A DNA stretch of 63,800 bases, filler included, from Reclinomonas americana ATCC 50394 (Eukaryota), in the NCBI GenBank assembly GCA_048213135.1. It is 18 parts of 18 records of this genome, joined end to end, with 100 filler letters (N's around TTAATTAATTAA, not from the genome) between each part and the next. Parts side by side here need not be neighbours in the genome. Positions count along the whole stretch, not along the records: positions 6,425 to 13,934 come from AFZH01018016.1; 17 more parts are not named here. One strand, 5' to 3'. Under the pieces are notes generated by a model. That model ran no database searches, was not told the DNA's origin, and worked only from the letters and a program-made list of their open reading frames with translations. Shown here piece after piece: positions 1-63,800 of the stretch (positions are counted from its first letter, which is position 1; the number at the start of each line of letters is the position of its first letter). The translations under genes were made by a program, and so were the position numbers.

Positions 1-1384
1 AACCAGAGCCAGAGGTGGACCCGGAGAAGTTCGACTGCGACGAATTTGCGTTTCTCCTGCTGCCCATCTTCATCGCCGTCTCCTTCGCGAACGCGCTTGC
101 CAATGGAACCACCACCAGCTCCACCACGATAAGACAGTACGGTGTTGACATTGCGCTCGCGTGGAACAGCAGTGCAGACCACTGTTCTGATATCGATTTG
201 AATGCGACAGCGGAACCACAGACGCAAATGAGCCACCACTCACCGACAAGGAACAGCACCGATTCCTGTGCCTGCTGTAGGAGGTCACTTTGCCAGGTAG
301 GTCGCCACGGTACAAGGTCATAGTCATACTGTTGGCCTGCATGCTTCGCCCTGCATTGGAGGCTGGAGACGAGGAATGCAGTGAGCCGCAAAATGTGCGG
401 AGAATTAACACTGTGCCAGCTGTGCATGTGCTTGTGTGCTTGAGTGCATGTGTGTGTGTGTGCGTGCGTGCAGTTGCAGTGGTTACTGAACAAGTCTGGC
501 GCAAACGCAACATTTCCGCAGGAGAGAAGATGCATGCGCACACTCCACTCCTCGTCTGCTTGGAGAACAGTGAGACTTGCGCGATCTCCACTGTCGGGCA
601 AGGCCAGCTGCTCTAGCACGTGAGTGTTGAACAGTGTTGTTGTCGATAGCTCAGCAAAACGGAGCGCGCGCTGCGCGCGGCCAGCATGCAGTGGGGTTGT
701 AGGTACGGTTGACGATGCATTCCTCCACATCCTTGGACACAAGACGGCACTCGACGGAACCGCGGTGAGGCTGCAGCTGCCCGGGATCCATGACGTACAA
801 GGATGCCAAAAAGTTAAGGGTGACATGAAGAGGCCCAGGAAAACGTAAGGGTTCACTTTCGAAAAATTTAAGGGTCACCGATGCTCGCACACCCCCCACA
901 CGCTGATCATGGGCGACGGTGAGTTGTGCGCACATATGCACGCACGGAGAGACGACGCACGGTTGCAGTGTGCACGTGTGTTCCAACCTGCGCTGTGCAC
1001 GCGTGTTTGCGTGTTCGCGACATGGTCATGGGCATGGCGTTTGTTGGGGCCCTCTCCGCCTCTCTCTCTGTGTCACTGTCTTCCTGCGTGGTCTTTCTCC
1101 ATCTCCTCCGCTGCTGTTGCATGTGCAGCGCATGCATTCACGCGTTTCTGCTCTCCGCATGCACTTGTCCGTGCTTGTTGTGTGCATATTATTAATTCAC
1201 AGTTCCCAACATTCTCTCTCTCTTCTTCTCACCACGTGTGCACAGGATCCAGCGGAGAGCCCCCGGCGGCACCCTCATCGCCGTCCGACACCAAGGTCTC
1301 GCGTCGTTCCGCGCTGCAATTGTCATGCATGCAACTCACATCTCCTCCCTTGCTTCCTCCTTCTCCACCTCCCTCTTCCTCCAT
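1..1384 (-). CDS. Hypothetical spliced protein, 3' end outside window
   Basis: Minus-strand ATG at 1384 opens MEEEGGGEGGSKGGDVSC...GGSPLDP. A protein-like segment ...RASVTLKFFESEPLRFPGPLHVTLNFLASLYVMDPG... lies at ~653-905, with further open frames to the window edge. Divergent from the BTB gene. No family recognised and exon structure uncertain. Confidence 0.3.
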
Positions 1385-1607
1385 CTCCCCGCCGTCAGCT
1401 TTCCAGCATGAAGGACAGCATCACGGCCACCCGTCAGTTACTGCTCAGCATGCGCCGGACGCTCGACTCGGTAAGTGTTTCCCACGTGCAGTTTGCACAC
1501 TCCCAGCTTTTCACTCGCTGCCTGCCTGCCAATAGGCCGACGCGCCGAGTGCCAGCGCCACTGATGCTCCGTGGCAGCAGCCACTGTTGTGTGATCGCGA
1601 GAACACA

Positions 1608-3729
1608 ATGAGTGTGGCTACTGCATCGCGAGAGTCGCTAGACGAGCTCTCCCACATGGATGCTGCCTATGTGAGTATCTTTCGTGCAACGCACGGTGTG
1701 CGATGTGTGTTTGTGTGACACTTACTCCTTGCGTTCACATGTGCGGCGTGTGTATCAGGTGAAGGAACATGTAGAGCTCAAAAAACTCCACGTCAACCAT
1801 ATCGCACAGGCTGTGGAGTCGGAGGAATTCAGTGATTTCACCATCTTTGCCGGAGAAGAGCGCACTCTCTTCCGCACGCATTCGCTGCTGCTTGCTGCCA
1901 AGTCAAAGTACTTCCGCCAGTACTTCTCGCATGAAGATGCGGAGGCGGAGATGTTGCGCATGCACAAAAACAATGCGTGTTTCTGTGAGTTCCAAACAGC
2001 TCTCACACAATGGACGCCAACTCGACAGGCACTGGTCACATATCACGGCAGCAACGATGCGGCAGGTGCTCAACTTCGTGCACACGGTGAGCTGTGTACG
2101 CGCACTAATCCCCCAGCACCACAGCATGGTGACCTTGGTGTGCTCGTTCTTCACGTGCACAGGGTGTGATGCAAGTCTCGTTGAGCACTGTGTTCGATCT
2201 GCTGGATGCGGCGCAAGAGCTGGAGCTGGTCGAACTCTTTGAGATGTGCGACGAGTACTTTGATAGTGGGCTGTCGTCCGTACCCCAATCTCTGCAGCAC
2301 CTGGTCAGTAACTCTCAGAGTGTGCACATTTCGCTGTGCCGTTGTTTGATTATGTCTCAACGAACTTCCTCCGCATACAGGAGGCTGCAATGAATCGACG
2401 AAACGAGACGCTTTTGGAGAAGTGCTTCGTGTTTATTGACAACAACGCACAAAAAGTGTTGCAGTGCACCGAGTCGGTGCGAAAAGTCTCAACTGAGACA
2501 CTAGAGGCTGTGCTGTGCCGCCTGTCGCTCCACTGCTCGGAAGATGACTGCCTTTCGGCTGCTTTTGTGCACTCTCGAGCGAGGTTTGTGCAAATAATTC
2601 TTGATTGTGCTTCGAGTCGCAGTTTCCTTGTTTTGAATTATTTGCAACGGTTTGCTGCGCAGTGCGGATGATGCAAGAACAATGGTCGCACTGAGCAAGC
2701 ACATCAGTCTTCTCCACGTGCCGAAGTCCAGGTCTTCACCCTTACGTGTCATGAGGTGCGACAAGAGCTAGGGGTGGTACTGATGTGCGTCAACACAGAT
2801 TCCCAGAGGTGTACAACTGTGGCCTCTTCCCTCAGGACATGATTCAAGAGTGGGCCTTGTATCTGGCGTACAATGACCTCTTTGCCGATCGAGTTGGCAT
2901 TGGCACTCCTTTAGCCACCGGCAGTGGCGACCAGGGTGGCATCGTCTCTGGTGAATGTGCAAGTGGTTCCGGTGAAGGTGCGAGTGCCTTTGGTCACGAT
3001 GAAAGTGGCTCTGGTGAGGAAGACAGTAGCACGACTAAGGGCGACAGGAGCCCAGACTCCATCCCTGTCGGAGACCACAGCAGTGTGGACCGTACGAACG
3101 CCGGAACATGCATGTTTCGCCGCGGCCCAGTTCTCCGCTTGCTCGATGCCGTCGCTGCACAGTTGGTACTGCGACGAATATTGAAGGCACGCGGCGTGCA
3201 AAAGATCAACATTTCGCGCTTGTTCTTGGCAACCACTGACGGATTCAGCGCCGCTGCATTCCATGATCGCTGTGACAACCGAGGGTGCGTCCCGTCAGCG
3301 AATACTGTGTGCAGTTTGTTTGCGTTTTTATGACATGATACATTCTGCAGAGCGACACTGACGATCATCCACACGAAGTCTGGGCACGTTTTCGGCGGCT
3401 ACGCTCCGGTTGCTTGGACGAAGGGCTCAGGCTGGCAGGGAACACCACAGCTGGATTCATCTGGCAGTAGCTTTCTGTTCGCGACTACCAACGGGTTGAA
3501 ATTGTTCGATCTCGTGAACAAGGACACGGCAACTATCCACAGCGCCAACAGAGGACCGTGTTTCGGAGATGAATTTGTCATTGCGGACAACTGTAACGCA
3601 CACGAGTCGACTGCGGGATCCATGTACGGAGGAGTAATGTCCTACAACTACAATGGGTCAAGACTGAGTGACCTCGTCGGATCCAACAAGTTTTTGATCG
3701 CCGACTACGTCGTCTATCTCATCGAATGA
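1608..3729 (+). CDS. BTB/POZ-BACK-TLDc domain protein, paralog 1 (multi-exon)
   Basis: GT-AG splicing gives BTB start SDFTIFAGEERTLFRTHSLLLAAKSKYFR, a BACK-like helical region and a C-terminal TLDc domain (LFLATTDGFSAAAFHDRCDNRG/ATLTIIHTKSGHVFGGYAPVAW...GPCFGDEF...DYVVYLIE*). ATG 1608, TGA 3727-3729. Confidence 0.85.
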
Positions 3730-3892
3730 TCTTTGTGTCACTAGCTGGTTGCGTGCCCCATATTTGTATCTTCTAATTCGCGTGATCCCCGCATCCGCTG
3801 TCATCATAGGACACTCTGTGAGGCGGTCGGTCATGCCAAGTGAATTTTTCTAACTCCAAAATTCGATCCCCTTTTTTTCCTTGCGACGCGAG

Positions 3893-6185
3893 ATGAGTGC
3901 TGCCGCTGCTGCTGTGCTCAGTTCATCGCCAGGCACCAGCGTTCCACTCATCTCCGCTGATGTGCGTGCACCCAACTTCCACACACATGTGGTCATTGCT
4001 GACACTTCTGACTGCACATGCTTCTCGTCGCACAATCCTCGCAATCGCCTCTCTGTACTCACGGACAGGAGAAAAAGCATCTGGCACACGTGGAGTGCGT
4101 TGCACTGGCTGTCGAGTCAGAGGACTTGAGTGATTTCACCATCTTCGCTGGCGAAGAGCGAGAGCCGTTTCGCACGCACTCATTGCTGCTCCGCATCAAG
4201 TCGCACTACTTCCGCGAGATGCTGGCAAAGGGGAGTTCATGGGCGGAGGCAACTTTGAAATTATTGTTGCGTCCCCCACGGTCGGCGTGTTGAACATGGC
4301 CATGGTCGGAATAGTTTCCCTCACGCTCGACTGCAATTCGACAGAGAGAAGCCGAGCATCACTGCAGCGACCATGAAGCTGGTCTTGGACTATGTGCACA
4401 CGGTGAGTTGCGCCAACGCCGCGCGCGAGAGTGCTGGCAACAATCAGTACTAGTTGCATTGTGAAAGCTGTACAGGGTCTCACAGCTTCTATCAATTTAT
4501 CAGGGTGTGACTGTCATCACTTTGGACAACATCTTCACGTTGTTCAACGCTGCCGACGAGTTGCGAATGGTCGAGCTGTGTGATCTGTGTCGCTCGGAGT
4601 TTGGTCGTGGATTGCAATCAAAGGATGCTGCGCTTCACTTCCTAGTAAGTTTGAATATGCAATGCCCGCTGCGCGCAGGTTGGAAGTCGCTCATCTTTGT
4701 GGCGTTTTCTCAACATCATGCAAAGGAAGCGGCGATGGAGCAACGGAACGATCTGCTGATGCCGTTGGACAAGTGCCTTGCAATAGTCGACAAACACGCA
4801 GAAGCGATTCTGTCAAACTTCCAGGCGGTGCAGGAAGTCAAGACTAACACGCTAAAATCGGTGTTGTCTCGACATACACTGCAGTGTTCCGAGGACATGT
4901 GCCTCACCGCTGCTTTGGAACATGCACGAATAGCATCTAGCTACAGGTCAGGTTGTGCAGGCGACCTGAACGCGATCGCAGCCCTTTTCACGATTATTTT
5001 TGTTCCGATCGCGTAGAAGCGGCTCTCCATCTGGCGAGGCGGTTAATGTGATGACGGAGCTGAGTGAGCACATCAATCTCCTCCACTTGTCGCGGTCTAG
5101 GTTTGGACATTGCCTGTTAATTTTCGTGTGCAGGTGCACTGCTGCAGCTCATTCGAACGTGACAGATTCCGGCAAGTGAAGGAGTGTGGTACTTTCTCTG
5201 CTGATCGATGGCTGGAGTGGGCTGAGTATTTGGCGTTCCCGGAGCTGTTTGCTGAGCGAGACCGCATCGGTGTTCCTACAGTTGGCGACGACTTTGGTGA
5301 CGAGTCTCACACCGATTCAGACGACGCAGACGGTGATGCTGCTGGCGCCGGCAGCGATGCTAACAAGGATGCTGACGAGACTCCCACGTCCGGTAGTGCG
5401 GCTCAGGACGATGGGCATGACGTGAGCAGTGGTGATCAAGCTGCCCCTCGCATCGGGGCCATCTGCATGTGTCGCCAGTTTCCTGCACTCCTCTTCCTTA
5501 GTCTTCCGGATGCGGAAATGATCGTGCAGCGGACTCTGCGCTGCCGCGGCGTCACTGAATTCCGTTTGTCGCTTTTGTTTCTCGCAAGCAAGGACGGATA
5601 CAGTGGTGCCGCTTTCCGTAATCGCTGCAACTACCGAGGGTATGTACATGTACTGGCCATGGGGCACCTCCGGTATTTATTAGCTTCTGTAACTGACATT
5701 GGTGTTGCAGAGCAACGTTGGTCGTCGTCAAAACCACGACGGGTCGCGTTTGCGGCGGTTACACTCCGGTACCATGGAACATGGCAGAACCCAGACACGA
5801 AAAAGAAGGCATGGGGACGTTTTATTCTGACAACACGGGAACGACGTTCTTGTTTGCAGCACCGGGGGGCGATAAACCGGTGCAATGCTTCACTCAGCTT
5901 GACAAGGCTAAAGCAACTTGTCACAAGGAGAACTGGGGACCACATTTTGGAGACGACCTCAAGTTGTGCTTCAACGGCGACGCCAACACCAAAAACGCGA
6001 ATCAGTCCAAACTCGGTTCTTGGTTTGGCGAAGCGCAGCGCGCCGGCTCCGAAGCTGGCGCTAGCAGTACGCCACCGAAGCCACCAGCCGGCCGCGGCGT
6101 TCCACTTTGTAACCCGATTGAGTCACTGCTTGTTGGTTCCACCAGTTTTACCGTGGACGATTATGCCGTGTACCTCATTGAGTAG
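3893..6185 (+). CDS. BTB/POZ-BACK-TLDc domain protein, tandem paralog 2
   Basis: Same architecture and intron positions as 1608-3729: SDFTIFAGEEREPFRTHSLLLRIKSHYFR, LFLASKDGYSGAAFRNRCNYRG, CGGYTPVPW, GPHFGDDL, DDYAVYLIE*. Confidence 0.85.
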
Positions 6186-6324
6186 AGAAATGAACCTGAT
6201 TGTGCTTGCTTTCTGAATGGATTATTGTATCCGTTGAGATGTCGACTGAATCGGCAACTTAGCTCCTTGTTTTGGTTCTTAACGCGGAGCGACGATTCTC
6301 AGGAGTCGATCGCGACTTGTGAAG

Positions 6325-6424
6325 NNNNNNNNNNNNNNNNNNNNNNNNNNNNNNNNNNNNNNNNNNNNTTAATTAATTAANNNNNNNNNNNNNNNNNNNN
6401 NNNNNNNNNNNNNNNNNNNNNNNN
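6325..6424. other. Artificial scaffold linker (44 N + TTAATTAATTAA + 44 N), first of 17
   Basis: Identical 100-nt linkers start at 6325, 13935, 15178, 18868, 23820, 26759, 28275, 32736, 37860, 42619, 44335, 45915, 49295, 50863, 52408, 59106 and 62486. The 12-mer puts stops in all six frames. Confidence 0.97.
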
Positions 6425-7002
6425 AGGTCTTCCGGGTGCTGAAGAATGGCGGCGAGTTCCACTTCTCCGACGTGTACTGCGATCGGCGGTTGCCGGCTGC
6501 GCTGCGTACGCACCCGGTGCTGCTCGGCGAGTGTCTCGGCGGTGCGCTGTACGTGGAGGATTTCAAGCGCATTTGCGCCACGGTCGGCTTCACCGACCCG
6601 CGCGTGCTGGAGTGCACGCCGATTGAGGTGCACGACGAGGCGCTGCGTGAGCTACTCGGCCTGGCGCGCTTCTTCTCCATCACGTACCGCCTCTTCAAGC
6701 TGCCAGAGGGCGTGCTGGAGACCAAGTGCGAGGACTACGGACAGGTGGCGGTGTACAAGGGCACGCTGCCGGGTTCCGCGCACGCCTACGCCCTCGACGA
6801 TCACCACGTGTTCGAGACGAAGAAGCCGGCGCTGGTGTGCGGCAACACGGCGGCCATGCTGCAGGAGACGTGGCTCGCACCGCACTTTACGATTGTCGGC
6901 GATCGCAGCACGCACTTTGGATTGTTTGATTGCGGAGATGGTGGTGGCGTGGCCGCTGCTGGCGGATCCGAAGGCTCGTGCTCAGCAGGCGGTTGCTGCT
7001 GA
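6425..7002 (+). CDS. AS3MT: Arsenite S-adenosylmethionine methyltransferase (AS3MT/ArsM family), C-terminal part; 5' end lost in gap
   Basis: VFRVLKNGGEFHFSDVYCDRRLP...PVLLGECLGGALYVEDFKRIC...GFTDPR...FFSITYRLFKL...CEDYGQVAVYKG...VCGNTAAML...HFGLFDC, ending in GGCC*. These are the characteristic ArsM/AS3MT motifs and terminal Cys pair. Confidence 0.92.
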
Positions 7003-7221
7003 AATGGGAGAGGATGAGAAATGCAGAGGGGAAATGAGGCTTCCGTTGCTGTATCGCATGAAGAGCTTTGGTCGAACACGCAATCAATATAATCCAAAAC
7101 CGAACACAGATTGTGCAATCGCTTGCTTTCGTTGCTCATTCTCTCCGTCCCTCCGCCTTCCTCCTCCCACCCCACACCCTCACCCCCCCACAAACACTCT
7201 CACTCCCCTCCCCTTCATCAC

Positions 7222-10200
7222 ATGGCGTGCGAAGTTCACCGACTTCGCGCCCCGCCTTACTGTCCAGCGCCTGACATCACGCAGCGCACCTCCTCTCTCT
7301 TGCAGCGAATGGCACTGCACTTCTCACACACCACACTCGAGGACGTGCACCCCTCACAAGTCTTCTGGGTGACCGTCACCCCCACACTCATCGCCACCGC
7401 CTGTCGCGATGGCACACTGCGAGTGTTCGACGCACAGACTCTCGCCTGCGTGAGCGCACACGAGGGCGCCCACGAAGGCGGCTGTGTCCGCGTCCTCTTC
7501 TCTCCACCAAGACCTCAGCAGCAGCTTCTGTTGGTGAGCACAGGCCTAGGCGCTCCCTCGCCCACGGTGCGCATGTGGGAGGTGTCGGCCTCGGGTGCCG
7601 ACCTCACACCACTGTGGACCGGCGAAGGGCACTCGGCAAGCATCTGCAGCGTGTGCATGACTCGCGACATGCGTTCGGTGTTTACGGGCTCACGGGACAC
7701 CACCATTCGCCAGTGGGAGGCAACGTCGGGCACCTGCGTGCGCGTTCTGCGCGGGCATTCGTCGTATGTGCGCGGATTGGCGCTGTTTGGCGGTCAAACG
7801 CAGCAGTTCTTGGTCAGTGGCTCGGGCGATAAGACCATGCGGGTGTGGTTGGTGGAGAGCGGGCAGCAGGTGCGTACGCTGCGGGCGGAGACGGGCGTGA
7901 CGGCGGTGGATGTGTCGCCCGACGGGAGCACCATCATGTCGGGGCATGCGAATGGAGTGGTGTCGCTGTGGTCGTTCAAGAATGGCGTCGTCGATCGGCA
8001 GCTGCGTGGGCATGCCACGATGGTGAATTCGTGTGTGTTTGCGCCTGAGGGGACGTTGGTGTTGTCGGCGGCGCATGGTGAGAGAAGGGAAAGGGGCGAA
8101 AGGGGAAAGGGAAAGGGGAAGCGGGTGCGAGAGACTTGAGAATTATGTACGCTGCTGCCTTGGATGGTGCAGTAACAGAGTTGGTTTGTGTCGTTGAGAA
8201 GAGAATTCACGGGGCTGAAGAGAGTGACTCTGTGTTGTGAGCATGGAGCATGTGCTGCTCCGCAGAAGTAGGAGAGACGAAGACAGTGAGTACTCTTTGT
8301 ACGGTTACCAGTTTGCTGCTGTTGCGAGGCAGATGCGTGAGACAGAGTTACTGAGTGTCCTTGGTGGCGGAGAGTCAGAAAAGGAATCTGCGCTCTGCAG
8401 TAGATAGTGCTTCTGTCAAGAGAATGCGGCGGGTGAGCAGTGTGCTTTCACAGGGAAGACCTCTGTGAGTCAATGTGTCTGTTCGAGAGATGCACATCGT
8501 GTCTCGGATGTTGTGTGCTCAGTACTCTGTTTTGTGCGAGAGTCGTCGGGAATTGTGCGCTCGTGAGTCGTCAGAGAAGATGTCGCTGTGCTGTGGCCGA
8601 TAGGAAGTGTTGGATTCCAGCCGAGAGTGGCAGTGAGCTGTTGAGGGGTTCGATAACATGGTGTGTACGACTTGAGCGAGGGTAGATAAGCACCTCGAAC
8701 ACGACGAGAACGGCAATCTTTCGCATATACTCTCTCACTTCTCAAATCTTTCGCTCGCCCACTCTCTTCTCTTTGTCGACCGAAAGGTGTCAGTGAGAAT
8801 GGCACTCATACGCTCAGCTTCTCCTTTTCGAGTGAGCGCACGAATGAGCTGAGACAGCGAGCTGTGTGGGGGCAAAAGCTGCTGAGAAACTCAACTCATT
8901 CTGCAGTGAGTGAATCGATTCGTCTGTGATGGCGCTCTGCCATATAGTTTCGCTCTGTTCAGCAGCACATTACCTTTCGACAGAGATAGGCGTCAACTAC
9001 TGTGTGGTCACATTTACTGACAAGAGCAACTCTCATTCTCTATTTCCAAAGCGAGTGAGTTTGTCGGTGCGAGTGCCATGGCACTCCTTCGGCCAGCTTT
9101 CGTTCTTTTTCTTATCACTTTCTCTTTCGACTGGGTTGAAGACACACAAGCAGTGAGTGTGCGTAGACATGCAACTCTGTGTTTATTCTTTCATTCGACT
9201 GAGTGAGGCATCAACTATTGTGTGGTCACAATCTACTGACAAGAGCAACTCTCATTCTCTATTTCAGAAGTAAGTGAGTTGTTCTCTGAGAGTGCCATGG
9301 CAATCCTTCGGTTCTTTATCTTATCACTTTCTCTTTACAAGCATGTGTGTGCATAGCAACGCAACTCTTGTTTATTCTTCCATTCGACTGAGTTGAGACA
9401 TCAAGCTGTGTTCGGACAATGCTGCACTGTTCTGCAGCTCTTCTTGTGTGTTTCCGCTGTGAGTGAGTAAGTGCTTGTGCATTGGCATTCTGCCACAAAG
9501 TTTCGCTCTGTTCGCTATCGCTTTCCTTTCGTCTGCGTTGAAGACTCACGCAGTGTGTGCAGAGGAAACGCAGCTCTTTGTTTATTATTCAGTTTAGTGT
9601 TCAGGCTGTTTGGGCAATGCTGCATCTGTTTCTGCAGTGAGTGAGAAAGTGTGTATGTTGGTGTGCACAAGGGCGCTCTTTCACCCACCTTTCTCACCGT
9701 GCCCCCTTTTCACATTCCCTTGCGTCTCAACATGACACCCTATTCCATCAGTCTCCTCATTCTCTTTTCTTCTCCCCTTCCCCGTCCTGCTCCCCTTCTC
9801 GCAGACAAAACGGTGCGCCTGTGGAACGCCGCCACGCGAGAAAACGTGGCCACACTTGAAGGCCACGGCTTGTGCGTCTGGTGCGCCGCCATTATGCCCA
9901 ACGGGCAGTTTGTGAGCGCATCCGAGGACAAATCCGTAATGATCTGGCGTCCAGGTACGCATGCCCCTCACCACCTTGTCACCCTATTGTTGCTCACTTC
10001 TTCTCTCGCAGATCTTCCTGGGGCGGCTCCGCTGCCGGCGCCACCCATCCGCAACTCCATTGTGCGACCACCCATCGTGCCTGAACGCAACCCCACTCCA
10101 CCCCTCGTCGTACCTGCAGCAGCAGCAGCAGCAGCTGCACCACCTCCTCCAGCAGCACCTGTTCAGGCTCCCGTTCCCGTTCCGGCAGCCGGCAGCGCAG

Positions 10201-13105
10201 TTGCTTCATCGGCCGCAGCCGTGATTCCTCATGCGGGCGGCGCCGCGGCTGCCGGTGCCTCTGCCGTCCTCTCTGCTGCGGCCGCTGGTGGACACGCCGA
10301 CTCGGCGGCACGCACGCAGGAGGTCCATGCCCTGCGCACCCAACTGCAACAGGCCGAGGCCGCACACGCCGAGACTCGTCGCGCACTGGAAGGAGAGCTG
10401 ACGGCGCTGCGCGCGCAGCTGGCCGAGACCGAAGCGGTTCGCTTGGCGGCCGAGGAGCGAGCCACCGACGCTGAGGAGCGAGCGACGGCCGCCGAGGAGG
10501 AAGCGGAGCGGCTCCGTGAGCGCATGACAGACAGCGAGGAGGTGGTGGCAGCCCTGCAGACGCAACTCAACAGCGTAGAGAACGAGTTGAGAACGGAGCG
10601 GCAGCGTGTCGCCGAGAAGGACGAGGAGTTGGCGCGGTTGCGACATGTGGCGCCAGGTTTGCGTGTCGGCAGAGTCGTGTGAGTGGGAGTGTTGCTCATC
10701 TCTCTTTCTCTCCCTCTTTGCAGTGCACGCTGCAGTGGTGGAGGCACAGGGCGTGCGCGCCTATCCGTGGCAATTGTTGGAGCAGGCCACGGACAACTGG
10801 TCACAGCGGTACTTGGTCGGCGAGGGTGCGCATGGTCGAGTGTACCTCGTGCTGCTGGAGAATCAGGAGGTCGCCATCAAGATGCTGACGGCGGACACGG
10901 ATGTGCGACAGGAGGCGTTTGAGCGGGAGGTAAGCATGCTTGGGTGGGTGCGATAAAGTGGAAGTATGTGCTGATGTGTTTCAATAGGTGGAGATGCTGA
11001 GCCGTCTGCGCCACCGTCGTCTTGTTCCTCTGCTGGGTCACTCGAGTTCTGTCGGCGGCTCAAACCAGAGATGCCTGGTCTACAGGGCAATGGAGTTGCG
11101 CTATTGCTCATGTTCCTTTCGTGAAGCTCTCTCTCTCTCTCTCTCTGGTTGCAACTTCAGCTACACGTTGTACTCGTCTCTGGGAGTGACGACAGCCTGC
11201 TCTTCTTCAGCACTTGCATCTGTCTTCGTCGTCTCTGTCTCTGCCCTTTCTTCCATTCCATCAGGGCTACCGCTACGCATTACATGCGTCGTTGGGAGCA
11301 GTGACGGCCTGTTTTCTGTTGTGTCCCTTCTTCTCCAGCACTTGAAGGTGACCGCCCTTTCCCCTTTCTCTCAGCACTTCGTCCAATGTGATTCACGCCA
11401 CTACACGTCGTACGTGTCGTTGGAAGAATCTACGGCCTGCATCGCCTGTCTCTCTTCGAGTCGTTTTGTACTTCCCTACTTGCACCTCTCCTCTCCTCAT
11501 CCAATCATTCCCGTTCTTCGCTCTCATTTCGTGACTCACCCCCACCTCACAGGCGCGACAACCTCGAGATGCGACTCATGATCTCCAACTCGGTGACACC
11601 GCCACTCACGTACACGCAGCGCATGCAGATCGCGCTCGGCATCATTGAGGGCCTGGTATTTTTGCATGCGGTGAGAGCGTTGCGATGTAACAGTCACTCG
11701 TCATGCTCGCTCACCACCTTTCGTGTATGTGCCGCAGAACAATGTCGTGCACTGCGACCTGAAACCGGCCAACGTGTTGTTGGATCACCGACTGGAACCA
11801 TGTCTGGCCGACTTTGGCATTGCCAAGAGCCTCGGTGCTGACCAGGTGCGTGCGCGCGTATTCTCTCTTTCAAGTCTCTCCCCGTCTCACACACGCCGAC
11901 ACACAGGCCGCGATGACCATGGGCGGCTCACGGTACTACGTGGACCCGCTGTCGCTGGCCACGGGCGAGTCGGGCTCGGAGGTCGACATGTACGCGTTTG
12001 GCGTGATTATTGTGCAGCTGCTGACGCGCAAGGCGGCCAAGGATGCGGTGCAGTTGGCGCTGCGCGTGCAGCGCACACCCGAGGCGGTGGATGCGGTGGC
12101 CGAGGCAGACCGCACTGCCGGGTTGTGGCCGGATGTGGTGGCGCGGAGGTTGCTGGATGTGGCGGCGTCGTTGCGTCAACAGGGGGAGATGGAGGGGAAG
12201 GGAGGAGAGGAGAAGGGGGTAAAGGGGAAGAGAGGATAGAGGAAAGAGAGGGAGGAGGAAAGAAGGAACTTGAGCGCGAAACGGGAGGAGAGAATGAGAG
12301 TAAGAGAGGAAAGAGAGAAAGTTGACGAGAATTCGGGTTGATGAGTGTGGATGCAAATTCGAGAAGAAAAGAAAAAGGAATGAAAAGGGGAGAAGAGTAA
12401 GCGGGGAAAAATGAGGGCAGAGTAAGAGAGGAAAGAGGGCCGGGAATGGTGACGAGAAATCAGGATGTCGAGTGCGAATACGCATAGGTGCAGAAGAGGA
12501 AACGGAATGAGAAGTGAGGGGAAGTGTCGTCGGGATAGAGAGGCGCAGGCGAAGAGAGGGAAGAGTAAGGGAGGAAGACAGACAGGGAAGTTGACGAGAA
12601 ATCGGTGCGGATGCTGACTGGTGAAGAAGAGGAAAACGGAAGGAGAGGAGAGGAGAAGCGTGAGCAGGGGATAGAGAGACGAGGCGAAGGGAGTGAAGGA
12701 ATGAGAGGCAGGAATGGTGACGAGAAATCGGGGTCTGATGGTGAATACAAACAGGAGAAGAATAACAAAGGGAATGAGAAGGGAGAAGAGAAACGTGAGA
12801 AAAGTAGGGCAGAGTACGAGTGGACAGTTGGAGGAAAGACAAGAGGTCGGGTTATGAAGAACAGCAAAGGGAATGAGAAGGGAGGAGAAGAGTAACCTGG
12901 GAAGAGTAAGAGAGGGAAAGAGAGAGACAGGGTGGAGAGACGGAAAGGGGAAGAAGATGTTCGCATCCTTGATCGAATTGCTCACGATCTACCCCACCAC
13001 AGATGCACAGCACTCTCGCAAGCACGACCGACGGCCGTCGAAGTGGAGGCCACCATCCGCCAGCTGAGAGAGGTGTGCGGCGGTTTTACAATGGAGCTGT
13101 TTTAA
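7222..13105 (+). CDS. WD40-repeat / Pro-Ala linker / coiled-coil / IRAK-Pelle-RLK-type Ser/Thr kinase fusion
   Basis: Exon 1 (ATG 7222 or 7309, to 8077) has GH...WD-type repeats. A phase-1 intron 8078-9804 joins SAAH/DKTVRLWN. Then come a Pro/Ala linker, an E/R/A coiled coil and the kinase: YPWQLLEQATDNW, VGEGAHGRVY, VAIK, RLRHRRLVPLLG, LVYRAME, RMQIALGIIEGLVFLH, HCDLKPANVLLD, ADFG, DMYAFGV, SCTALSQARPT. TAA at 13103-13105. Confidence 0.8.
8985..9420. repeat. Diverged ~220-bp tandem duplication inside kinase intron 1
   Basis: TCAACTAxTGTGTGGTCACA..TACTGACAAGAGCAACTCTCATTCTCTATTTC...GAGTGCCATGGCAxTCCTTCGG occurs at ~8993 and ~9210. Confidence 0.85.
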
Positions 13106-13150
13106 GAGCGGACGAGTACGGTGTACGAATAAAAAAATCGTCTCTATTTT

Positions 13151-15277
13151 TCATTTGCCCATGACCACTGCGGGTGGCGGCGGCGGCGGTGCCGGTACCG
13201 ACGAGCCGTGGTTTGTCGCACGATGCAAGTACGCCACGTACCGATCGTGGTCGAGGCGAATCTGTCGCTCGTTCAGCACCTGTCGCTCGAACACGCCATC
13301 TTGCACGTAGAGGATGCGGTCGGCGTAGCACTCGACGTCGGGATTGTGCGTCACCATGATCATGGTGGTGCGCTGCAGCTGGTTGATCTCCAGCAGCAGA
13401 TCCATGATTTCGATGGTGTTCCGGGTGTCGAGGTCGCCGGTGGGTTCGTCTGGAATGAGGAGTGGTGAGGAGGAGATGCAAGGGAGGGAAGAGAGGAAAG
13501 GGTGGACGCACCAAGGAGCAGCAGCTCTGGTTCGTTGGCCAGTGCGCGAGCGATAGTCACGCGTTGTTGTTCGCCGCCACTCAGCTCCGACGGGAGGTGC
13601 TTCATGCGGTCCTGCAGGCCGACCACTGAGGGGGGAGAGAGGGGAAGGGAGGGAGAAATGAGGGCGAGACTCTTATGCATCGTTTCCCCTTCAACGCAAC
13701 TGGTCAACAACTGCTTGGCCCGCTCGCGTGAGTCCCTCGCTGATCGCTTGCCAAGCAGCGTCATCGGCAACTCGACATTCTCCACCGCCGAGAGCGTCGG
13801 CAGCAGGTTGAACGTCTGGAACACGAAGCCGATTTTCGAGAGGCGCAGATCCGACAGGAAGTCGTCGGTGGTTTGCGCGGTGATGGTGGAGCCGAGGATC
13901 TCTGTGGGATGAATGAGAAGGGGAAGGGGGTGGTNNNNNNNNNNNNNNNNNNNNNNNNNNNNNNNNNNNNNNNNNNNNTTAATTAATTAANNNNNNNNNN
14001 NNNNNNNNNNNNNNNNNNNNNNNNNNNNNNNNNNAGAGCAAAGCAGAATGAGCAGCCGGTGGACGACGAAAAAGGAAAGACGACATCAGAGTCCTCAAAT
14101 GCGGAATGTGCGTCCGGAGGTCGATGTGCGGGGAACAAAGAGGCAACAGAAAGCTCTCTCTTGAAGCAGGAAGAACAGACCTTGCTTGATGCACGAAGGA
14201 TGAGACAAATGACAGACTGAGCATTGTTCTCACTGCAAGAGCTTGACGCAGAAAGAGCGGCACACGATGACCAGCAAGTGACACTCACTGCAGAAAGAAA
14301 GCAGATTGAGATGCCCGTGGCAGATGCGCGACGACAACCAGCTATGTAATACGTTGGAGCAAAAAGAGCAGCCCGTGCGAGAGCAAAAGACGACCAGCAA
14401 GAAGCAGAATGGATTGGCGAAAGCTTGAGGCAGAGAGAGCTGGCCTTGAGCGAGTAAAGGAGAGCACAAGACACAGGGACAGCAACAGCAACCCCTGGTT
14501 GATGAAAGGATGCAGCACAGGAGCCTGAAGCAGAAAGTAAAGATCTCGAGTGCTAAAGAACTGAGCACAATCTCAGTGCTCCTCTCTTGTCGTGCAGCCA
14601 CGCAACGAAGAGTGCCCGATGACTGCCGATCAATGGTTCCGATAATGTTGAGCAGGGTGGTCTTGCCGCCGCCGGAGGGTCCGCGAATCATCACAAACTC
14701 GCCTCGTCGCACCGACTCGAATCCATTGCTGCTGCTCAGCTCGGCGTCGTCCAGGCAAATGTCTTCCAGGGCGTGCACGGTGTCTTCGCGGCCTTGGATG
14801 GTGTATTCTGGGGAGAGGGAAGGGTGAGAGGGGAAGGGGTGGGAGAGGGAAGGGAAGGGAGGAGAAGGGAAGGAGTGAGAGAGGGAGGGAGCGAGAAGGA
14901 AAGGAGAGGAAGAAGGGAAGGACGAGAGAGAGTGGGGAAGGGAAGGGTGGGAGAGTGGGGAAGGGAAGGGCGAGAGAGTGGGGAAGGGAAGGGCGAGAGA
15001 GTGGGGAAGGGAAGGAGTGAGAGAGGGAGAAGGGAAGGGAGAGAGAGAGAGAGAGAGAGAGAGAGGTAGGGGAAGGGAGGTGGAGTGAGTGATGAGTAGG
15101 AAGGACGAAGGGTGGCGACCGTAAAGGTGTTCGAGGTGACGACTCGAGGCGCTGCATGCGAGCCAGACACTGAATGANNNNNNNNNNNNNNNNNNNNNNN
15201 NNNNNNNNNNNNNNNNNNNNNTTAATTAATTAANNNNNNNNNNNNNNNNNNNNNNNNNNNNNNNNNNNNNNNNNNNN

Positions 15278-15310
<33 letters not shown>

Positions 15311-15388
15311 GAGGAGGAGGAGGAGGAGGAGGAGGAGGAGGAGAGAGGAGGAGGAGGAGGAGAGAGGAGGAGGAGGAGAGAGAGAGGA

Positions 15389-15420
<32 letters not shown>

Positions 15421-16100
15421 GAAGGGAAGGGTGTGAGTGAGTGATGATGAAGGCAAGGTGGCGCCTAAAGGTGTTCAGGTGACGACTCAGGCGCTGCATG
15501 CAGCCAGACACTGAATGAATGAGAGAGACAAAGAGAGAGTGACAGATGGCGAATGAGTGTGTGAGGGAGGGAGGGAGGGAGCGGGAGAAGGAGTGACCGA
15601 GAGTGAGTGAGTGAGAGACGATGGAGGCAAGGTGGCGCCTGAAGGCGTTTAGGTGACGACTTTGGCGAGAATGCAGCCAGTCATTGATGAGTGAGAGTGC
15701 ATGAGAGATTGTGCGTGACAGAGAGAGAGAGAGAGAAAGAAAGAGAGAGAGAGAGAGAGAAAGAAAGAGAGAGAGAGGCAAGGGGGATAAGAGGCGCCTG
15801 AGGTGTTCAGGCGACAACTTAGGCGCAGGATGCAGTCAGTCATTGAATGATGTTAGATTGAGTGTACATGTGTGTGTGTGTGTGCATGTGTGTGTGTGCG
15901 AGTGAGAGAGAGAGTGAGAGATTCAGAGAGAAAGAGAGACAGTGAGAGTGCAATCAGTCTTCTTCTTCTCTTCCTCTTTCTCTCTGTCTCTTCACTGATG
16001 CACCTTTATGCACATGAGTGGCGACCACCACTGGTTCTCCCAGTGGCTTCTCAATGCCCAATGGTCGGCGACCGGAAAACACCTCGCGCAACTCCGTCAT
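13151..16100 (-). CDS. Stand-alone ABC ATPase, LolD/MacB/FtsE-like (protist ABCH-type), multi-exon, spans two gaps
   Basis: Exon 1 16100-16004 MTELREVF...[11 protein letters not shown] splices to [17 protein letters not shown]. Walker [21 protein letters not shown], signature [19 protein letters not shown], Walker [13 protein letters not shown] and H-loop MVTH are all present. No transmembrane segment. Confidence 0.88.
15095..15850. repeat. Four copies of a ~70-bp unit separated by (GA)n/(GAG)n tracts in ABC intron 1
   Basis: AGGCAAGGTGGCGCCTxAAGGxGTTxAGGTGACGACT...GCAGCCAG at ~15100, 15451, 15625 and 15776. The first copy may be a contig-end overlap. Confidence 0.75.
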
Positions 16101-16716
16101 ACTCTCTCACACAAAGAAAAATGCTCGAATTAATATTGCCCCGACAACTTCGAAGGTGGCGAAGTATGGTGGAGACCAGTCGTGTATTGCAAGTAGCAGA
16201 AGAGAGAGCAAGACGGAATGAGAGAGGCTGCACGTGTGCTGCTTGTGTTCGAATTTGCAATTGCAATCTCCTGAAAGGGAAGATGACTGTTGGAGAAGAT
16301 TAATTATGTGTTTGAATATATATTGGTGTGCCAAGGTCATTGTCGGCAAGGGATTTGTGGGCGTTTATCGCATTATTGGAATGGTGAATGAAGTGTTTTG
16401 TTTTTTGTTTCGAACGTCGAGGTGCTTGCCAGAGTTGTGCAGAGGTCGCTGCAGACATGCAACTAGAATGCAGATGGTGTACACTAGGAGTGCGTGTGAT
16501 CTGCCACGTGCAGCAATTCGTTGAACGCGACAGTGAGTGTGTTGAGCGTGCGACGTCGAGCAACACGCAGCTGCTTTGCAGCTTCGACGCCAGTTGCTGC
16601 TGTTGTGAGAGATCGACTGATCAGACTTGCAGTACTCACGCTTCACAGCACAGGCGACTTGGTGTACGTGGCCGAGGAGTGTGCTGTCCTGCAATGCACT
16701 TTTCTTTCTTGTTGCC
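16101..16716. promoter_or_regulatory. Putative divergent promoter region between ABC ATPase and QDPR
   Basis: Head-to-head starts at 16100(-) and 16717(+), with an AT-richer interval between them. No specific motif identified. Confidence 0.45.
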
Positions 16717-17181
16717 ATGAAGCGTGTGTTGGTGTATGGTGGTGAGTGAAGCATGCAAAGCAGTGAGCAAAGGACCACTCCTCTCACTCACTCACTCGCT
16801 GTACACTACACGCACTGCATTCACTTTCTGCATTCGCTGCATTCCCTCACTCACACGCTCTCTCTCCATACTCACACTCACACTCACTGCACTCTTCCTC
16901 ACTCACTCACTCACTCTCCGCACTCACTGCACTCTTCCTCACTCACTCACTCACTCACACACTCGCTCACTCTCTCACTCATTCACTCACTCACTCACTC
17001 TCTCACTCACTCACTCACTCACTCACTCACTCACACTCTCACTCACTCACTCATTCACTCTCTCCCTCTCTCATTCACTCACACACTCTCTCTCTCACTC
17101 TCTCACTCACTCACTCAATCACTCAATGCACTCTTCCCTCTCTTGCCCTCTCTCTCTTCTCCTCTCTCTCTCTCTCTCCTC

Positions 17182-17219
<38 letters not shown>

Positions 17220-19684
17220 AGGATGTGGTGCCCTCGGCCGTTCCGTGATTAGCGCCTTCCGTGCCTCGGCAGGCGCCGAATGGTCCGCCGTCAGCGTCGA
17301 TGTCGTGGAGAATGCAGATGCCAATGAGTCGATTACGATTTCTCCCGACCAGTTGCGTGTGCCTCGCGGAAGAGACAAGCGAAGTCTGTCGTTGCTTATC
17401 CTCACTCAGGCCACTTTGCTTCCTCGTCACTCATTCTCTCTTCTCGTTTTCTTCTCAAGCACTCACTGTCGATCTCACAGTAACTCAAGCGCTCACTGCA
17501 CACTCATCTGCAATGCTCACTCATTCTCCGACTTGCTGCCTTGTCGTTTCTTATCCTCACTGAGCTCACTCTCTCTGCTTCCTCTTCAATCTCCCGACGA
17601 GCTGCCATTTGTTTTGTCTCAGCACACCCACTCTAGATCCCACACTCATCTGCGGTCGTCACTCATTCTCTCCTGACTTACTGCCTTCTCATTTGCTTCT
17701 CAATCGCAGCCATCGCCGAGGGTTGTCTTTTCCCTCCCATTCTGTCGCACTCGTTTGCTTCTCATTCGTAATTCAAGCGTTCTCACTGCATATACATCTG
17801 CAATGCTCACTCATTCTCCCGACCAGCTGCCTGTGCGTTTGCTTTTCAATCGCACTCACTGTCGAGACTTACTTGTCGTTTCCCTCCCTTCCTTTCTTTG
17901 ACACTCATTCGAGTCCTCTCTCATTCTCATGTAATTTGCTGCCTTCTCGTTTGCTTCTCATTCGTAATCAGGCACGCTCGCTGCGTTCATCTATCATTCT
18001 CCGACTTACTGCCTTGTCGTTGCTCTGTCGAGACTTGCTCGTCGTCTCGTTACTCCCTTCCTATCACACTGTGCGGTCGTTCCTCATTCTCCTTGCGTTA
18101 TTCATGGTGTCACTTCTTTCTTCTCTGTCGATCCTTCTTTCTTCTTTTCTCTTGCTGCTGTTTCTCCATCATCCCGACCTTTGTTGTTCTCGTACTTTTC
18201 TTTTCTCCGCAGTATTCATCTCGTCCCTTCTCTCTCTGTTCTTCCGTTTCCATGCCACTGATCCTCCACGTCCTCGCAGAACGTGGGACGAGCAGCTGGC
18301 CACGGTGCAGGAGCGCCTGGGCGACTCCAAGCTCGATTCCGTGATTTGTGTGGCCGGTGGCTGGGCTGGTGCGTGACCTTTGCCTGCAACAGGAGGACCC
18401 ATCTTTGCTGCTCACCTCATCTCGCAGGTGGCAATGCGGCCAGCAAGGAGACACTGTCCAACGCCGAGCTCATGTGGAAGGTGTCGGTGATGACGTCAAT
18501 GGTTGCCGCGCGCGTGGCTGCCGAGCATTTGAAGGAGTTGCGTGTGAGCAGCAGTGGGTGCGATGCTCTCGTCTGTTTGTTCACAATCGAGCGACAGGAA
18601 TGGACTGCTGGTTCTCACGGGAGCGCAGGCGTGCGTGGGTGGTACACCGGGCATGATTGGTGTGTGGATGAGCTCCTCTGGCTTTTCTTCGCCTTTCTAC
18701 CTTCAGTTTTCCCTCTTCCATCATCTCGCCCATCCTCTCTCCCCATCCTCTCCCCCATCCCCTCCCCCAGTCTCTCCCCCAGTCTCTCCCCCAGTCTCTC
18801 CCCCATTCTCTCCCCCATTCTCTCCCCCATTCTCTCCCCCATTCTCTCCCCCATTCTCTCCCCCATTNNNNNNNNNNNNNNNNNNNNNNNNNNNNNNNNN
18901 NNNNNNNNNNNTTAATTAATTAANNNNNNNNNNNNNNNNNNNNNNNNNNNNNNNNNNNNNNNNNNNNATTCTCTCCCCCATTCTTTCCCCCATTCTCTCC
19001 CCCATTCTATCCCCCATTCTATCCCCCATTCTATCCCCCATTCTCTCCCCCATTCTCTCCCCCATCCTCTCCCCCATCCTCTCCCCCCATTTTCTCCCCC
19101 CATCCTCTCCCCCATCCTCTCCCCCATCCTCTCCCCCATCCTCTCCCCATCCTCTCTTCCCCCCTTCTCTCCCTTTGTTCTCACCCCTTTCCCCTCCCCA
19201 GGCTACGGCGCCGCCAAGGCCGCCGTGCACCAGCTGACCCAGAGCCTCGCTGCCGCCGACTCTGGCCTCCCCTCCGGCTCCGCTGTCGTGTGCATCCGCC
19301 CGTTGCGTCTCTTTCCACAGCTCCTCTTTGTATGCTTTCTCTCCCCTCACTTCCCCCCGCCGCAGTATCATTCTCGACACCCCGATGAACCGCCGCTTGT
19401 GAGTACTCTCGTTACCCCGCTGTGCTGATCGCCTTGCCTCACAGTTATTCATCGCACAGCATGCCAAACTCTGACTTCTCCACGTGGACCCCGACTGCCG
19501 CGGTGGCCGAGTTGCGTGTCAACACACTCCCCACCCCCCCCCCTTTCCCCCCCTCTCATCTCCATCACACACATCACGCAGGAAACTGGTGCAATGGAGC
19601 GAGGGCAGCGATCGACCGTCGTCTGGCTCCGCCGTCAACCTCACAACGCGCGCCGGCGAGACCACGTTCGAGATTGCGCACTGA
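16717..19684 (+). CDS. QDPR: Dihydropteridine reductase (9 exons)
   Basis: [14 protein letters not shown]...[82 protein letters not shown]. Colinear with QDPR after removing 8 GT-AG introns. Confidence 0.95.
18735..19150. repeat. 12-bp minisatellite (CCCCCATTCTCT)n in a QDPR intron, interrupted by a gap
   Basis: Direct reading; variants CCCCCATCCTCT, CCCCCAGTCTCT and CCCCCATTCTAT. Confidence 0.92.
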
Positions 19685-19782
19685 GCCCGCCTGTGCCTCC
19701 TCTTCTCCTGACGCGAGACAGCAGGGTCGCACCCACGTGTCGCCGCCAGAATCATTAAACACGCACGCCGCAGCGATTTCAC

Positions 19783-22700
19783 TCAATTCTGAAACGTCGT
19801 GACAATGTTTAGGTCGTATCGTCGCGCACTGGTGGCCGCGTCGAGCAGACGCCGCTGCTGGACCTTGTTGAGGTCGTTGGCCGCCACCTCCAGCATGCGC
19901 AGTGCGGTGCACGACCGAATCACGGCCGTGAGTCCGTCCAAGGCGGCGACACCGAATGAGCATCGCATCACTACACAAGTGAGTGAGTGACAGAAGGCAA
20001 AACAACATATCAGGGAATAAACTAAACAAACCTCGCAGCGTGCGCAGCGCACAGGGTCCTCCCGCCAGCGTGTTGAAGAACGAGTTGAACACGGGACCGG
20101 GCGACGCGTCGCGCGGATAGTTCGACACCAGCAAGTACTCTAGTGAGCAGCCGCCGGGAGCCACCAGCGCGCAGGCCAGCTCCTCCACGGCTCCCTCACC
20201 GGCGCACAGCGACGCATCAAAGCTGAACTCGCGCAGCGTGCGCATCAGCGTCGGCGAGCGACACAGCGCCTGCAGACTCGTCGAGTCGACCAGCGGGCAC
20301 CCGTAGAACAGCGTGCCCACATCCACCTCGCTCGACACGTCGTGCACGAGCACCGAGGCGCGCGCCGACAGGTGCAGCACTCGCAGTGTCTGGCAGTGGG
20401 TGGCCAGGGCGGCGGCCAGCGTGCGGAACGCCACCACCACGCCACTGTCCGCTTGTGCCTCGGGGTCGGCCAGGTCGCACAGACGCAGCGACTCGAGTTG
20501 CGGCAGCGACGGCGACGAGGCCAGCAGCGCACACAGCTGCGCACGCTGTGCGACGGTGTTGCTGGTGGGAGTGTCGTCCAGGAACTCCAAGTGTATCGCG
20601 CGCAGTGTGGCCGCGGTGGCCACGTAGTCGCCGAGCCGCACCAGCGAGTCGCCATCCATGTGCACGCGCGTGAGCTCCAGCGTCGACAGCAGCGGCAGGT
20701 AGTGCAGGCGGGCGAAGAGCTGCTGGTAAAAGGTGGATCGAGCGCGCACCGAGACGAGGCGGAGGGTGCGGAGGGAGCGGGAGGCGAACGGCTCAACTAG
20801 GGGGGGAAAGGGTGTGATTAAGGGAAGGGTGGGGGGGGAGGGGGAGGAAAGGGGAAGGAAAAGGAGGGGAGGAGGAGGAGGAGGAGGAGGAGGACGAGGA
20901 GGAGGAGGAGGAGGAGGAAGAAGAGGAGGAAGAGGAGGAGGAGGAGGAAGAAGAGGAGGAGGAGGAGGAGGATGAGGAGGCGGAGGAAGAGGAGGAAGAG
21001 GAGGAAGAGGAAGAAGATGAGGAGGAGGAGGTGGTGGTGGTGGTGGTGGTGGAGGAAGAGGAGGAGGAGGAGGAATGGGAGAGGTGGAAGAAGAAAGAGG
21101 AGAAGTTCAAGGTATAAAGCAATGGGGAGGGGAAGGGATGAAGGCAGAGAGGGCTGAGGCGAAGACGAGGAGGAGGAGGAAGAGACAGGAGAAATTACGG
21201 AATGCAAGGAGAGTGAGAGACCATGACAGATGGAAAGGGAGAAGAAGAGGAAGAAGAAGAAGAGGAGATGTTCACGAATGCGGTGATGGGGAAGGGAGGA
21301 AGGCAGAGAGAGGGATGCGAGAAGAAGACCATGACAAAGTGGAAGAGGGAAGAGAAAAGGAGGGCGAGGGCCAGGAAGACTTCACGGAATTATGTGACTT
21401 GAAGAAGGGGGTGATGAAAGGGTTGCAACACAAGGAAAGACAGAAACAATGAGACGTCAAAAAGAAGAAGATGAAAGAGTTAACGGAATGCAGGAAAAGG
21501 AATGGTGGCTGAGGAAGAATGTGCTACCATCACGGCACAACACACCCCGAGAGACATGAACTGATCAAGCATTCCTCCAACAAAGCTCTCTCTCTTTCCA
21601 CTCTCTCTTCGCCGAGAAGTGCGAGCTGCTTCCCTTTCTCTCTCCCCTTTCCCCTCCCTGCCACTCACCACCCTCCGACTCCCCTCCCGTCACTCCCCAG
21701 TACTCCAGCAACGCGCGCGCATGATGTGCCCCCTCAAACTCCATGCCCTCGAGATGGAGCTCCTCCAAGGAGTCGTGCACGCCTCGCAGCGTCTTTAGCA
21801 TGTCGGGGAACATCTCCAATGAGTCGGGCTGACTGCAGCCCAGTGCCAGTGAGCGCAGGTGGGGTAGCCTCCTGAGCAGGCGCACCAGGGTCTCCATATC
21901 TGCACACGAACGCAAATGAGCGACGGTGAAATGAAGAGAGAAGCCTCTCGCATGCGCGCAACTTCTCTTGGTGCCGAGCCACGGAGTCTCCAACGCCAGC
22001 GTCCTCAACCGCAGCCCTGTGCCGGTGCTCCGCAACCACAGCGTCGTCAGCAGCTCCAGAATCGCCGACTCTGCATGCTGCGCCAGTGTCTCACTCATCC
22101 TGTGCAATTGTGTGAGCTGCCAGCGGTGTCGAAACACCGCCCCTTACCAACACAACGCAACGCCTCGGAGTGATTGCTTCCGGTGCTGAATGTGAGCTCC
22201 TCCAGTGCGAGGTTGGCGGGCGTGGCGAGACCCTGCGCCACCATGAAGACGTACTCGGGTGTCAAGTACTCCATGGGCGGGTGGCGCACTGGGTCGGCGT
22301 TGGTGCTCGACGACACGGAGCGCGACTCGAAGGGCAGCAGGTGCATGCTGCGGAGGTGTGGGATGAGCTCGCACACGCCGCGAATGGCCAGGGCGCGGAG
22401 GTCGGATTGTGGCTGGGAGGGGGGGGAAGAGGGGGAAAGGGGGTGAGGGGGTGAGGGGGAAGGGGGTGAGGGGGGAATGAGGGACTCTCTCTTCGCTCCG
22501 AATGGATGAGGGAGGAAGAGAACAATGCAGAGAGAACGAAGGGTTGCAAAGAAAAGGAGAGAGGAGACTGAACGATGGGCGGCAACAGAGATAATGAAAG
22601 GAGAAGAGATGAGAGACGAGTGGGAATAGGGACGATCGATTCTTATCTCCTTACGTTCGCTCCACGTGGGAGAGTGAGAACGCTCAAAGGGAGAGAGAAT

Positions 22701-23598
22701 GAAGGTTGCAAAGAAGACGAGACGGAGAGAAAGGAGGAGCACAAGCGAGAACAGGGACGATCGATTTCCATCCTCTTCTCTCTTCACTCCTGGTGGGCGA
22801 GAAAGAAAGAGAACAAAGCAGAGAGAATGATGAGTTGCAAAAGAGAGGAAGGCGCTTGGCAACAACGCATCTCATTCTCACTCTCTGGAAGGAAGAGGAG
22901 AAAAAGAAGAACTGGAATACATCGAGGCTGAGAGGAAGGCGACACAGTTCTCGTCCCTCTTCCCGACCTCCCCCTTCTCCAGCAACGAAGGTGGATCCCT
23001 TATTTCTCCCTTCTCCCCTTCCCTTCTCCGTACGCAACATCCGACGTCTCAAACTCATACACCTCAAACGCCGACGCCGGCACAATCAAATGCCGCATTC
23101 GCATCGGCAAACCAGCCGCCGGCACCGATCGCATAAACTCAGGCCTGCATGCATGCACAACTCTATACCAGAATATAGCAGATATCAAGCAATAGCAGTA
23201 TATCTGAAAAAAACCTGCTATACAGTGACATTTCGCGCAACCGAGGCAGCTCACTGTGACGTGCAGTGGCGCACAGCAGATGCTGAATCTCCATGCCCGA
23301 GTACGCTGCAATCTGTGCGCGCAACGCCGCAATTTCCGAGTCGCGTTGCTCCCAGGCCGAGGCCAGTGTGCCTCGCCAGTCGAGCGAGGAGACAGAGGTG
23401 CAGGCGAGGTGCGCCCTGTTTTTGCAGAGGATGAGCGAGGCAAGGGTGGAGGTGGGGGGAAGAGCGCAAGACTCACCATCGACGACTGACGAGGGCGTGG
23501 ACTCGTGAGAACTCGGTCAAGGTGAAAAAGGAGAGAATGCAGCGCCAGATGGACTCGTCGACAGAGTCGAAGGCGAAGAGCGGCGATGGCTCTGACAT
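19783..23598 (-). CDS. F-box / leucine-rich (RNI-like) repeat protein, multi-exon
   Basis: N-terminal exon MSEPSPLFAFDSVDESIWRCILSFFTLTEFSRVHALVSRRW fits the F-box pattern. Downstream LxxLxL units: LRTLALE, LRSLALG, LEELHLE, LSTLELT, LESLRLC, LRVLHLS, LRMLEVAAN. Confidence 0.75.
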
Positions 23599-23671
23599 GG
23601 GCGGATTGATGTGTGGCGCGGATGGACAGGACGCGATGGGACGACGGGATTTGCCGGGAATGGAGGAGAGA

Positions 23672-23726
<55 letters not shown>

Positions 23727-23986
23727 GAGAGGAGAGAGAGAGAGAGTAGTAGTAGTAGGTAGTAGTAGTAGTAGGTGGTACGGTAGGTAGGTAGGTAGGT
23801 AGGTTAGGTAGTAGGTAGGNNNNNNNNNNNNNNNNNNNNNNNNNNNNNNNNNNNNNNNNNNNNTTAATTAATTAANNNNNNNNNNNNNNNNNNNNNNNNN
23901 NNNNNNNNNNNNNNNNNNNACGGACGGTACGAGACGGTACGGTACGGTACGGACGGAGGACGGACGGACGGAGGACGACGAGAGAC

Positions 23987-24077
<91 letters not shown>

Positions 24078-25250
24078 GTGGGTGAGTGAACGGGAGTGAG
24101 TGAGCAAGTGAGTGAGTGAGCAAGTGAGTGAGTGAGCGAGTGAGTGAGTGAGTGAGCGAGTGAATGAGTGAGTGAGTGAGTGAGTGTGTGAGTGTGTGAG
24201 TGTGTGAGTGGGTGAGTGAGTGGGTGAGTGAGTGAGTGGGTGAGTGAGGGAGTGAGGGAGTGAGTGAGTGAGTGAGTGAGTGTGTGAGAGAGAGAGAGAG
24301 AGTGAGTGAGTGAGTGAGTGAGAGTGAGTGAGAATGCATTGTGTTCTGTGATTCGTGGCATCAGTTTCTTGCTTCACTGAGAGGTTTACTGCACTGTTTT
24401 AGTTGAGAGAGGGGGGAGACAACGCGGACTCAGCTGCAGTGTCTTGTCGTGGTCGCAGAGGGTTTGTAGAAGGAAAGCATTCGAAACTTGTTGGCGATCA
24501 CTGTCTTTGTTGTGCATGGATCAGTGAAGTAGTAGTTGACTGCAGTTGCAGCTGCTTGCTGTGTGCATGAGTGAGTTTGAGGCTTCTTCTGCGGCATTTT
24601 GGTCTGCAGGATCGTCACCTTCTGCAGCATTGCGTTGCTTGACTCTCCTCCGTCATGATAAGGTGACAGAATGAGTGGTGTGCTGAGAAGGCAGTGACTC
24701 AGCCTCCGCTCGTCCTCCTCCACTGCAGATAGCGAAGACAGGCAAATGGTTCTCGAGCTAGTCATGCGACTCTCTGGTGGCGACAGAGTGAAATGATGAA
24801 ACGGTTTGTGGGTGAGAGAGTGCGTGTGTGTATGAGAGAGAGAGAGAGAGAAAGAGTGACAGCGACAACAGCGAGAAGGGAGAGCGCTCTGCTGCGTTCA
24901 GTTTTTCCGTGATAGTGTCATGTCCGCCGTGAAGCCGTAAAATCAGAACCGGCAAGCACTGTGAGACAGAGTAGATACGAGTGAACCCCTTCCTCAATCC
25001 CTCCTTCCCTCTCTCCCCACTTCTTTGTCTCTCCATCTCTCACTCCCGTTCGCGATGTGTGGCTTTGTTCAATCCAGTAATTGTCATTTTCTTGTGTGAT
25101 TCTTTCACGGCGCTGTGGTGTCGCCTGGAACGTGTATGTGCATTGGTGACGCAGTGTCGGATTTGGGGGGAATGCATTCTGCATGCTTGCTGTCAGACCT
25201 CCGGATCCGGCTGCGTGTCTTTTTTGCGTGTCTCTGTGAGCGCGAGTTTC

Positions 25251-26204
25251 ATGGGGAACAGCCACGTCGTCGTTTTCCGCGCGTTCTACGTGGATGGTAC
25301 CGTCGACAAGACGACGACATCCTGCCGTATCCCAGCTCGTAACACACAAGCGTTTGAGGCTACTTTGAACAAATCCTTGGTCACTCCGGGACTGCAGCGG
25401 CTGGAGCTGCGCTGTGCGTCTGACAGCGTCAGGTGCGTCAGAATTCATCTGGTCTCTGGTCATCTACCGTCTCCCTAACGCGTGACTACAATGCAGGGCG
25501 GTGATGTCGAAGATGGCACGAATCTACCGCCCGGTTGCGGACGAGGTTCTCCTCAAGCAGAACAGCTCGTGGGTACTTCGCACTCAGAATGCATTGAAAG
25601 ACAAGATGGCTCCACTTGTCACGCTGCCCGACAAATCGTGGAGCTCGAGGGGCGTCTACGCTATGGTTGAAGACTTCAAGTCTGTCCAGTGCAACTTTTT
25701 GAACGCGGAGAACAATCCAGCCAAGGCGTCGGCCGCGTGGGAGGATGACAGCAGGCTTAATCTGTTCATCAATTTCCACTTTGTTGACCAGCCAATTGCG
25801 GTGAGTGCTGTATGATTGCATGCATGCATGAATTATTCCTCATGCTTCGCGGACATTCTCAGCCGTCAGTTCCTGCAATGGTGATAACATACGCACTGGA
25901 TATTCCAGCACCGGACCCGTCGCCGCCAGTTGACGGCGACGTCGATTGCGAAGAAGTGTACCACTCTACTAGTACTGTCGTCAGTGTCCCACTGCGGCAG
26001 TCATCCGCGAAAGCGTTTGGCCCGAGGTCGGTGCCCTCGAAAGGCGAGAGTGGACACCGCGGCAGCGGCGAGTTCAACGCTCCGCGCAGCGGTGCGAACT
26101 GGCAAGGAATGGTTTCGGAGGGGACATGCACTGAATTCGAATTCGCGATCGACAGCACCTTCACTGACCACAGCGAGCTCGATGATGACCATGGCCAGCT
26201 GTGA
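25251..26204 (+). CDS. Hypothetical protein (3 exons, orphan-like)
   Basis: MGNSHVVVFRAFYVDGT..., then AG|GTGCGT...CAG and GCG|GTGAGT...CAG introns that join three open frames ending ...DDDHGQL*. No family recognised. Confidence 0.55.
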
Positions 26205-27104
26205 TCGGCATGCTGCACAAGATCCAGACGTTTGCATCCAAGTTCCAACTGCGACGTCGATTTCACGACCAGTTTTTATTGCGTGTTTGCGTGTGCCCAC
26301 TCTCTTTCTCTCTCTTTCTTTCTTTCATTATTTCCCCTCATATCCGCAGCAGCGCGAGTGGATCTAGTTTCTCTCCATCATCGAGCAAGAGAATGTGCGG
26401 ACTCTTGCTGTGTACAAGTATTTCTTTTTCTCTTCTCCCTTCATCCTTGATCTTGGCGATCCACTCTTTCCCCCCTTCATCTTCCCCGCTATTATCGCTG
26501 CACACAGTTGGTAAATGTTGCGATGGAGAACTGAAAATGCGCCTCATGTCCACCAGGAATGCAAGAGCCGAATACTTCACGGATCAAGAAACCAATATTG
26601 CAATTGCAGATCTGAACCATTCCGCGCGCTGCAATGCAGGCTTCTGCAATCGTACAACACGTACCCAGAACATTGGGCATAGTCTTATGGCGGTGCGGAC
26701 CACTGGCCAGGGTGAAAAGAAAAACCCAGTGCTGCATCTCTGCAGATCTAGAGACAACNNNNNNNNNNNNNNNNNNNNNNNNNNNNNNNNNNNNNNNNNN
26801 NNTTAATTAATTAANNNNNNNNNNNNNNNNNNNNNNNNNNNNNNNNNNNNNNNNNNNNCTTTTGTGGTGCGCCATTGCTTGCAGCAGCGCGATGCTCTCC
26901 CCACCCCACCCCTTGCTTGTCTTTTCTGGGTCGCTGCGTTTTCTTTCATGTTCTGTGTCTTGGCGTGCATTATTTTTGTGCGTGCCGGCAGGAGTGGAGA
27001 AAATGTATCGCGAAAGAGAGAGTGGCAAAGTTGGTGGCAAAAGGGAGGGAGGGTCGATTGAGGGGAAGGCCGTCCTGCCAAGTGTAGGTAAGTGAGCTGG
27101 CATG

Positions 27105-27410
27105 GGAAGGAGGAAGAGCTCAAGGCCAATCTGCTGGTCGTCAAGGGTCGGGAATGAGGCAAAGGTGAGTTGCCATGGGGAGAGAGTGATAAGGGGAAGG
27201 GATCAGGGCCAACCTGCTGATCGTGAAGGGTCGGGAATGTGGTCAAGGTAGCTACCATTGGTTGAGAGTGATAAGGGGAAGGGATCAGGGCCAACCTACT
27301 GATCGTCAAGGGTCGGGAGTGAGGTCAAGGTGAGTTGCCATGGTTGGAGTGATAGGCGAAGGGATCAGGGCCAACCTGCTGATCGGGAGAGGTCAAGGCG
27401 AGCTGGCGAG
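27105..27410. repeat. ~80-82-bp tandem repeat, about 4 copies, upstream of SMC2
   Basis: GGGATCAGGGCCAACCTxCTGATCG at 27199, 27281 and 27361, with a diverged copy near 27117. Confidence 0.9.
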
Positions 27411-27822
27411 GATCGACCGCGGTCAAATTGACTTGATCGAGGTCGTTCTCTGCAAGAAGCGATTTGTTTGGCGAGCAGATGGTGTAGATACTTTCTACTA
27501 TGATGCTGTGGGGCTCCCGCAACTCACAGAGACCTCCAGCCACGAGAAACCCGATTCAGCCGAAAAATTGACCGTTACGTTTCGCACCTCGCGCGAAATT
27601 GTCACCCTTACATTTCACGAGCGCGGCGAGAAAAGGCCACTCTCTCTCTTTCTCTTTCTCTCCCCCCACTCTCACACACACACTCATCTCCTCAGTGTGA
27701 CACACACTCTTTCTGTGAAAGTGCAGCTGGGTGCGTGCGTGTGTCTCTGTTTTGTAAAAAAAGCTGTGGATTTCGCACTGATCTCTCTCTCCATCCTGTG
27801 TGTGTCACTCGCGCAGGCCACC

Positions 27823-30800
27823 ATGCGTATCCAAGAGATCATCATTGATGGCTTCAAGAGTTGCGTCGCGAGGCGGGTGCTCGCAGAGAGCAGGCAGTTG
27901 TGGAGAGCAGTGTTGACAATCAACAGATGCGGTTGTCACTCTCTCACACCCTCACACACACGCGCGACCACAGAGAGAGAGCCTGCACGCCTCCATCATT
28001 GTCTTCGTCTTTCTTCTTGTAAGTCTCTCTTCTCTCGCCTCTCCTCTCCTCTCCTCTCTTCTCCTCTCCCCTCCTCTTCCTCTTCCCTTCCTCTTCCCTT
28101 CCTCTCTCCTCTCCCTCGCCTCTCCTCTCCTCTCTCCCTCTCTTTCCTCTCCCTCCTCTCCTCTCCTGTCCTCTTGCCTCTCCTCTCCTCTCCTCTCCTC
28201 TCCTCCCCTCTCCTCTCCTCTCCTCCCCCTCCTCTCCTCCCCCCTCCTCTCCTCCCCCCTCCTCTCCTCTCCTCNNNNNNNNNNNNNNNNNNNNNNNNNN
28301 NNNNNNNNNNNNNNNNNNTTAATTAATTAANNNNNNNNNNNNNNNNNNNNNNNNNNNNNNNNNNNNNNNNNNNNCTGGCAAGAGCAACATTCTCGACGCC
28401 ATCTGCTTTGTCCTCGGCATCTCCAACCTGCAGCAGGTACGCGTGGTTTGCATTGGTCTCTCTCTCTGCCTCTCCCTTCTCCCTCACTCTTGACGAACTG
28501 CAGGTTCGCGCCAGCAACCTCTCTGAGTTGGTCTACAAGCACGGACAGGCCGGTGTAACAAAGGCCAGCGTCAGCATCGTGTTCGACAACTCGGATCGCA
28601 GACAGAGCCCTGTCGGCTACGAGCAGTACGATGTGATCACAGTGACGCGTCAGGTGGTCATCGGAGGTGAGAACACGTCACTGCAGACAAGTGGGGGGAG
28701 ATGCCGTCAGCGAGAATCGATTCTTGCTGGAAGTCACAGCTTTCTTTGCCTGTTGCTGTCAGCATTTGCAGTGCGCTGTCTCCTCCTTGCGAGGCATTCG
28801 CTCTCTCCCTCTTTCCTTCTCTCTTCCTCCTTCCATTTCCCTTCCCCGTTCTCTTTCCAGCTACCCCTGCCCCCTCTCCTCTCCTTTCCTCTCCACTTTC
28901 CTGCTCTCTTCTTCTCTCCACTTTCCTTCTCTCCCCTCATCTCCAGTATTCGTTCTCTCCCTTCCTTGTCTCCACTTCCCTTCCCTCTTCTCCTCCTCTC
29001 TTCCCCTTCCCCTTCTCTCCCCTTCTTACCCTCCCTCCCCCTTCCGAGGCCAGGCCGCAACAAATACCTGATCAACGGCCACGTCGCGCAACTGGCACAA
29101 GTGCAAAACCTCTTCCACAGCGTCGGTCTCAACGTGAACAATCCCACCTTCCTCATCATGCAAGGCCGCATCACCAAGGTGTTGAACATGAAGCCACCAG
29201 AGGTGCGTCTCCTTGTTCTCTCAATTCTTTTCAAATCGCACGCATCAACCCCCTCTCTTTCTCGTAGGTGCTCGGCATGATTGAGGAGGCCGCCGGCACG
29301 CGCATGTACGAGGTCAAGAAGGACGCCTCGCTGCGCACCATTGAGAAGAAGGACCACAAGCTGCAGGAGATCAATGGGGTGAGCAAGAAACATTGCACCA
29401 CTCCTTCCTTCAGTCGCTCATCCCTTTCCCCACTAGATCCTGAACGACGAAATCATCCCCAAGCTCAACAAGCTGCGCGAGCAAAAGTCACAGTACGAGG
29501 AGTTTGCGCGTGCGGTCGCCGACACGGAGCGCCTCTCGCGATTCGTTGTGGCATTCACGTACACGGAGCGTGAAAAGGCCGTCAAGTTGCACCTCGTGGC
29601 CGTCGAGGATCTGCAGCGCTCGGTGCAGGAGCTCGAGTCGCAGCGCGAGGAGCTGGAACGCGAGGTACAGTTGACATTCTCTGGAGCAAAATTCAGCTTG
29701 TGTGTCTCTAGTCTCACGAACTGTTGTAGGTGCGCGCCATTGAGCGCGAGATCCACGAGTTGCAGGCGCAGCGCGACGCCAAGGTGGAGGAGGAGACGAA
29801 GCGATTGGAGGAGGCGACGACCCAGGCCTCGAAGGAAGTGGTCAAGGCCACCACCGTGTGGCAGAACCGCTTGGAGGCTCACAACAAGGAGCGGGAGGGC
29901 ATTGAGGCGACTCGTGCCAGCGCCACCGAGGTGCGTGCGACGAAGAGGAGAAAGGAGACTACAAGATGGCTCACGTTTGCGCCACGCAGGTCCAATCCAC
30001 TCTCCAGAAGCAACGGCGGCACATGGACAAGCTGCGCAAGGAGCTCGACCGCATGGTCAAGGACAAGCGCGCCGCCGAACAGCTGCTGGAGGAGCTGCAG
30101 TGCCAGTACGAGTCGGTGCTGGCCGGTGTGGCTGGTGGAGATGGCAAGAAGACCCTCACGGAGACGTTGATGGGTGAGCTGAATGGGAGGGGGAGGGGAT
30201 AGGGACAGAAAGGGGAAAAGGTCTTTGCATAAGATGCGCTGTGAAGCGAGTGACAGGCGAAAACTGTAGAATAATGTTTGTCTCTCTTCTTTCTTTTTCT
30301 CTTTGGTATCACTTCTTGTCTTTCGTTTTTCTCTTTCCTCTATGCTCCTGTTTCCGTGTCTCTCTTATTTCCTCTCTCTTTCTCTGTCTGCCAATCTCTC
30401 ATCCTCTCTTCCGTCTCTGTTCCTCTCTTTCTTCTCTCTTTCTTATATCTTCTTTCTCTTTCTCCCCCCTCTCTCTGTCTTTCTGTCTTCTGTCTCTTGT
30501 TTCGTCTCTATCTTCTTTCTCTCTTCCCGTCTGTTGTCTCGCTCTCTCACACAGTCATTCTTAGTCGTCTGTCTCTGTCTCGTCACTCTTTCTCTTACGT
30601 CTCTCACTCCTTTCCCTTGTCCTATCTTCTGCCATTCTCTTAGCTCCTTCTTGTGCTCCCCTCTCCCTCTCTCCTCCATCTCCCTCCTTCTCCCTCTCCC
30701 TTCGGTCTCTCTTCCTCTCTTTTGTTTACCTGTTCAATCTCTCCACTGTCTCTGTTGCTGTCTTTTGTTTCTCTTTTCTTCCACGTCCCTCTCTCAGTTT

Positions 30801-33800
30801 TCACTCTCCTTCCCTCACACACCCCAGCAGTTTCTTTTCTCGTCCATATGCTCTTTCTTGTATCCTCTCTCTTTCACTGCTGTCTTCTGCCTCGCTATTT
30901 CTCTCTTCCATTGCTCTCCCCGTTCTCTCCCCCTTCTCTTTCCCCTTCCTTCCCCCTTCCTTCCCCCTTCCTTCCCCCCTCCTTTCCCCCTCCTTCCCTC
31001 CTCCCTCCTCCCTCGTCCCTCCTCCCTCTTCCCCTCTTCCCCTCTTCCCCTCTTCCCTTCTTCCCTTCTTCCCTTCTTCCCTGCTTCCCTTCTTCCCTGC
31101 TTCCCTTCTTCCCTTCTTCCCCTCTTCCCCTCTTCCCCCCTCCCTCTCCTCCATTCCTCACCCTTCTCTTTCTCCGTTCTCCCCTCTCTTCTCCCTCCAC
31201 TCGCAGACATCAAATCGCAGATCAGCGGCACGCAATCGGCCGCCGAGCAAGCGCGCATGACCGAGGCACATCTGCAAGCCGACTTGAAGCAGAAGAAGCG
31301 GGCGGCGCAGAACGCCGAGAAGGAGCTGAAGGCCATGATGGCGGAGGCGACCGAGCTGGAGCGCAAGTTGCAGCGACTGGATGTTGCGTCAAACGTCGAT
31401 TCCCCCCCGTTTTATCCTGGTCATCTGACTGATGCCCTGGTACAGGCCGAGATTGAGCGATTGGCCTTTGATCCCAGCGAGCTGCAGGGTCTCGAGCGCC
31501 GTCGTGCTGAGATGCGCAAGTCCACCGACTCCTTCCGCTCGCGCGTGGAGGAAATGTCGGCACAAATGTCGAGACTGTCGTTCCAGTACGCAGACCCCGA
31601 GCGCAACTTTGATCGCCGTCAAGTCAAGGTACGGAAGTGCCATCATCATCATCGTGTTCCCCTGCTTACGTCCTCTCGTGTAGGGTCTTGTGGCACGCCT
31701 GCTGGAAGTGCAATCACCCGAGGCCGCCACGGCGCTGGAGGTGTGCGCCGGTGCCAAGCTGTACCAGGTGGTGGTGACCACGGAAGAAGTGGGCAAGAAG
31801 CTGCTGGACAAGGGCAAGCTGCAGCGCCGAGTGACGATTATTCCACTCAACAAGATTCGCTCGCAACGTGTGGCTGAGCAGGTGCGTTGCACAACCCTGA
31901 TGTCCGTGATCTTTTGCCTCCTCCACTCACTCTCTCTCCTGCCCCTCCTGCCCCTCTCCAGGTGTGCTCACTGGCCAAGGACCGCGTGGGTGAAGCGAAT
32001 GCCGACCTGGCGCTGTCACTGATTGGTTACGACCACGAGCTGGAGGCCGCCATGTCGTATGTGTTTGGTGGCACCATCATCTGCCGTGACATGGACGCTG
32101 CAAAGGCGGTGGCATTCGACCGCGATCTGCGCGTGAAGACCGTGACGCTGGACGGCGAGGTCTTTGATCCGCGCGGCACTCTGACGGGCGGATCGCTGCC
32201 GTCGAACAGCTCGGTCTTGCTGCGACTGCAGGAGCTCTCTGGTGCGTCGCGCGCAGCAGCAAAGGAGAAGGAGAAGAAAAAAGCATTCCAAGAAAATCTC
32301 ACTTGCCTTGCTTGCAGAGGGCGAGCGCCAGCTGGCCGACTCGGAGCAGGCACTCGGCGAAATCGAGCAGCGCATTGCACAGCTGAAGACCGTGGAGGCG
32401 CGATACACGGAACTGACACGCGAGCGTGAACTCGTGCGCCACCAGGGCGCTCTGGTGCAGGATCGCCTCAAGCAGAGTGCGCAGTACAAGGTGATTGAGG
32501 AGTACCGCGCGCTGGAGATCGAGCTGGAGGAGAAGGAGAAGATCCAGACGCAGTCGATGGAGCTGGTGGCGACACTCGAGGCGCGGTACGAGGAGCTGGA
32601 GCAGGAGATGGAGAATTTCGCCGGCAAGCAGGGGAAGCAAAAGAAGGATATTGAGGTAAACAGGGGAGAGGGCGGGAAGGGGGAAGGCAGAGGGGAAGGG
32701 AGAGGGGAAGGGAGAGGGGAAGGGAGAGGAGGAGANNNNNNNNNNNNNNNNNNNNNNNNNNNNNNNNNNNNNNNNNNNNTTAATTAATTAANNNNNNNNN
32801 NNNNNNNNNNNNNNNNNNNNNNNNNNNNNNNNNNNTATTCGGCTAGCACTGTGGGTTGGCATCAGTGAGTGGTGCACACATTCTCAGCAAGATGCTCACT
32901 CACTCTTGCTTTGTAGGCCCGCATTGCCAGCACACGGCGCGAGGCCGCTGACTTGGCCACTGCCACCCGCACCAAGACGGTCGAGGTGGAGACGCTGGAG
33001 GCGGAAATTGGTGAGCTGATTCACCTCCTCAAAGTCGCCTTCTCGCGTACTCACTCTTCTCCGTCGCCGCAGAGGAGAGCGAAAAGGAAATGTCGTCGCT
33101 GCAGGAAAAGGTGGCAGAGGATGAGGCCGCGCTCGAAACCGAGACTGCGAAGATTGCGCAGTTGGAGCAGGTGGTGAAGCAACACAAGGCCGTGTACGAG
33201 ACGGAGAAGGCGCGCCTGGACACTCGGCGCGGCGAGCTGATGGCATGCAATGCTGAAATCAGCAAGCTGCAGCAGCGTCGGGAGCGCAAGGCCAAGAAAC
33301 TCGGCGATATTGAGCTGGAGCTGAAGCGGGTGGCCCACAAGATTCAGCGGGCGGAGAAGGTAAGCGCGGTGGAGGAGAAGGAGATGGGAGAGGGAGGGAA
33401 AGAGAGGAGATATGAGAGATGAAGAAGAGAATCGTAGAGAGCAACGCAGAGCAGGCATAGAGCGTAACGTGGACGCGCGAACGGAGCAGAGAAGAAATTG
33501 ACGCAACGAGAGATGTCTGCAGAGCAGGAGAAAAGAAGAATTGAGTTATTGGTGCGAGAAAGCAGGCCAGCAGAGAAGGCAGAGAGAGTGCAGAGAAAGA
33601 GAAAGTGGATAGGAGAGTTGCGGACAAGGATAGGTCAGTACAGCGGCTGCAGTGAGTACGGAGGAAGAGAAAAGTGAGACCTCGCTCTGTGAAAACGCCA
33701 CAATTAGTGCAGAGAACGATAAAATGGACAGGAGAGTTGCAAAGGAGGATAGACAGTGAAGATGCGGAGTAAGAGATGAAACGAGAGCGGGGAAAACAGT

Positions 33801-35377
33801 ACACCTTAGTATACGATTCAGAAGGCACAATGAGTGCAGAGAACGAGAAGATTGAATTGAAGAGACACAAAAGAGAAGGTCAGTGACGATGCAGAAGAAG
33901 AGAAGAGCTGAGACGTCGCTGCGTTAAATAGCTGCACTGTTGAGTGTATGGAGAAGAAGGTACAATGAGTGCAGACTACGTGAAGAGTGGATAGGAGAAA
34001 TTCGAGCAAAGAAAGTTTGGTACAAAGGATGGAGAAGAAGAGAAGACCTGGAATGGAGCGTTAAAATAGCGCTGCTGAGTGCACGGAGAAGGAGGCGTGA
34101 TGGATGCAAAGAACGAGAACATTGAATGAGAGACACAAAAGAGAAGGCCAGTGAAGATGCAGAAGAAGAGAAGAGCTGAGATGTCGGCGCGTTAAAACAA
34201 CAGTACTGAGTGCACGGAGAAGAAGACACAGTGAGCGCAGAGAACGAGAAGATTGAATTGGAGAGACACAAAAGAGAAGGTCAGTGACGATGCAGAAGAA
34301 GAGAAGAGCTGAGAGCTCGGTGCGTTAAAATCAGCACTGCTGAGTGCACGGGGAAGAAGACACAGTGAGTGCAGAGAACGAGAAGAAAGGGTAGAAGGTA
34401 ATCAGATGTGAAATGACAGCAGAAACAAGGCTTTTGACGTGTGCAACTGCAGCAGCAGCTTGTAAATCTTCCCTTTCACTTACCCTTTCCCCTTCTCCCT
34501 TTCCCCTTCCCCCTTTTCTCCCTTCCCCCTCCCAGGATGCCAAGGACGCCCAGTCCTCCGTCGACAGCCTCGTGCGCCAGAACCCATGGATCGACACCGA
34601 AAAGGCGTTTTTCGGCCGCGCCGGCACCGACTACGACTTTGAGGCGCGCAATCCGCGACAGGCGCAGGCACGTCTGGAGCAGGCGCGCGAGCAGCAGGGC
34701 CGCCTCGGCAAGTCCATCAACAAGAAGGTGCTGACCATGTATGAGAAGGCGGAGCAGGAGTTCCGCGACCTGATGGCCAAGAAGGAGACGGTGGAGAACG
34801 ATCGCGCCAAGATCGAGGCCGCCATTGCGGAGCTGGACGAGAAGAAGAAGGAGGTGTTGGCGTCGACATTTGCCAAGGTCAATGGCGATTTCGGCAGCAT
34901 CTTCTCCACGCTGCTGCCCGGCACCAAGGCCAAGCTGGAGCCGGTGGAGGGCCACGATTTGTTCGACGGGCTCGAGGTAAAGGTGGCGTTTGGCGACACG
35001 TGGAAGGAGAGCTTGACGGAGCTGAGTGGTGGACAAAGGTGGGTTGTGGTGGGAGAAGGGTGAAGGGGGAGAGGCGACAGAATCCTCACATGTGCGTGTT
35101 GCTGCGCAGATCGCTGCTGGCTCTCAGCCTGATTCTCGCCCTGCTGCTGTTCAAGCCAGCGCCGCTGTACATTCTCGACGAGGTGGATGCGGCGCTCGAC
35201 TTGTCGCACACGCAGAACATTGGTCGCATGCTGCGCAACCACTTTTCGAATTCGCAGTTTATCGTGGTGTCGCTCAAGGAGGGCATGTTCAACAACGCCA
35301 ATGTGCTGTTCCGCACCAAGTTCGTCAATGGCCAGAGCACGGTGTCGTGCATCGCCAATGGTGTTGCAGCCATGTGA
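27823..35377 (+). CDS. SMC2: Condensin subunit SMC2, multi-exon, partly in gaps
   Basis: [73 protein letters not shown], hinge ([24 protein letters not shown]), [45 protein letters not shown] probable 5' UTR intron ends directly before GCCACCATG. Confidence 0.97.
33580..34390. repeat. Diverged ~130-bp tandem repeats in SMC2 intron 33360-34535
   Basis: Recurring GAGxGCAGAGAACGAGAAGATTGAATTG..GAGACACAAAAGAGAAGGTCAGTGACGATGCAGAAGAAGAGAAGAGCTGAGA at ~33832, 34110 and 34233, with weaker copies on either side. Confidence 0.85.
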
Positions 35378-35541
35378 GCGCGCGGGAGGGGGAGAGCGTC
35401 CGTGTGCTGCGGCCACGAGGCAGCCAGAATCAATTCGTTATGAAACAGAAGCAAGCAGAAAGAATGTAACTCAATGCAAAGGCAATGGAAAGGAATGGGA
35501 ATGGTACAATTACACGCATTGCTGGTGATCGAGCACTGCAG

Positions 35542-38500
35542 TTACAGTGCCTCGCCGCGTCTTCTCTTGTCCTTTTTGTGGTGATGGTGGTGGTGGTCGT
35601 GGTGGTGATCATGGTCTTCGTGATCGTGATCGTGGTCGTGGCGACCGTGGTCACCGGCGTCCACCACCGCATCGCGTGAGACGACGCGTGCAGCGAAAGG
35701 CGAGGCCACAGCGGCTGTTGGAGTCACCGGTGGGCAGCAGGCGCCGTCAAACATCTCCAGCTGGACAGTCACGTGCGGGATGCCAAACCTGAAACAGGAG
35801 GGAGAGATTGAGAACAGAAGAAGAAAGAGAAAGTTGACAACATGGTAGTCGCGCAACTCCAAAAACACGTGATTAATGTCGCGGAACTTGTCCTGGTACT
35901 GCGAGATTTCCTGCACTTGCGCGTGGCAGGTGGCAATCGTGTTGGACTCGCTCTGGTCAAGGAGGAGAGAGAGAGAGAGAGAGGTGAGCGGTGGGGAGGA
36001 GGAGATCACAGCCATCATCTGGCGACTAACCAGCTGCCACAGGTGCACGTCGTGAATGTTGGAGATGCCGGGGATCTGAATAAGAGGGCGTGAGAAAGGG
36101 GGACGGAGGGAAGGCACGGTCACATGTGCGGTGAACCTTGCGCAGTTTCTTGCGGAGCTTGAAAATGTCAATGTGGCGCGGAACGCCTTGCATCAGGATG
36201 TGCACGCTGTGTTTCACTGTCGAGAGGGGAGAGGTAAGGGAAGGGAGAAGGTGAGAAAGGAAAAGGCAGAAGGGGGAAAGGCGAAGACGGAGGGGCCAAG
36301 ACGGATGGGGGAGACGGAAGGGGGGAGACGGAAGGGGGGAGACGGAAAAGGGGGACGAGGGAACAGGAAGACAAAAGGGGGACGAGGGAAGGGAAGACGA
36401 AAGAGGGGGGACAGATATCCTAACAAAGTATGAAGGTCAAGCCTCCGTAATCAAGTCACTCACCAACATTGCCAACAGCGAACACGAGCACAACGGCATT
36501 GAACATGCTGCCCACGGGGTCCACGTAGTACTTCCACTCGCCGTGCACCAGCCACAAGACTTGAAAGAGGAAGATGAGGAGCGGGGGGAGCGTTGAACCA
36601 TGAGACGAATGTGCGCAACTCAAGAACACGCCAACTGTCACCAGCGCTCCGATCAAGTCGGCGACCAGATGCAGGAAGAAGCCTACCAACGCAATTGTGA
36701 GCCACAGGCGCGTAGTGTGATGTGCACGCACACGATACTCATACCAAGCATGTTGAGGTCCTGCGCAAGTGTGGCAAAATTAGAAGGCGACTAAGAAGAC
36801 TGACAGGAGCAGAAACTGCACGACTCACATGATGATGATGTCCGTGTCCATGTCCATGCCCATGCCCGTGCCCGTGTCCATGCCCGTGATCGTGTCCGTG
36901 ATCGTGTCCATGGTCGTGCCCATGCCCGTGATCGTGTCCGTGATCGTGTCCATGGTCGTGCTTCTTCTTCTTCTTCTTCTTATCCTTCTTCTTCTCACCC
37001 CCCTCCGCCTGGTAATCTTCGGCCTCATGCAGCGTCACGGCAGTGGCGGTCTTGCTGGCGCGCCCGCGGTGGAAGGCATCGGCCACCACGTCGGAGTGGC
37101 AGTGCCCGGCCGTGTCGTCGGCGAAAAAGTGGGAGGAGCCGCGGTAGGAGGCGGACGGCGAGGAGCACTCCTCGTCGCCAGACTCGGAGTGGGCATGCGC
37201 GTGAGCGTGGCCGTGATGGCTGTGGCCGTGCGCTTCCTGTGCGTCCTCCTCGGCAGGCTCCTCTCCGTGGCTGTGGTCTGCGAGGGAGGGGGAGAGGAAG
37301 TGAGTGTGGAGTGATAATGGGGGCGACAGGAGATTGAGGACGCAACCGTGGAACCAAATCACACTGATCAGACTCAGCAGTAGTCCGGCACATGAAAAGA
37401 TGAACAGCTCAAAGGCATGCGTGATGTCTGTGGAGCATCTTCGTCAGCAGGCGTGTGAGAGGCGAGGGCGCGATTGTGCAGCTTACCGTCGTTCTGCACT
37501 TTGGTGAGATCTTGAATGGCCTCGATCATGATGGTGGCGGCCAGGGTCAGCAGTGTGATGCCGTTGATAAGTGCGCCGATGACGCCGGCGCGCTGAGTGA
37601 GAAAAGGGGAAGGAGGGTGGGAAGGGGAAGGAGGGAGGAAGAGGAAAGGGGAAGGATCGGCGTGAGAAGGGAGTGAGGGGGGATGAGAAGGGAAAGGAGA
37701 ACAGAAGAGGACGGCGAGAGAGAGACAGTGAGAGAATGAGAGAAAGAGAGAGAGAGAGAGAGAGGAGGAGAGACGGACGACGGAGCTCATAGAAAACGAG
37801 AGGACGACCGATGGCCACGAATAGCAGTGCGAGGAGTTGAGGACCATGAATCTTGAGGANNNNNNNNNNNNNNNNNNNNNNNNNNNNNNNNNNNNNNNNN
37901 NNNTTAATTAATTAANNNNNNNNNNNNNNNNNNNNNNNNNNNNNNNNNNNNNNNNNNNNGAGAGAGAGAGAGAGAGAAACCAAGAGAAGGAGAGGCTAAA
38001 GCTGAGTGTGAAAAAGAACGGCAGAAGCGAGGACGATCAAGCAGACAAGTGAGAAGAGAGGCACATGAACGACTGAGAAGGGGAGGCGAGGCAGACAAGC
38101 AAGAGAAGGAGACGGCGAGGCCAACGGAGAGAGAGAGCTCGTGGAGAAAAGAAGAGACTGGGCGGACACTCCTCCCGTTGTTTCCTGCAATTCACCTCAT
38201 ATCCAAAGGTGAGTTCGGCGCTAGCCGACCTCCGCTTCACGTGATTGGCGTAGGCCGAGATGAGGTTGCCCACAATGTCGAACAGTCGATGGTATCCATC
38301 TGCAAAAAGAAAAAACAAAGACAAAGACAGAGAGAGAAAACCAATCAGCGGAGACACTACAGAGAGAAAGAGAAAGAGAAGCGAATCTTGAGAGGCAGCT
38401 GCAGATCAAAAGATGCGCTCTTCTCTCTCATCCACACTGATGCACACTCACTGAAGCACACACACACACACACACACACGCACACGAAAAGACTCTCTCT

Positions 38501-39019
38501 CTCTCTCACACACACACACAAGCACCACACAAAACACACACAAGCAACACACAAACAAGACACAAACAAAACAAAAAACACACTCAATCACTGCTTCACT
38601 GCTTCACTCACTGTCACATTGTCATCACTCAGTCTCTCTCTCACTCAAAGACACACTCCCTCACCATTCCCTCCTCTTTTCCTCCCCTTTCATCACCCTT
38701 TCCTCCCATTATCCTCCCTTCCCAATCACTCACCCGAGATCAACGTGAGCGAGCCAAACACAAAGCCCGCCACAATCTCCAACACTGTAAACACGCCCAT
38801 CACTGCCGACAGAATCACAATGCGCGTCGTGTTGCGCGACAGAGCACAACAACAACATGCGCATGAGGAGGAGGGAGACTTGCTCTTTGTGTGTGGTGTT
38901 TTTCTCATTGTAGTTGAAGAAGAGTGGGCATGAGAGACTATGAGGAGGCCTGATCGCTCGTCAGCGTTTACACTGGCGGGAGGAGGTGTGTGGGAGTGGT
39001 GAGAGTGCGAGTGACCCAT
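35542..39019 (-). CDS. Cation diffusion facilitator (SLC30/ZnT, Zrc1-like) zinc transporter with His-rich segments
   Basis: LEIVAGFVFGSLTLIS/DGYHRLFD, TFGYERAGVIGALING, His-rich loop, DLNMLGFFLHLVADLIG, YYVDP, ILMQGVP, IHDVHLWQL, FGIPHVTVQLE. Start MGHSHSHHSH at 39019. Confidence 0.93.
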
Positions 39020-40760
39020 TCTCTGTGGGTGAATGCAATGCAATATATTGTCCCGTGACGTTTTACTTCGCTGTCTGAGAGGCTTGCAAGCGGTTCTGAA
39101 GTGGAGGAAGCAGTGTAACACCTGCAGAAATGGGTCCTGAAGTTTAGAGCATGGGAACTGCTCTCCGTTTCATTCTGTGGCAGCAACAACACGCGCGCAG
39201 CGCGCAAGAAAACTTGCTCTTTGTGTCTTTCTCATTGTAGTTGAAGAAGAGTGGGCATGAGAGACTATGAGGAGGCCTGATCGCTCGTCAGCGTTTACAC
39301 TGGCGGGAGGAGGTGTGTGGGAGTGGTGAGAGTGCGAGTGGCCCATTCTCCTTGTGGAAAATGCAATGCAATATCCGTCAGCGATCAGTGTCATGATCAG
39401 TGTTGGCGGGAAGACAATGCTCGCGTCCGCGGAACTCGCGCGGCTGCGGCTATTAGGCCGCACCTAGGTTTTCTTGTATCGCTCCTGCAGCTCGTAAATG
39501 GCCCGAAAACTATGGGACCTAACTGTTGTGCTTACACATCACCCAACAACCTTTTATTCGTTGTTTTCAATTTTTGCAGCTTACGCACCGTTCGCACAAT
39601 CCAATATCGACCATGACACGCTGAACGCCGTGATCGTTAATGGTGAAAAATGGAGGCCGTCTATCTCTCGGAGAGTACGTGGAATACGTAGGTGAGAAGC
39701 ACCACTCGACAACGTACGCGATCACTGCCGACAGATGTTGCTCCGGCAAATTGTCCACTGCATATAAGCGTCTACCGAACACCATGATCGTGGCTGCGGC
39801 AGAGCATGGCTGCTTCATAACCGAACATGCTCGGTATCAGACGCCACTGAGGTAACAACGTCGCAGCGTTGCAATTGAACGTCACGACAACGCACTGCGT
39901 CACGGTTACAGCAGACAATGTGGTAGTAAGTCGACCTAAAATAATAGTACGCAACAAAGAGCATCTAGATCTGCTGTCCCCCACATACAAGCGTCTACCG
40001 AACACCATGATATCATGATGGTGGCTGACATGTACACAAAACCATGATCGTGGCTGCATGCGCATTGTAACCGAACGTGCTCGGTATCCGACGCCACTGT
40101 GATATCAACTTCGCAGCATTGAACGCGCACGTCATGGTCAGCGCACACAAAATGCACGAACGCAGCGCTAGCGTCACGGTTTCAGCAAACAAAGTGTGCG
40201 TGTCATGATCAAGCGCTGCATCCCCGGTCCATCGCTCTGCCGTGCAAAAGCAGTACAATACTCGCGCGACTCACACAACGTACACGCGCACACTAAAGCG
40301 GCCGTGACGGCATAGCCGTCAGGATCCTTGTTTTGTCCCGTGACGTTTTGCTTCGTGCACTGCAGCCCGTGAGGTTTGCAAGCGGCTCTCAAGTGGAGGA
40401 AGCTGTACAATACATGCAAGAACTGGTCCTGAAGTTTAGTGCACGGGAACTGCTCTCCTTTTCTTTCTGTGGCAACAACAACACGCGCGCAAGAAGACTT
40501 ACTCTTTGCAATTGTGCGTGGTGTCTTTCTCATTGCAGTTGAAGAAGAGGAAGAGTGGGCATGAGAGACTATGAGGAGACGTGATCTCTCGTCGGCGTTT
40601 ACACTGACGGGAGGAGGTGTGTGGGAGTGGTGAGAGTGCGAGTGACCAATGCTCTCTCAGACAAACTGGTTGTCCCGTGAAGTTTGCTTCCTGCACTGCA
40701 GCCCGTGAGGTCTGCAAGCGGTTCTGAAGTGGAGGAAGCTGAATAATACCTGCAGCAAAA
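38877..40760. repeat. ~335-bp unit containing the CDF gene start, repeated in tandem (38877-39374) and again at 40333-40760
   Basis: GAAGAGTGGGCATGAGAGACTATGAGGAG...GGAGGAGGTGTGTGGGAGTGGTGAGAGTGCGAGTG occurs three times, at ~38919, 39246 and 40551. Confidence 0.9.
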
Positions 40761-40874
40761 AATGTGGAAGTTTGGCGTGCACGTGGACCACCCTTCGGTT
40801 CGACCATTCTTGCAAAACAATTCCTCCCTTCATTTGATTCCCCTTCTACTTCCCCTTCCCCATCTCCTCCCGCG

Positions 40875-44793
<3,919 letters not shown>

Positions 44794-45080
44794 GACGCGT
44801 GTGCGTGTGTGAGTCTGTGTGTGTGTGTGTGTGAATAAATTGATGGATGGGGACAAACCGATGGGACAATGCTGGTTTGCCTCTTCGTGTGGCACGATAC
44901 TCAGACGACTGCCCTTTGGCGAATCATGGTCTCTGCCTCCGTTGTGCCTTTCGGCCACCAATGGCGCTGCGTACTGATGTAGAGTTGTGCATGACCGTTT
45001 TGGATGAATTCGCTGTTGGAGAAGGGCACGGAGGTGTACGCCGCGCCCTAAAGCGTGCTAGTCGATCTGGCGTTTATTCA

Positions 45081-45364
45081 GGACCCGGCTTTGCTTTGTT
45101 TGCCTGGCTTATGGCCTTTTCCCGAATTCGATGTACCGTGTACGATCGCAGAAAACGCTATGCGTCTTATGCAAGTGCGTCAAATCCACTGGTCAACCAC
45201 GCTCATGCGGTGAAGCAGTTCTCGACTTGTTCGGAGCTCCGAGAGCGAACACACACACACAAGGTACCTGCTGCTGCCTCAAGATTGGTGTCTGTATTGA
45301 TGTTTTGGATACGGTTGAACTTGGTCATCAAGACAGCTGTTGCTTGTTTGTTGGTGAATGAATT
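45081..45364. repeat. Dispersed repeat, copy A (partner at 52762-52929)
   Basis: 45292-45364 matches 52762-52834 in direct orientation. 45081-45167 matches 52844-52929 as reverse complement. Confidence 0.85.
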
Positions 45365-45697
45365 GTTGCAACTTTTTTCTCGTACGTTCCTCTCACGTCT
45401 CGGTTTCTCGTGCTCACTCAAAATGGGGATCATCATGCAGCGGTGCTACTGTTTGGATCACTTACGACGCTGTTGTAGTTGCTGCTGGCGTTCAAGCAGG
45501 CTTACGACCGAAACATCGACGTCGATGTTCTCCGCAGTTCTCTAACTGCATTTGAATTCGTCTTCGCGGCACAGTGCACGCGAAAGCCCGTTACCCCTCA
45601 TAGCCCTCTCCCCGCACCTCGTCGCAGACAAGAACATCTTGTGTAAGCGCGCGCTCGCGCACTTGTCCTGCATTACCAAATTTGAGCAGTGAGAGAA

Positions 45698-48600
45698 ATG
45701 GCGACTGGCCTCTCCTCTGACGGCGGCGAGTACTACGAGGCTGAGTGTGAGCGCCTCGAGCCCTCACTTGTCAACATCATTGATCAGCAATCACTCAAGT
45801 TGCGAGAGAGAAAGAGAGAGAGAGAGAGCGCCATGTGCACAATGTACACACAGAAAGAGAGAGAGAGAGAGAGAGGCAGGAAGAGAGGCAGGGAGGTAGG
45901 GAGGGAGTGATTGANNNNNNNNNNNNNNNNNNNNNNNNNNNNNNNNNNNNNNNNNNNNTTAATTAATTAANNNNNNNNNNNNNNNNNNNNNNNNNNNNNN
46001 NNNNNNNNNNNNNNAAGGATGGGAGGGAGGGAGGGGGAGGGGAGAGAGAGAGAGAGAGTGAGTGAGTGCAGTGAGAGAGAGAGAAAAGAGAGGGAGAGAG
46101 AGAAGAGAGAGGGAGAGAGACAAAGAGAGACAGAGAACAAGAGAGACGGAACGTGAGAGCGCAGAGCAACACAGTGCGAAGCAGAGCAGACACACACACC
46201 TCACACACACACACATGCGCGCGCACACACACACACACACGCAGAGAGAGGCAAAGAGAGACAGAGAGACAGGGCGAGGAGAGACAGAACGAGAGCGCTT
46301 AGCAAGACAGTGTGGAGACGAGTCATGTATACTTGCACACACACACACACACACATGCACACACACTCACACAGGGAGAGACGGAGACAGAGAGCAAGAG
46401 ACGGACCGAGAGATCGCATTGCAAGACAGCGTGGAGTCGAGTCATGTATACATGCACACACACACACAGAGGCAGAGAGAGACAGAGAGACTGGGAGAGA
46501 CAGGGAACGAGAGAGCGCAGAGCAACACAGTGAGAAGCAGAGCAGACACACACACACACACACACACATACACACACACACGCACACACGCACACACATG
46601 CACACACACCAGAGTGAGAGCAGTGGCGAGCAGAGAGGAAGCATGACATGCGAGGCTATAGGGAACATGAGACTCTTGAGGAAGGGAGAACGACATGCAC
46701 TCACGCCCTTTCTCATTCTCCTTCTCCTCCGTCCTGACTCTCTTTCTCCTTTGCAGACGCCTTTAATCAAAAGTTCTCTGGCGAACCCACGCTGGTGAAT
46801 GGCTTCCGGAATCTGTACGCCATGGAGATCGACACCAAGGCTCCCCAGGAGGAGTTGTTGCAGACGCAAGCAGCCTCGCTGCTCGGGCAGTTGCAGCAGT
46901 CCATTCCCGGTATTGATGAGGTCATGGCGTTTGCGACGTTGATGAGGTGCGTGGATAAGGAGAGGGATCGCCAAGCGAAAGAAGGTTGCTTGTGATGTGT
47001 CTCTCTCTCTGTCTCTCATTTCTCTCTCTCACACCCTCTTCTACTCGCGCTCTCTCATTCTCTCACTATTTCTGCGTGTGTCACTACCTCTTCCTTCTTG
47101 CGGACTCATTCTCTCAGAATCTGTGTGGCAAACTTCTGTGTTTCAGTTTCGCAGTCTGTCTACTGTGCAGTGGCCTCCCCCTTTCTCTGTGTCTTTGTGT
47201 GCTCCACTGTGTCTCAGTCTTCCTCTCTCTCTCTCTCACACACACTCTCACTCTCTGGTCTTCGTCTGCCTATTAGAATGCATCTCCCAGCCTTTGCAAC
47301 AGCCTGTCTCCATCTTTCTGTCTCGCTCTCTCACGCGGTGCGCGTGTCCGTTCGCCTCTCAGTACACATCTCCCTCCTCGTCTCTATTCTCATTCTCTCT
47401 CACATCTACCACACTTTCTCTCCCTCTCTGATATTAGTGTCTCCGTCTGCCTCTCAGCACTCATCTCTCTGCCTGCGTAAGGCTCTCTCCCTCTCCCTAC
47501 TTGTGTGTCTCTACCTGTCTCTTGCTCTCCATTTCGCGCTCTCGCTCTCCTCCCCTCTTTCCTCTCTCTCTCTCCCATTCTCTCATTTCTCACTTTTCTT
47601 GCCCCTCGCAGACAAGTGGAGAGCTATCCCTTCTCCACCATTGTGTTCGACACGGCTCCCACAGGTCACACACTGAGACTGCTGTCGTTCCCCACGACAA
47701 CCATGGTTTGTCGCGCTCGCGTGCCCACCCATCCGCCCTCCCTCCCTCCGCACTTGTGACTCACATTGTGGGATCGCAGGGTGGCCTTGGCAAGCTTATG
47801 AAGACGCAGGGCCTGCAAGATGTCATGCACCAACTGGCCAGCATGGTGTTGGGCCCATCCGAGAGCGACGTGTCGGTGACGCAGGTGTTTTCGCGCAACG
47901 AGGATCGCATGAAGGAGCTCGCCGTGCAGCTCAAAGATCCAGTTGCGAATGCTGTCCTTTTTTCTCGGTTCCTTTGTCTCGATCTTTTTCTTAGTCCCTT
48001 TCCTCGGTCTCTGTTTCTCAGTCCCTTTCTCTCAGTCCCTTCTTTCTCGGGTCCCTTTTCTCAGACCCATTATCTCAGTTTCTCTCGTTTTCCTTTGTTT
48101 CGGACTCCTTTCTTCGGTATATTTCTCTCGGTTCTTTGTCTCCGTCCCCTTGTGTCAGACACCTTCCCTTTCGCTCGGTCCTTTTCTCTCAGTCCCTTTT
48201 CTGGTTTCAGTCCCCTGTCGGTCTTATTTCTTGGTCTTTCAGTCCCTTATCTATCCCTTTCTCTCGGCCTTTTTCACTCAGTCCTGTTTCTCAGTCACCT
48301 TTCCTCAGTCCCTTTTTCTCGGTCTCTTTCTCGGTCTCTTTCTCGGTTCCTTTCTCTCAATCCTTTTCCTCGGTCTCTTCTCTCAGGGACTTTCTCTCGA
48401 TCTCTCTTTCTCAGTCCCTTTCTCTCGGTCTTTTTCTCTCAGTCTTTTCTTTGGTGCCTTTCTCGGTCCTTATTCTCAGTCACCTTTCTCTCGTTCCTTT
48501 TCTCTCGTTCCCTTTCTCTCGTTCCCTTTCTCTCGGTCTCTTTTTCTCATTCCCTGTCTTCCCTTTTTCTCAGACCCCATTCTTCTGTCCCTCTCTCGAT

Positions 48601-49134
48601 CTCTTCATTGCAGTCCTCTTATTTCAGTACCTTCCTCTCTCTCCCTCACCCTCTCTCCTTCGCACCACCAGGACCACACCACCTTCATCGCCGTCTGCAT
48701 CCCCGAATTCCTCTCGCTCTACGAAACCGAGCGCCTCATCCAGGAGCTGACACGCAACGAAATCGACTGCCACAATATCGTCGTCAATCAGTTGCTCTAC
48801 CAAGGTCAGCCCGCGTCGCTATCACTGCTCTCCCCCGCACGTGCATGCACTCACATCTTCTCTCCCTTTCTCGCGTGAAGAACCCGGCTACCACAGCCGC
48901 CTGCTGAACGCCCGCATGAGAATTCAACAAAAGTATCTGGCGCAAATCGAGGAGCTGTACGAGGACTTCCACGTGGTGAAATTGCCGCTGGCCCTCGAGG
49001 AGGTGCGAGGGTACGAGCAGTTGCGCCTGTTTGCGCAGAATCTGGTGTGTCCGGCCGAATGTTTGCAGGCAACGGGGGAGGCGGAGGGGTCATCAGCAGC
49101 AGCAGCAGCAGCAGCAGCGGCGCCAAAAGAATGA
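45698..49134 (+). CDS. GET3: GET3/ASNA1 (TRC40) tail-anchored protein targeting ATPase; P-loop exon lost in gap
   Basis: [116 protein letters not shown]. Confidence 0.95.
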
Positions 49135-49589
49135 ATTGCGTTGCTGTTTGTCTAAAGAACTTGCGCACGTGGAGAGCGTTGGAAGCAGGAGCACTTGCGT
49201 CGTGCGTCAGCGGTGAGGGGGAGGGGAGGGGGAATGGGAGGTAGGGGAGAGAGAGAGAGAGAGGAGGGAGGGAGGGAGGGAGAAGAAAGAAAAGNNNNNN
49301 NNNNNNNNNNNNNNNNNNNNNNNNNNNNNNNNNNNNNNTTAATTAATTAANNNNNNNNNNNNNNNNNNNNNNNNNNNNNNNNNNNNNNNNNNNNGTGTAG
49401 TGTTCAACACATCCGTCGCCGGGTCATTTTCCGGGGAGCGCTGCTCGCACACACTCGCAATCATTTTCCGCTTCTCACACGCGACTCCTAAGCATGCAAC
49501 ATGCGCATTCGCGCGCATTTTTTCTCTGTGGACATGTGCCCTTCGTGCTGGTTGCTCTCTGCGCTTCTGACATTCGTGTGTGTTTCTGC

Positions 49590-51100
49590 CTTGCCGATGT
49601 GGTGTCTTCCGTTCGTGAGGCGCAGCTGGTCCTGGATCTGTCCAAGCGTTTGGCCGAGTGGTCTGGCATTGCCGACAACCCGCAGAAGTCATTGGTGTTG
49701 GCTCTGCGTGCTCGGAACAAGCCGAACTGGTCCAATGCAGGCGCAGAACTTTGTGGCGGAGGAGTTCGATCCCGAGCTGCTGATGGCTGGCATTGCGTTG
49801 CGATCCATGTCATCTGTCACTGAGTGCGATCGTTGGCTTGGCTACCGGTACCCGTTCTACTCACCGACGTGTACAAGTGAGGCGAAGAAGCAAGTGGCGG
49901 AGATGCTGGAGAAGCAGCTCTTCACGCCATCAAGAAGTCGTCGCTGTTGCCGCTCCAGAAGGTGGATGCCGTTCGCCGCTTCGTCCTCACCAAGGCCACC
50001 TTTGTCATTTCGGCCGTGGAGCTTCAGCCGGAAGTGCTCGCCACAATCGACCGCAAGATCCGCGACAGCATCCGACTCTGCTTGGCCTCGACTACGACTC
50101 CGGCACACCCTTCCTCTACACTCCGCTAGCGCTGTCGGCCTCTCTGTTGTGATCAACTCGGCGGTGAAGCTGTTGACACACCGCCGACCGCTGACTCGCC
50201 GTGTGGCGGAGCACATGCTCCACTGCTCGGTGAAGGCGGCCGGTGGTCGTGTTGACGACTTTTCGCCGTTGCCGACTGCTGGTTTGGTGGACAAGTACCG
50301 GCAGTCGAACGAGGTCGCAGACGTCAATCGCCAGCAGCTGCCAGTTGCCACGCCACAGCGGTATTTCTCTGTGTTGCTGTCTCCTGTTGCTCCTCCGGCT
50401 GGTGCTGCTAGCGCTGCGGTTGCTCCTGGTGCAGGTACTCGGTTTCAAGTGGCCGCTGATCCGAATGCTCCTCGCCGCGCTGTTCGCTCCAATCTGATGG
50501 GTGTTACACTCGGGCACGCTCTGAAGTTGGGTGTCAGTGTGGAGGTGCATCCGGCTGCTGCTGCTGGTCAACCTCCGTTGGTGGTCGGACGGCTGGCTGA
50601 CGGTGGTGTTGTGTTTCCCTTTGCCTCTCGCTTTTTGCCTGCCATGTCACACTTCTACTCCAAGCGCCGCATTGTGAGCTGGAAGGCCTTGCGGAAGTGT
50701 GGTGCCTTTGTCGACTTTCTGCAGAAGGCTGCTGCTGGAACCCATGACGTGGTGGCTCAGGGCAACAGCATTACCGAGAAGGAGCAGCGCTTCCTGTGCA
50801 AGATGCGGACCAACTCCGTCATGCTCAACAACAAGGCGGCAGTCATCAGCGGCAACCCTGGTNNNNNNNNNNNNNNNNNNNNNNNNNNNNNNNNNNNNNN
50901 NNNNNNTTAATTAATTAANNNNNNNNNNNNNNNNNNNNNNNNNNNNNNNNNNNNNNNNNNNNCCGTGCACAGGTTCCCTCGACTGTGGCGGCAGTACGAG
51001 GTACCCAAGCACAGTGGGGTCGGTGTTGCGTTAAGTCGGCGACAACGTCCGCCCGAAGCCGGTGGGCCGCACGCTCTTCACCACCAGACTTACACGCTAC
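49590..51100 (+). mobile_element. Decayed, 5'-truncated non-LTR retrotransposon of the restriction-like-endonuclease group (R2/NeSL/R4-like)
   Basis: Frameshifted, intronless pieces resemble RT motif 6 (WSGIADNPQKSLVL), motif 7 (DRWLGY), thumb (PLQKVDAVRRFVLTKATF...IDRKIRDSIRLCL) and the pre-zinc-knuckle block (EQRFLCKMRTNSV). Knuckle and endonuclease would fall in the 50863 gap. Motif recognition is from memory only. Confidence 0.65.
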
Positions 51101-51289
51101 CGCGAACAACGCAACGTGCGCTTGTTACAGCGCACTCCGACCTCCGACTGCCTACTTGTGTGGCGGCACAAGCAGACAGTTGCAAGGTGACATCAAAACC
51201 GAGAGAAATAAGACGAGACAGACGGAAACGAGCAAAACGAGGATGGGAAGGACGAAGAGACGAGCAAAGAAAAGGGTGGGTCGGGAGGG

Positions 51290-52406
51290 CCTCTCCTACA
51301 CGACGAGCAAAACGAGGATGAGTCGGATGAACCGACTAGAGAAATGGACTCATCCTCGCAAAAATCATGTTGCTTACGCAAAATGAAACATTTGCTCGTC
51401 CTTCGTCCATAAGAAAGGGTCATCTGGAGCGACGAAGGAGGAAATAAAAGAAAAAATTGGATAGAGGTCCGAAGAGAAAGAGGGGGAGGTTCCACGTGCT
51501 GTTTTTAGGTTTTTCACGCGTGGAATTTTGTGCAAGTCAGGGACAGAACATCAAAATCATACTCCATATGAACTGAACCCGATAGGAACCTCAGGAGAGG
51601 GGGCGATGACGCAGCCGTCTCCGACGAAAATGGCCACCAACACGACCCGGAGAAAGAGCATGTCGTCGTGACGTAAGTGGGGGGTCTCCGGGCGGCCTCG
51701 GACGTGAGCGAGAAGCACGCGAAACTTCCGCTCAGGGTGCAGAAATCGTGACGCTGGCGACACACAGACCAGCGGGCACCTTGGACGTCCGGCAGGGGTG
51801 AGAGGCACTGCGATTTTCCGCTCGCACGCAGTTGCAGTCTCACAGTCGGTTGTTGTTGAAGAATTCAGCCTCGTGTGGTGGCGCCGCAACAATGGCGGCT
51901 CGCAGAAGGACCGTTGGTCTGGCAAGCAGACGGGGAGGAATGAAAGGAGATAGATAGAGGGTAGGAGACCGGTGCGGCGACACCCGCGCGCCACCTACGT
52001 CATCAAGCGGACGACAGACGGCGACACGCAAGGTGCGTCACTCTCCGACGGAGACATGGAGTGCCAACCTCCACGGCACGTACAGTGGCCAAAGAGTGGT
52101 ATGCCACTGCTTCCACGCTCGTGACATCGGAGGAGGTGACGTAATCTGCCACGTGGCATTTCTCCGGTTAGCGGAGTTCATCACGGTGACAGCGACATCG
52201 CCACACGCGGCAGGCGACACGCCGCGCGCGCAAAGAAACCAGTGAAGGCCTCGCGCGCGCAAACGAGTGCCTTGCGCGCAGGGACGAACGAGAGGCAGGT
52301 TGTCCCCTCTCCTACACGACGAGCAAAACGAGGATGAGTCGGATGAACCGACTAGAGAAATGGACTCATCCTCGCAAAAATCATGTTGCTTACGCAAAAT
52401 GAAACA
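51290..52406. repeat. Identical 101-bp direct repeats (51290-51390, 52306-52406) 1016 bp apart, with internal inverted repeats
   Basis: Base-by-base identity; the second copy runs into the gap. Perfect 12-bp stem 51313-51324/51347-51358. Confidence 0.92.
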
Positions 52407-52761
52407 ANNNNNNNNNNNNNNNNNNNNNNNNNNNNNNNNNNNNNNNNNNNNTTAATTAATTAANNNNNNNNNNNNNNNNNNNNNNNNNNNNNNNNNNNNN
52501 NNNNNNNATCATTGTGTCGCGTGTGGTGGTTGAGTCCCGCTCATGTCTCTCTCAAAATGGCACGCTACGTGTAGCGTGCTCGAGCCGTGTTGGGCGCACT
52601 GGTGCACCCAACACGCGTGATGCCGCTCAAACGAAGGCACAACTGTCTCCCAGCGTCACTCCCGGGTGGTAACGGTCAGACCATAGACCTAGACCAAAGA
52701 CTACCACCACGGAAGTGCCAACCAGGTGGCTTGCTCTCGTAAGAGAGGAAGCCTACAGAAG

Positions 52762-52929
52762 CTGTGTTGATGTTTTGGATACGGTTGAACTTGGTCATCA
52801 AGACAGCTGTTGCTTGTTTGTTGGTGAATGAATTTGTTGTTGTAGACGCATAGCGTTTTCTACGATCGTACACGGCACATCGAATTCGGGGAAAGGCCAT
52901 AGCCGGGCAAACAAATCCAAGCCGGGTCC
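52762..52929. repeat. Dispersed repeat, copy B (rearranged relative to 45081-45364)
   Basis: Two adjacent blocks match copy A, one direct and one inverted. Confidence 0.85.
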
Positions 52930-53191
52930 GGATCCGTGCAGCAAGTTCGAGAATAAAAGTCGAAATGTCTAAAGCTGGCGTTTCTGCAAGAGAAACCACG
53001 GCACCGGCTTGGGTTTGACGCCAAACTCCAGATAGAAAGACAGGAAGACAACATGTGGACATCTAAAAACCAACAAAGCGAGCCTCGCAAGCTGAAGCTA
53101 TGTAGTCCAGTCTCGAAAGTGTTGGACACTTACACTCTCCGTCCGTCACCCAGACCACTGCCTATCTCTCTCTACCGCACTACTCAGTTGC

Positions 53192-56100
53192 TCACTCATC
53201 TGCATCGTCATCCTCCTCCTCCTCGTCGTCCTCATCCTCATCATCATCCTCCTCCTCACTCTCCGCCTCCTTTAGCCACTCGACAAACTTCTTGGCCTGC
53301 ACACAACTGTGTGAGCAGCAAAGTCTCACAACAGCAAAACTGTATAAGAAAAAAACACCTTGGCCAAGTACACCGCCGCCTTGTCATCCTCCGTGGTCTC
53401 CACTCGATGCGCCCAGTCGAGAATCGACTCCTCCGAGCAAATGTCGCTATCATAGAGCTGCTTGACGATAAAGGCAAACATTTGGTTGCTCATCTTGGCG
53501 CCCTCGCTCACGTCGTTGCCCATTTCGCCGCTGCAGTATTCCTGCTCGATGAATGAGGAGAAGTTTAGCAGACGAGGCAAGGAGAATGCATTTTGCAGTT
53601 GACAGTCAACACGCTCACTGCTCCTCTTACAAAACCACTCACTCTCAGTCTCTCTCTCCCAGACGCTCTGATTTCTCTCAGTCTCTCTCGTTCTCAGTGT
53701 TTCTTAGTCTATCAATCTCAATCTCTTTCTCTTATCTCATCCTCAGTCTTTCACTGTCCCTCTCTGACTGTCTCTCTCTCTCTCTCTCGTCTCTCATCTT
53801 CATTCAGTCTCTATCCTTTTCTCAGTCTTTCACTGTCCCCCTCCTCTCTCTTTCTCGTCTCTCATCTTCACTCAGTCTCTCTCTCTTTCTCAGTCTTTTA
53901 CTTTCCTTCTCTGGCTGTCTCTCTCTCTCTCTCTCCCTCTCTCTCTGCTTCCTCCCTCGCCCTCCGCACACACCATGAGATTGTACAGCAGCTCCACCTG
54001 ATCGGCGGCCTCGCGACCACGTTTCATGTACTTGGGCACCAGCGGGCCCCACTTGTCAAACACCTTCTTGAGAATGCCGCCAAACACCGCCGCATTGATT
54101 GTCGTACCACCCTCCTTCTCCGTGTACAGGTGCACGACGGTGTTGAGCAGGCCAGAGACAAGTGCCTGACAGACTGCGTGGTGTGGAAGGAGGAAGAGGA
54201 GGCAGAGTGAGAAAACGGCACCCCCATCCTTCTCCCTCTCTCTCCCCACGCACCAAGATGATCCACTTGCATCTGAGTGGATTTCTGAATGTCGCTGTAG
54301 TGGGCGAACTTGACGCCGTTCAGTTCGTGCACCACATCCGAGAAGTTGAGATTCTCACACACGGCGCGGCGCACAGTCTCCTGGATCTCGCGCACAAAGA
54401 CTACACACGTGCACCACAAAAGGAGCAGCGAGTTAGACACAATGACATCGCTCCCTCTTCTCTCTGCCCCTCTCTCCCTCCCCCTCCCTCTCCCTTCCTC
54501 CCACCACGCAACAATCACAACTGTCGCGCGTATCCATGGCCGGCTCTGATGACGTTTCCGAATCGGTGGCAATCTCACCACCGGCCGTCCAGTCCAACGC
54601 ACACGCCAGCTCATCCTCGCACCCTATTATTTGCACAACACTCAATCAATGCCTGCCTTGGGCATGCTTTCGCACGCGGAACACACACTCACCAATGCAC
54701 GATCCTGGCAACGGCGCGACAAAGTACTTTTGCCGCTGCGGCGGCCTCCCCGGCGGCGTCACCATCACCTCGTGCAGCGCTGATGTGGGAGCGCCATGTG
54801 AGATCTGCATTCCACCTCTCACTATTTGGGGTTGCACGCAACGCTGCACTTCGGCCACCACGTACTCGCTGTCGTCGCTCGTAATGCTGGTCATCGACAT
54901 GGAGTGAGGCAATGCGCCCGCGCCGGCCTCGGGTATGACGACGACGCGTGTGCCGCGGACGAGGCGCTCACCAGGCGGCACGTACACCTGCGACGCGGGA
55001 ATACAGGAATGGGGTGAGCAACAGGCGACGCAAAGGAGTGTTTCTTTCAGTTTTTGTTGGCAAAGAAAGGATTAAGAGATGATCACAGAAGGGTCGCATC
55101 CAGCACCTGTCTCTGGCTTGGCTCGGCAAGCAGGAGTGGAAAGAGAGCCTACCTAAGAAGCGTCTCGTACAAATCTCCGTCTCTGCCCTTGGACTATCGA
55201 AAGAAGGGAGGAGGACAGAGCGAGGATGGCACAAAAGAGTGCTTTTTTCAATACTCTGTTGTTGGCAAAGAGAGAATCAAGAGATGATCACAGAAGGGTC
55301 GCTTTCAAATCGCCGTCTCTGGCTCGGCTCGGCGAGAAGAATTGCAAAGACTGAGTGACTTATGAACTAGGAGAGTGCGTATTTAAATTCTCAGTCTCTG
55401 GGCTTGCAAACAGAGAACAAGGCTGATAGAAAGAGTGTCGCAACTGTGCTTAACTCGAAGAGAAGAAGAGAAAAGAGAGCCTCACGACGCAGCGCCTCAT
55501 TCAAATCTCCGTCTCTGCCAACGAAAGAAGGAGCAGGACAGAGAGACGATGGCACAAAAGAGTGCTTCTTTCAAAACTCTATTGTTGGCAGAAGAGAAGA
55601 ATGGATCAAGAGATAATGAAAGAAGGGTCGCTTTCAAATCTCCGTCTCTTCCCTTGGAGTAAAGAAGGGAACAAGAGCAAGTGACGATGGTACGAAAAGA
55701 GTGCTTCTTCTTACTCTCCGGCTATGCGTGCGATCACAAGAGGCGAGAGGCGACGAGAACACGGACGACGGATTTCGATGTTCCACCATCATACACACGA
55801 AACGGAATGACAGAGACAGAGAGACAGTGACGTACATGCACACACATACACACATACAGAGAGAGAGAGAGAGAGCGACAAGCATTATTTTCACCAAAAC
55901 ACCCTCTCCATTCAGCCAACTCACCCGCCTCCCCAGCATGACTCCATTCTCGAGCACCGCACCGGCACCAATCACCGATCCACTCGCCACAATGGCATCG
56001 TGAATCACGGCTCCGTCGCCCACCTCCACGCGGTCCCACAAGTACGCATTGGTGATGCGCACATTCTTGCCTGCAATCACCGCACACATCAGCTTTTCCG

Positions 56101-58870
56101 CACCTGCACACCACATTTTACAGCCTACTCACCAATGTGACACCGCCGGCCGACCACGCAGCCCTCCAGCTGACTCCAGTCACCCACCACAGATTCGCGG
56201 CCAATGGCACAGTGCCGCACCAGGCGGCTGGTGCGTGCGAGAACGACGCCTGGTTCGCGGAAGATGCATCCGCGCGAAAAGGAAAACTTGGTCACTCGGA
56301 CAATGTTGTTCTCCGGCGAGAACCCGGGCACCCAGTGCCGCATGAGGTCCTGACTGACGGCGTGATACAGCGGCACACTCTTGACGCGACTGGCGTAGCC
56401 GTCGGCCGTAAAGTACGCGTGCAATCGATTACCGTGCACATCGTCGTTCAGAGTGATCTGCGCAACGCTTATCAGCAGCCGCCCTTCCCACTTCTTCTCT
56501 CTCCCACAAACCTTGACGAAATGCTGCCGAATATCCTGATAGTCAAAGTTCTCGCTGAATTCTTGCAACACCTCCGGACTGCAAATGTCGATCTGGCAGT
56601 CGACCACGTCGGAGCGCACCTCCAGCTCCGGGTGCTCCTTGAACAGGGAGGCCCACAGCTTGAGCTGACGCCGCTTGTCCACCGGCTCGTCGGCCGCCGC
56701 CCCGGCCTCCGGCTGCCACATGTTGTCGTAGCGCAGCAGCTGATGGGTGCGCGGATCCACGACCACAGTCACGTCGTCCTCGCCGTAGCGACGGCGGCGT
56801 GCGTCGCCCGAGTTCTTAAAGACGAGGGTCATGAGGCTGCCGGCTTCCTCGGCGTGCCGTTCTCTGAGCAGAGGGGTGGGATGAGAGAGGAAGTAAAAGA
56901 GGAAGAGTTGAAGACGACGCACTTGTGCTTTTGCACTGCCGCCTTGAGGTCAATGTCGGCCACCAGGTCGCTGTGCACCAGCACAAATGTGGAGTTGATG
57001 GTGGCGTTGACGGCGAGGGCGCGCAGAGCGTCGCCGGCGCTGAGCGATTCTTGTGTCTTGACGACTTGGAAGGTGAGGCCGCGGTAGCGCACTCGCCAGC
57101 TGCCGGAGCTGTGGGTAGAGAAGGGGAAGGGGGAGTTAGGAAAAGGGGGAGGGGGAAGGGGAGAAAAGGGGAAAGGGGGGAGGAAGAGGAGAAGGGGGGA
57201 GAGGGAAGAGGGACGAGGAGAAGAGGGGAGAGGAGAGAGGGAAGAGGCAGAGGCAGGAACTGTGAGTGGGAGGGAGAGGGAGAGGGAGAGGATGAGGGAG
57301 AAAAGGAGAGGGAGAGGGAGATGGAGATGGAGATTGAGATGGAGTGGGAGAGGGAGACGGAGAGGGAGGGGAAAGGGGGGAGCGGAGAGAGGGAAGTGGA
57401 GAAGAAGGGAGAAGAGAGAGGGACATAGGGAGAGAGAGACAGAGCGAAGGATGGAGGGAGAGGGGTGCAGGGAAAAGGGAGAGGAAGCAACGGCTGAGGA
57501 AGCCAAAGGAAGAACACGGAGAAGGGAGGCGAAGGGAAAGGTAGCGGAAGGAAATGTGAGAGAGTGAGTGGGAGTCATAGGGGAGGTGAGAGAGAGGAGG
57601 GAACGCGAAAGCTGGAGGACAGAGTACGCTGGCGAGAATAGACGGCTAAAAGAGTGCATAAAGAAACGGAGATCTGGCAGCATCCATAAACAGTGCGTGC
57701 GTGTGTGAGGGAGAGAGGGAGATCGAAGCTTGATTGGCACGAAAAGGGAAGGATAGTGACCCACTCATTCGCAGAAAGGGATGGAGACGAGCGGCAGTAC
57801 GACATGGTCACACAACGCAACAGAATATGCCGCTCAATCTCGTCGGCAAACGCGCAGGCCACCACGATAATCTCATTCACGCCTTGCGCAGCCAAAAACT
57901 CGATTGTGTAATCGATGAGCGGAACGCCGACGAGCGGAATCAGAGCCTGTGACAATGAGAAGGGAACTGTAATGAGGATGGATGACGATGCTGGAGAGAA
58001 CAAGCTTGTCAAAGGAAAAGGAGAACGACAGTATGCACGCTGCAGTTTGTGCCGCAGCGTGCCTCTCTCTTGCTGATTGCTCTCTCACAACAACGAAACG
58101 AGTGTGTCTTCACTCAACAACAAACGAACCAGCAGTGAGATGCTTGAATGAGTTCTGCTGTGCATCTCTCGCGATGCTCAGCGCTTTCACGCAACAACAT
58201 GCAAGTCTTCTCTTGAGATTGAAAGAGTGAGAGAGAGATTCAGATAGTGGGCATGCAAGAAAGGATCCGCTGCGTGCCTCTCTCCCCGACAGTGCTTGCC
58301 CACGGCAACATCATTGCCTTTCTCAACAACAAGGTGCACGAGAGAGAGAAAGAGGACCTGTGCATTGCTGCGTCTCTCCTGTTTATCGCTTTCTCACAAC
58401 AGCGACACGGTCGTTCTCGAGAAGCAATCGTCGAACAAGCAGGCGAAAAGAGCGTCTCTTTCTGTCTCGTTGTTTGCCCACAACAACGTCGCTACCTCTC
58501 TCAACAGCAAGGGCACGAGGGAAAGAGAGGACCTGTACGTTGCTGCGTCTCTCTCGAGAAGCAATCGTCGAACAAGCAAGCGAGAACGGCGTGACTTTCT
58601 TCTATTCTCATTGCTTTCCACAGCAGCATCACTATGTTTCTCGACAACAAGGGCACGAAGGAGAGAGAGGAAGGACCTCTGCATTGCCGCGTCACGCTCG
58701 CTTTCTCACAACAGCGACACGGTCGTTCTCGAGAAGCAATCGTCGAACAAGCAGGCAAGAAGAGGCATGTGCTTCTCTGTGCTTCTCTCTCCCTCATTGC
58801 TTGCCACAACGCCAGCACTACCCTGTTCAACAGAAAGGGCACGGGAAAGAGAGGTCCTGTGCATCGCTGC

Positions 58871-58921
<51 letters not shown>

Positions 58922-59098
58922 CTCTCACGCAACTCTCGGCGTCTCCAGTGTAATGGGCCGGAAGCGCCTATCAAACGAGTCGGCCAGCACCACCGCCGTG
59001 AGAATCTCCGCAGCCTCCACACTGCCTCCACCACTGCCACTGCCACTGCTTCCACCACTCGCACTTCCACCGCCGCGTTTGTGCGTCTTGCTGCTCAT
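53192..59098 (-). CDS. EIF2B5: Translation initiation factor eIF2B epsilon subunit, multi-exon
   Basis: LTAVVLADSFDRRFRPITLETPR/ALIPLVGVPLIDYTIEFL, SAGDALR, DCQIDICSPEVLQEFSENFDYQDIR, hexapeptide repeats (NAYLWDRVEVGDGAVIHDAIV), ELNGVKFA, W2 domain LYDSDICSEESILDW and FVEWLKEAESEEE with an acidic tail. Confidence 0.95.
55030..55715. repeat. Diverged tandem duplications in an eIF2B epsilon intron
   Basis: CAAAAGAGTGCTT...TTGTTGGCA...AAGAGAT..T..AGAAGGGTCGC at ~55030, 55230 and 55553. Confidence 0.8.
58318..58880. repeat. Diverged tandem duplications in eIF2B epsilon intron 1
   Basis: TCTCGAGAAGCAATCGTCGAACAAGCA occurs three times and CAACAxxAAGGGCACG...AGAGGACCT four times. Confidence 0.85.
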
Positions 59099-59575
59099 AT
59101 CTGTANNNNNNNNNNNNNNNNNNNNNNNNNNNNNNNNNNNNNNNNNNNNTTAATTAATTAANNNNNNNNNNNNNNNNNNNNNNNNNNNNNNNNNNNNNNN
59201 NNNNNGAGAGAGGGAAAGGGAAGGAGAGAGAGAGAGAGGGAGGTGAAAATGCGAAATGTGAGTCGTGGTTGTGGGTGGGAGCAGAGTGATAACACGATGT
59301 GTGTGTGTGTGTGTGAGAGAGAGAGTATGTGTGTGTGCAAGTGTGTGCGAGTGTGTGCAAGAGTGTGCAAGTGTGTGAAAGTGTGTGCAAGTGTGCGTGT
59401 GCAACTATGTTGTTGAGCATGCATAACCATTCACTTCCTTCCTCTCACTCTCTCTCTCTCTCTCTTTCACACTCTCTCTCACACTCAGTCACTCACTCAC
59501 GCTCACCTGTCGTGCGTAACAAAAAGTGTATGAGTAATGAAATTTGCTCCCACTTACTCACTCACTCATTCCTTC

Positions 59576-60245
59576 ATGAGCAAGCGCGCATCACACCGAA
59601 GAGACGAGGAGGAAGAAGAAGAGGAGACAGAAGAGGAAGAGCCGAGCAACTGGCCATTGTTGTATCAAAGGAAGAAAGCAGCACAAAGTCCATGCACGCT
59701 CACTTACTCACTCTCTCACTCACTCATGCACTCACTCACACACCCACACACACACTCACTCACTCACCCTCACACAAAGCACACTCACTCACCTCTTCTC
59801 CACAAACAATGGAAAGACTCGTGAAAATTTACTCTCCATTATCCACACTCTCTAACAATCATGAGCAACCGCAGACGAAGAGACGAGGAGGAGACAGAAG
59901 AGGAGACAGAAGAGGAAGAGCCGAGCTTTGTTGAGCAGCTGGCCAGTGTTGTATCAAAGGAAGAAAGCAGCGCAAAGTCCATGCACGCTCACTCACTCAC
60001 TCTCTCACTCACCCACACACCCACGCACACACTCACTCACTCACTCACCCTCACACAAAACACACTCACTCGACAGTCGCCTCTCTTCTCCACAAACAAT
60101 GCAAAGACTCGTGAAAATTTACTCTCCATTATATCACACTCTCTACTCTTTCCAATCATGAGCAACCGCAGACGAAGAGAGGAAGAAGAGGAGACAGAAG
60201 AGGAAGAGGAGGAAGAGCCGAGCTTTGCTGAGCAACTGGCGATGC
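59576..60245. repeat. Three ~285-297-bp tandem units, each containing the RRP36 start region
   Basis: CATGAGCAA...CGAAGAGA..GAGGAGACAGAAGAGGAAGAG..CCGAGC with ATG at 59576, 59861 and 60158. Confidence 0.9.
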
Positions 60246-61436
60246 GAAAGAGCAGTGTGAATGGTGTCGCGCGATCGCGGAGAGAAGAAAAGGTGGCGGA
60301 TGATGATGATGAGGATGAGGATGATGATGTGGAGGAGGAGGAGAAGGATGGTGGCGAGGAAGGCCGTAAGGAGGATGCGAAGAAGAAGAAGCGGAATAAG
60401 AAGGCGTGAGTGTGAAGGAGAAGGGAGGGAGGAAGTAGACTCACTCTCTCTCTCTCACTCACACACTCACTCACTCACTCACTCACACACACACTCACTC
60501 ACTCACTCACACACACACTCACTCACTCACACACACACACACTCACTCACTCCTCACTCACTCACTCACTCACTCACTCACTCACTCACTCCCTCACCCA
60601 CACTCATTCCCTTCTTCCTTTTCTCACTCTCCCTCCCCTCTTCGTCCCCTCTCCTCACTCCCCTTCTCCTCATTCCTCCGCAGTCCCAAGGAAATGCCCT
60701 CCAACCGCCCCGTCGGCAAGATCAATCGCCACCTCTTTGACAAGCCACTCACCAAGGTCCTCCCTCCCGCCCTCCCTCCCTCCAGCGCCCCTCTCCCCCA
60801 TCTCATTGACGTTTTCCCTCACACAGAAAGCACGCGATCCACGCTTTGACGAACTGCACGGCAAGTACGACCCGCACACCTTTCGCCGATACTACGGCTT
60901 CCTGCGCGGTGCGTCGATCTTCTCCTTTTGCTGCTTGTTCTGTGCCACTGACACCGCTCCATACTACAGAGGAGCGCGACAGGGAGATTACGCGGCTGCA
61001 GACGGAGCTGAAGAAGAGCAAGCTGGCGGGGCCGGGCAAGCGACTGTCGGAGCCCGAGCAGCGGGCGATGCAGGCGGAGCTGTCGCGGCTAATGTCGCGC
61101 AAGAAGCACGATGAGCGGGAGGAGCGTGCGCAGGCGCTCAAGTCGGCCTGGCGCAAGGAGGAGATTGCCAAGGTCGCCGCCGGCGTCAAGAAGCCGTTCT
61201 TCCCGAAGAACAGTTGCGACTCAACGCGACACGATGGTTTGCTATCGTGTTTTTGCTCACTGTTTGTGGTATTATTAGGTCAACTGTTCATGGCCGAGCA
61301 AGTGGAGAAATTCAAGCAGCTCAAGGCCGCCGGCTCGCACCGCGTCGACGCGGAGATTGCGAAGCGGCGGAAACGTGCCGCCGCGCAGGATCACGTGTAT
61401 GTACCGCGCAAGCGCAGACGCATCGACGACGAGTAG
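60158..61436 (+). CDS. RRP36: rRNA biogenesis protein RRP36 (DUF947 family); in-frame upstream ATG at 59861
   Basis: KKRNKKA/PKEMPSNRPV, ARDPRFDELHG, FRRYYGFL, KKPFFPKNS, EKFKQLK, IAKRRKRAAAQDH after four GT-AG introns. Confidence 0.88.
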
Positions 61437-61527
61437 CCGCAATAGAATGACAATGAGGGAGGGAGATGGATCATTTGGTCAAGGGTTTTTAGAAAATGAA
61501 GAGGATGAACCCCATAGAGAAACATGC

Positions 61528-61748
61528 TCAGAGGTCGTCGGAAAAGTCGGCGACGGAGGACTTGGGCGGGCGCATGCCGACGACAATCGAGGAGAATTCC
61601 TTGACCTGGGGCGAGGGGGAGAGATGAGGGAAAGGGGATGGAAGGGGAAAGCGAGGAGAGAGGGAAGAGAGGGAGGTGAGTGAGGAGTGAAGAAGAGAGG
61701 GCGACTCTGTGTCTTCCGTTGTAAGAGCGTCTCTCTCACTGTCAGTTT

Positions 61749-61793
<45 letters not shown>

Positions 61794-62485
61794 CCAGCTC
61801 TCTCCGTTCCCTACGTCTTTTCCTGTGTTCCTCCCTCCCCCTTCCCCCTTTCCTTCCCCTCCCCTCCCTCCCCCTTCGCTCCCCCTCTCACACCTTCCAG
61901 TATCCCTTCGGATTGCGGAAGAGCTGAATCGGGCGAGGCATGTCGGCTCCACTGCTGCGCGTAAACACCTTGTACTTGCCCTCGGCCTCGGTGCCCACAC
62001 TGCACGTGCGCGCAATTTTTAGAGATCTAGAAGCAGAGAGCGTCACAAACGCACGAGCGTGACATCGACACGCAACTACTTGGTCTGGTTCTTGAAGATG
62101 AACTCGACGGCTGAAGGATCCGGAATGGTGTAGTCGTTGGCGGGCGAGCTGCCCTTGGCGTGCGAACCTGCATTCGCCGCGGTCACGAAAAAGTCCACAA
62201 CAGGGAGCTGCTGCTGCTTTCTCAACGCAACGAGCCAAGTAGGGATGCTCATCGGTGCGCGCAATGAGGTCGGCCGCCGCCCGGAAGATCGAGTAGTCCT
62301 GCGTGCCACGTGAGAGACATGACAAAGAGACGAAGAGAATGCAAGACTTGCCGACCTTGTACAGCGGATGCGGACCGCCCTTCACCAGCAGCGACTCGTC
62401 GAGCGACAACACCAGCATCTCATCGCCCACAGCGCGGTTCTCACCACGCTGCATGAGCGCGAACAAGACTGCAAGGCGAACACTT
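61528..62485 (-). CDS. Uncharacterised protein resembling a bacterial DUF family (DUF6935-like, from memory); 5' end in gap
   Basis: Spliced product ...HPYLARSHAKGSSPANDYTIPDP...NQTKYVGTEAEGKYKVFTRSSGADMPRPIQLFRNPKGYWKVKEFSSIVVGMRPP...DDL*, with four introns visible. Confidence 0.6.
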
Positions 62486-62585
62486 NNNNNNNNNNNNNNN
62501 NNNNNNNNNNNNNNNNNNNNNNNNNNNNNTTAATTAATTAANNNNNNNNNNNNNNNNNNNNNNNNNNNNNNNNNNNNNNNNNNNN

Positions 62586-63754
62586 GCGCGACAACCAGCA
62601 CGATGCCTTTGAGCGGAGCCAGCGGTAGCAGCCCGGGGATGCAGAGGTACACCAGGCACGTGGTCAGCACCTGAGCAACGACCAAGAAAACCAAGTGGCG
62701 CAGCGAGCGCTGCCCAGGAAGTTTGCTGTTCGCCGCCAACAGCGCCGTTGACTCGCGATCAGCAAGCTCTGGCGGCTCTCCACCCTCCATTAGTCGGCGA
62801 ATGCGAGCGTTGAAGCAAAAGTGCCAGATCGCCACAAGGACGCAGGCCCACAGTCCGGCGATGATTGCAAAGTACACGGGAAGGTCGAAGCGATAGGTGA
62901 TGTCTGTGAACAGTATGAGGCTCCATGAGGGAGAAAGGGGGGGAGGGAGAGAAGAGGAAGAGCACCTCGAACATTGTCGTTGTGCACGGTGGGCGTCTGC
63001 ACCAAGGCCAGCAGACTCTGCGCGAGAACACATTGAGCCTTCGGTCGCGATCAACTACTTCGACGGCGAACCGCACCGTGCAGATCCCACAAAGCGCTGC
63101 ACACAGGGAAGAAGCTTGCTGAGCACGGCAACGGGGCGACGGACAGCGCACGACAAGCTCACCCATGCCGGTGGAGAGACTGACGGTCAGGCTGCGCGAG
63201 TGAAACCGGGAAATGAAGGGAAACAGCAGCAGCAAGCTGCCGGAATAGAGTATCCCCTGGAAGAACGCGAACACGAGCACAGCCACACTATACAGCGCAG
63301 TGCAGTCAGCCACAGAATAGCCAGTGACCATTGCACCCCCTAAGCTCCGACCTGTGCTCTTCACCAAACAGTGTGACAGTGGCACGCCACGTGAAGACGA
63401 ATACGGGTAGTGTCACCGTGCCGAGAATGCCCAGGCCAACCAGCAGCATTCTGGTGCGACGGAGTGTGGACGACTGAGCAGTATGCACCTCCTTCTTGCG
63501 CCCGCACGTGAAGAACCACTGCATGCAACCATGAGTGAGTGTAAGAAAGGACAACACAGGAGACAGCATTGCTTGTACTCACCACTGCCCCAACAAGCAC
63601 AACCAACGCAGTGCCAGTTTGACTGGCCGCACTAATGTATGCACCCATGGTCCCTGTGCATCCACCAACAGAGGTCAGCACGGGCGGGTCACACAGACAG
63701 ACACACCAATCAACGCAGCTTCCTTCAGGCAACGCAGCAATCAACAGTGGCTCC
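62586..63754 (-). CDS. Polytopic membrane protein, SLC52 (riboflavin transporter)-like, partial at both ends
   Basis: EPLLIAALPEG-RTMGAYI, YSVAVLVFAFFQG..GSLLLLFPFISRF, SLSTGMG, YRFDLPVYFAIIAGLWACVLVAI and LVYLCIPGLLP appear in the order of the SLC52 blocks LPEGW.L.SY, HSVA...LPF, GEG, RFS..VFF and GVLP. Confidence 0.55.
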
Positions 63755-63800
63755 TGCGAGACACCATCAGTGAGAGACACACTCGTGCATACACAGACGG

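Follow-up and report, generated by a model that had tools for sequence, protein, structure and literature searches.

The window, that is, the whole stretch of Reclinomonas americana DNA that was analysed (63,800 nt), contains at positions 6425–13934 a piece of contig G000:C2549; the sequence past the N spacers belongs to other contigs. Translation of 7222–13105 on the plus strand showed nine exons with GT-AG introns that join into a single 851-codon frame with one terminal stop. The gene is real, and the splicing of its nine exons is predicted from genome sequence alone. The frame encodes WD40 repeats (to aa 335), a Pro/Ala linker (aa 336–435), a coiled coil (aa 436–548) and a kinase (aa 551–851), and Pfam showed WD40 in exons 1 and 2 and parts of the kinase in exons 4, 7 and 8. 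The original prediction had these four parts spliced in phase, which the continuous frame and the GT-AG introns throughout support, and the motifs it named (YPWQLLEQATDNW, HCDLKPAN and YYVDPL) were all present in the gene. Directly upstream on the same strand (6425–7002) is the last exon of an arsenite methyltransferase gene (PDB 5evj, E 3e-75). On the minus strand at 13151–13934 translation indicated the 3' exons of an ABC transporter ATPase-like gene, convergent with the kinase gene.

Exon 1 (7222–8077), read from Met30 (7309–8077), encodes WD40 blades 1–5 and half of blade 6, and exon 2 (9805–9954) the remainder of blade 6 and blade 7 (Pfam WD40, 41.8 bits). Between them lies intron 1 (8078–9804), which is 1727 nt long, has phase 1 at codon 286 and contains no open frame longer than 123 aa. 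A degenerate direct repeat of about 230 nt with 77% identity lies within this intron (8899–9327). Exon 3 (10012–10656) begins with the Pro/Ala-rich linker (10012–10310) and continues into a coiled coil of about 113 aa (10311–10656). The kinase starts in exon 4 (10724–10929) with an RLK/Pelle lead-in, the Gly loop GEGAHG, VAIK and helix C, for which the best PDB matches were plant RLCKs and IRAK1. Exon 5 (10988–11094) carries a Tyr gatekeeper (CLVY, codon at 11081), exon 6 (11553–11670) kinase helices D–E, and exon 7 (11738–11845) the catalytic loop HCDLKPAN (11750) and DFG (Pfam Pkinase, 35.4 bits). By sequence and Pfam, exon 8 (11907–12169) holds the activation segment ending in YYVDPL and helices F–H. 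Exon 9 (13003–13105) supplies the kinase end and the stop; it lies outside the coverage of a second copy of the gene, and the last intron is the same in a paralog on contig C297. The only AATAAA in 7001–13400 is at 13128, after the final stop.

The 5' end is less certain. The stretch 7222–7308 is probably not all coding, because the second copy is one base shorter within a pyrimidine tract whose end is an acceptor-like GCAG at 7305; the stretch may instead hold an upstream ATG and a probable small intron ending at 7305. Codons 1–29 are in doubt, and translation can safely be taken to begin at the Met at 7309 (822 aa), whether or not a short exon lies upstream.

The second copy, on contig G000:C8352, kept all covered splice sites and was free of indels over codons 31–817. 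The introns of the two copies, intron 1 included, showed many indels, and a deletion of about 200 nt in the second copy falls at the repeat region of intron 1 (8899–9327). The copies differ by about 57 silent versus 10 replacement changes (dS 0.099, dN 0.006, dN/dS 0.058). C8352 is probably the other haplotype, because the upstream arsenite methyltransferase exon is shared too.

Intron 1 is unusually long for this genome, in which 3 of 284 sampled introns exceeded 1 kb, and its length would suit a WD40 gene next to a separate coiled coil–kinase gene, or an assembly chimera. We consider both highly improbable. The long intron sits inside the propeller and not between WD40 and kinase, and the intron between WD40 and linker is only 57 nt. 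Spliced alignment showed a phase-1 intron at codon 286 in 10 of 13 other WD40 stretches tested, which represent six paralogous loci, with lengths mostly of 60–69 nt; among these, C3663 and C4078 have the same WD40–kinase layout as this gene with an intron of 63–66 nt at that codon. The single AATAAA and the agreement of contigs C2549 and C8352 also speak against these readings. The shared intron, the half-finished propeller of exon 1 and the second copy thus uphold the proposal that the WD40 and kinase parts form one gene.

AlphaFold2 with an 18-row alignment folded exon 1 into 22 strands, corresponding to five and a half blades (pLDDT 92, pTM 0.90); from the single sequence the fold was poor (pLDDT 47). 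The model ends in the middle of blade 6, and exon 2 appears to supply the motifs that complete blades 6 and 7. The blades showed a mean mutual identity of 24%, versus 75% for the 12 repeats of a NACHT-WD40 gene from the same genome. The propeller was 31–39% identical to related propellers, and Foldseek returned generic propellers with 17–32% identity. In a WD40 protein search, the gene's own protein was absent among the 120 matches listed, which were generic WD40 proteins with 28–39% identity. Pfam showed no NACHT domain in the scanned exons and one in another gene of the genome. A large set of NACHT-WD40 and stand-alone WD40 genes with highly similar repeats was observed on L067 (G000:C6966) and many other contigs (4552 first-look candidates). 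Three loci (L064/L065, L062/L063 and L074/L075) showed the same propeller type and intron without a kinase, and end in a short tail with LVLRCF, which may resemble a BC/SOCS box.

In the coiled coil, 69% of the heptad a/d positions are hydrophobic. A two-copy model predicted an in-register homodimer with a score of 0.54, compared to 0.00 for the best of three controls, which were unrelated proteins and not coiled coils; the runs showed contact agreement of at least 97% and pLDDT of at least 88. Among microbial proteins, 21 of 30 solved pairs and 0 of 23 single chains attained the score mark, and among eukaryotic ones 17 of 29 and 0 of 30; of the eukaryotic pairs that lack an older solved relative, only 1 of 7 did. 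Passes may come from the method's memory, and solved coiled-coil dimers are common. The model is therefore support, not proof, that the coiled coil likely dimerises, in agreement with the oligomerising role first proposed for it. The highest 19-residue hydropathy mean was 1.38, which indicates no transmembrane segment and matches the soluble protein that had been predicted.

The kinase keeps the Gly loop, the VAIK Lys, the helix C Glu, the catalytic Asp, the Asn and DFG. Its frame ends about 12 residues past the last kinase helix and has no C-terminal U-box. A Tyr gatekeeper was present in 87 of 89 sequences of the family to which it belongs in this genome. Profiles built from this gene and its paralogs were compared with the PDB. 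RLK/RLCK/IRAK kinases made up the top 47 of the 60 sequences listed for the C-lobe and all 59 of those listed for the N-lobe, including a few entries named only "Protein kinase" or "Hypothetical protein" that we presumed, some of them from sibling entries, to be of this class.

We built an IQ-TREE phylogeny of 39 rows, after 33 of 72 candidate rows were dropped as redundant, long or partial. The in-genome family formed one clade (100/100), nested in a clade (98/90) with plant RLK/Pelle kinases and one Plasmodium TKL, apart from six bacterial kinases and one oomycete kinase that forms a long branch. Together with the PDB ranking, this tree, which contains no IRAK, Raf, MLK or LRRK sequences, supports the proposed assignment, and the kinase is likely of RLK/Pelle type. 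RLCK-IX U-box kinases scored best to the family profile (194–198 bits), with a negligible margin over a CRK kinase (193), and a joint clade of the family with RLCK-IX is neither supported nor rejected (p-AU 0.178). Word-seeded searches with the C-lobe and N-lobe and a HMMER scan of representatives yielded plant RLKs along with kinases from bacteria, one from an oomycete and two from Plasmodium, but no close protist relative, although the absence in the HMMER scan carries little weight, as the scan was dominated by multi-kinase proteins and its profile included one plant row. This gene showed a long terminal branch (0.72), and its nearest relative, C297/C821 (91/87 support), has an HRD catalytic loop.

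The family itself is large. Exon 7 matched at least 150 places in the genome (313 candidates, 150 scored), many of them in tandem at about 4 kb spacing, and exon 8 matched 103 places. We modelled 89 near-complete kinases, which fell into 78 clusters at 97.5% identity in a sample biased towards the relatives of this gene; four kinase introns are common to nearly all members. The heads in front of the kinase were ankyrin (55), divergent WD40 (7), repetitive WD40 (5), TPR (2), USP7 (1), UEV (1), a second kinase (1), LRR-like (1), unidentified (2) and not seen (3). WD40 precedes the kinase at about 10–11 loci, a count left approximate because two WD40 clusters are probably haplotypes and the WD40 of C252 is split from its kinase by a gap. 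In the tree the divergent-WD40 members branch deepest and the ankyrin members form two shallower expansions. This gene is thus an old, single-locus, deep-branching member of the family.

Several loci were recorded beside these counts. The WD40 part of C297 (L069, G000:C297:78000-83000) is inverted around an N gap, probably through a scaffolding error. At L151 (G000:C12:245000-254999) a TKL-like kinase is followed by a coiled coil and a Pelle-type kinase. The TPR heads (Pfam) are on L122/L123 (C156, C140), and other heads precede the same kinase module at L155 (C52), L136 (C193), L183 (C465) and L124 (C7878), one of them charged and helical. By motif, the head on C193 may be LRR-like and that on C465 ArfGAP-like; Pfam gave no match for the former and did not confirm the latter. 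The assembly gave a single SSU rRNA match, which is bacterial, and a bacterial rRNA operon on L081 (G000:C1) indicates that bacterial contigs are mixed into the assembly.

The family view changes the meaning of two features of this kinase. The missing subdomain VIII Glu, singled out at first as an oddity, is a family-wide loss, with the Glu in none of the 88 parsed kinases (DPL in 75, DPM in 8, DPI in 3, DPR in 1 and DPV in 1). The HCD catalytic loop, with an uncharged residue before the catalytic Asp, is kept in both copies of the gene. Across the 78 kinase clusters the loop was HRD in 75, HCD in 2 and degenerate in 1. The second HCD member has an ankyrin head (L102, G000:C8257); the trees favour a separate origin of the two HCD kinases, and their joint clade is not rejected (p-AU 0.09). 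A pattern search of the genome showed 29 HCD sites, comprising the two copies of this gene, the ankyrin member on C8257, 24 in DYRK-like or other unrelated kinases or by chance, and 2 that stayed without assignment. The Cys-for-Arg substitution is real, but it is no mark of the expanded, fast-changing members. The original reading of it as the sign of a receptor class is not supported in this family, as 75 of 78 clusters, the nearest relative included, are HRD. A survey cited in the accessible text of PMC8872720 counts 12 of 15 immune kinases as non-RD, yet the same text gives 9–29% of kinomes as non-RD, and the HCD motif alone is therefore weak evidence. A further expanded kinase family (L083–L101) has HCDVKPSN and DFD in place of DFG, is partly tandem, and is unrelated to Pelle by score.

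The comparison of the two copies showed purifying selection over all four regions of the protein, with dN/dS of 0.054 for WD40, 0.040 for the kinase and 0.11 for the linker; with two copies only, a few selected surface sites could be hidden. In ankyrin paralogs (8 of 10 pairs parsable), dN/dS was 0.40–0.95 for the heads and 0.055–0.21 for the kinases, although setting an allele pair against paralog pairs is not a strict comparison. The ankyrin members that change fast have an HRD loop. Given the low dN/dS of the propeller, near that of the kinase, and the low identity among its blades, the propeller looks like the binder of a fixed partner and not a variable sensor. The suggested likeness to the sensors of fungal NLRs is not supported by the blade identity (24% against 75% in the NACHT-WD40 gene), and the suggested search for diversifying selection on the WD40 surface gave the opposite result in this two-copy comparison.

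Two paralogs carry heads of a different kind. On C102 (L153:388-6300) a copy of USP7 (Pfam UCH, ICP0-binding, C2) is continuous, within a single open frame, with the coiled coil and Pelle-type kinase. In this copy Ala replaces the catalytic Cys; the Cys is present in another USP7 gene, on C9309 (70% identical), and C13358 holds a normal USP7 3' end with a stop. On C175 (L152:340-2650) a TSG101-type UEV precedes the coiled coil and Pelle-type kinase, with a predicted 66-nt intron at the junction, and a full TSG101 on C46 is 75% identical to this UEV at the DNA level. USP7 and TSG101 are targets of animal viruses. Both fusions are read from genome sequence, on one contig each. The two heads resemble the integrated decoys proposed for cereal kinase-fusion resistance proteins, as described in the available part of PMC10260397, and chance gene fusion in a fast-duplicating family is a possible explanation as well. 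A head copied from a separate host gene was seen in the C102 and C175 paralogs and not in the WD40 gene.

On balance, we think it probable that the gene product is a soluble, likely dimeric Ser/Thr kinase of RLK/Pelle type whose seven-bladed WD40 head likely binds a fixed partner protein. Because the gene is strongly conserved and belongs to a large family whose heads are interchangeable, a relay for a fixed partner is likely, and not the sensing of variable invaders. Judged from its fold, the propeller would bind this partner, and binding would bring together or reorient two kinase domains and so switch phosphorylation on. With Cys in place of Arg, the switch may be less dependent on phosphorylation of the activation loop, a property described for non-RD kinases. 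Since the gene is old, single-locus and deep-branching, the product would most likely have a fixed role as relay or guard, and it might share a pathway with the fast-changing ankyrin members.

A cytosolic pattern-recognition receptor, in which the WD40 head binds foreign molecules directly and the non-RD kinase starts a defence response, appears unlikely to us. The enrichment of non-RD kinases among immune kinases, the large and tandem family, its fast-changing ankyrin heads and the NACHT-WD40 genes of the genome would all suit such a receptor. However, the head is conserved and single-locus and its blades lack high internal identity, the ankyrin members that do change fast are HRD, non-RD kinases are frequent in whole kinomes, and the genome has HCD in unrelated kinases too, DYRK-like ones among them. 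The propeller might alternatively copy a host WD40 protein targeted by intruders, so that its engagement fires the kinase; this integrated decoy or guard follows the model described for cereal kinase fusions in the accessible text of PMC10260397, and we hold it to be improbable for this gene. Paralogs do carry copies of host domains, in the Ala-bearing USP7 (with the Cys kept in another gene) and the TSG101 UEV, and the same propeller type occurs without a kinase at three loci. However, the propeller is only 31–39% identical to its relatives, so no recent host template is visible, and the USP7 and UEV fusions are each on one contig and their status as viral targets comes from animal systems.

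It is quite improbable that the protein is a pseudokinase or weak kinase acting as a dimeric scaffold. It lacks the RD Arg as well as the subdomain VIII Glu, its terminal branch is long, and tomato RLCK-IXb-1, a relative by score, is described in the accessible text of PMC12803775 as without detectable kinase activity in vitro. However, the Lys, helix C Glu, catalytic Asp, Asn and DFG are kept, the kinase dN/dS is 0.04, and the Glu loss is common to the whole family. A conserved, partner-operated kinase is thus our preferred reading.

Taken alone, this gene adds one new arrangement of domains to a kinase type already known, and Chara offers a parallel; the family matters more. RLK/Pelle kinases are listed for plants, green algae, a glaucophyte and animals in the accessible part of PMC10868138, and at least 150 matches with swapped heads in a protist would show independent use of RLK/Pelle as a modular receptor platform. 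It is possible, though doubtful, that the coiled coil–Pelle module and its hundreds of heads (hypervariable ankyrin and WD40, and virus-target decoys USP7 and TSG101 UEV) form a kinase-based intracellular immune system independent of plants and animals, with the non-RD WD40 member serving it as a fixed guard or helper kinase. Should the USP7 and TSG101 heads be decoys, kinase fusions with integrated decoys, which PMC10260397 in its accessible text describes as Triticeae-specific, would extend to a microbial eukaryote, and this would give testable predictions on the host proteins attacked by the viruses or endosymbionts of the protist.

The WD40–coiled coil–kinase arrangement is uncommon but not new. 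Among 126 WD40-containing proteins fetched, 34 also had a kinase, with the kinase first in 33 and WD40 first in 1. The single WD40-first case, Chara braunii GBG83112.1 (CBR_g36730), consists of WD40, a coiled coil and an RLCK-IX-like kinase. In the ESM Atlas, its first 730 residues matched two clusters, of 58 and 89 members and mainly streptophyte, in which 100% of members have a kinase and 93–95% have WD40, in a domain order that is not given. The architecture was not recognised at first, but with about 11 loci here, the Chara protein and RLCKs that carry WD40 according to the accessible text of PMC11644700, it has company. A literature search by title returned none on protist WD40–coiled coil–Pelle kinases, and some phrase queries probably missed "RLK/Pelle". 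The Chara protein shares the N-terminal propeller, the coiled coil and the RLK/Pelle kinase with a Tyr gatekeeper, but it is only 23% identical, has three kinase domains in its annotated model and has HCA in the catalytic loop. Its kinases group with RLCK-IX (94/86) and are not sister to the protist family, and the shared layout is probably convergent.

Plant RLCK-IXb and PUB-VI U-box kinases are likewise soluble with a coiled coil directly before the kinase, but they keep the subdomain VIII Glu and have a U-box. Animal IRAK1/IRAK4 and Pelle are also cytosolic, and IRAKs were among the top PDB matches for both lobes. IRAK4 has a Tyr gatekeeper, and IRAK/Pelle kinases are activated by oligomerisation. 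However, these kinases, left out of our trees, have a death-domain head in place of WD40 and the coiled coil. Fungal HNWD/NWD NLRs (HET-E type) similarly use WD40 repeats as a putative binding module, whereas this gene has no NACHT, low internal repeat identity, purifying selection and an N-terminal propeller. The uncharged residue before the catalytic Asp in its HCD loop is a feature shared with the non-RD kinases XA21 and FLS2, which differ in having an extracellular ligand domain and a transmembrane helix. The cereal resistance proteins Sr43, Lr9 and Pm4 likewise fuse a kinase to varied extra domains, some of them proposed as integrated decoys in the accessible text of PMC10260397, and the protist family also includes a tandem-kinase member. 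The cereal proteins, described as Triticeae-specific, differ in having genetic proof of resistance.

Follow-up and report, generated by a model that had tools for sequence, protein, structure and literature searches.

Why should one recurrent donor hexamer, GTTGCG, almost always follow an exon base other than G, when the ordinary donors around it depend on an exon-final G? The question arises from a stretch of 63,800 nt of intron-rich eukaryotic DNA from Reclinomonas americana ATCC 50394 (hereafter the window), and our analysis covers this single 64-kb region. The first-pass annotation had counted 24 GTTGCG donors, 23 of them preceded by A, C or T, and had proposed that, in a shifted register, the first intron G substitutes for the missing exonic G in the duplex with U1 snRNA.

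All introns discussed here are inferred from gene models. These come from a dynamic-programming (DP) program for exon chaining, in which the score depends only on codon content and on intron-side splice signals and is blind to exon bases. The resulting chains were curated by hand, each being GT-AG, in frame and without internal stops, and were partly anchored to Pfam, PDB and homologue coordinates; several short exons were hand-placed. The curated set comprises 70 donors from 11 genes (21 GTTGCG and 49 others), and all tiers together comprise 88 (24 and 64), three of the GTTGCG donors coming from the DP output only. Ten of these 24 were placed solely by frame logic. GTTGCG itself occurs at 65 sites on the two strands of the window, whereas dinucleotide shuffles predict 36.3 +/- 5.4 and reach 65 in 0 of 100 cases.

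In the rebuilt models, the base before the 24 GTTGCG donors (Table 1) is A in 13, C in five, T in five and G in one, at 37346, exactly as had been claimed, and the examples then singled out (GA/ at 11095, TC/ at 12170, CA/ at 17352 and CC/ at 19302, the slash marking the cut) are correct. A contingency test of the -1 base against donor class, made on these models, bears out the association: exon-final G precedes 1/21 curated GTTGCG donors versus 43/49 others (Fisher p=2.7e-11), 1/24 versus 52/64 over all tiers (p=1.9e-11), and 0/14 versus 45/64 in the unedited DP output (p=8e-7). By comparison, G precedes 20% of all GT dinucleotides in the window and stands at -1 in 9/31 DP 'introns' predicted on antisense strands. 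The dependence is very strong, and the frames of the gene models require that GTTGCG donors be cut at H/GT (H being A, C or T). Two donor classes emerge. The first, class 1, accounts for about 70% of donors; its members read (G)AG/GTG(A or C)GT, or a weakened form of this, and need an exon-final G. Class 2, about 27-30%, has the form H/GTTGCG(T).

Class 2 donors do not appear to shun G. When 22 of them (a count predating two further donors) were compared with the 43 GTTGCG sites that were classed as non-donors at that stage, where the -1 base is A in 14, T in 12, C in 10 and G in seven, the depletion of G was not significant (1/22 versus 7/43, p=0.25). The rule is therefore one of G not being required, rather than of G being avoided.

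With introns taken from models and intron phase linked to the -1 base, we considered whether intron choice or coding constraints alone might have produced this pattern. Phases 0, 1 and 2 do differ between the classes (21/19/5 in class 1 versus 2/8/9 in class 2, chi-square p=0.0016), but the split persists within phases 0 and 1, where -1 G is found in 39/40 class 1 and 1/10 class 2 donors. Likewise, the exon-blind program recovers the split on coding strands, in contrast to its antisense 'introns', and many junctions are anchored to external coordinates: DHPR to PDB; GET3, RRP36, CDF and ABC to Pfam; eIF2B-epsilon and SMC2 to homologues. An artefact of this kind is very improbable.

The individual genes differ in how closely their junctions are fixed. 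The two BTB/TLDc copies share a class 2 intron whose flanking exons are 63% identical and whose body has diverged, with GTTGCG kept; the exon following the copy 1 donor has its frame fixed by the paralogue. In the kinase gene, which has weak PDB matches to receptor-like kinases, the two exons surrounding the first class 2 donor have about 66 Pkinase profile positions to span, judging by the Pfam coordinates, and a PDB search with the last exon gave no match. The ABC ATPase model covers ABC_tran positions 7-42, then a middle exon, then 100-132, and the DHPR chain of nine exons is in frame with 0 internal stops. The 81-nt CDF exon belonging to the sole G/GTTGCG donor reads as a membrane helix; PDB searches gave no significant match for it and no match for the 20-aa CDF exon at the 36613 donor. 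For eIF2B-epsilon, the homologue alignment picks up again in the exon following the 54506 donor, and at the 58927 donor homologue residues 20-43 stop, the following exon extending the tblastn alignment.

Table 1. Class 2 donors, followed by selected class 1 donors (slash, cut site).
Positions	Strand	Donor	Gene and remarks	Support
1952..1959	+	T/GTTGCGC	BTB/TLDc copy 1; phase 2, 76-nt intron	in-frame chain
4265..4272	+	T/GTTGCGT	BTB/TLDc copy 2; intron position matches 1953	
11094..11101	+	A/GTTGCGC	protein kinase	in-frame chain
12169..12176	+	C/GTTGCGT	kinase; 833-nt GA-rich intron	in-frame chain to stop
13694..13701	-	A/GTTGCGT	ABC ATPase	DP and curated chain
14600..14607	-	C/GTTGCGT	ABC ATPase	DP, curated chain, Pfam ABC_tran
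17351..17358	+	A/GTTGCGT	dihydropteridine reductase (DHPR)	in-frame chain
18536..18543	+	A/GTTGCGT	DHPR	flanking exons match 1hdr_A residues 93-127, 130-148 (PDB)
19301..19308	+	C/GTTGCGT	DHPR	exon before matches 1hdr_A residues 150-180
19510..19517	+	A/GTTGCGT	DHPR	in-frame chain
21956..21963	-	A/GTTGCGC	leucine-rich-repeat-like	DP model only
22155..22162	-	C/GTTGCGT	leucine-rich-repeat-like	DP model only
23032..23039	-	T/GTTGCGT	leucine-rich-repeat-like	DP model only
27859..27866	+	A/GTTGCGT	after SMC2 exon 1; acceptor lost in scaffold gap	
35851..35858	-	A/GTTGCGC	cation efflux (CDF)	in-frame 12-exon chain
36613..36620	-	A/GTTGCGC	CDF	in-frame chain
37340..37347	-	G/GTTGCGT	CDF; only GTTGCG donor following G	81-nt exon keeps frame
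47941..47948	+	A/GTTGCGA	GET3/ArsA	exon after begins at ArsA_ATPase profile position 206
54506..54513	-	T/GTTGCGT	eIF2B-epsilon	111-nt exon keeps frame
57815..57822	-	T/GTTGCGT	eIF2B-epsilon	DP, homologues, curated chain
58927..58934	-	A/GTTGCGT	eIF2B-epsilon	homologue tblastn
61212..61219	+	A/GTTGCGA	RRP36; 66-nt intron	Pfam RRP36 58-127, then 134-164
62070..62077	-	A/GTTGCGT	DUF6935; TAG stop on read-through	DP and curated chain
62225..62232	-	C/GTTGCGT	DUF6935	DP and curated chain
1671	+	T/GTGAGT	class 1 without exon-final G	
3962	+	T/GTGCGT	class 1 without exon-final G	
19398..19404	+	T/GTGAGT	class 1 without exon-final G; perfect hexamer	
36828	-	T/GTGAGT	class 1 without exon-final G	
56922	-	A/GTGCGT	class 1 without exon-final G	
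60406	+	C/GTGAGT	class 1 without exon-final G	
10656..10662	+	G/GTTTGC	degenerate class 1 donor after exon-final G	

Within class 1, the need for an exon-final G varies with the hexamer. It had been noted that degenerate donors follow G, and indeed all 26 curated donors with a hexamer other than GTGAGT or GTGCGT do so, compared with 17/23 consensus hexamers (p=0.007), meaning that -1 G is negatively associated with the strength of the intron side. Examples are GTTTGC at 10657 (an ambiguous choice, C/GTGTCG lying 6 bases downstream in the same frame), GTCCTC at 60757 and GTACAG at 29665; the GTCTTC donor noted earlier is probably CAG/GTCTTC at 2732, outside the gene models. Conversely, the 26 curated donors lacking -1 G consist of 20 GTTGCG and six perfect GTGAGT or GTGCGT hexamers, with 0 degenerate ones.

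Why GTTGCG should free a donor from this need is suggested by the bases on either side of it. Under a profile of the 49 other donors, exon positions -3 to -1 of the 21 curated GTTGCG donors score -67.4 bits unshifted and +6.0 bits when shifted by one base, and intron positions +7 to +9 score -4.0 and +16.7 bits, respectively. On both sides, the bases match the ordinary donor profile after a one-base shift. Specifically, T at class 2 position +7 (15/21) is as common as T at class 1 position +6 (31/49, p=0.59) and far commoner than at class 1 position +7 (11/49, p=0.0003); among GTTGCG sites, it also distinguishes donors (16/22) from non-donors (14/43, p=0.0035). A at class 2 position -1 (12/21) matches A at class 1 position -2 (24/49, p=0.61), although apart from A the match is loose (C4 T4 versus C5 T15). 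This sliding by one base is consistent with a shifted register and speaks against a bulge, in which U1 would pair normally with G+1 and U+2, leave the U at +3 unpaired and engage GCGU as in class 1. A bulge predicts the T at +7 equally well, and textbook U1 yields -1.87 kcal/mol for 19 donors when the +3 U is removed and no bulge penalty is charged. However, it also predicts a need for -1 G at least as great as that of class 1, whereas G is nearly absent there from class 2 (1/21 versus 43/49) and A is favoured. We rejected the bulge at +2/+3, as a retained -1 G pair was not found, and assign it very little chance.

In other respects the two classes are the same type of intron. For the first 64 curated donors, both intron ends were available in 18 class 2 and 45 class 1 cases, and their 3' signals are identical: the pyrimidine tract measures 0.72 against 0.73, and a CTCAC-like branch motif lies at a median distance of 18 nt in each class. 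Lengths are equally bimodal, GC content is equal and the -3 base is the same. A discrete second donor motif without exon-final G might denote a separate kind of intron, either minor-spliceosome (U12-like) or mobile 'introner' copies, but these shared features speak against both. The class 2 motif is unlike the U12-type donor, and we rejected U12-type introns on the equal 3' features. Introner-like mobility was likewise rejected: beyond +9, over +10 to +40, mean pairwise identity is 0.260 among GTTGCG introns and 0.253 in class 1, with no similarity between copies. A separate kind of intron is hardly credible.

The energetic side of the shifted-register proposal fared less well than its prediction for the flanks. 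Using the textbook U1 5' end as in PMC4856993, the best helix of the 21 GTTGCG donors averages -0.80 kcal/mol in the shifted register versus -0.13 in the normal one. The mean gain is only 0.67 kcal/mol (about 0.7), with improvement in 10/21 donors and no stable shifted helix in the others; ordinary donors average -7.19 kcal/mol. Furthermore, A at +5 would give textbook U1 a shifted helix of -4.22 kcal/mol, much better than the observed C, and yet GTTGAG is not enriched in the window (39 sites versus 54.8 expected) and provides 0 donors in the gene models. By contrast, a hypothetical U1 with G and C opposite +4 and +3 would give on average -7.72 kcal/mol for class 2 in the shifted register and -8.41 for class 1. 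Unless the U1 of this organism, or some variant of it, departs from the textbook sequence, the invariant C at +5 has no explanation.

One way to meet this demand would be a dedicated variant U1-type snRNA that pairs with every base of (A)GUUGCGU in the normal register, making a shift unnecessary. It would account for the invariant C at +5, the T at +7, the A at -1 and the near-absence of a duplex with textbook U1, and it has precedents: changed U1 5' ends or coexisting standard and modified U1s are described for Entamoeba, Mastigamoeba and Physarum (available text of bioRxiv 10.1101/2022.06.08.495308), and variant U1s are reported in humans (available text of PMC3561869). We nevertheless regard it as unlikely. 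It leaves as coincidence the identity, after sliding by one base, between class 2 and the commonest class 1 nine-mer; a variant one base off the main U1 would merge with the shifted-register picture; and an snRNA gene search of the window found none.

Alternatively, the GCGU block might be read by something other than U1, for instance a protein or an snRNA that makes contact at a later step; the -1 G of class 1 would then be an independent demand, which GTTGCG escapes by chance. The near-zero textbook U1 energies of class 2 would agree with this, as would lineages with GYGCGY donors that keep a standard U1, and in which C at +4 can evidently arise without U1 complementarity (bioRxiv 10.1101/2022.06.08.495308, available text). 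However, a reader fixed at the catalytic centre (U6, U5 or Prp8) should not accept a block one base farther from the cut, and the exon side shifts with the intron side, as is expected of one continuous helix. Such a reader seems quite doubtful to us.

We give about an even chance to the reading that these are ordinary GT-AG introns with two donor classes, the second being read one base out of register. GTTGCGT would then be the class 1 nine-mer GAG/GTGCGT set one base out of place with respect to the cut: the G that opens the intron would occupy the position of the class 1 exon-final G, the TGCGT block would sit one base deeper in the intron, and T at +2 would be the sole mismatch, present because the intron must start with GT. 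The factor that first recognizes the donor, most probably the U1 snRNA 5' end, would pair one base off register, with the cut set later, at GU. A shifted register would therefore leave the last exon base free, and class 2 would be used where the codon offers no G, mainly in phase 2. Because the C is invariant, the U1 bases opposite class 1 positions +3 and +4 would have to differ from the textbook, or a variant U1 exist. Other lineages with a preference for C at +4 (Mamiellales, Thecamonas) are reported to keep a standard U1 (available text of bioRxiv 10.1101/2022.06.08.495308), and therefore a changed U1 is not the default expectation.

Known systems share parts of this arrangement. Compensation between the exon and intron sides of 5' splice sites, a negative coupling of consensus bases (available text of PMC10599564, citing Carmel 2004, Sahashi 2007 and Denisov 2014), is recognizable in the weak intron sides that follow exon-final G (26/26) and in the strong intron sides of donors lacking it. 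Elsewhere it is a mild statistical trend, whereas in these genes it comes close to all-or-none, and compensation comes from a slid copy of the consensus rather than from the consensus itself. In Entamoeba and Mastigamoeba, U1 5' ends have co-evolved with atypical donors (bioRxiv 10.1101/2022.06.08.495308, available text), a precedent for the U1 change that the invariant C would demand, but with a single class of donors, read in the normal register, instead of two classes and a proposed shift. The GYGCGY donors of Mamiellales green algae and the +4 C of Thecamonas, from the same source, resemble class 1, which is rich in GTGCGT (13/49 curated), whereas no GTTGCG class is mentioned for them in its available text.

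Bulge registers (Roca et al. 2012, as cited in the available text of PMC9311317 and PMC4856993) likewise place one extra intron base between GU and the paired block, but they keep the -1 G:C pair, and here -1 G is dispensable. The closest parallel to our preferred reading is the shifted register of certain human 5' splice sites (Roca and Krainer 2009, described in Tan et al. 2016, PMC4856993, available text), in which all pairs between donor and U1 move by one position while the cut stays at GU. GUUGCGU, unlike those human sites, pairs poorly with textbook U1 in any register. All validated non-canonical registers together are estimated at 1.5% of human donors (PMC4856993), whereas class 2 makes up 21/70 curated donors here. 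In the human sites the first intron G stands in for the exon-final G, as proposed for class 2, and the test oligonucleotide described in that text also carries A at -1, the base favoured in class 2.

The DNA of the window is eukaryotic and nuclear, with about 54% G+C, many introns and several scaffold gaps, and Pfam matches on open frames locate at least 12 genes in it. These are two tandem BTB/TLDc genes, a WD40/kinase gene, and genes for an ABC ATPase, dihydropteridine reductase (DHPR), SMC2, a cation-efflux (CDF) transporter, GET3/ArsA, eIF2B-epsilon and RRP36, among others. Homologues of SMC2 and eIF2B-epsilon, some with oomycete and labyrinthulid names, reach only 30-60% identity, and therefore no close relative is present in the protein collection. 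SMC2 of the window has at least 16 introns. Its nearest relative in metagenomes (L001) is a gene without any intron, on a sequence where GTTGCG is not enriched (5 copies versus 5.3 expected), and provides no comparative information on donors (5' splice sites). No Rfam family matched the window at gathering score, and at E<=0.1 the matches fell solely on GA-rich low-complexity DNA.

Introns were called by an exon-chaining dynamic-programming (DP) gene finder that scores codon content, donor intron bases +3 to +9 and acceptor bases. Because exon bases are never used, its donor calls are blind to them. The DP finder recovered the main genes but missed short exons, and so eleven genes were curated by hand under the rule that every chain be GT-AG, keep its frame and contain no internal stop. 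The first DP models, which also joined neighboring genes, were retained solely as an exon-blind control, and wrong DP donors, among them 28677, 18554 and 11410, were replaced where homology or the reading frame spoke against them. Exons of eIF2B-epsilon and SMC2 were placed by tblastn of homologues, except for one eIF2B-epsilon exon placed by frame logic, and exons of other genes align to the profiles or structure listed in the table. A PDB search with two CDF exons and the last kinase exon gave no usable match, so frame logic is the basis for the donors at 37346, 36619 and 12170. A micro-exon is required for the frame of the CDF gene, where it lies between two introns of about 60 nucleotides.

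Coordinates of features in the window and of supporting alignments (a slash marks the cut; gap positions are approximate)
Feature	Position	Strand	Remark
BTB/TLDc paralogues	1656-3729; 3893-6182	+	tandem
Overlapping G/GTGAGT and A/GTTGCG	4403-4412	+	four bases apart (CACG GTGA GTTGCGCC); paralogy with 2087 favors G/GTGAGT
GTTGCG sites rejected as donors	4407; 10637; 11679; 16092; 49020; 55444		exonic or within another intron
GTTGCG site rejected as donor	31383		62 nt with the only acceptor close by, which breaks the frame
Candidate intron in eIF2B-epsilon exon	54842-54780	-	C/GTTGCGTGC, then CACATCAG/ 63 nt on; C/GTTGCG at 54842
GA-rich long introns	12170-13002; 32656-32916; 33360-34535	+	
GA-rich long intron	53973-53542	-	
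eIF2B-epsilon intron	55924-54988	-	937 nt; 4-5 diverged copies of a ~100-nt unit containing ...agagacggagatttgaaagcgacccttct...
eIF2B-epsilon exon	54623-54513		frame logic, no outside coordinates
CDF micro-exon	36760-36745	-	16 nt (DLNML)
CDF exons placed by frame logic (PDB searched with 37348-37425 and 36621-36680)	37427-37347; 36682-36620		
Coding-like tract	49400-50862	+	frames shift; no Pfam match
Scaffold gaps	13935-14035; 15179-15277; 18869-18967; 37860-37958; 49296-49394; 50864-50962; 62485-62585		N runs around TTAATTAATTAA
Scaffold gap	28275-28374		N run around TTAATTAATTAA; SMC2 exon 2 start lost
L001 SMC2 gene	3727-7413		metagenome coordinates
DHPR exons			PDB chain 1hdr_A residues 93-127, 130-148, 150-180
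GET3 exons			ArsA_ATPase profile 46-117, 121-147, 206-246, 255-304
RRP36 exons			Pfam profile 30-54, 58-127, 134-164
CDF exons			Pfam profile 31-64, 65-94
ABC exons			Pfam profile 7-42, 100-132
Kinase exons			Pfam profile 5-41, 117-150, 155-195

The hexamer GTTGCG occurs 65 times in the window against 36.3 +/- 5.4 expected, and 24 copies are predicted donors (21 curated, 3 DP-only). The last exon base (position -1) is A at 13 of them, C at five, T at five and G at one, the donor at 37346. The rebuilt gene models thus reproduce exactly the first-pass annotation's claim that 23 of 24 such donors follow A, C or T. Its companion claim, that degenerate donors follow an exon-final G, also holds: G precedes all 26 degenerate hexamers versus 17 of 23 consensus hexamers (p=0.007). 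Among the predicted introns of the window, the -1 base depends strongly on donor class, with G at 1 of 21 GTTGCG donors versus 43 of 49 others in the curated set (n=70; p=2.7e-11) and at 1 of 24 versus 52 of 64 when all donors are included (n=88; p=1.9e-11). The 26 curated donors that lack an exon-final G comprise 20 GTTGCG, four GTGAGT and two GTGCGT sites. The observation of this rule is confirmed.

Hand curation could in principle have created such a pattern. An artefact of modelling is very improbable, however, since the exon-blind, unedited DP output yields the same split (G at 0 of 14 GTTGCG donors versus 45 of 64 others; p=8e-7), whereas G precedes 9 of 31 'introns' called on the antisense strand and 20% of all GT dinucleotides in the window. 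The bias has a more modest meaning than active avoidance of G. Compared with 43 GTTGCG sites that were then not counted as donors (G before seven), donors show no significant depletion of G (p=0.25, in a test that predates the addition of two donors). Exon-final G is simply unneeded at GTTGCG donors.

Several further GTTGCG sites were considered and rejected as donors. The candidate in an eIF2B-epsilon exon was excluded from every count; because the frame stays intact whether this segment is spliced or kept, it is possibly a retained or alternative intron. In the coding-like tract that lacks a Pfam match, the DP finder joins segments only via doubtful donors, such as cca/GTTGCC at 50344.

Alignment of the curated donors distinguishes two classes. 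Class 1 donors (n=49) follow (G)AG/GTG(A or C)GT or weaker versions of it, with A at -2 in 24, G at -1 in 43, G at +3 in 35, A or C at +4 in 24 and 18, G at +5 in 42, and T at +6 in 31. Class 2 donors (n=21), of the form H/GTTGCG(T), have A at -1 in 12 and T at +7 in 15. Judged by the profile of class 1, the exon flanks of class 2 improve from -67.4 bits unshifted to +6.0 bits shifted by one base, and intron flanks from -4.0 to +16.7 bits. The flanks of class 2 match the class 1 profile only when moved by one base, so (G)A/GTTGCGT corresponds to (G)AG/GTGCGT cut one base earlier, the single substitution being a T that completes the GT of the intron. A bulge of the U at +3 would account for the shift on the intron side, but it requires the -1 G that is missing from class 2 (present at 1 of 21), and we reject this highly unlikely register.

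Class 2 might instead represent a separate kind of intron. In the set of 64 donors curated first, both classes have a similar pyrimidine tract (0.72 versus 0.73) and branch-like CTCAC motif (median 18 nucleotides from the 3' end), and no difference appears in -3 base, length classes or G+C. Identity beyond +9 is 0.260 among class 2 introns versus 0.253 for class 1. Given these equal 3' features and the lack of extra mutual similarity, class 2 introns are neither minor (U12-type) introns nor copies of mobile elements (introners), and a separate kind is the least probable of all the explanations we weighed. Intron phases do differ (21/19/5 for class 1 versus 2/8/9 for class 2; p=0.0016, a value covering the set before the six BTB donors, which by exon length would bring the counts to 25/19/5 versus 2/8/11), with class 2 commonest where the exon ends on the second base of a codon.

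Pairing energies were computed with ViennaRNA for the best helix in each fixed register, using the textbook U1 5' end (PMC4856993). Class 1 donors average -7.19 kcal/mol in the normal register. For class 2 the values are -0.13 in the normal and -0.80 kcal/mol in the shifted register, with the shifted register better at 10 of 21 donors, although the organism's U1 may differ from this sequence. Changing the C at +5 to A in silico would strengthen class 2 pairing to -4.22, and yet GTTGAG is not enriched in the window (39 copies versus 54.8 +/- 7.3 expected) and is never a donor. With a hypothetical U1 in which G and C replace the two pseudouridines, class 2 reaches -7.72 in the shifted register and class 1 reaches -8.41. 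The energetics and the absence of GTTGAG donors thus indicate that textbook U1 is insufficient on its own, while the sequence statistics favor a one-base shift. The first-pass proposal of a shifted U1 register is partly supported: the flanks fit it, but the small gain with textbook U1 cannot explain the whole pattern.

These data suggest that a single recognition helix may serve both classes, with class 2 using it one base out of place, and that U1 would either depart from the textbook sequence at positions facing +3 and +4 or be accompanied by a variant. We give this reading an even chance. A stronger version, which we advance tentatively, is that the shifted register is a mainstream mode for about a quarter of introns, and that the 5' end of U1 or a variant has adapted by co-evolution to recognize G-C-G at the place for which two pseudouridines serve in other eukaryotes, leaving introns free to follow any exon base. 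A dedicated variant U1 that pairs with class 2 in the normal register seems unlikely, and only the snRNA genes could separate it from the shifted helix. Somewhat less likely still is a reader of GCGU other than U1. Such a reader is suggested by a report that GYGCGY lineages have a standard U1 (bioRxiv 10.1101/2022.06.08.495308), but it fits poorly here since the exon side shifts as well.

The tandem BTB/TLDc paralogues share their intron positions and have equal donor classes at each of introns 1-3, and the first intron of both begins with a perfect hexamer after a non-G base. Their exons are 63% identical, and GTTGCG is kept at the same intron although the intron bodies have diverged. Curated introns are either short (55-112 nucleotides) or long (247-1196 nucleotides). 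Low-complexity repeats with strand asymmetry fill the long introns; most are CT-rich in the sense direction and some are GA-rich. Nearly all scaffold gaps lie within long introns, alongside CT- or GA-rich microsatellite-like repeats.

U1 is generally regarded as recognizing donors in almost the same way in all eukaryotes, with non-canonical registers counted as rare exceptions in humans; the source study for the shifted register at human donors is reportedly that of Roca and Krainer in 2009. If the shifted-register reading is true, an abundant, fixed donor class one base out of register would alter this uniform picture, show register to be an evolvable property, and offer a natural setting in which the site of U1 binding can be told apart from the site of cutting. 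The reading also makes a sharp prediction for the 5' end of the organism's U1. Gene finders with a single donor model would mis-call about a quarter of introns here, as our first DP passes did.

Our literature search, which covered the motif in introns and shifted registers in splicing, found no description of a GTTGCG/GUUGCG intron class, and on shifted registers it found human work and one tunicate study only. The shifted register is established at rare human donors (PMC4856993, PMC9311317), exon-intron compensation is a general but mild trend (PMC10599564), and U1 5' ends have co-evolved in Archamoebae (bioRxiv 10.1101/2022.06.08.495308). In contrast to the rare human sites and the mild trend, class 2 makes up 21 of 70 donors here and compensation is near all-or-none. 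Relative to known systems, the novelty lies in this scale, in how close the rule comes to all-or-none and in the motif itself.
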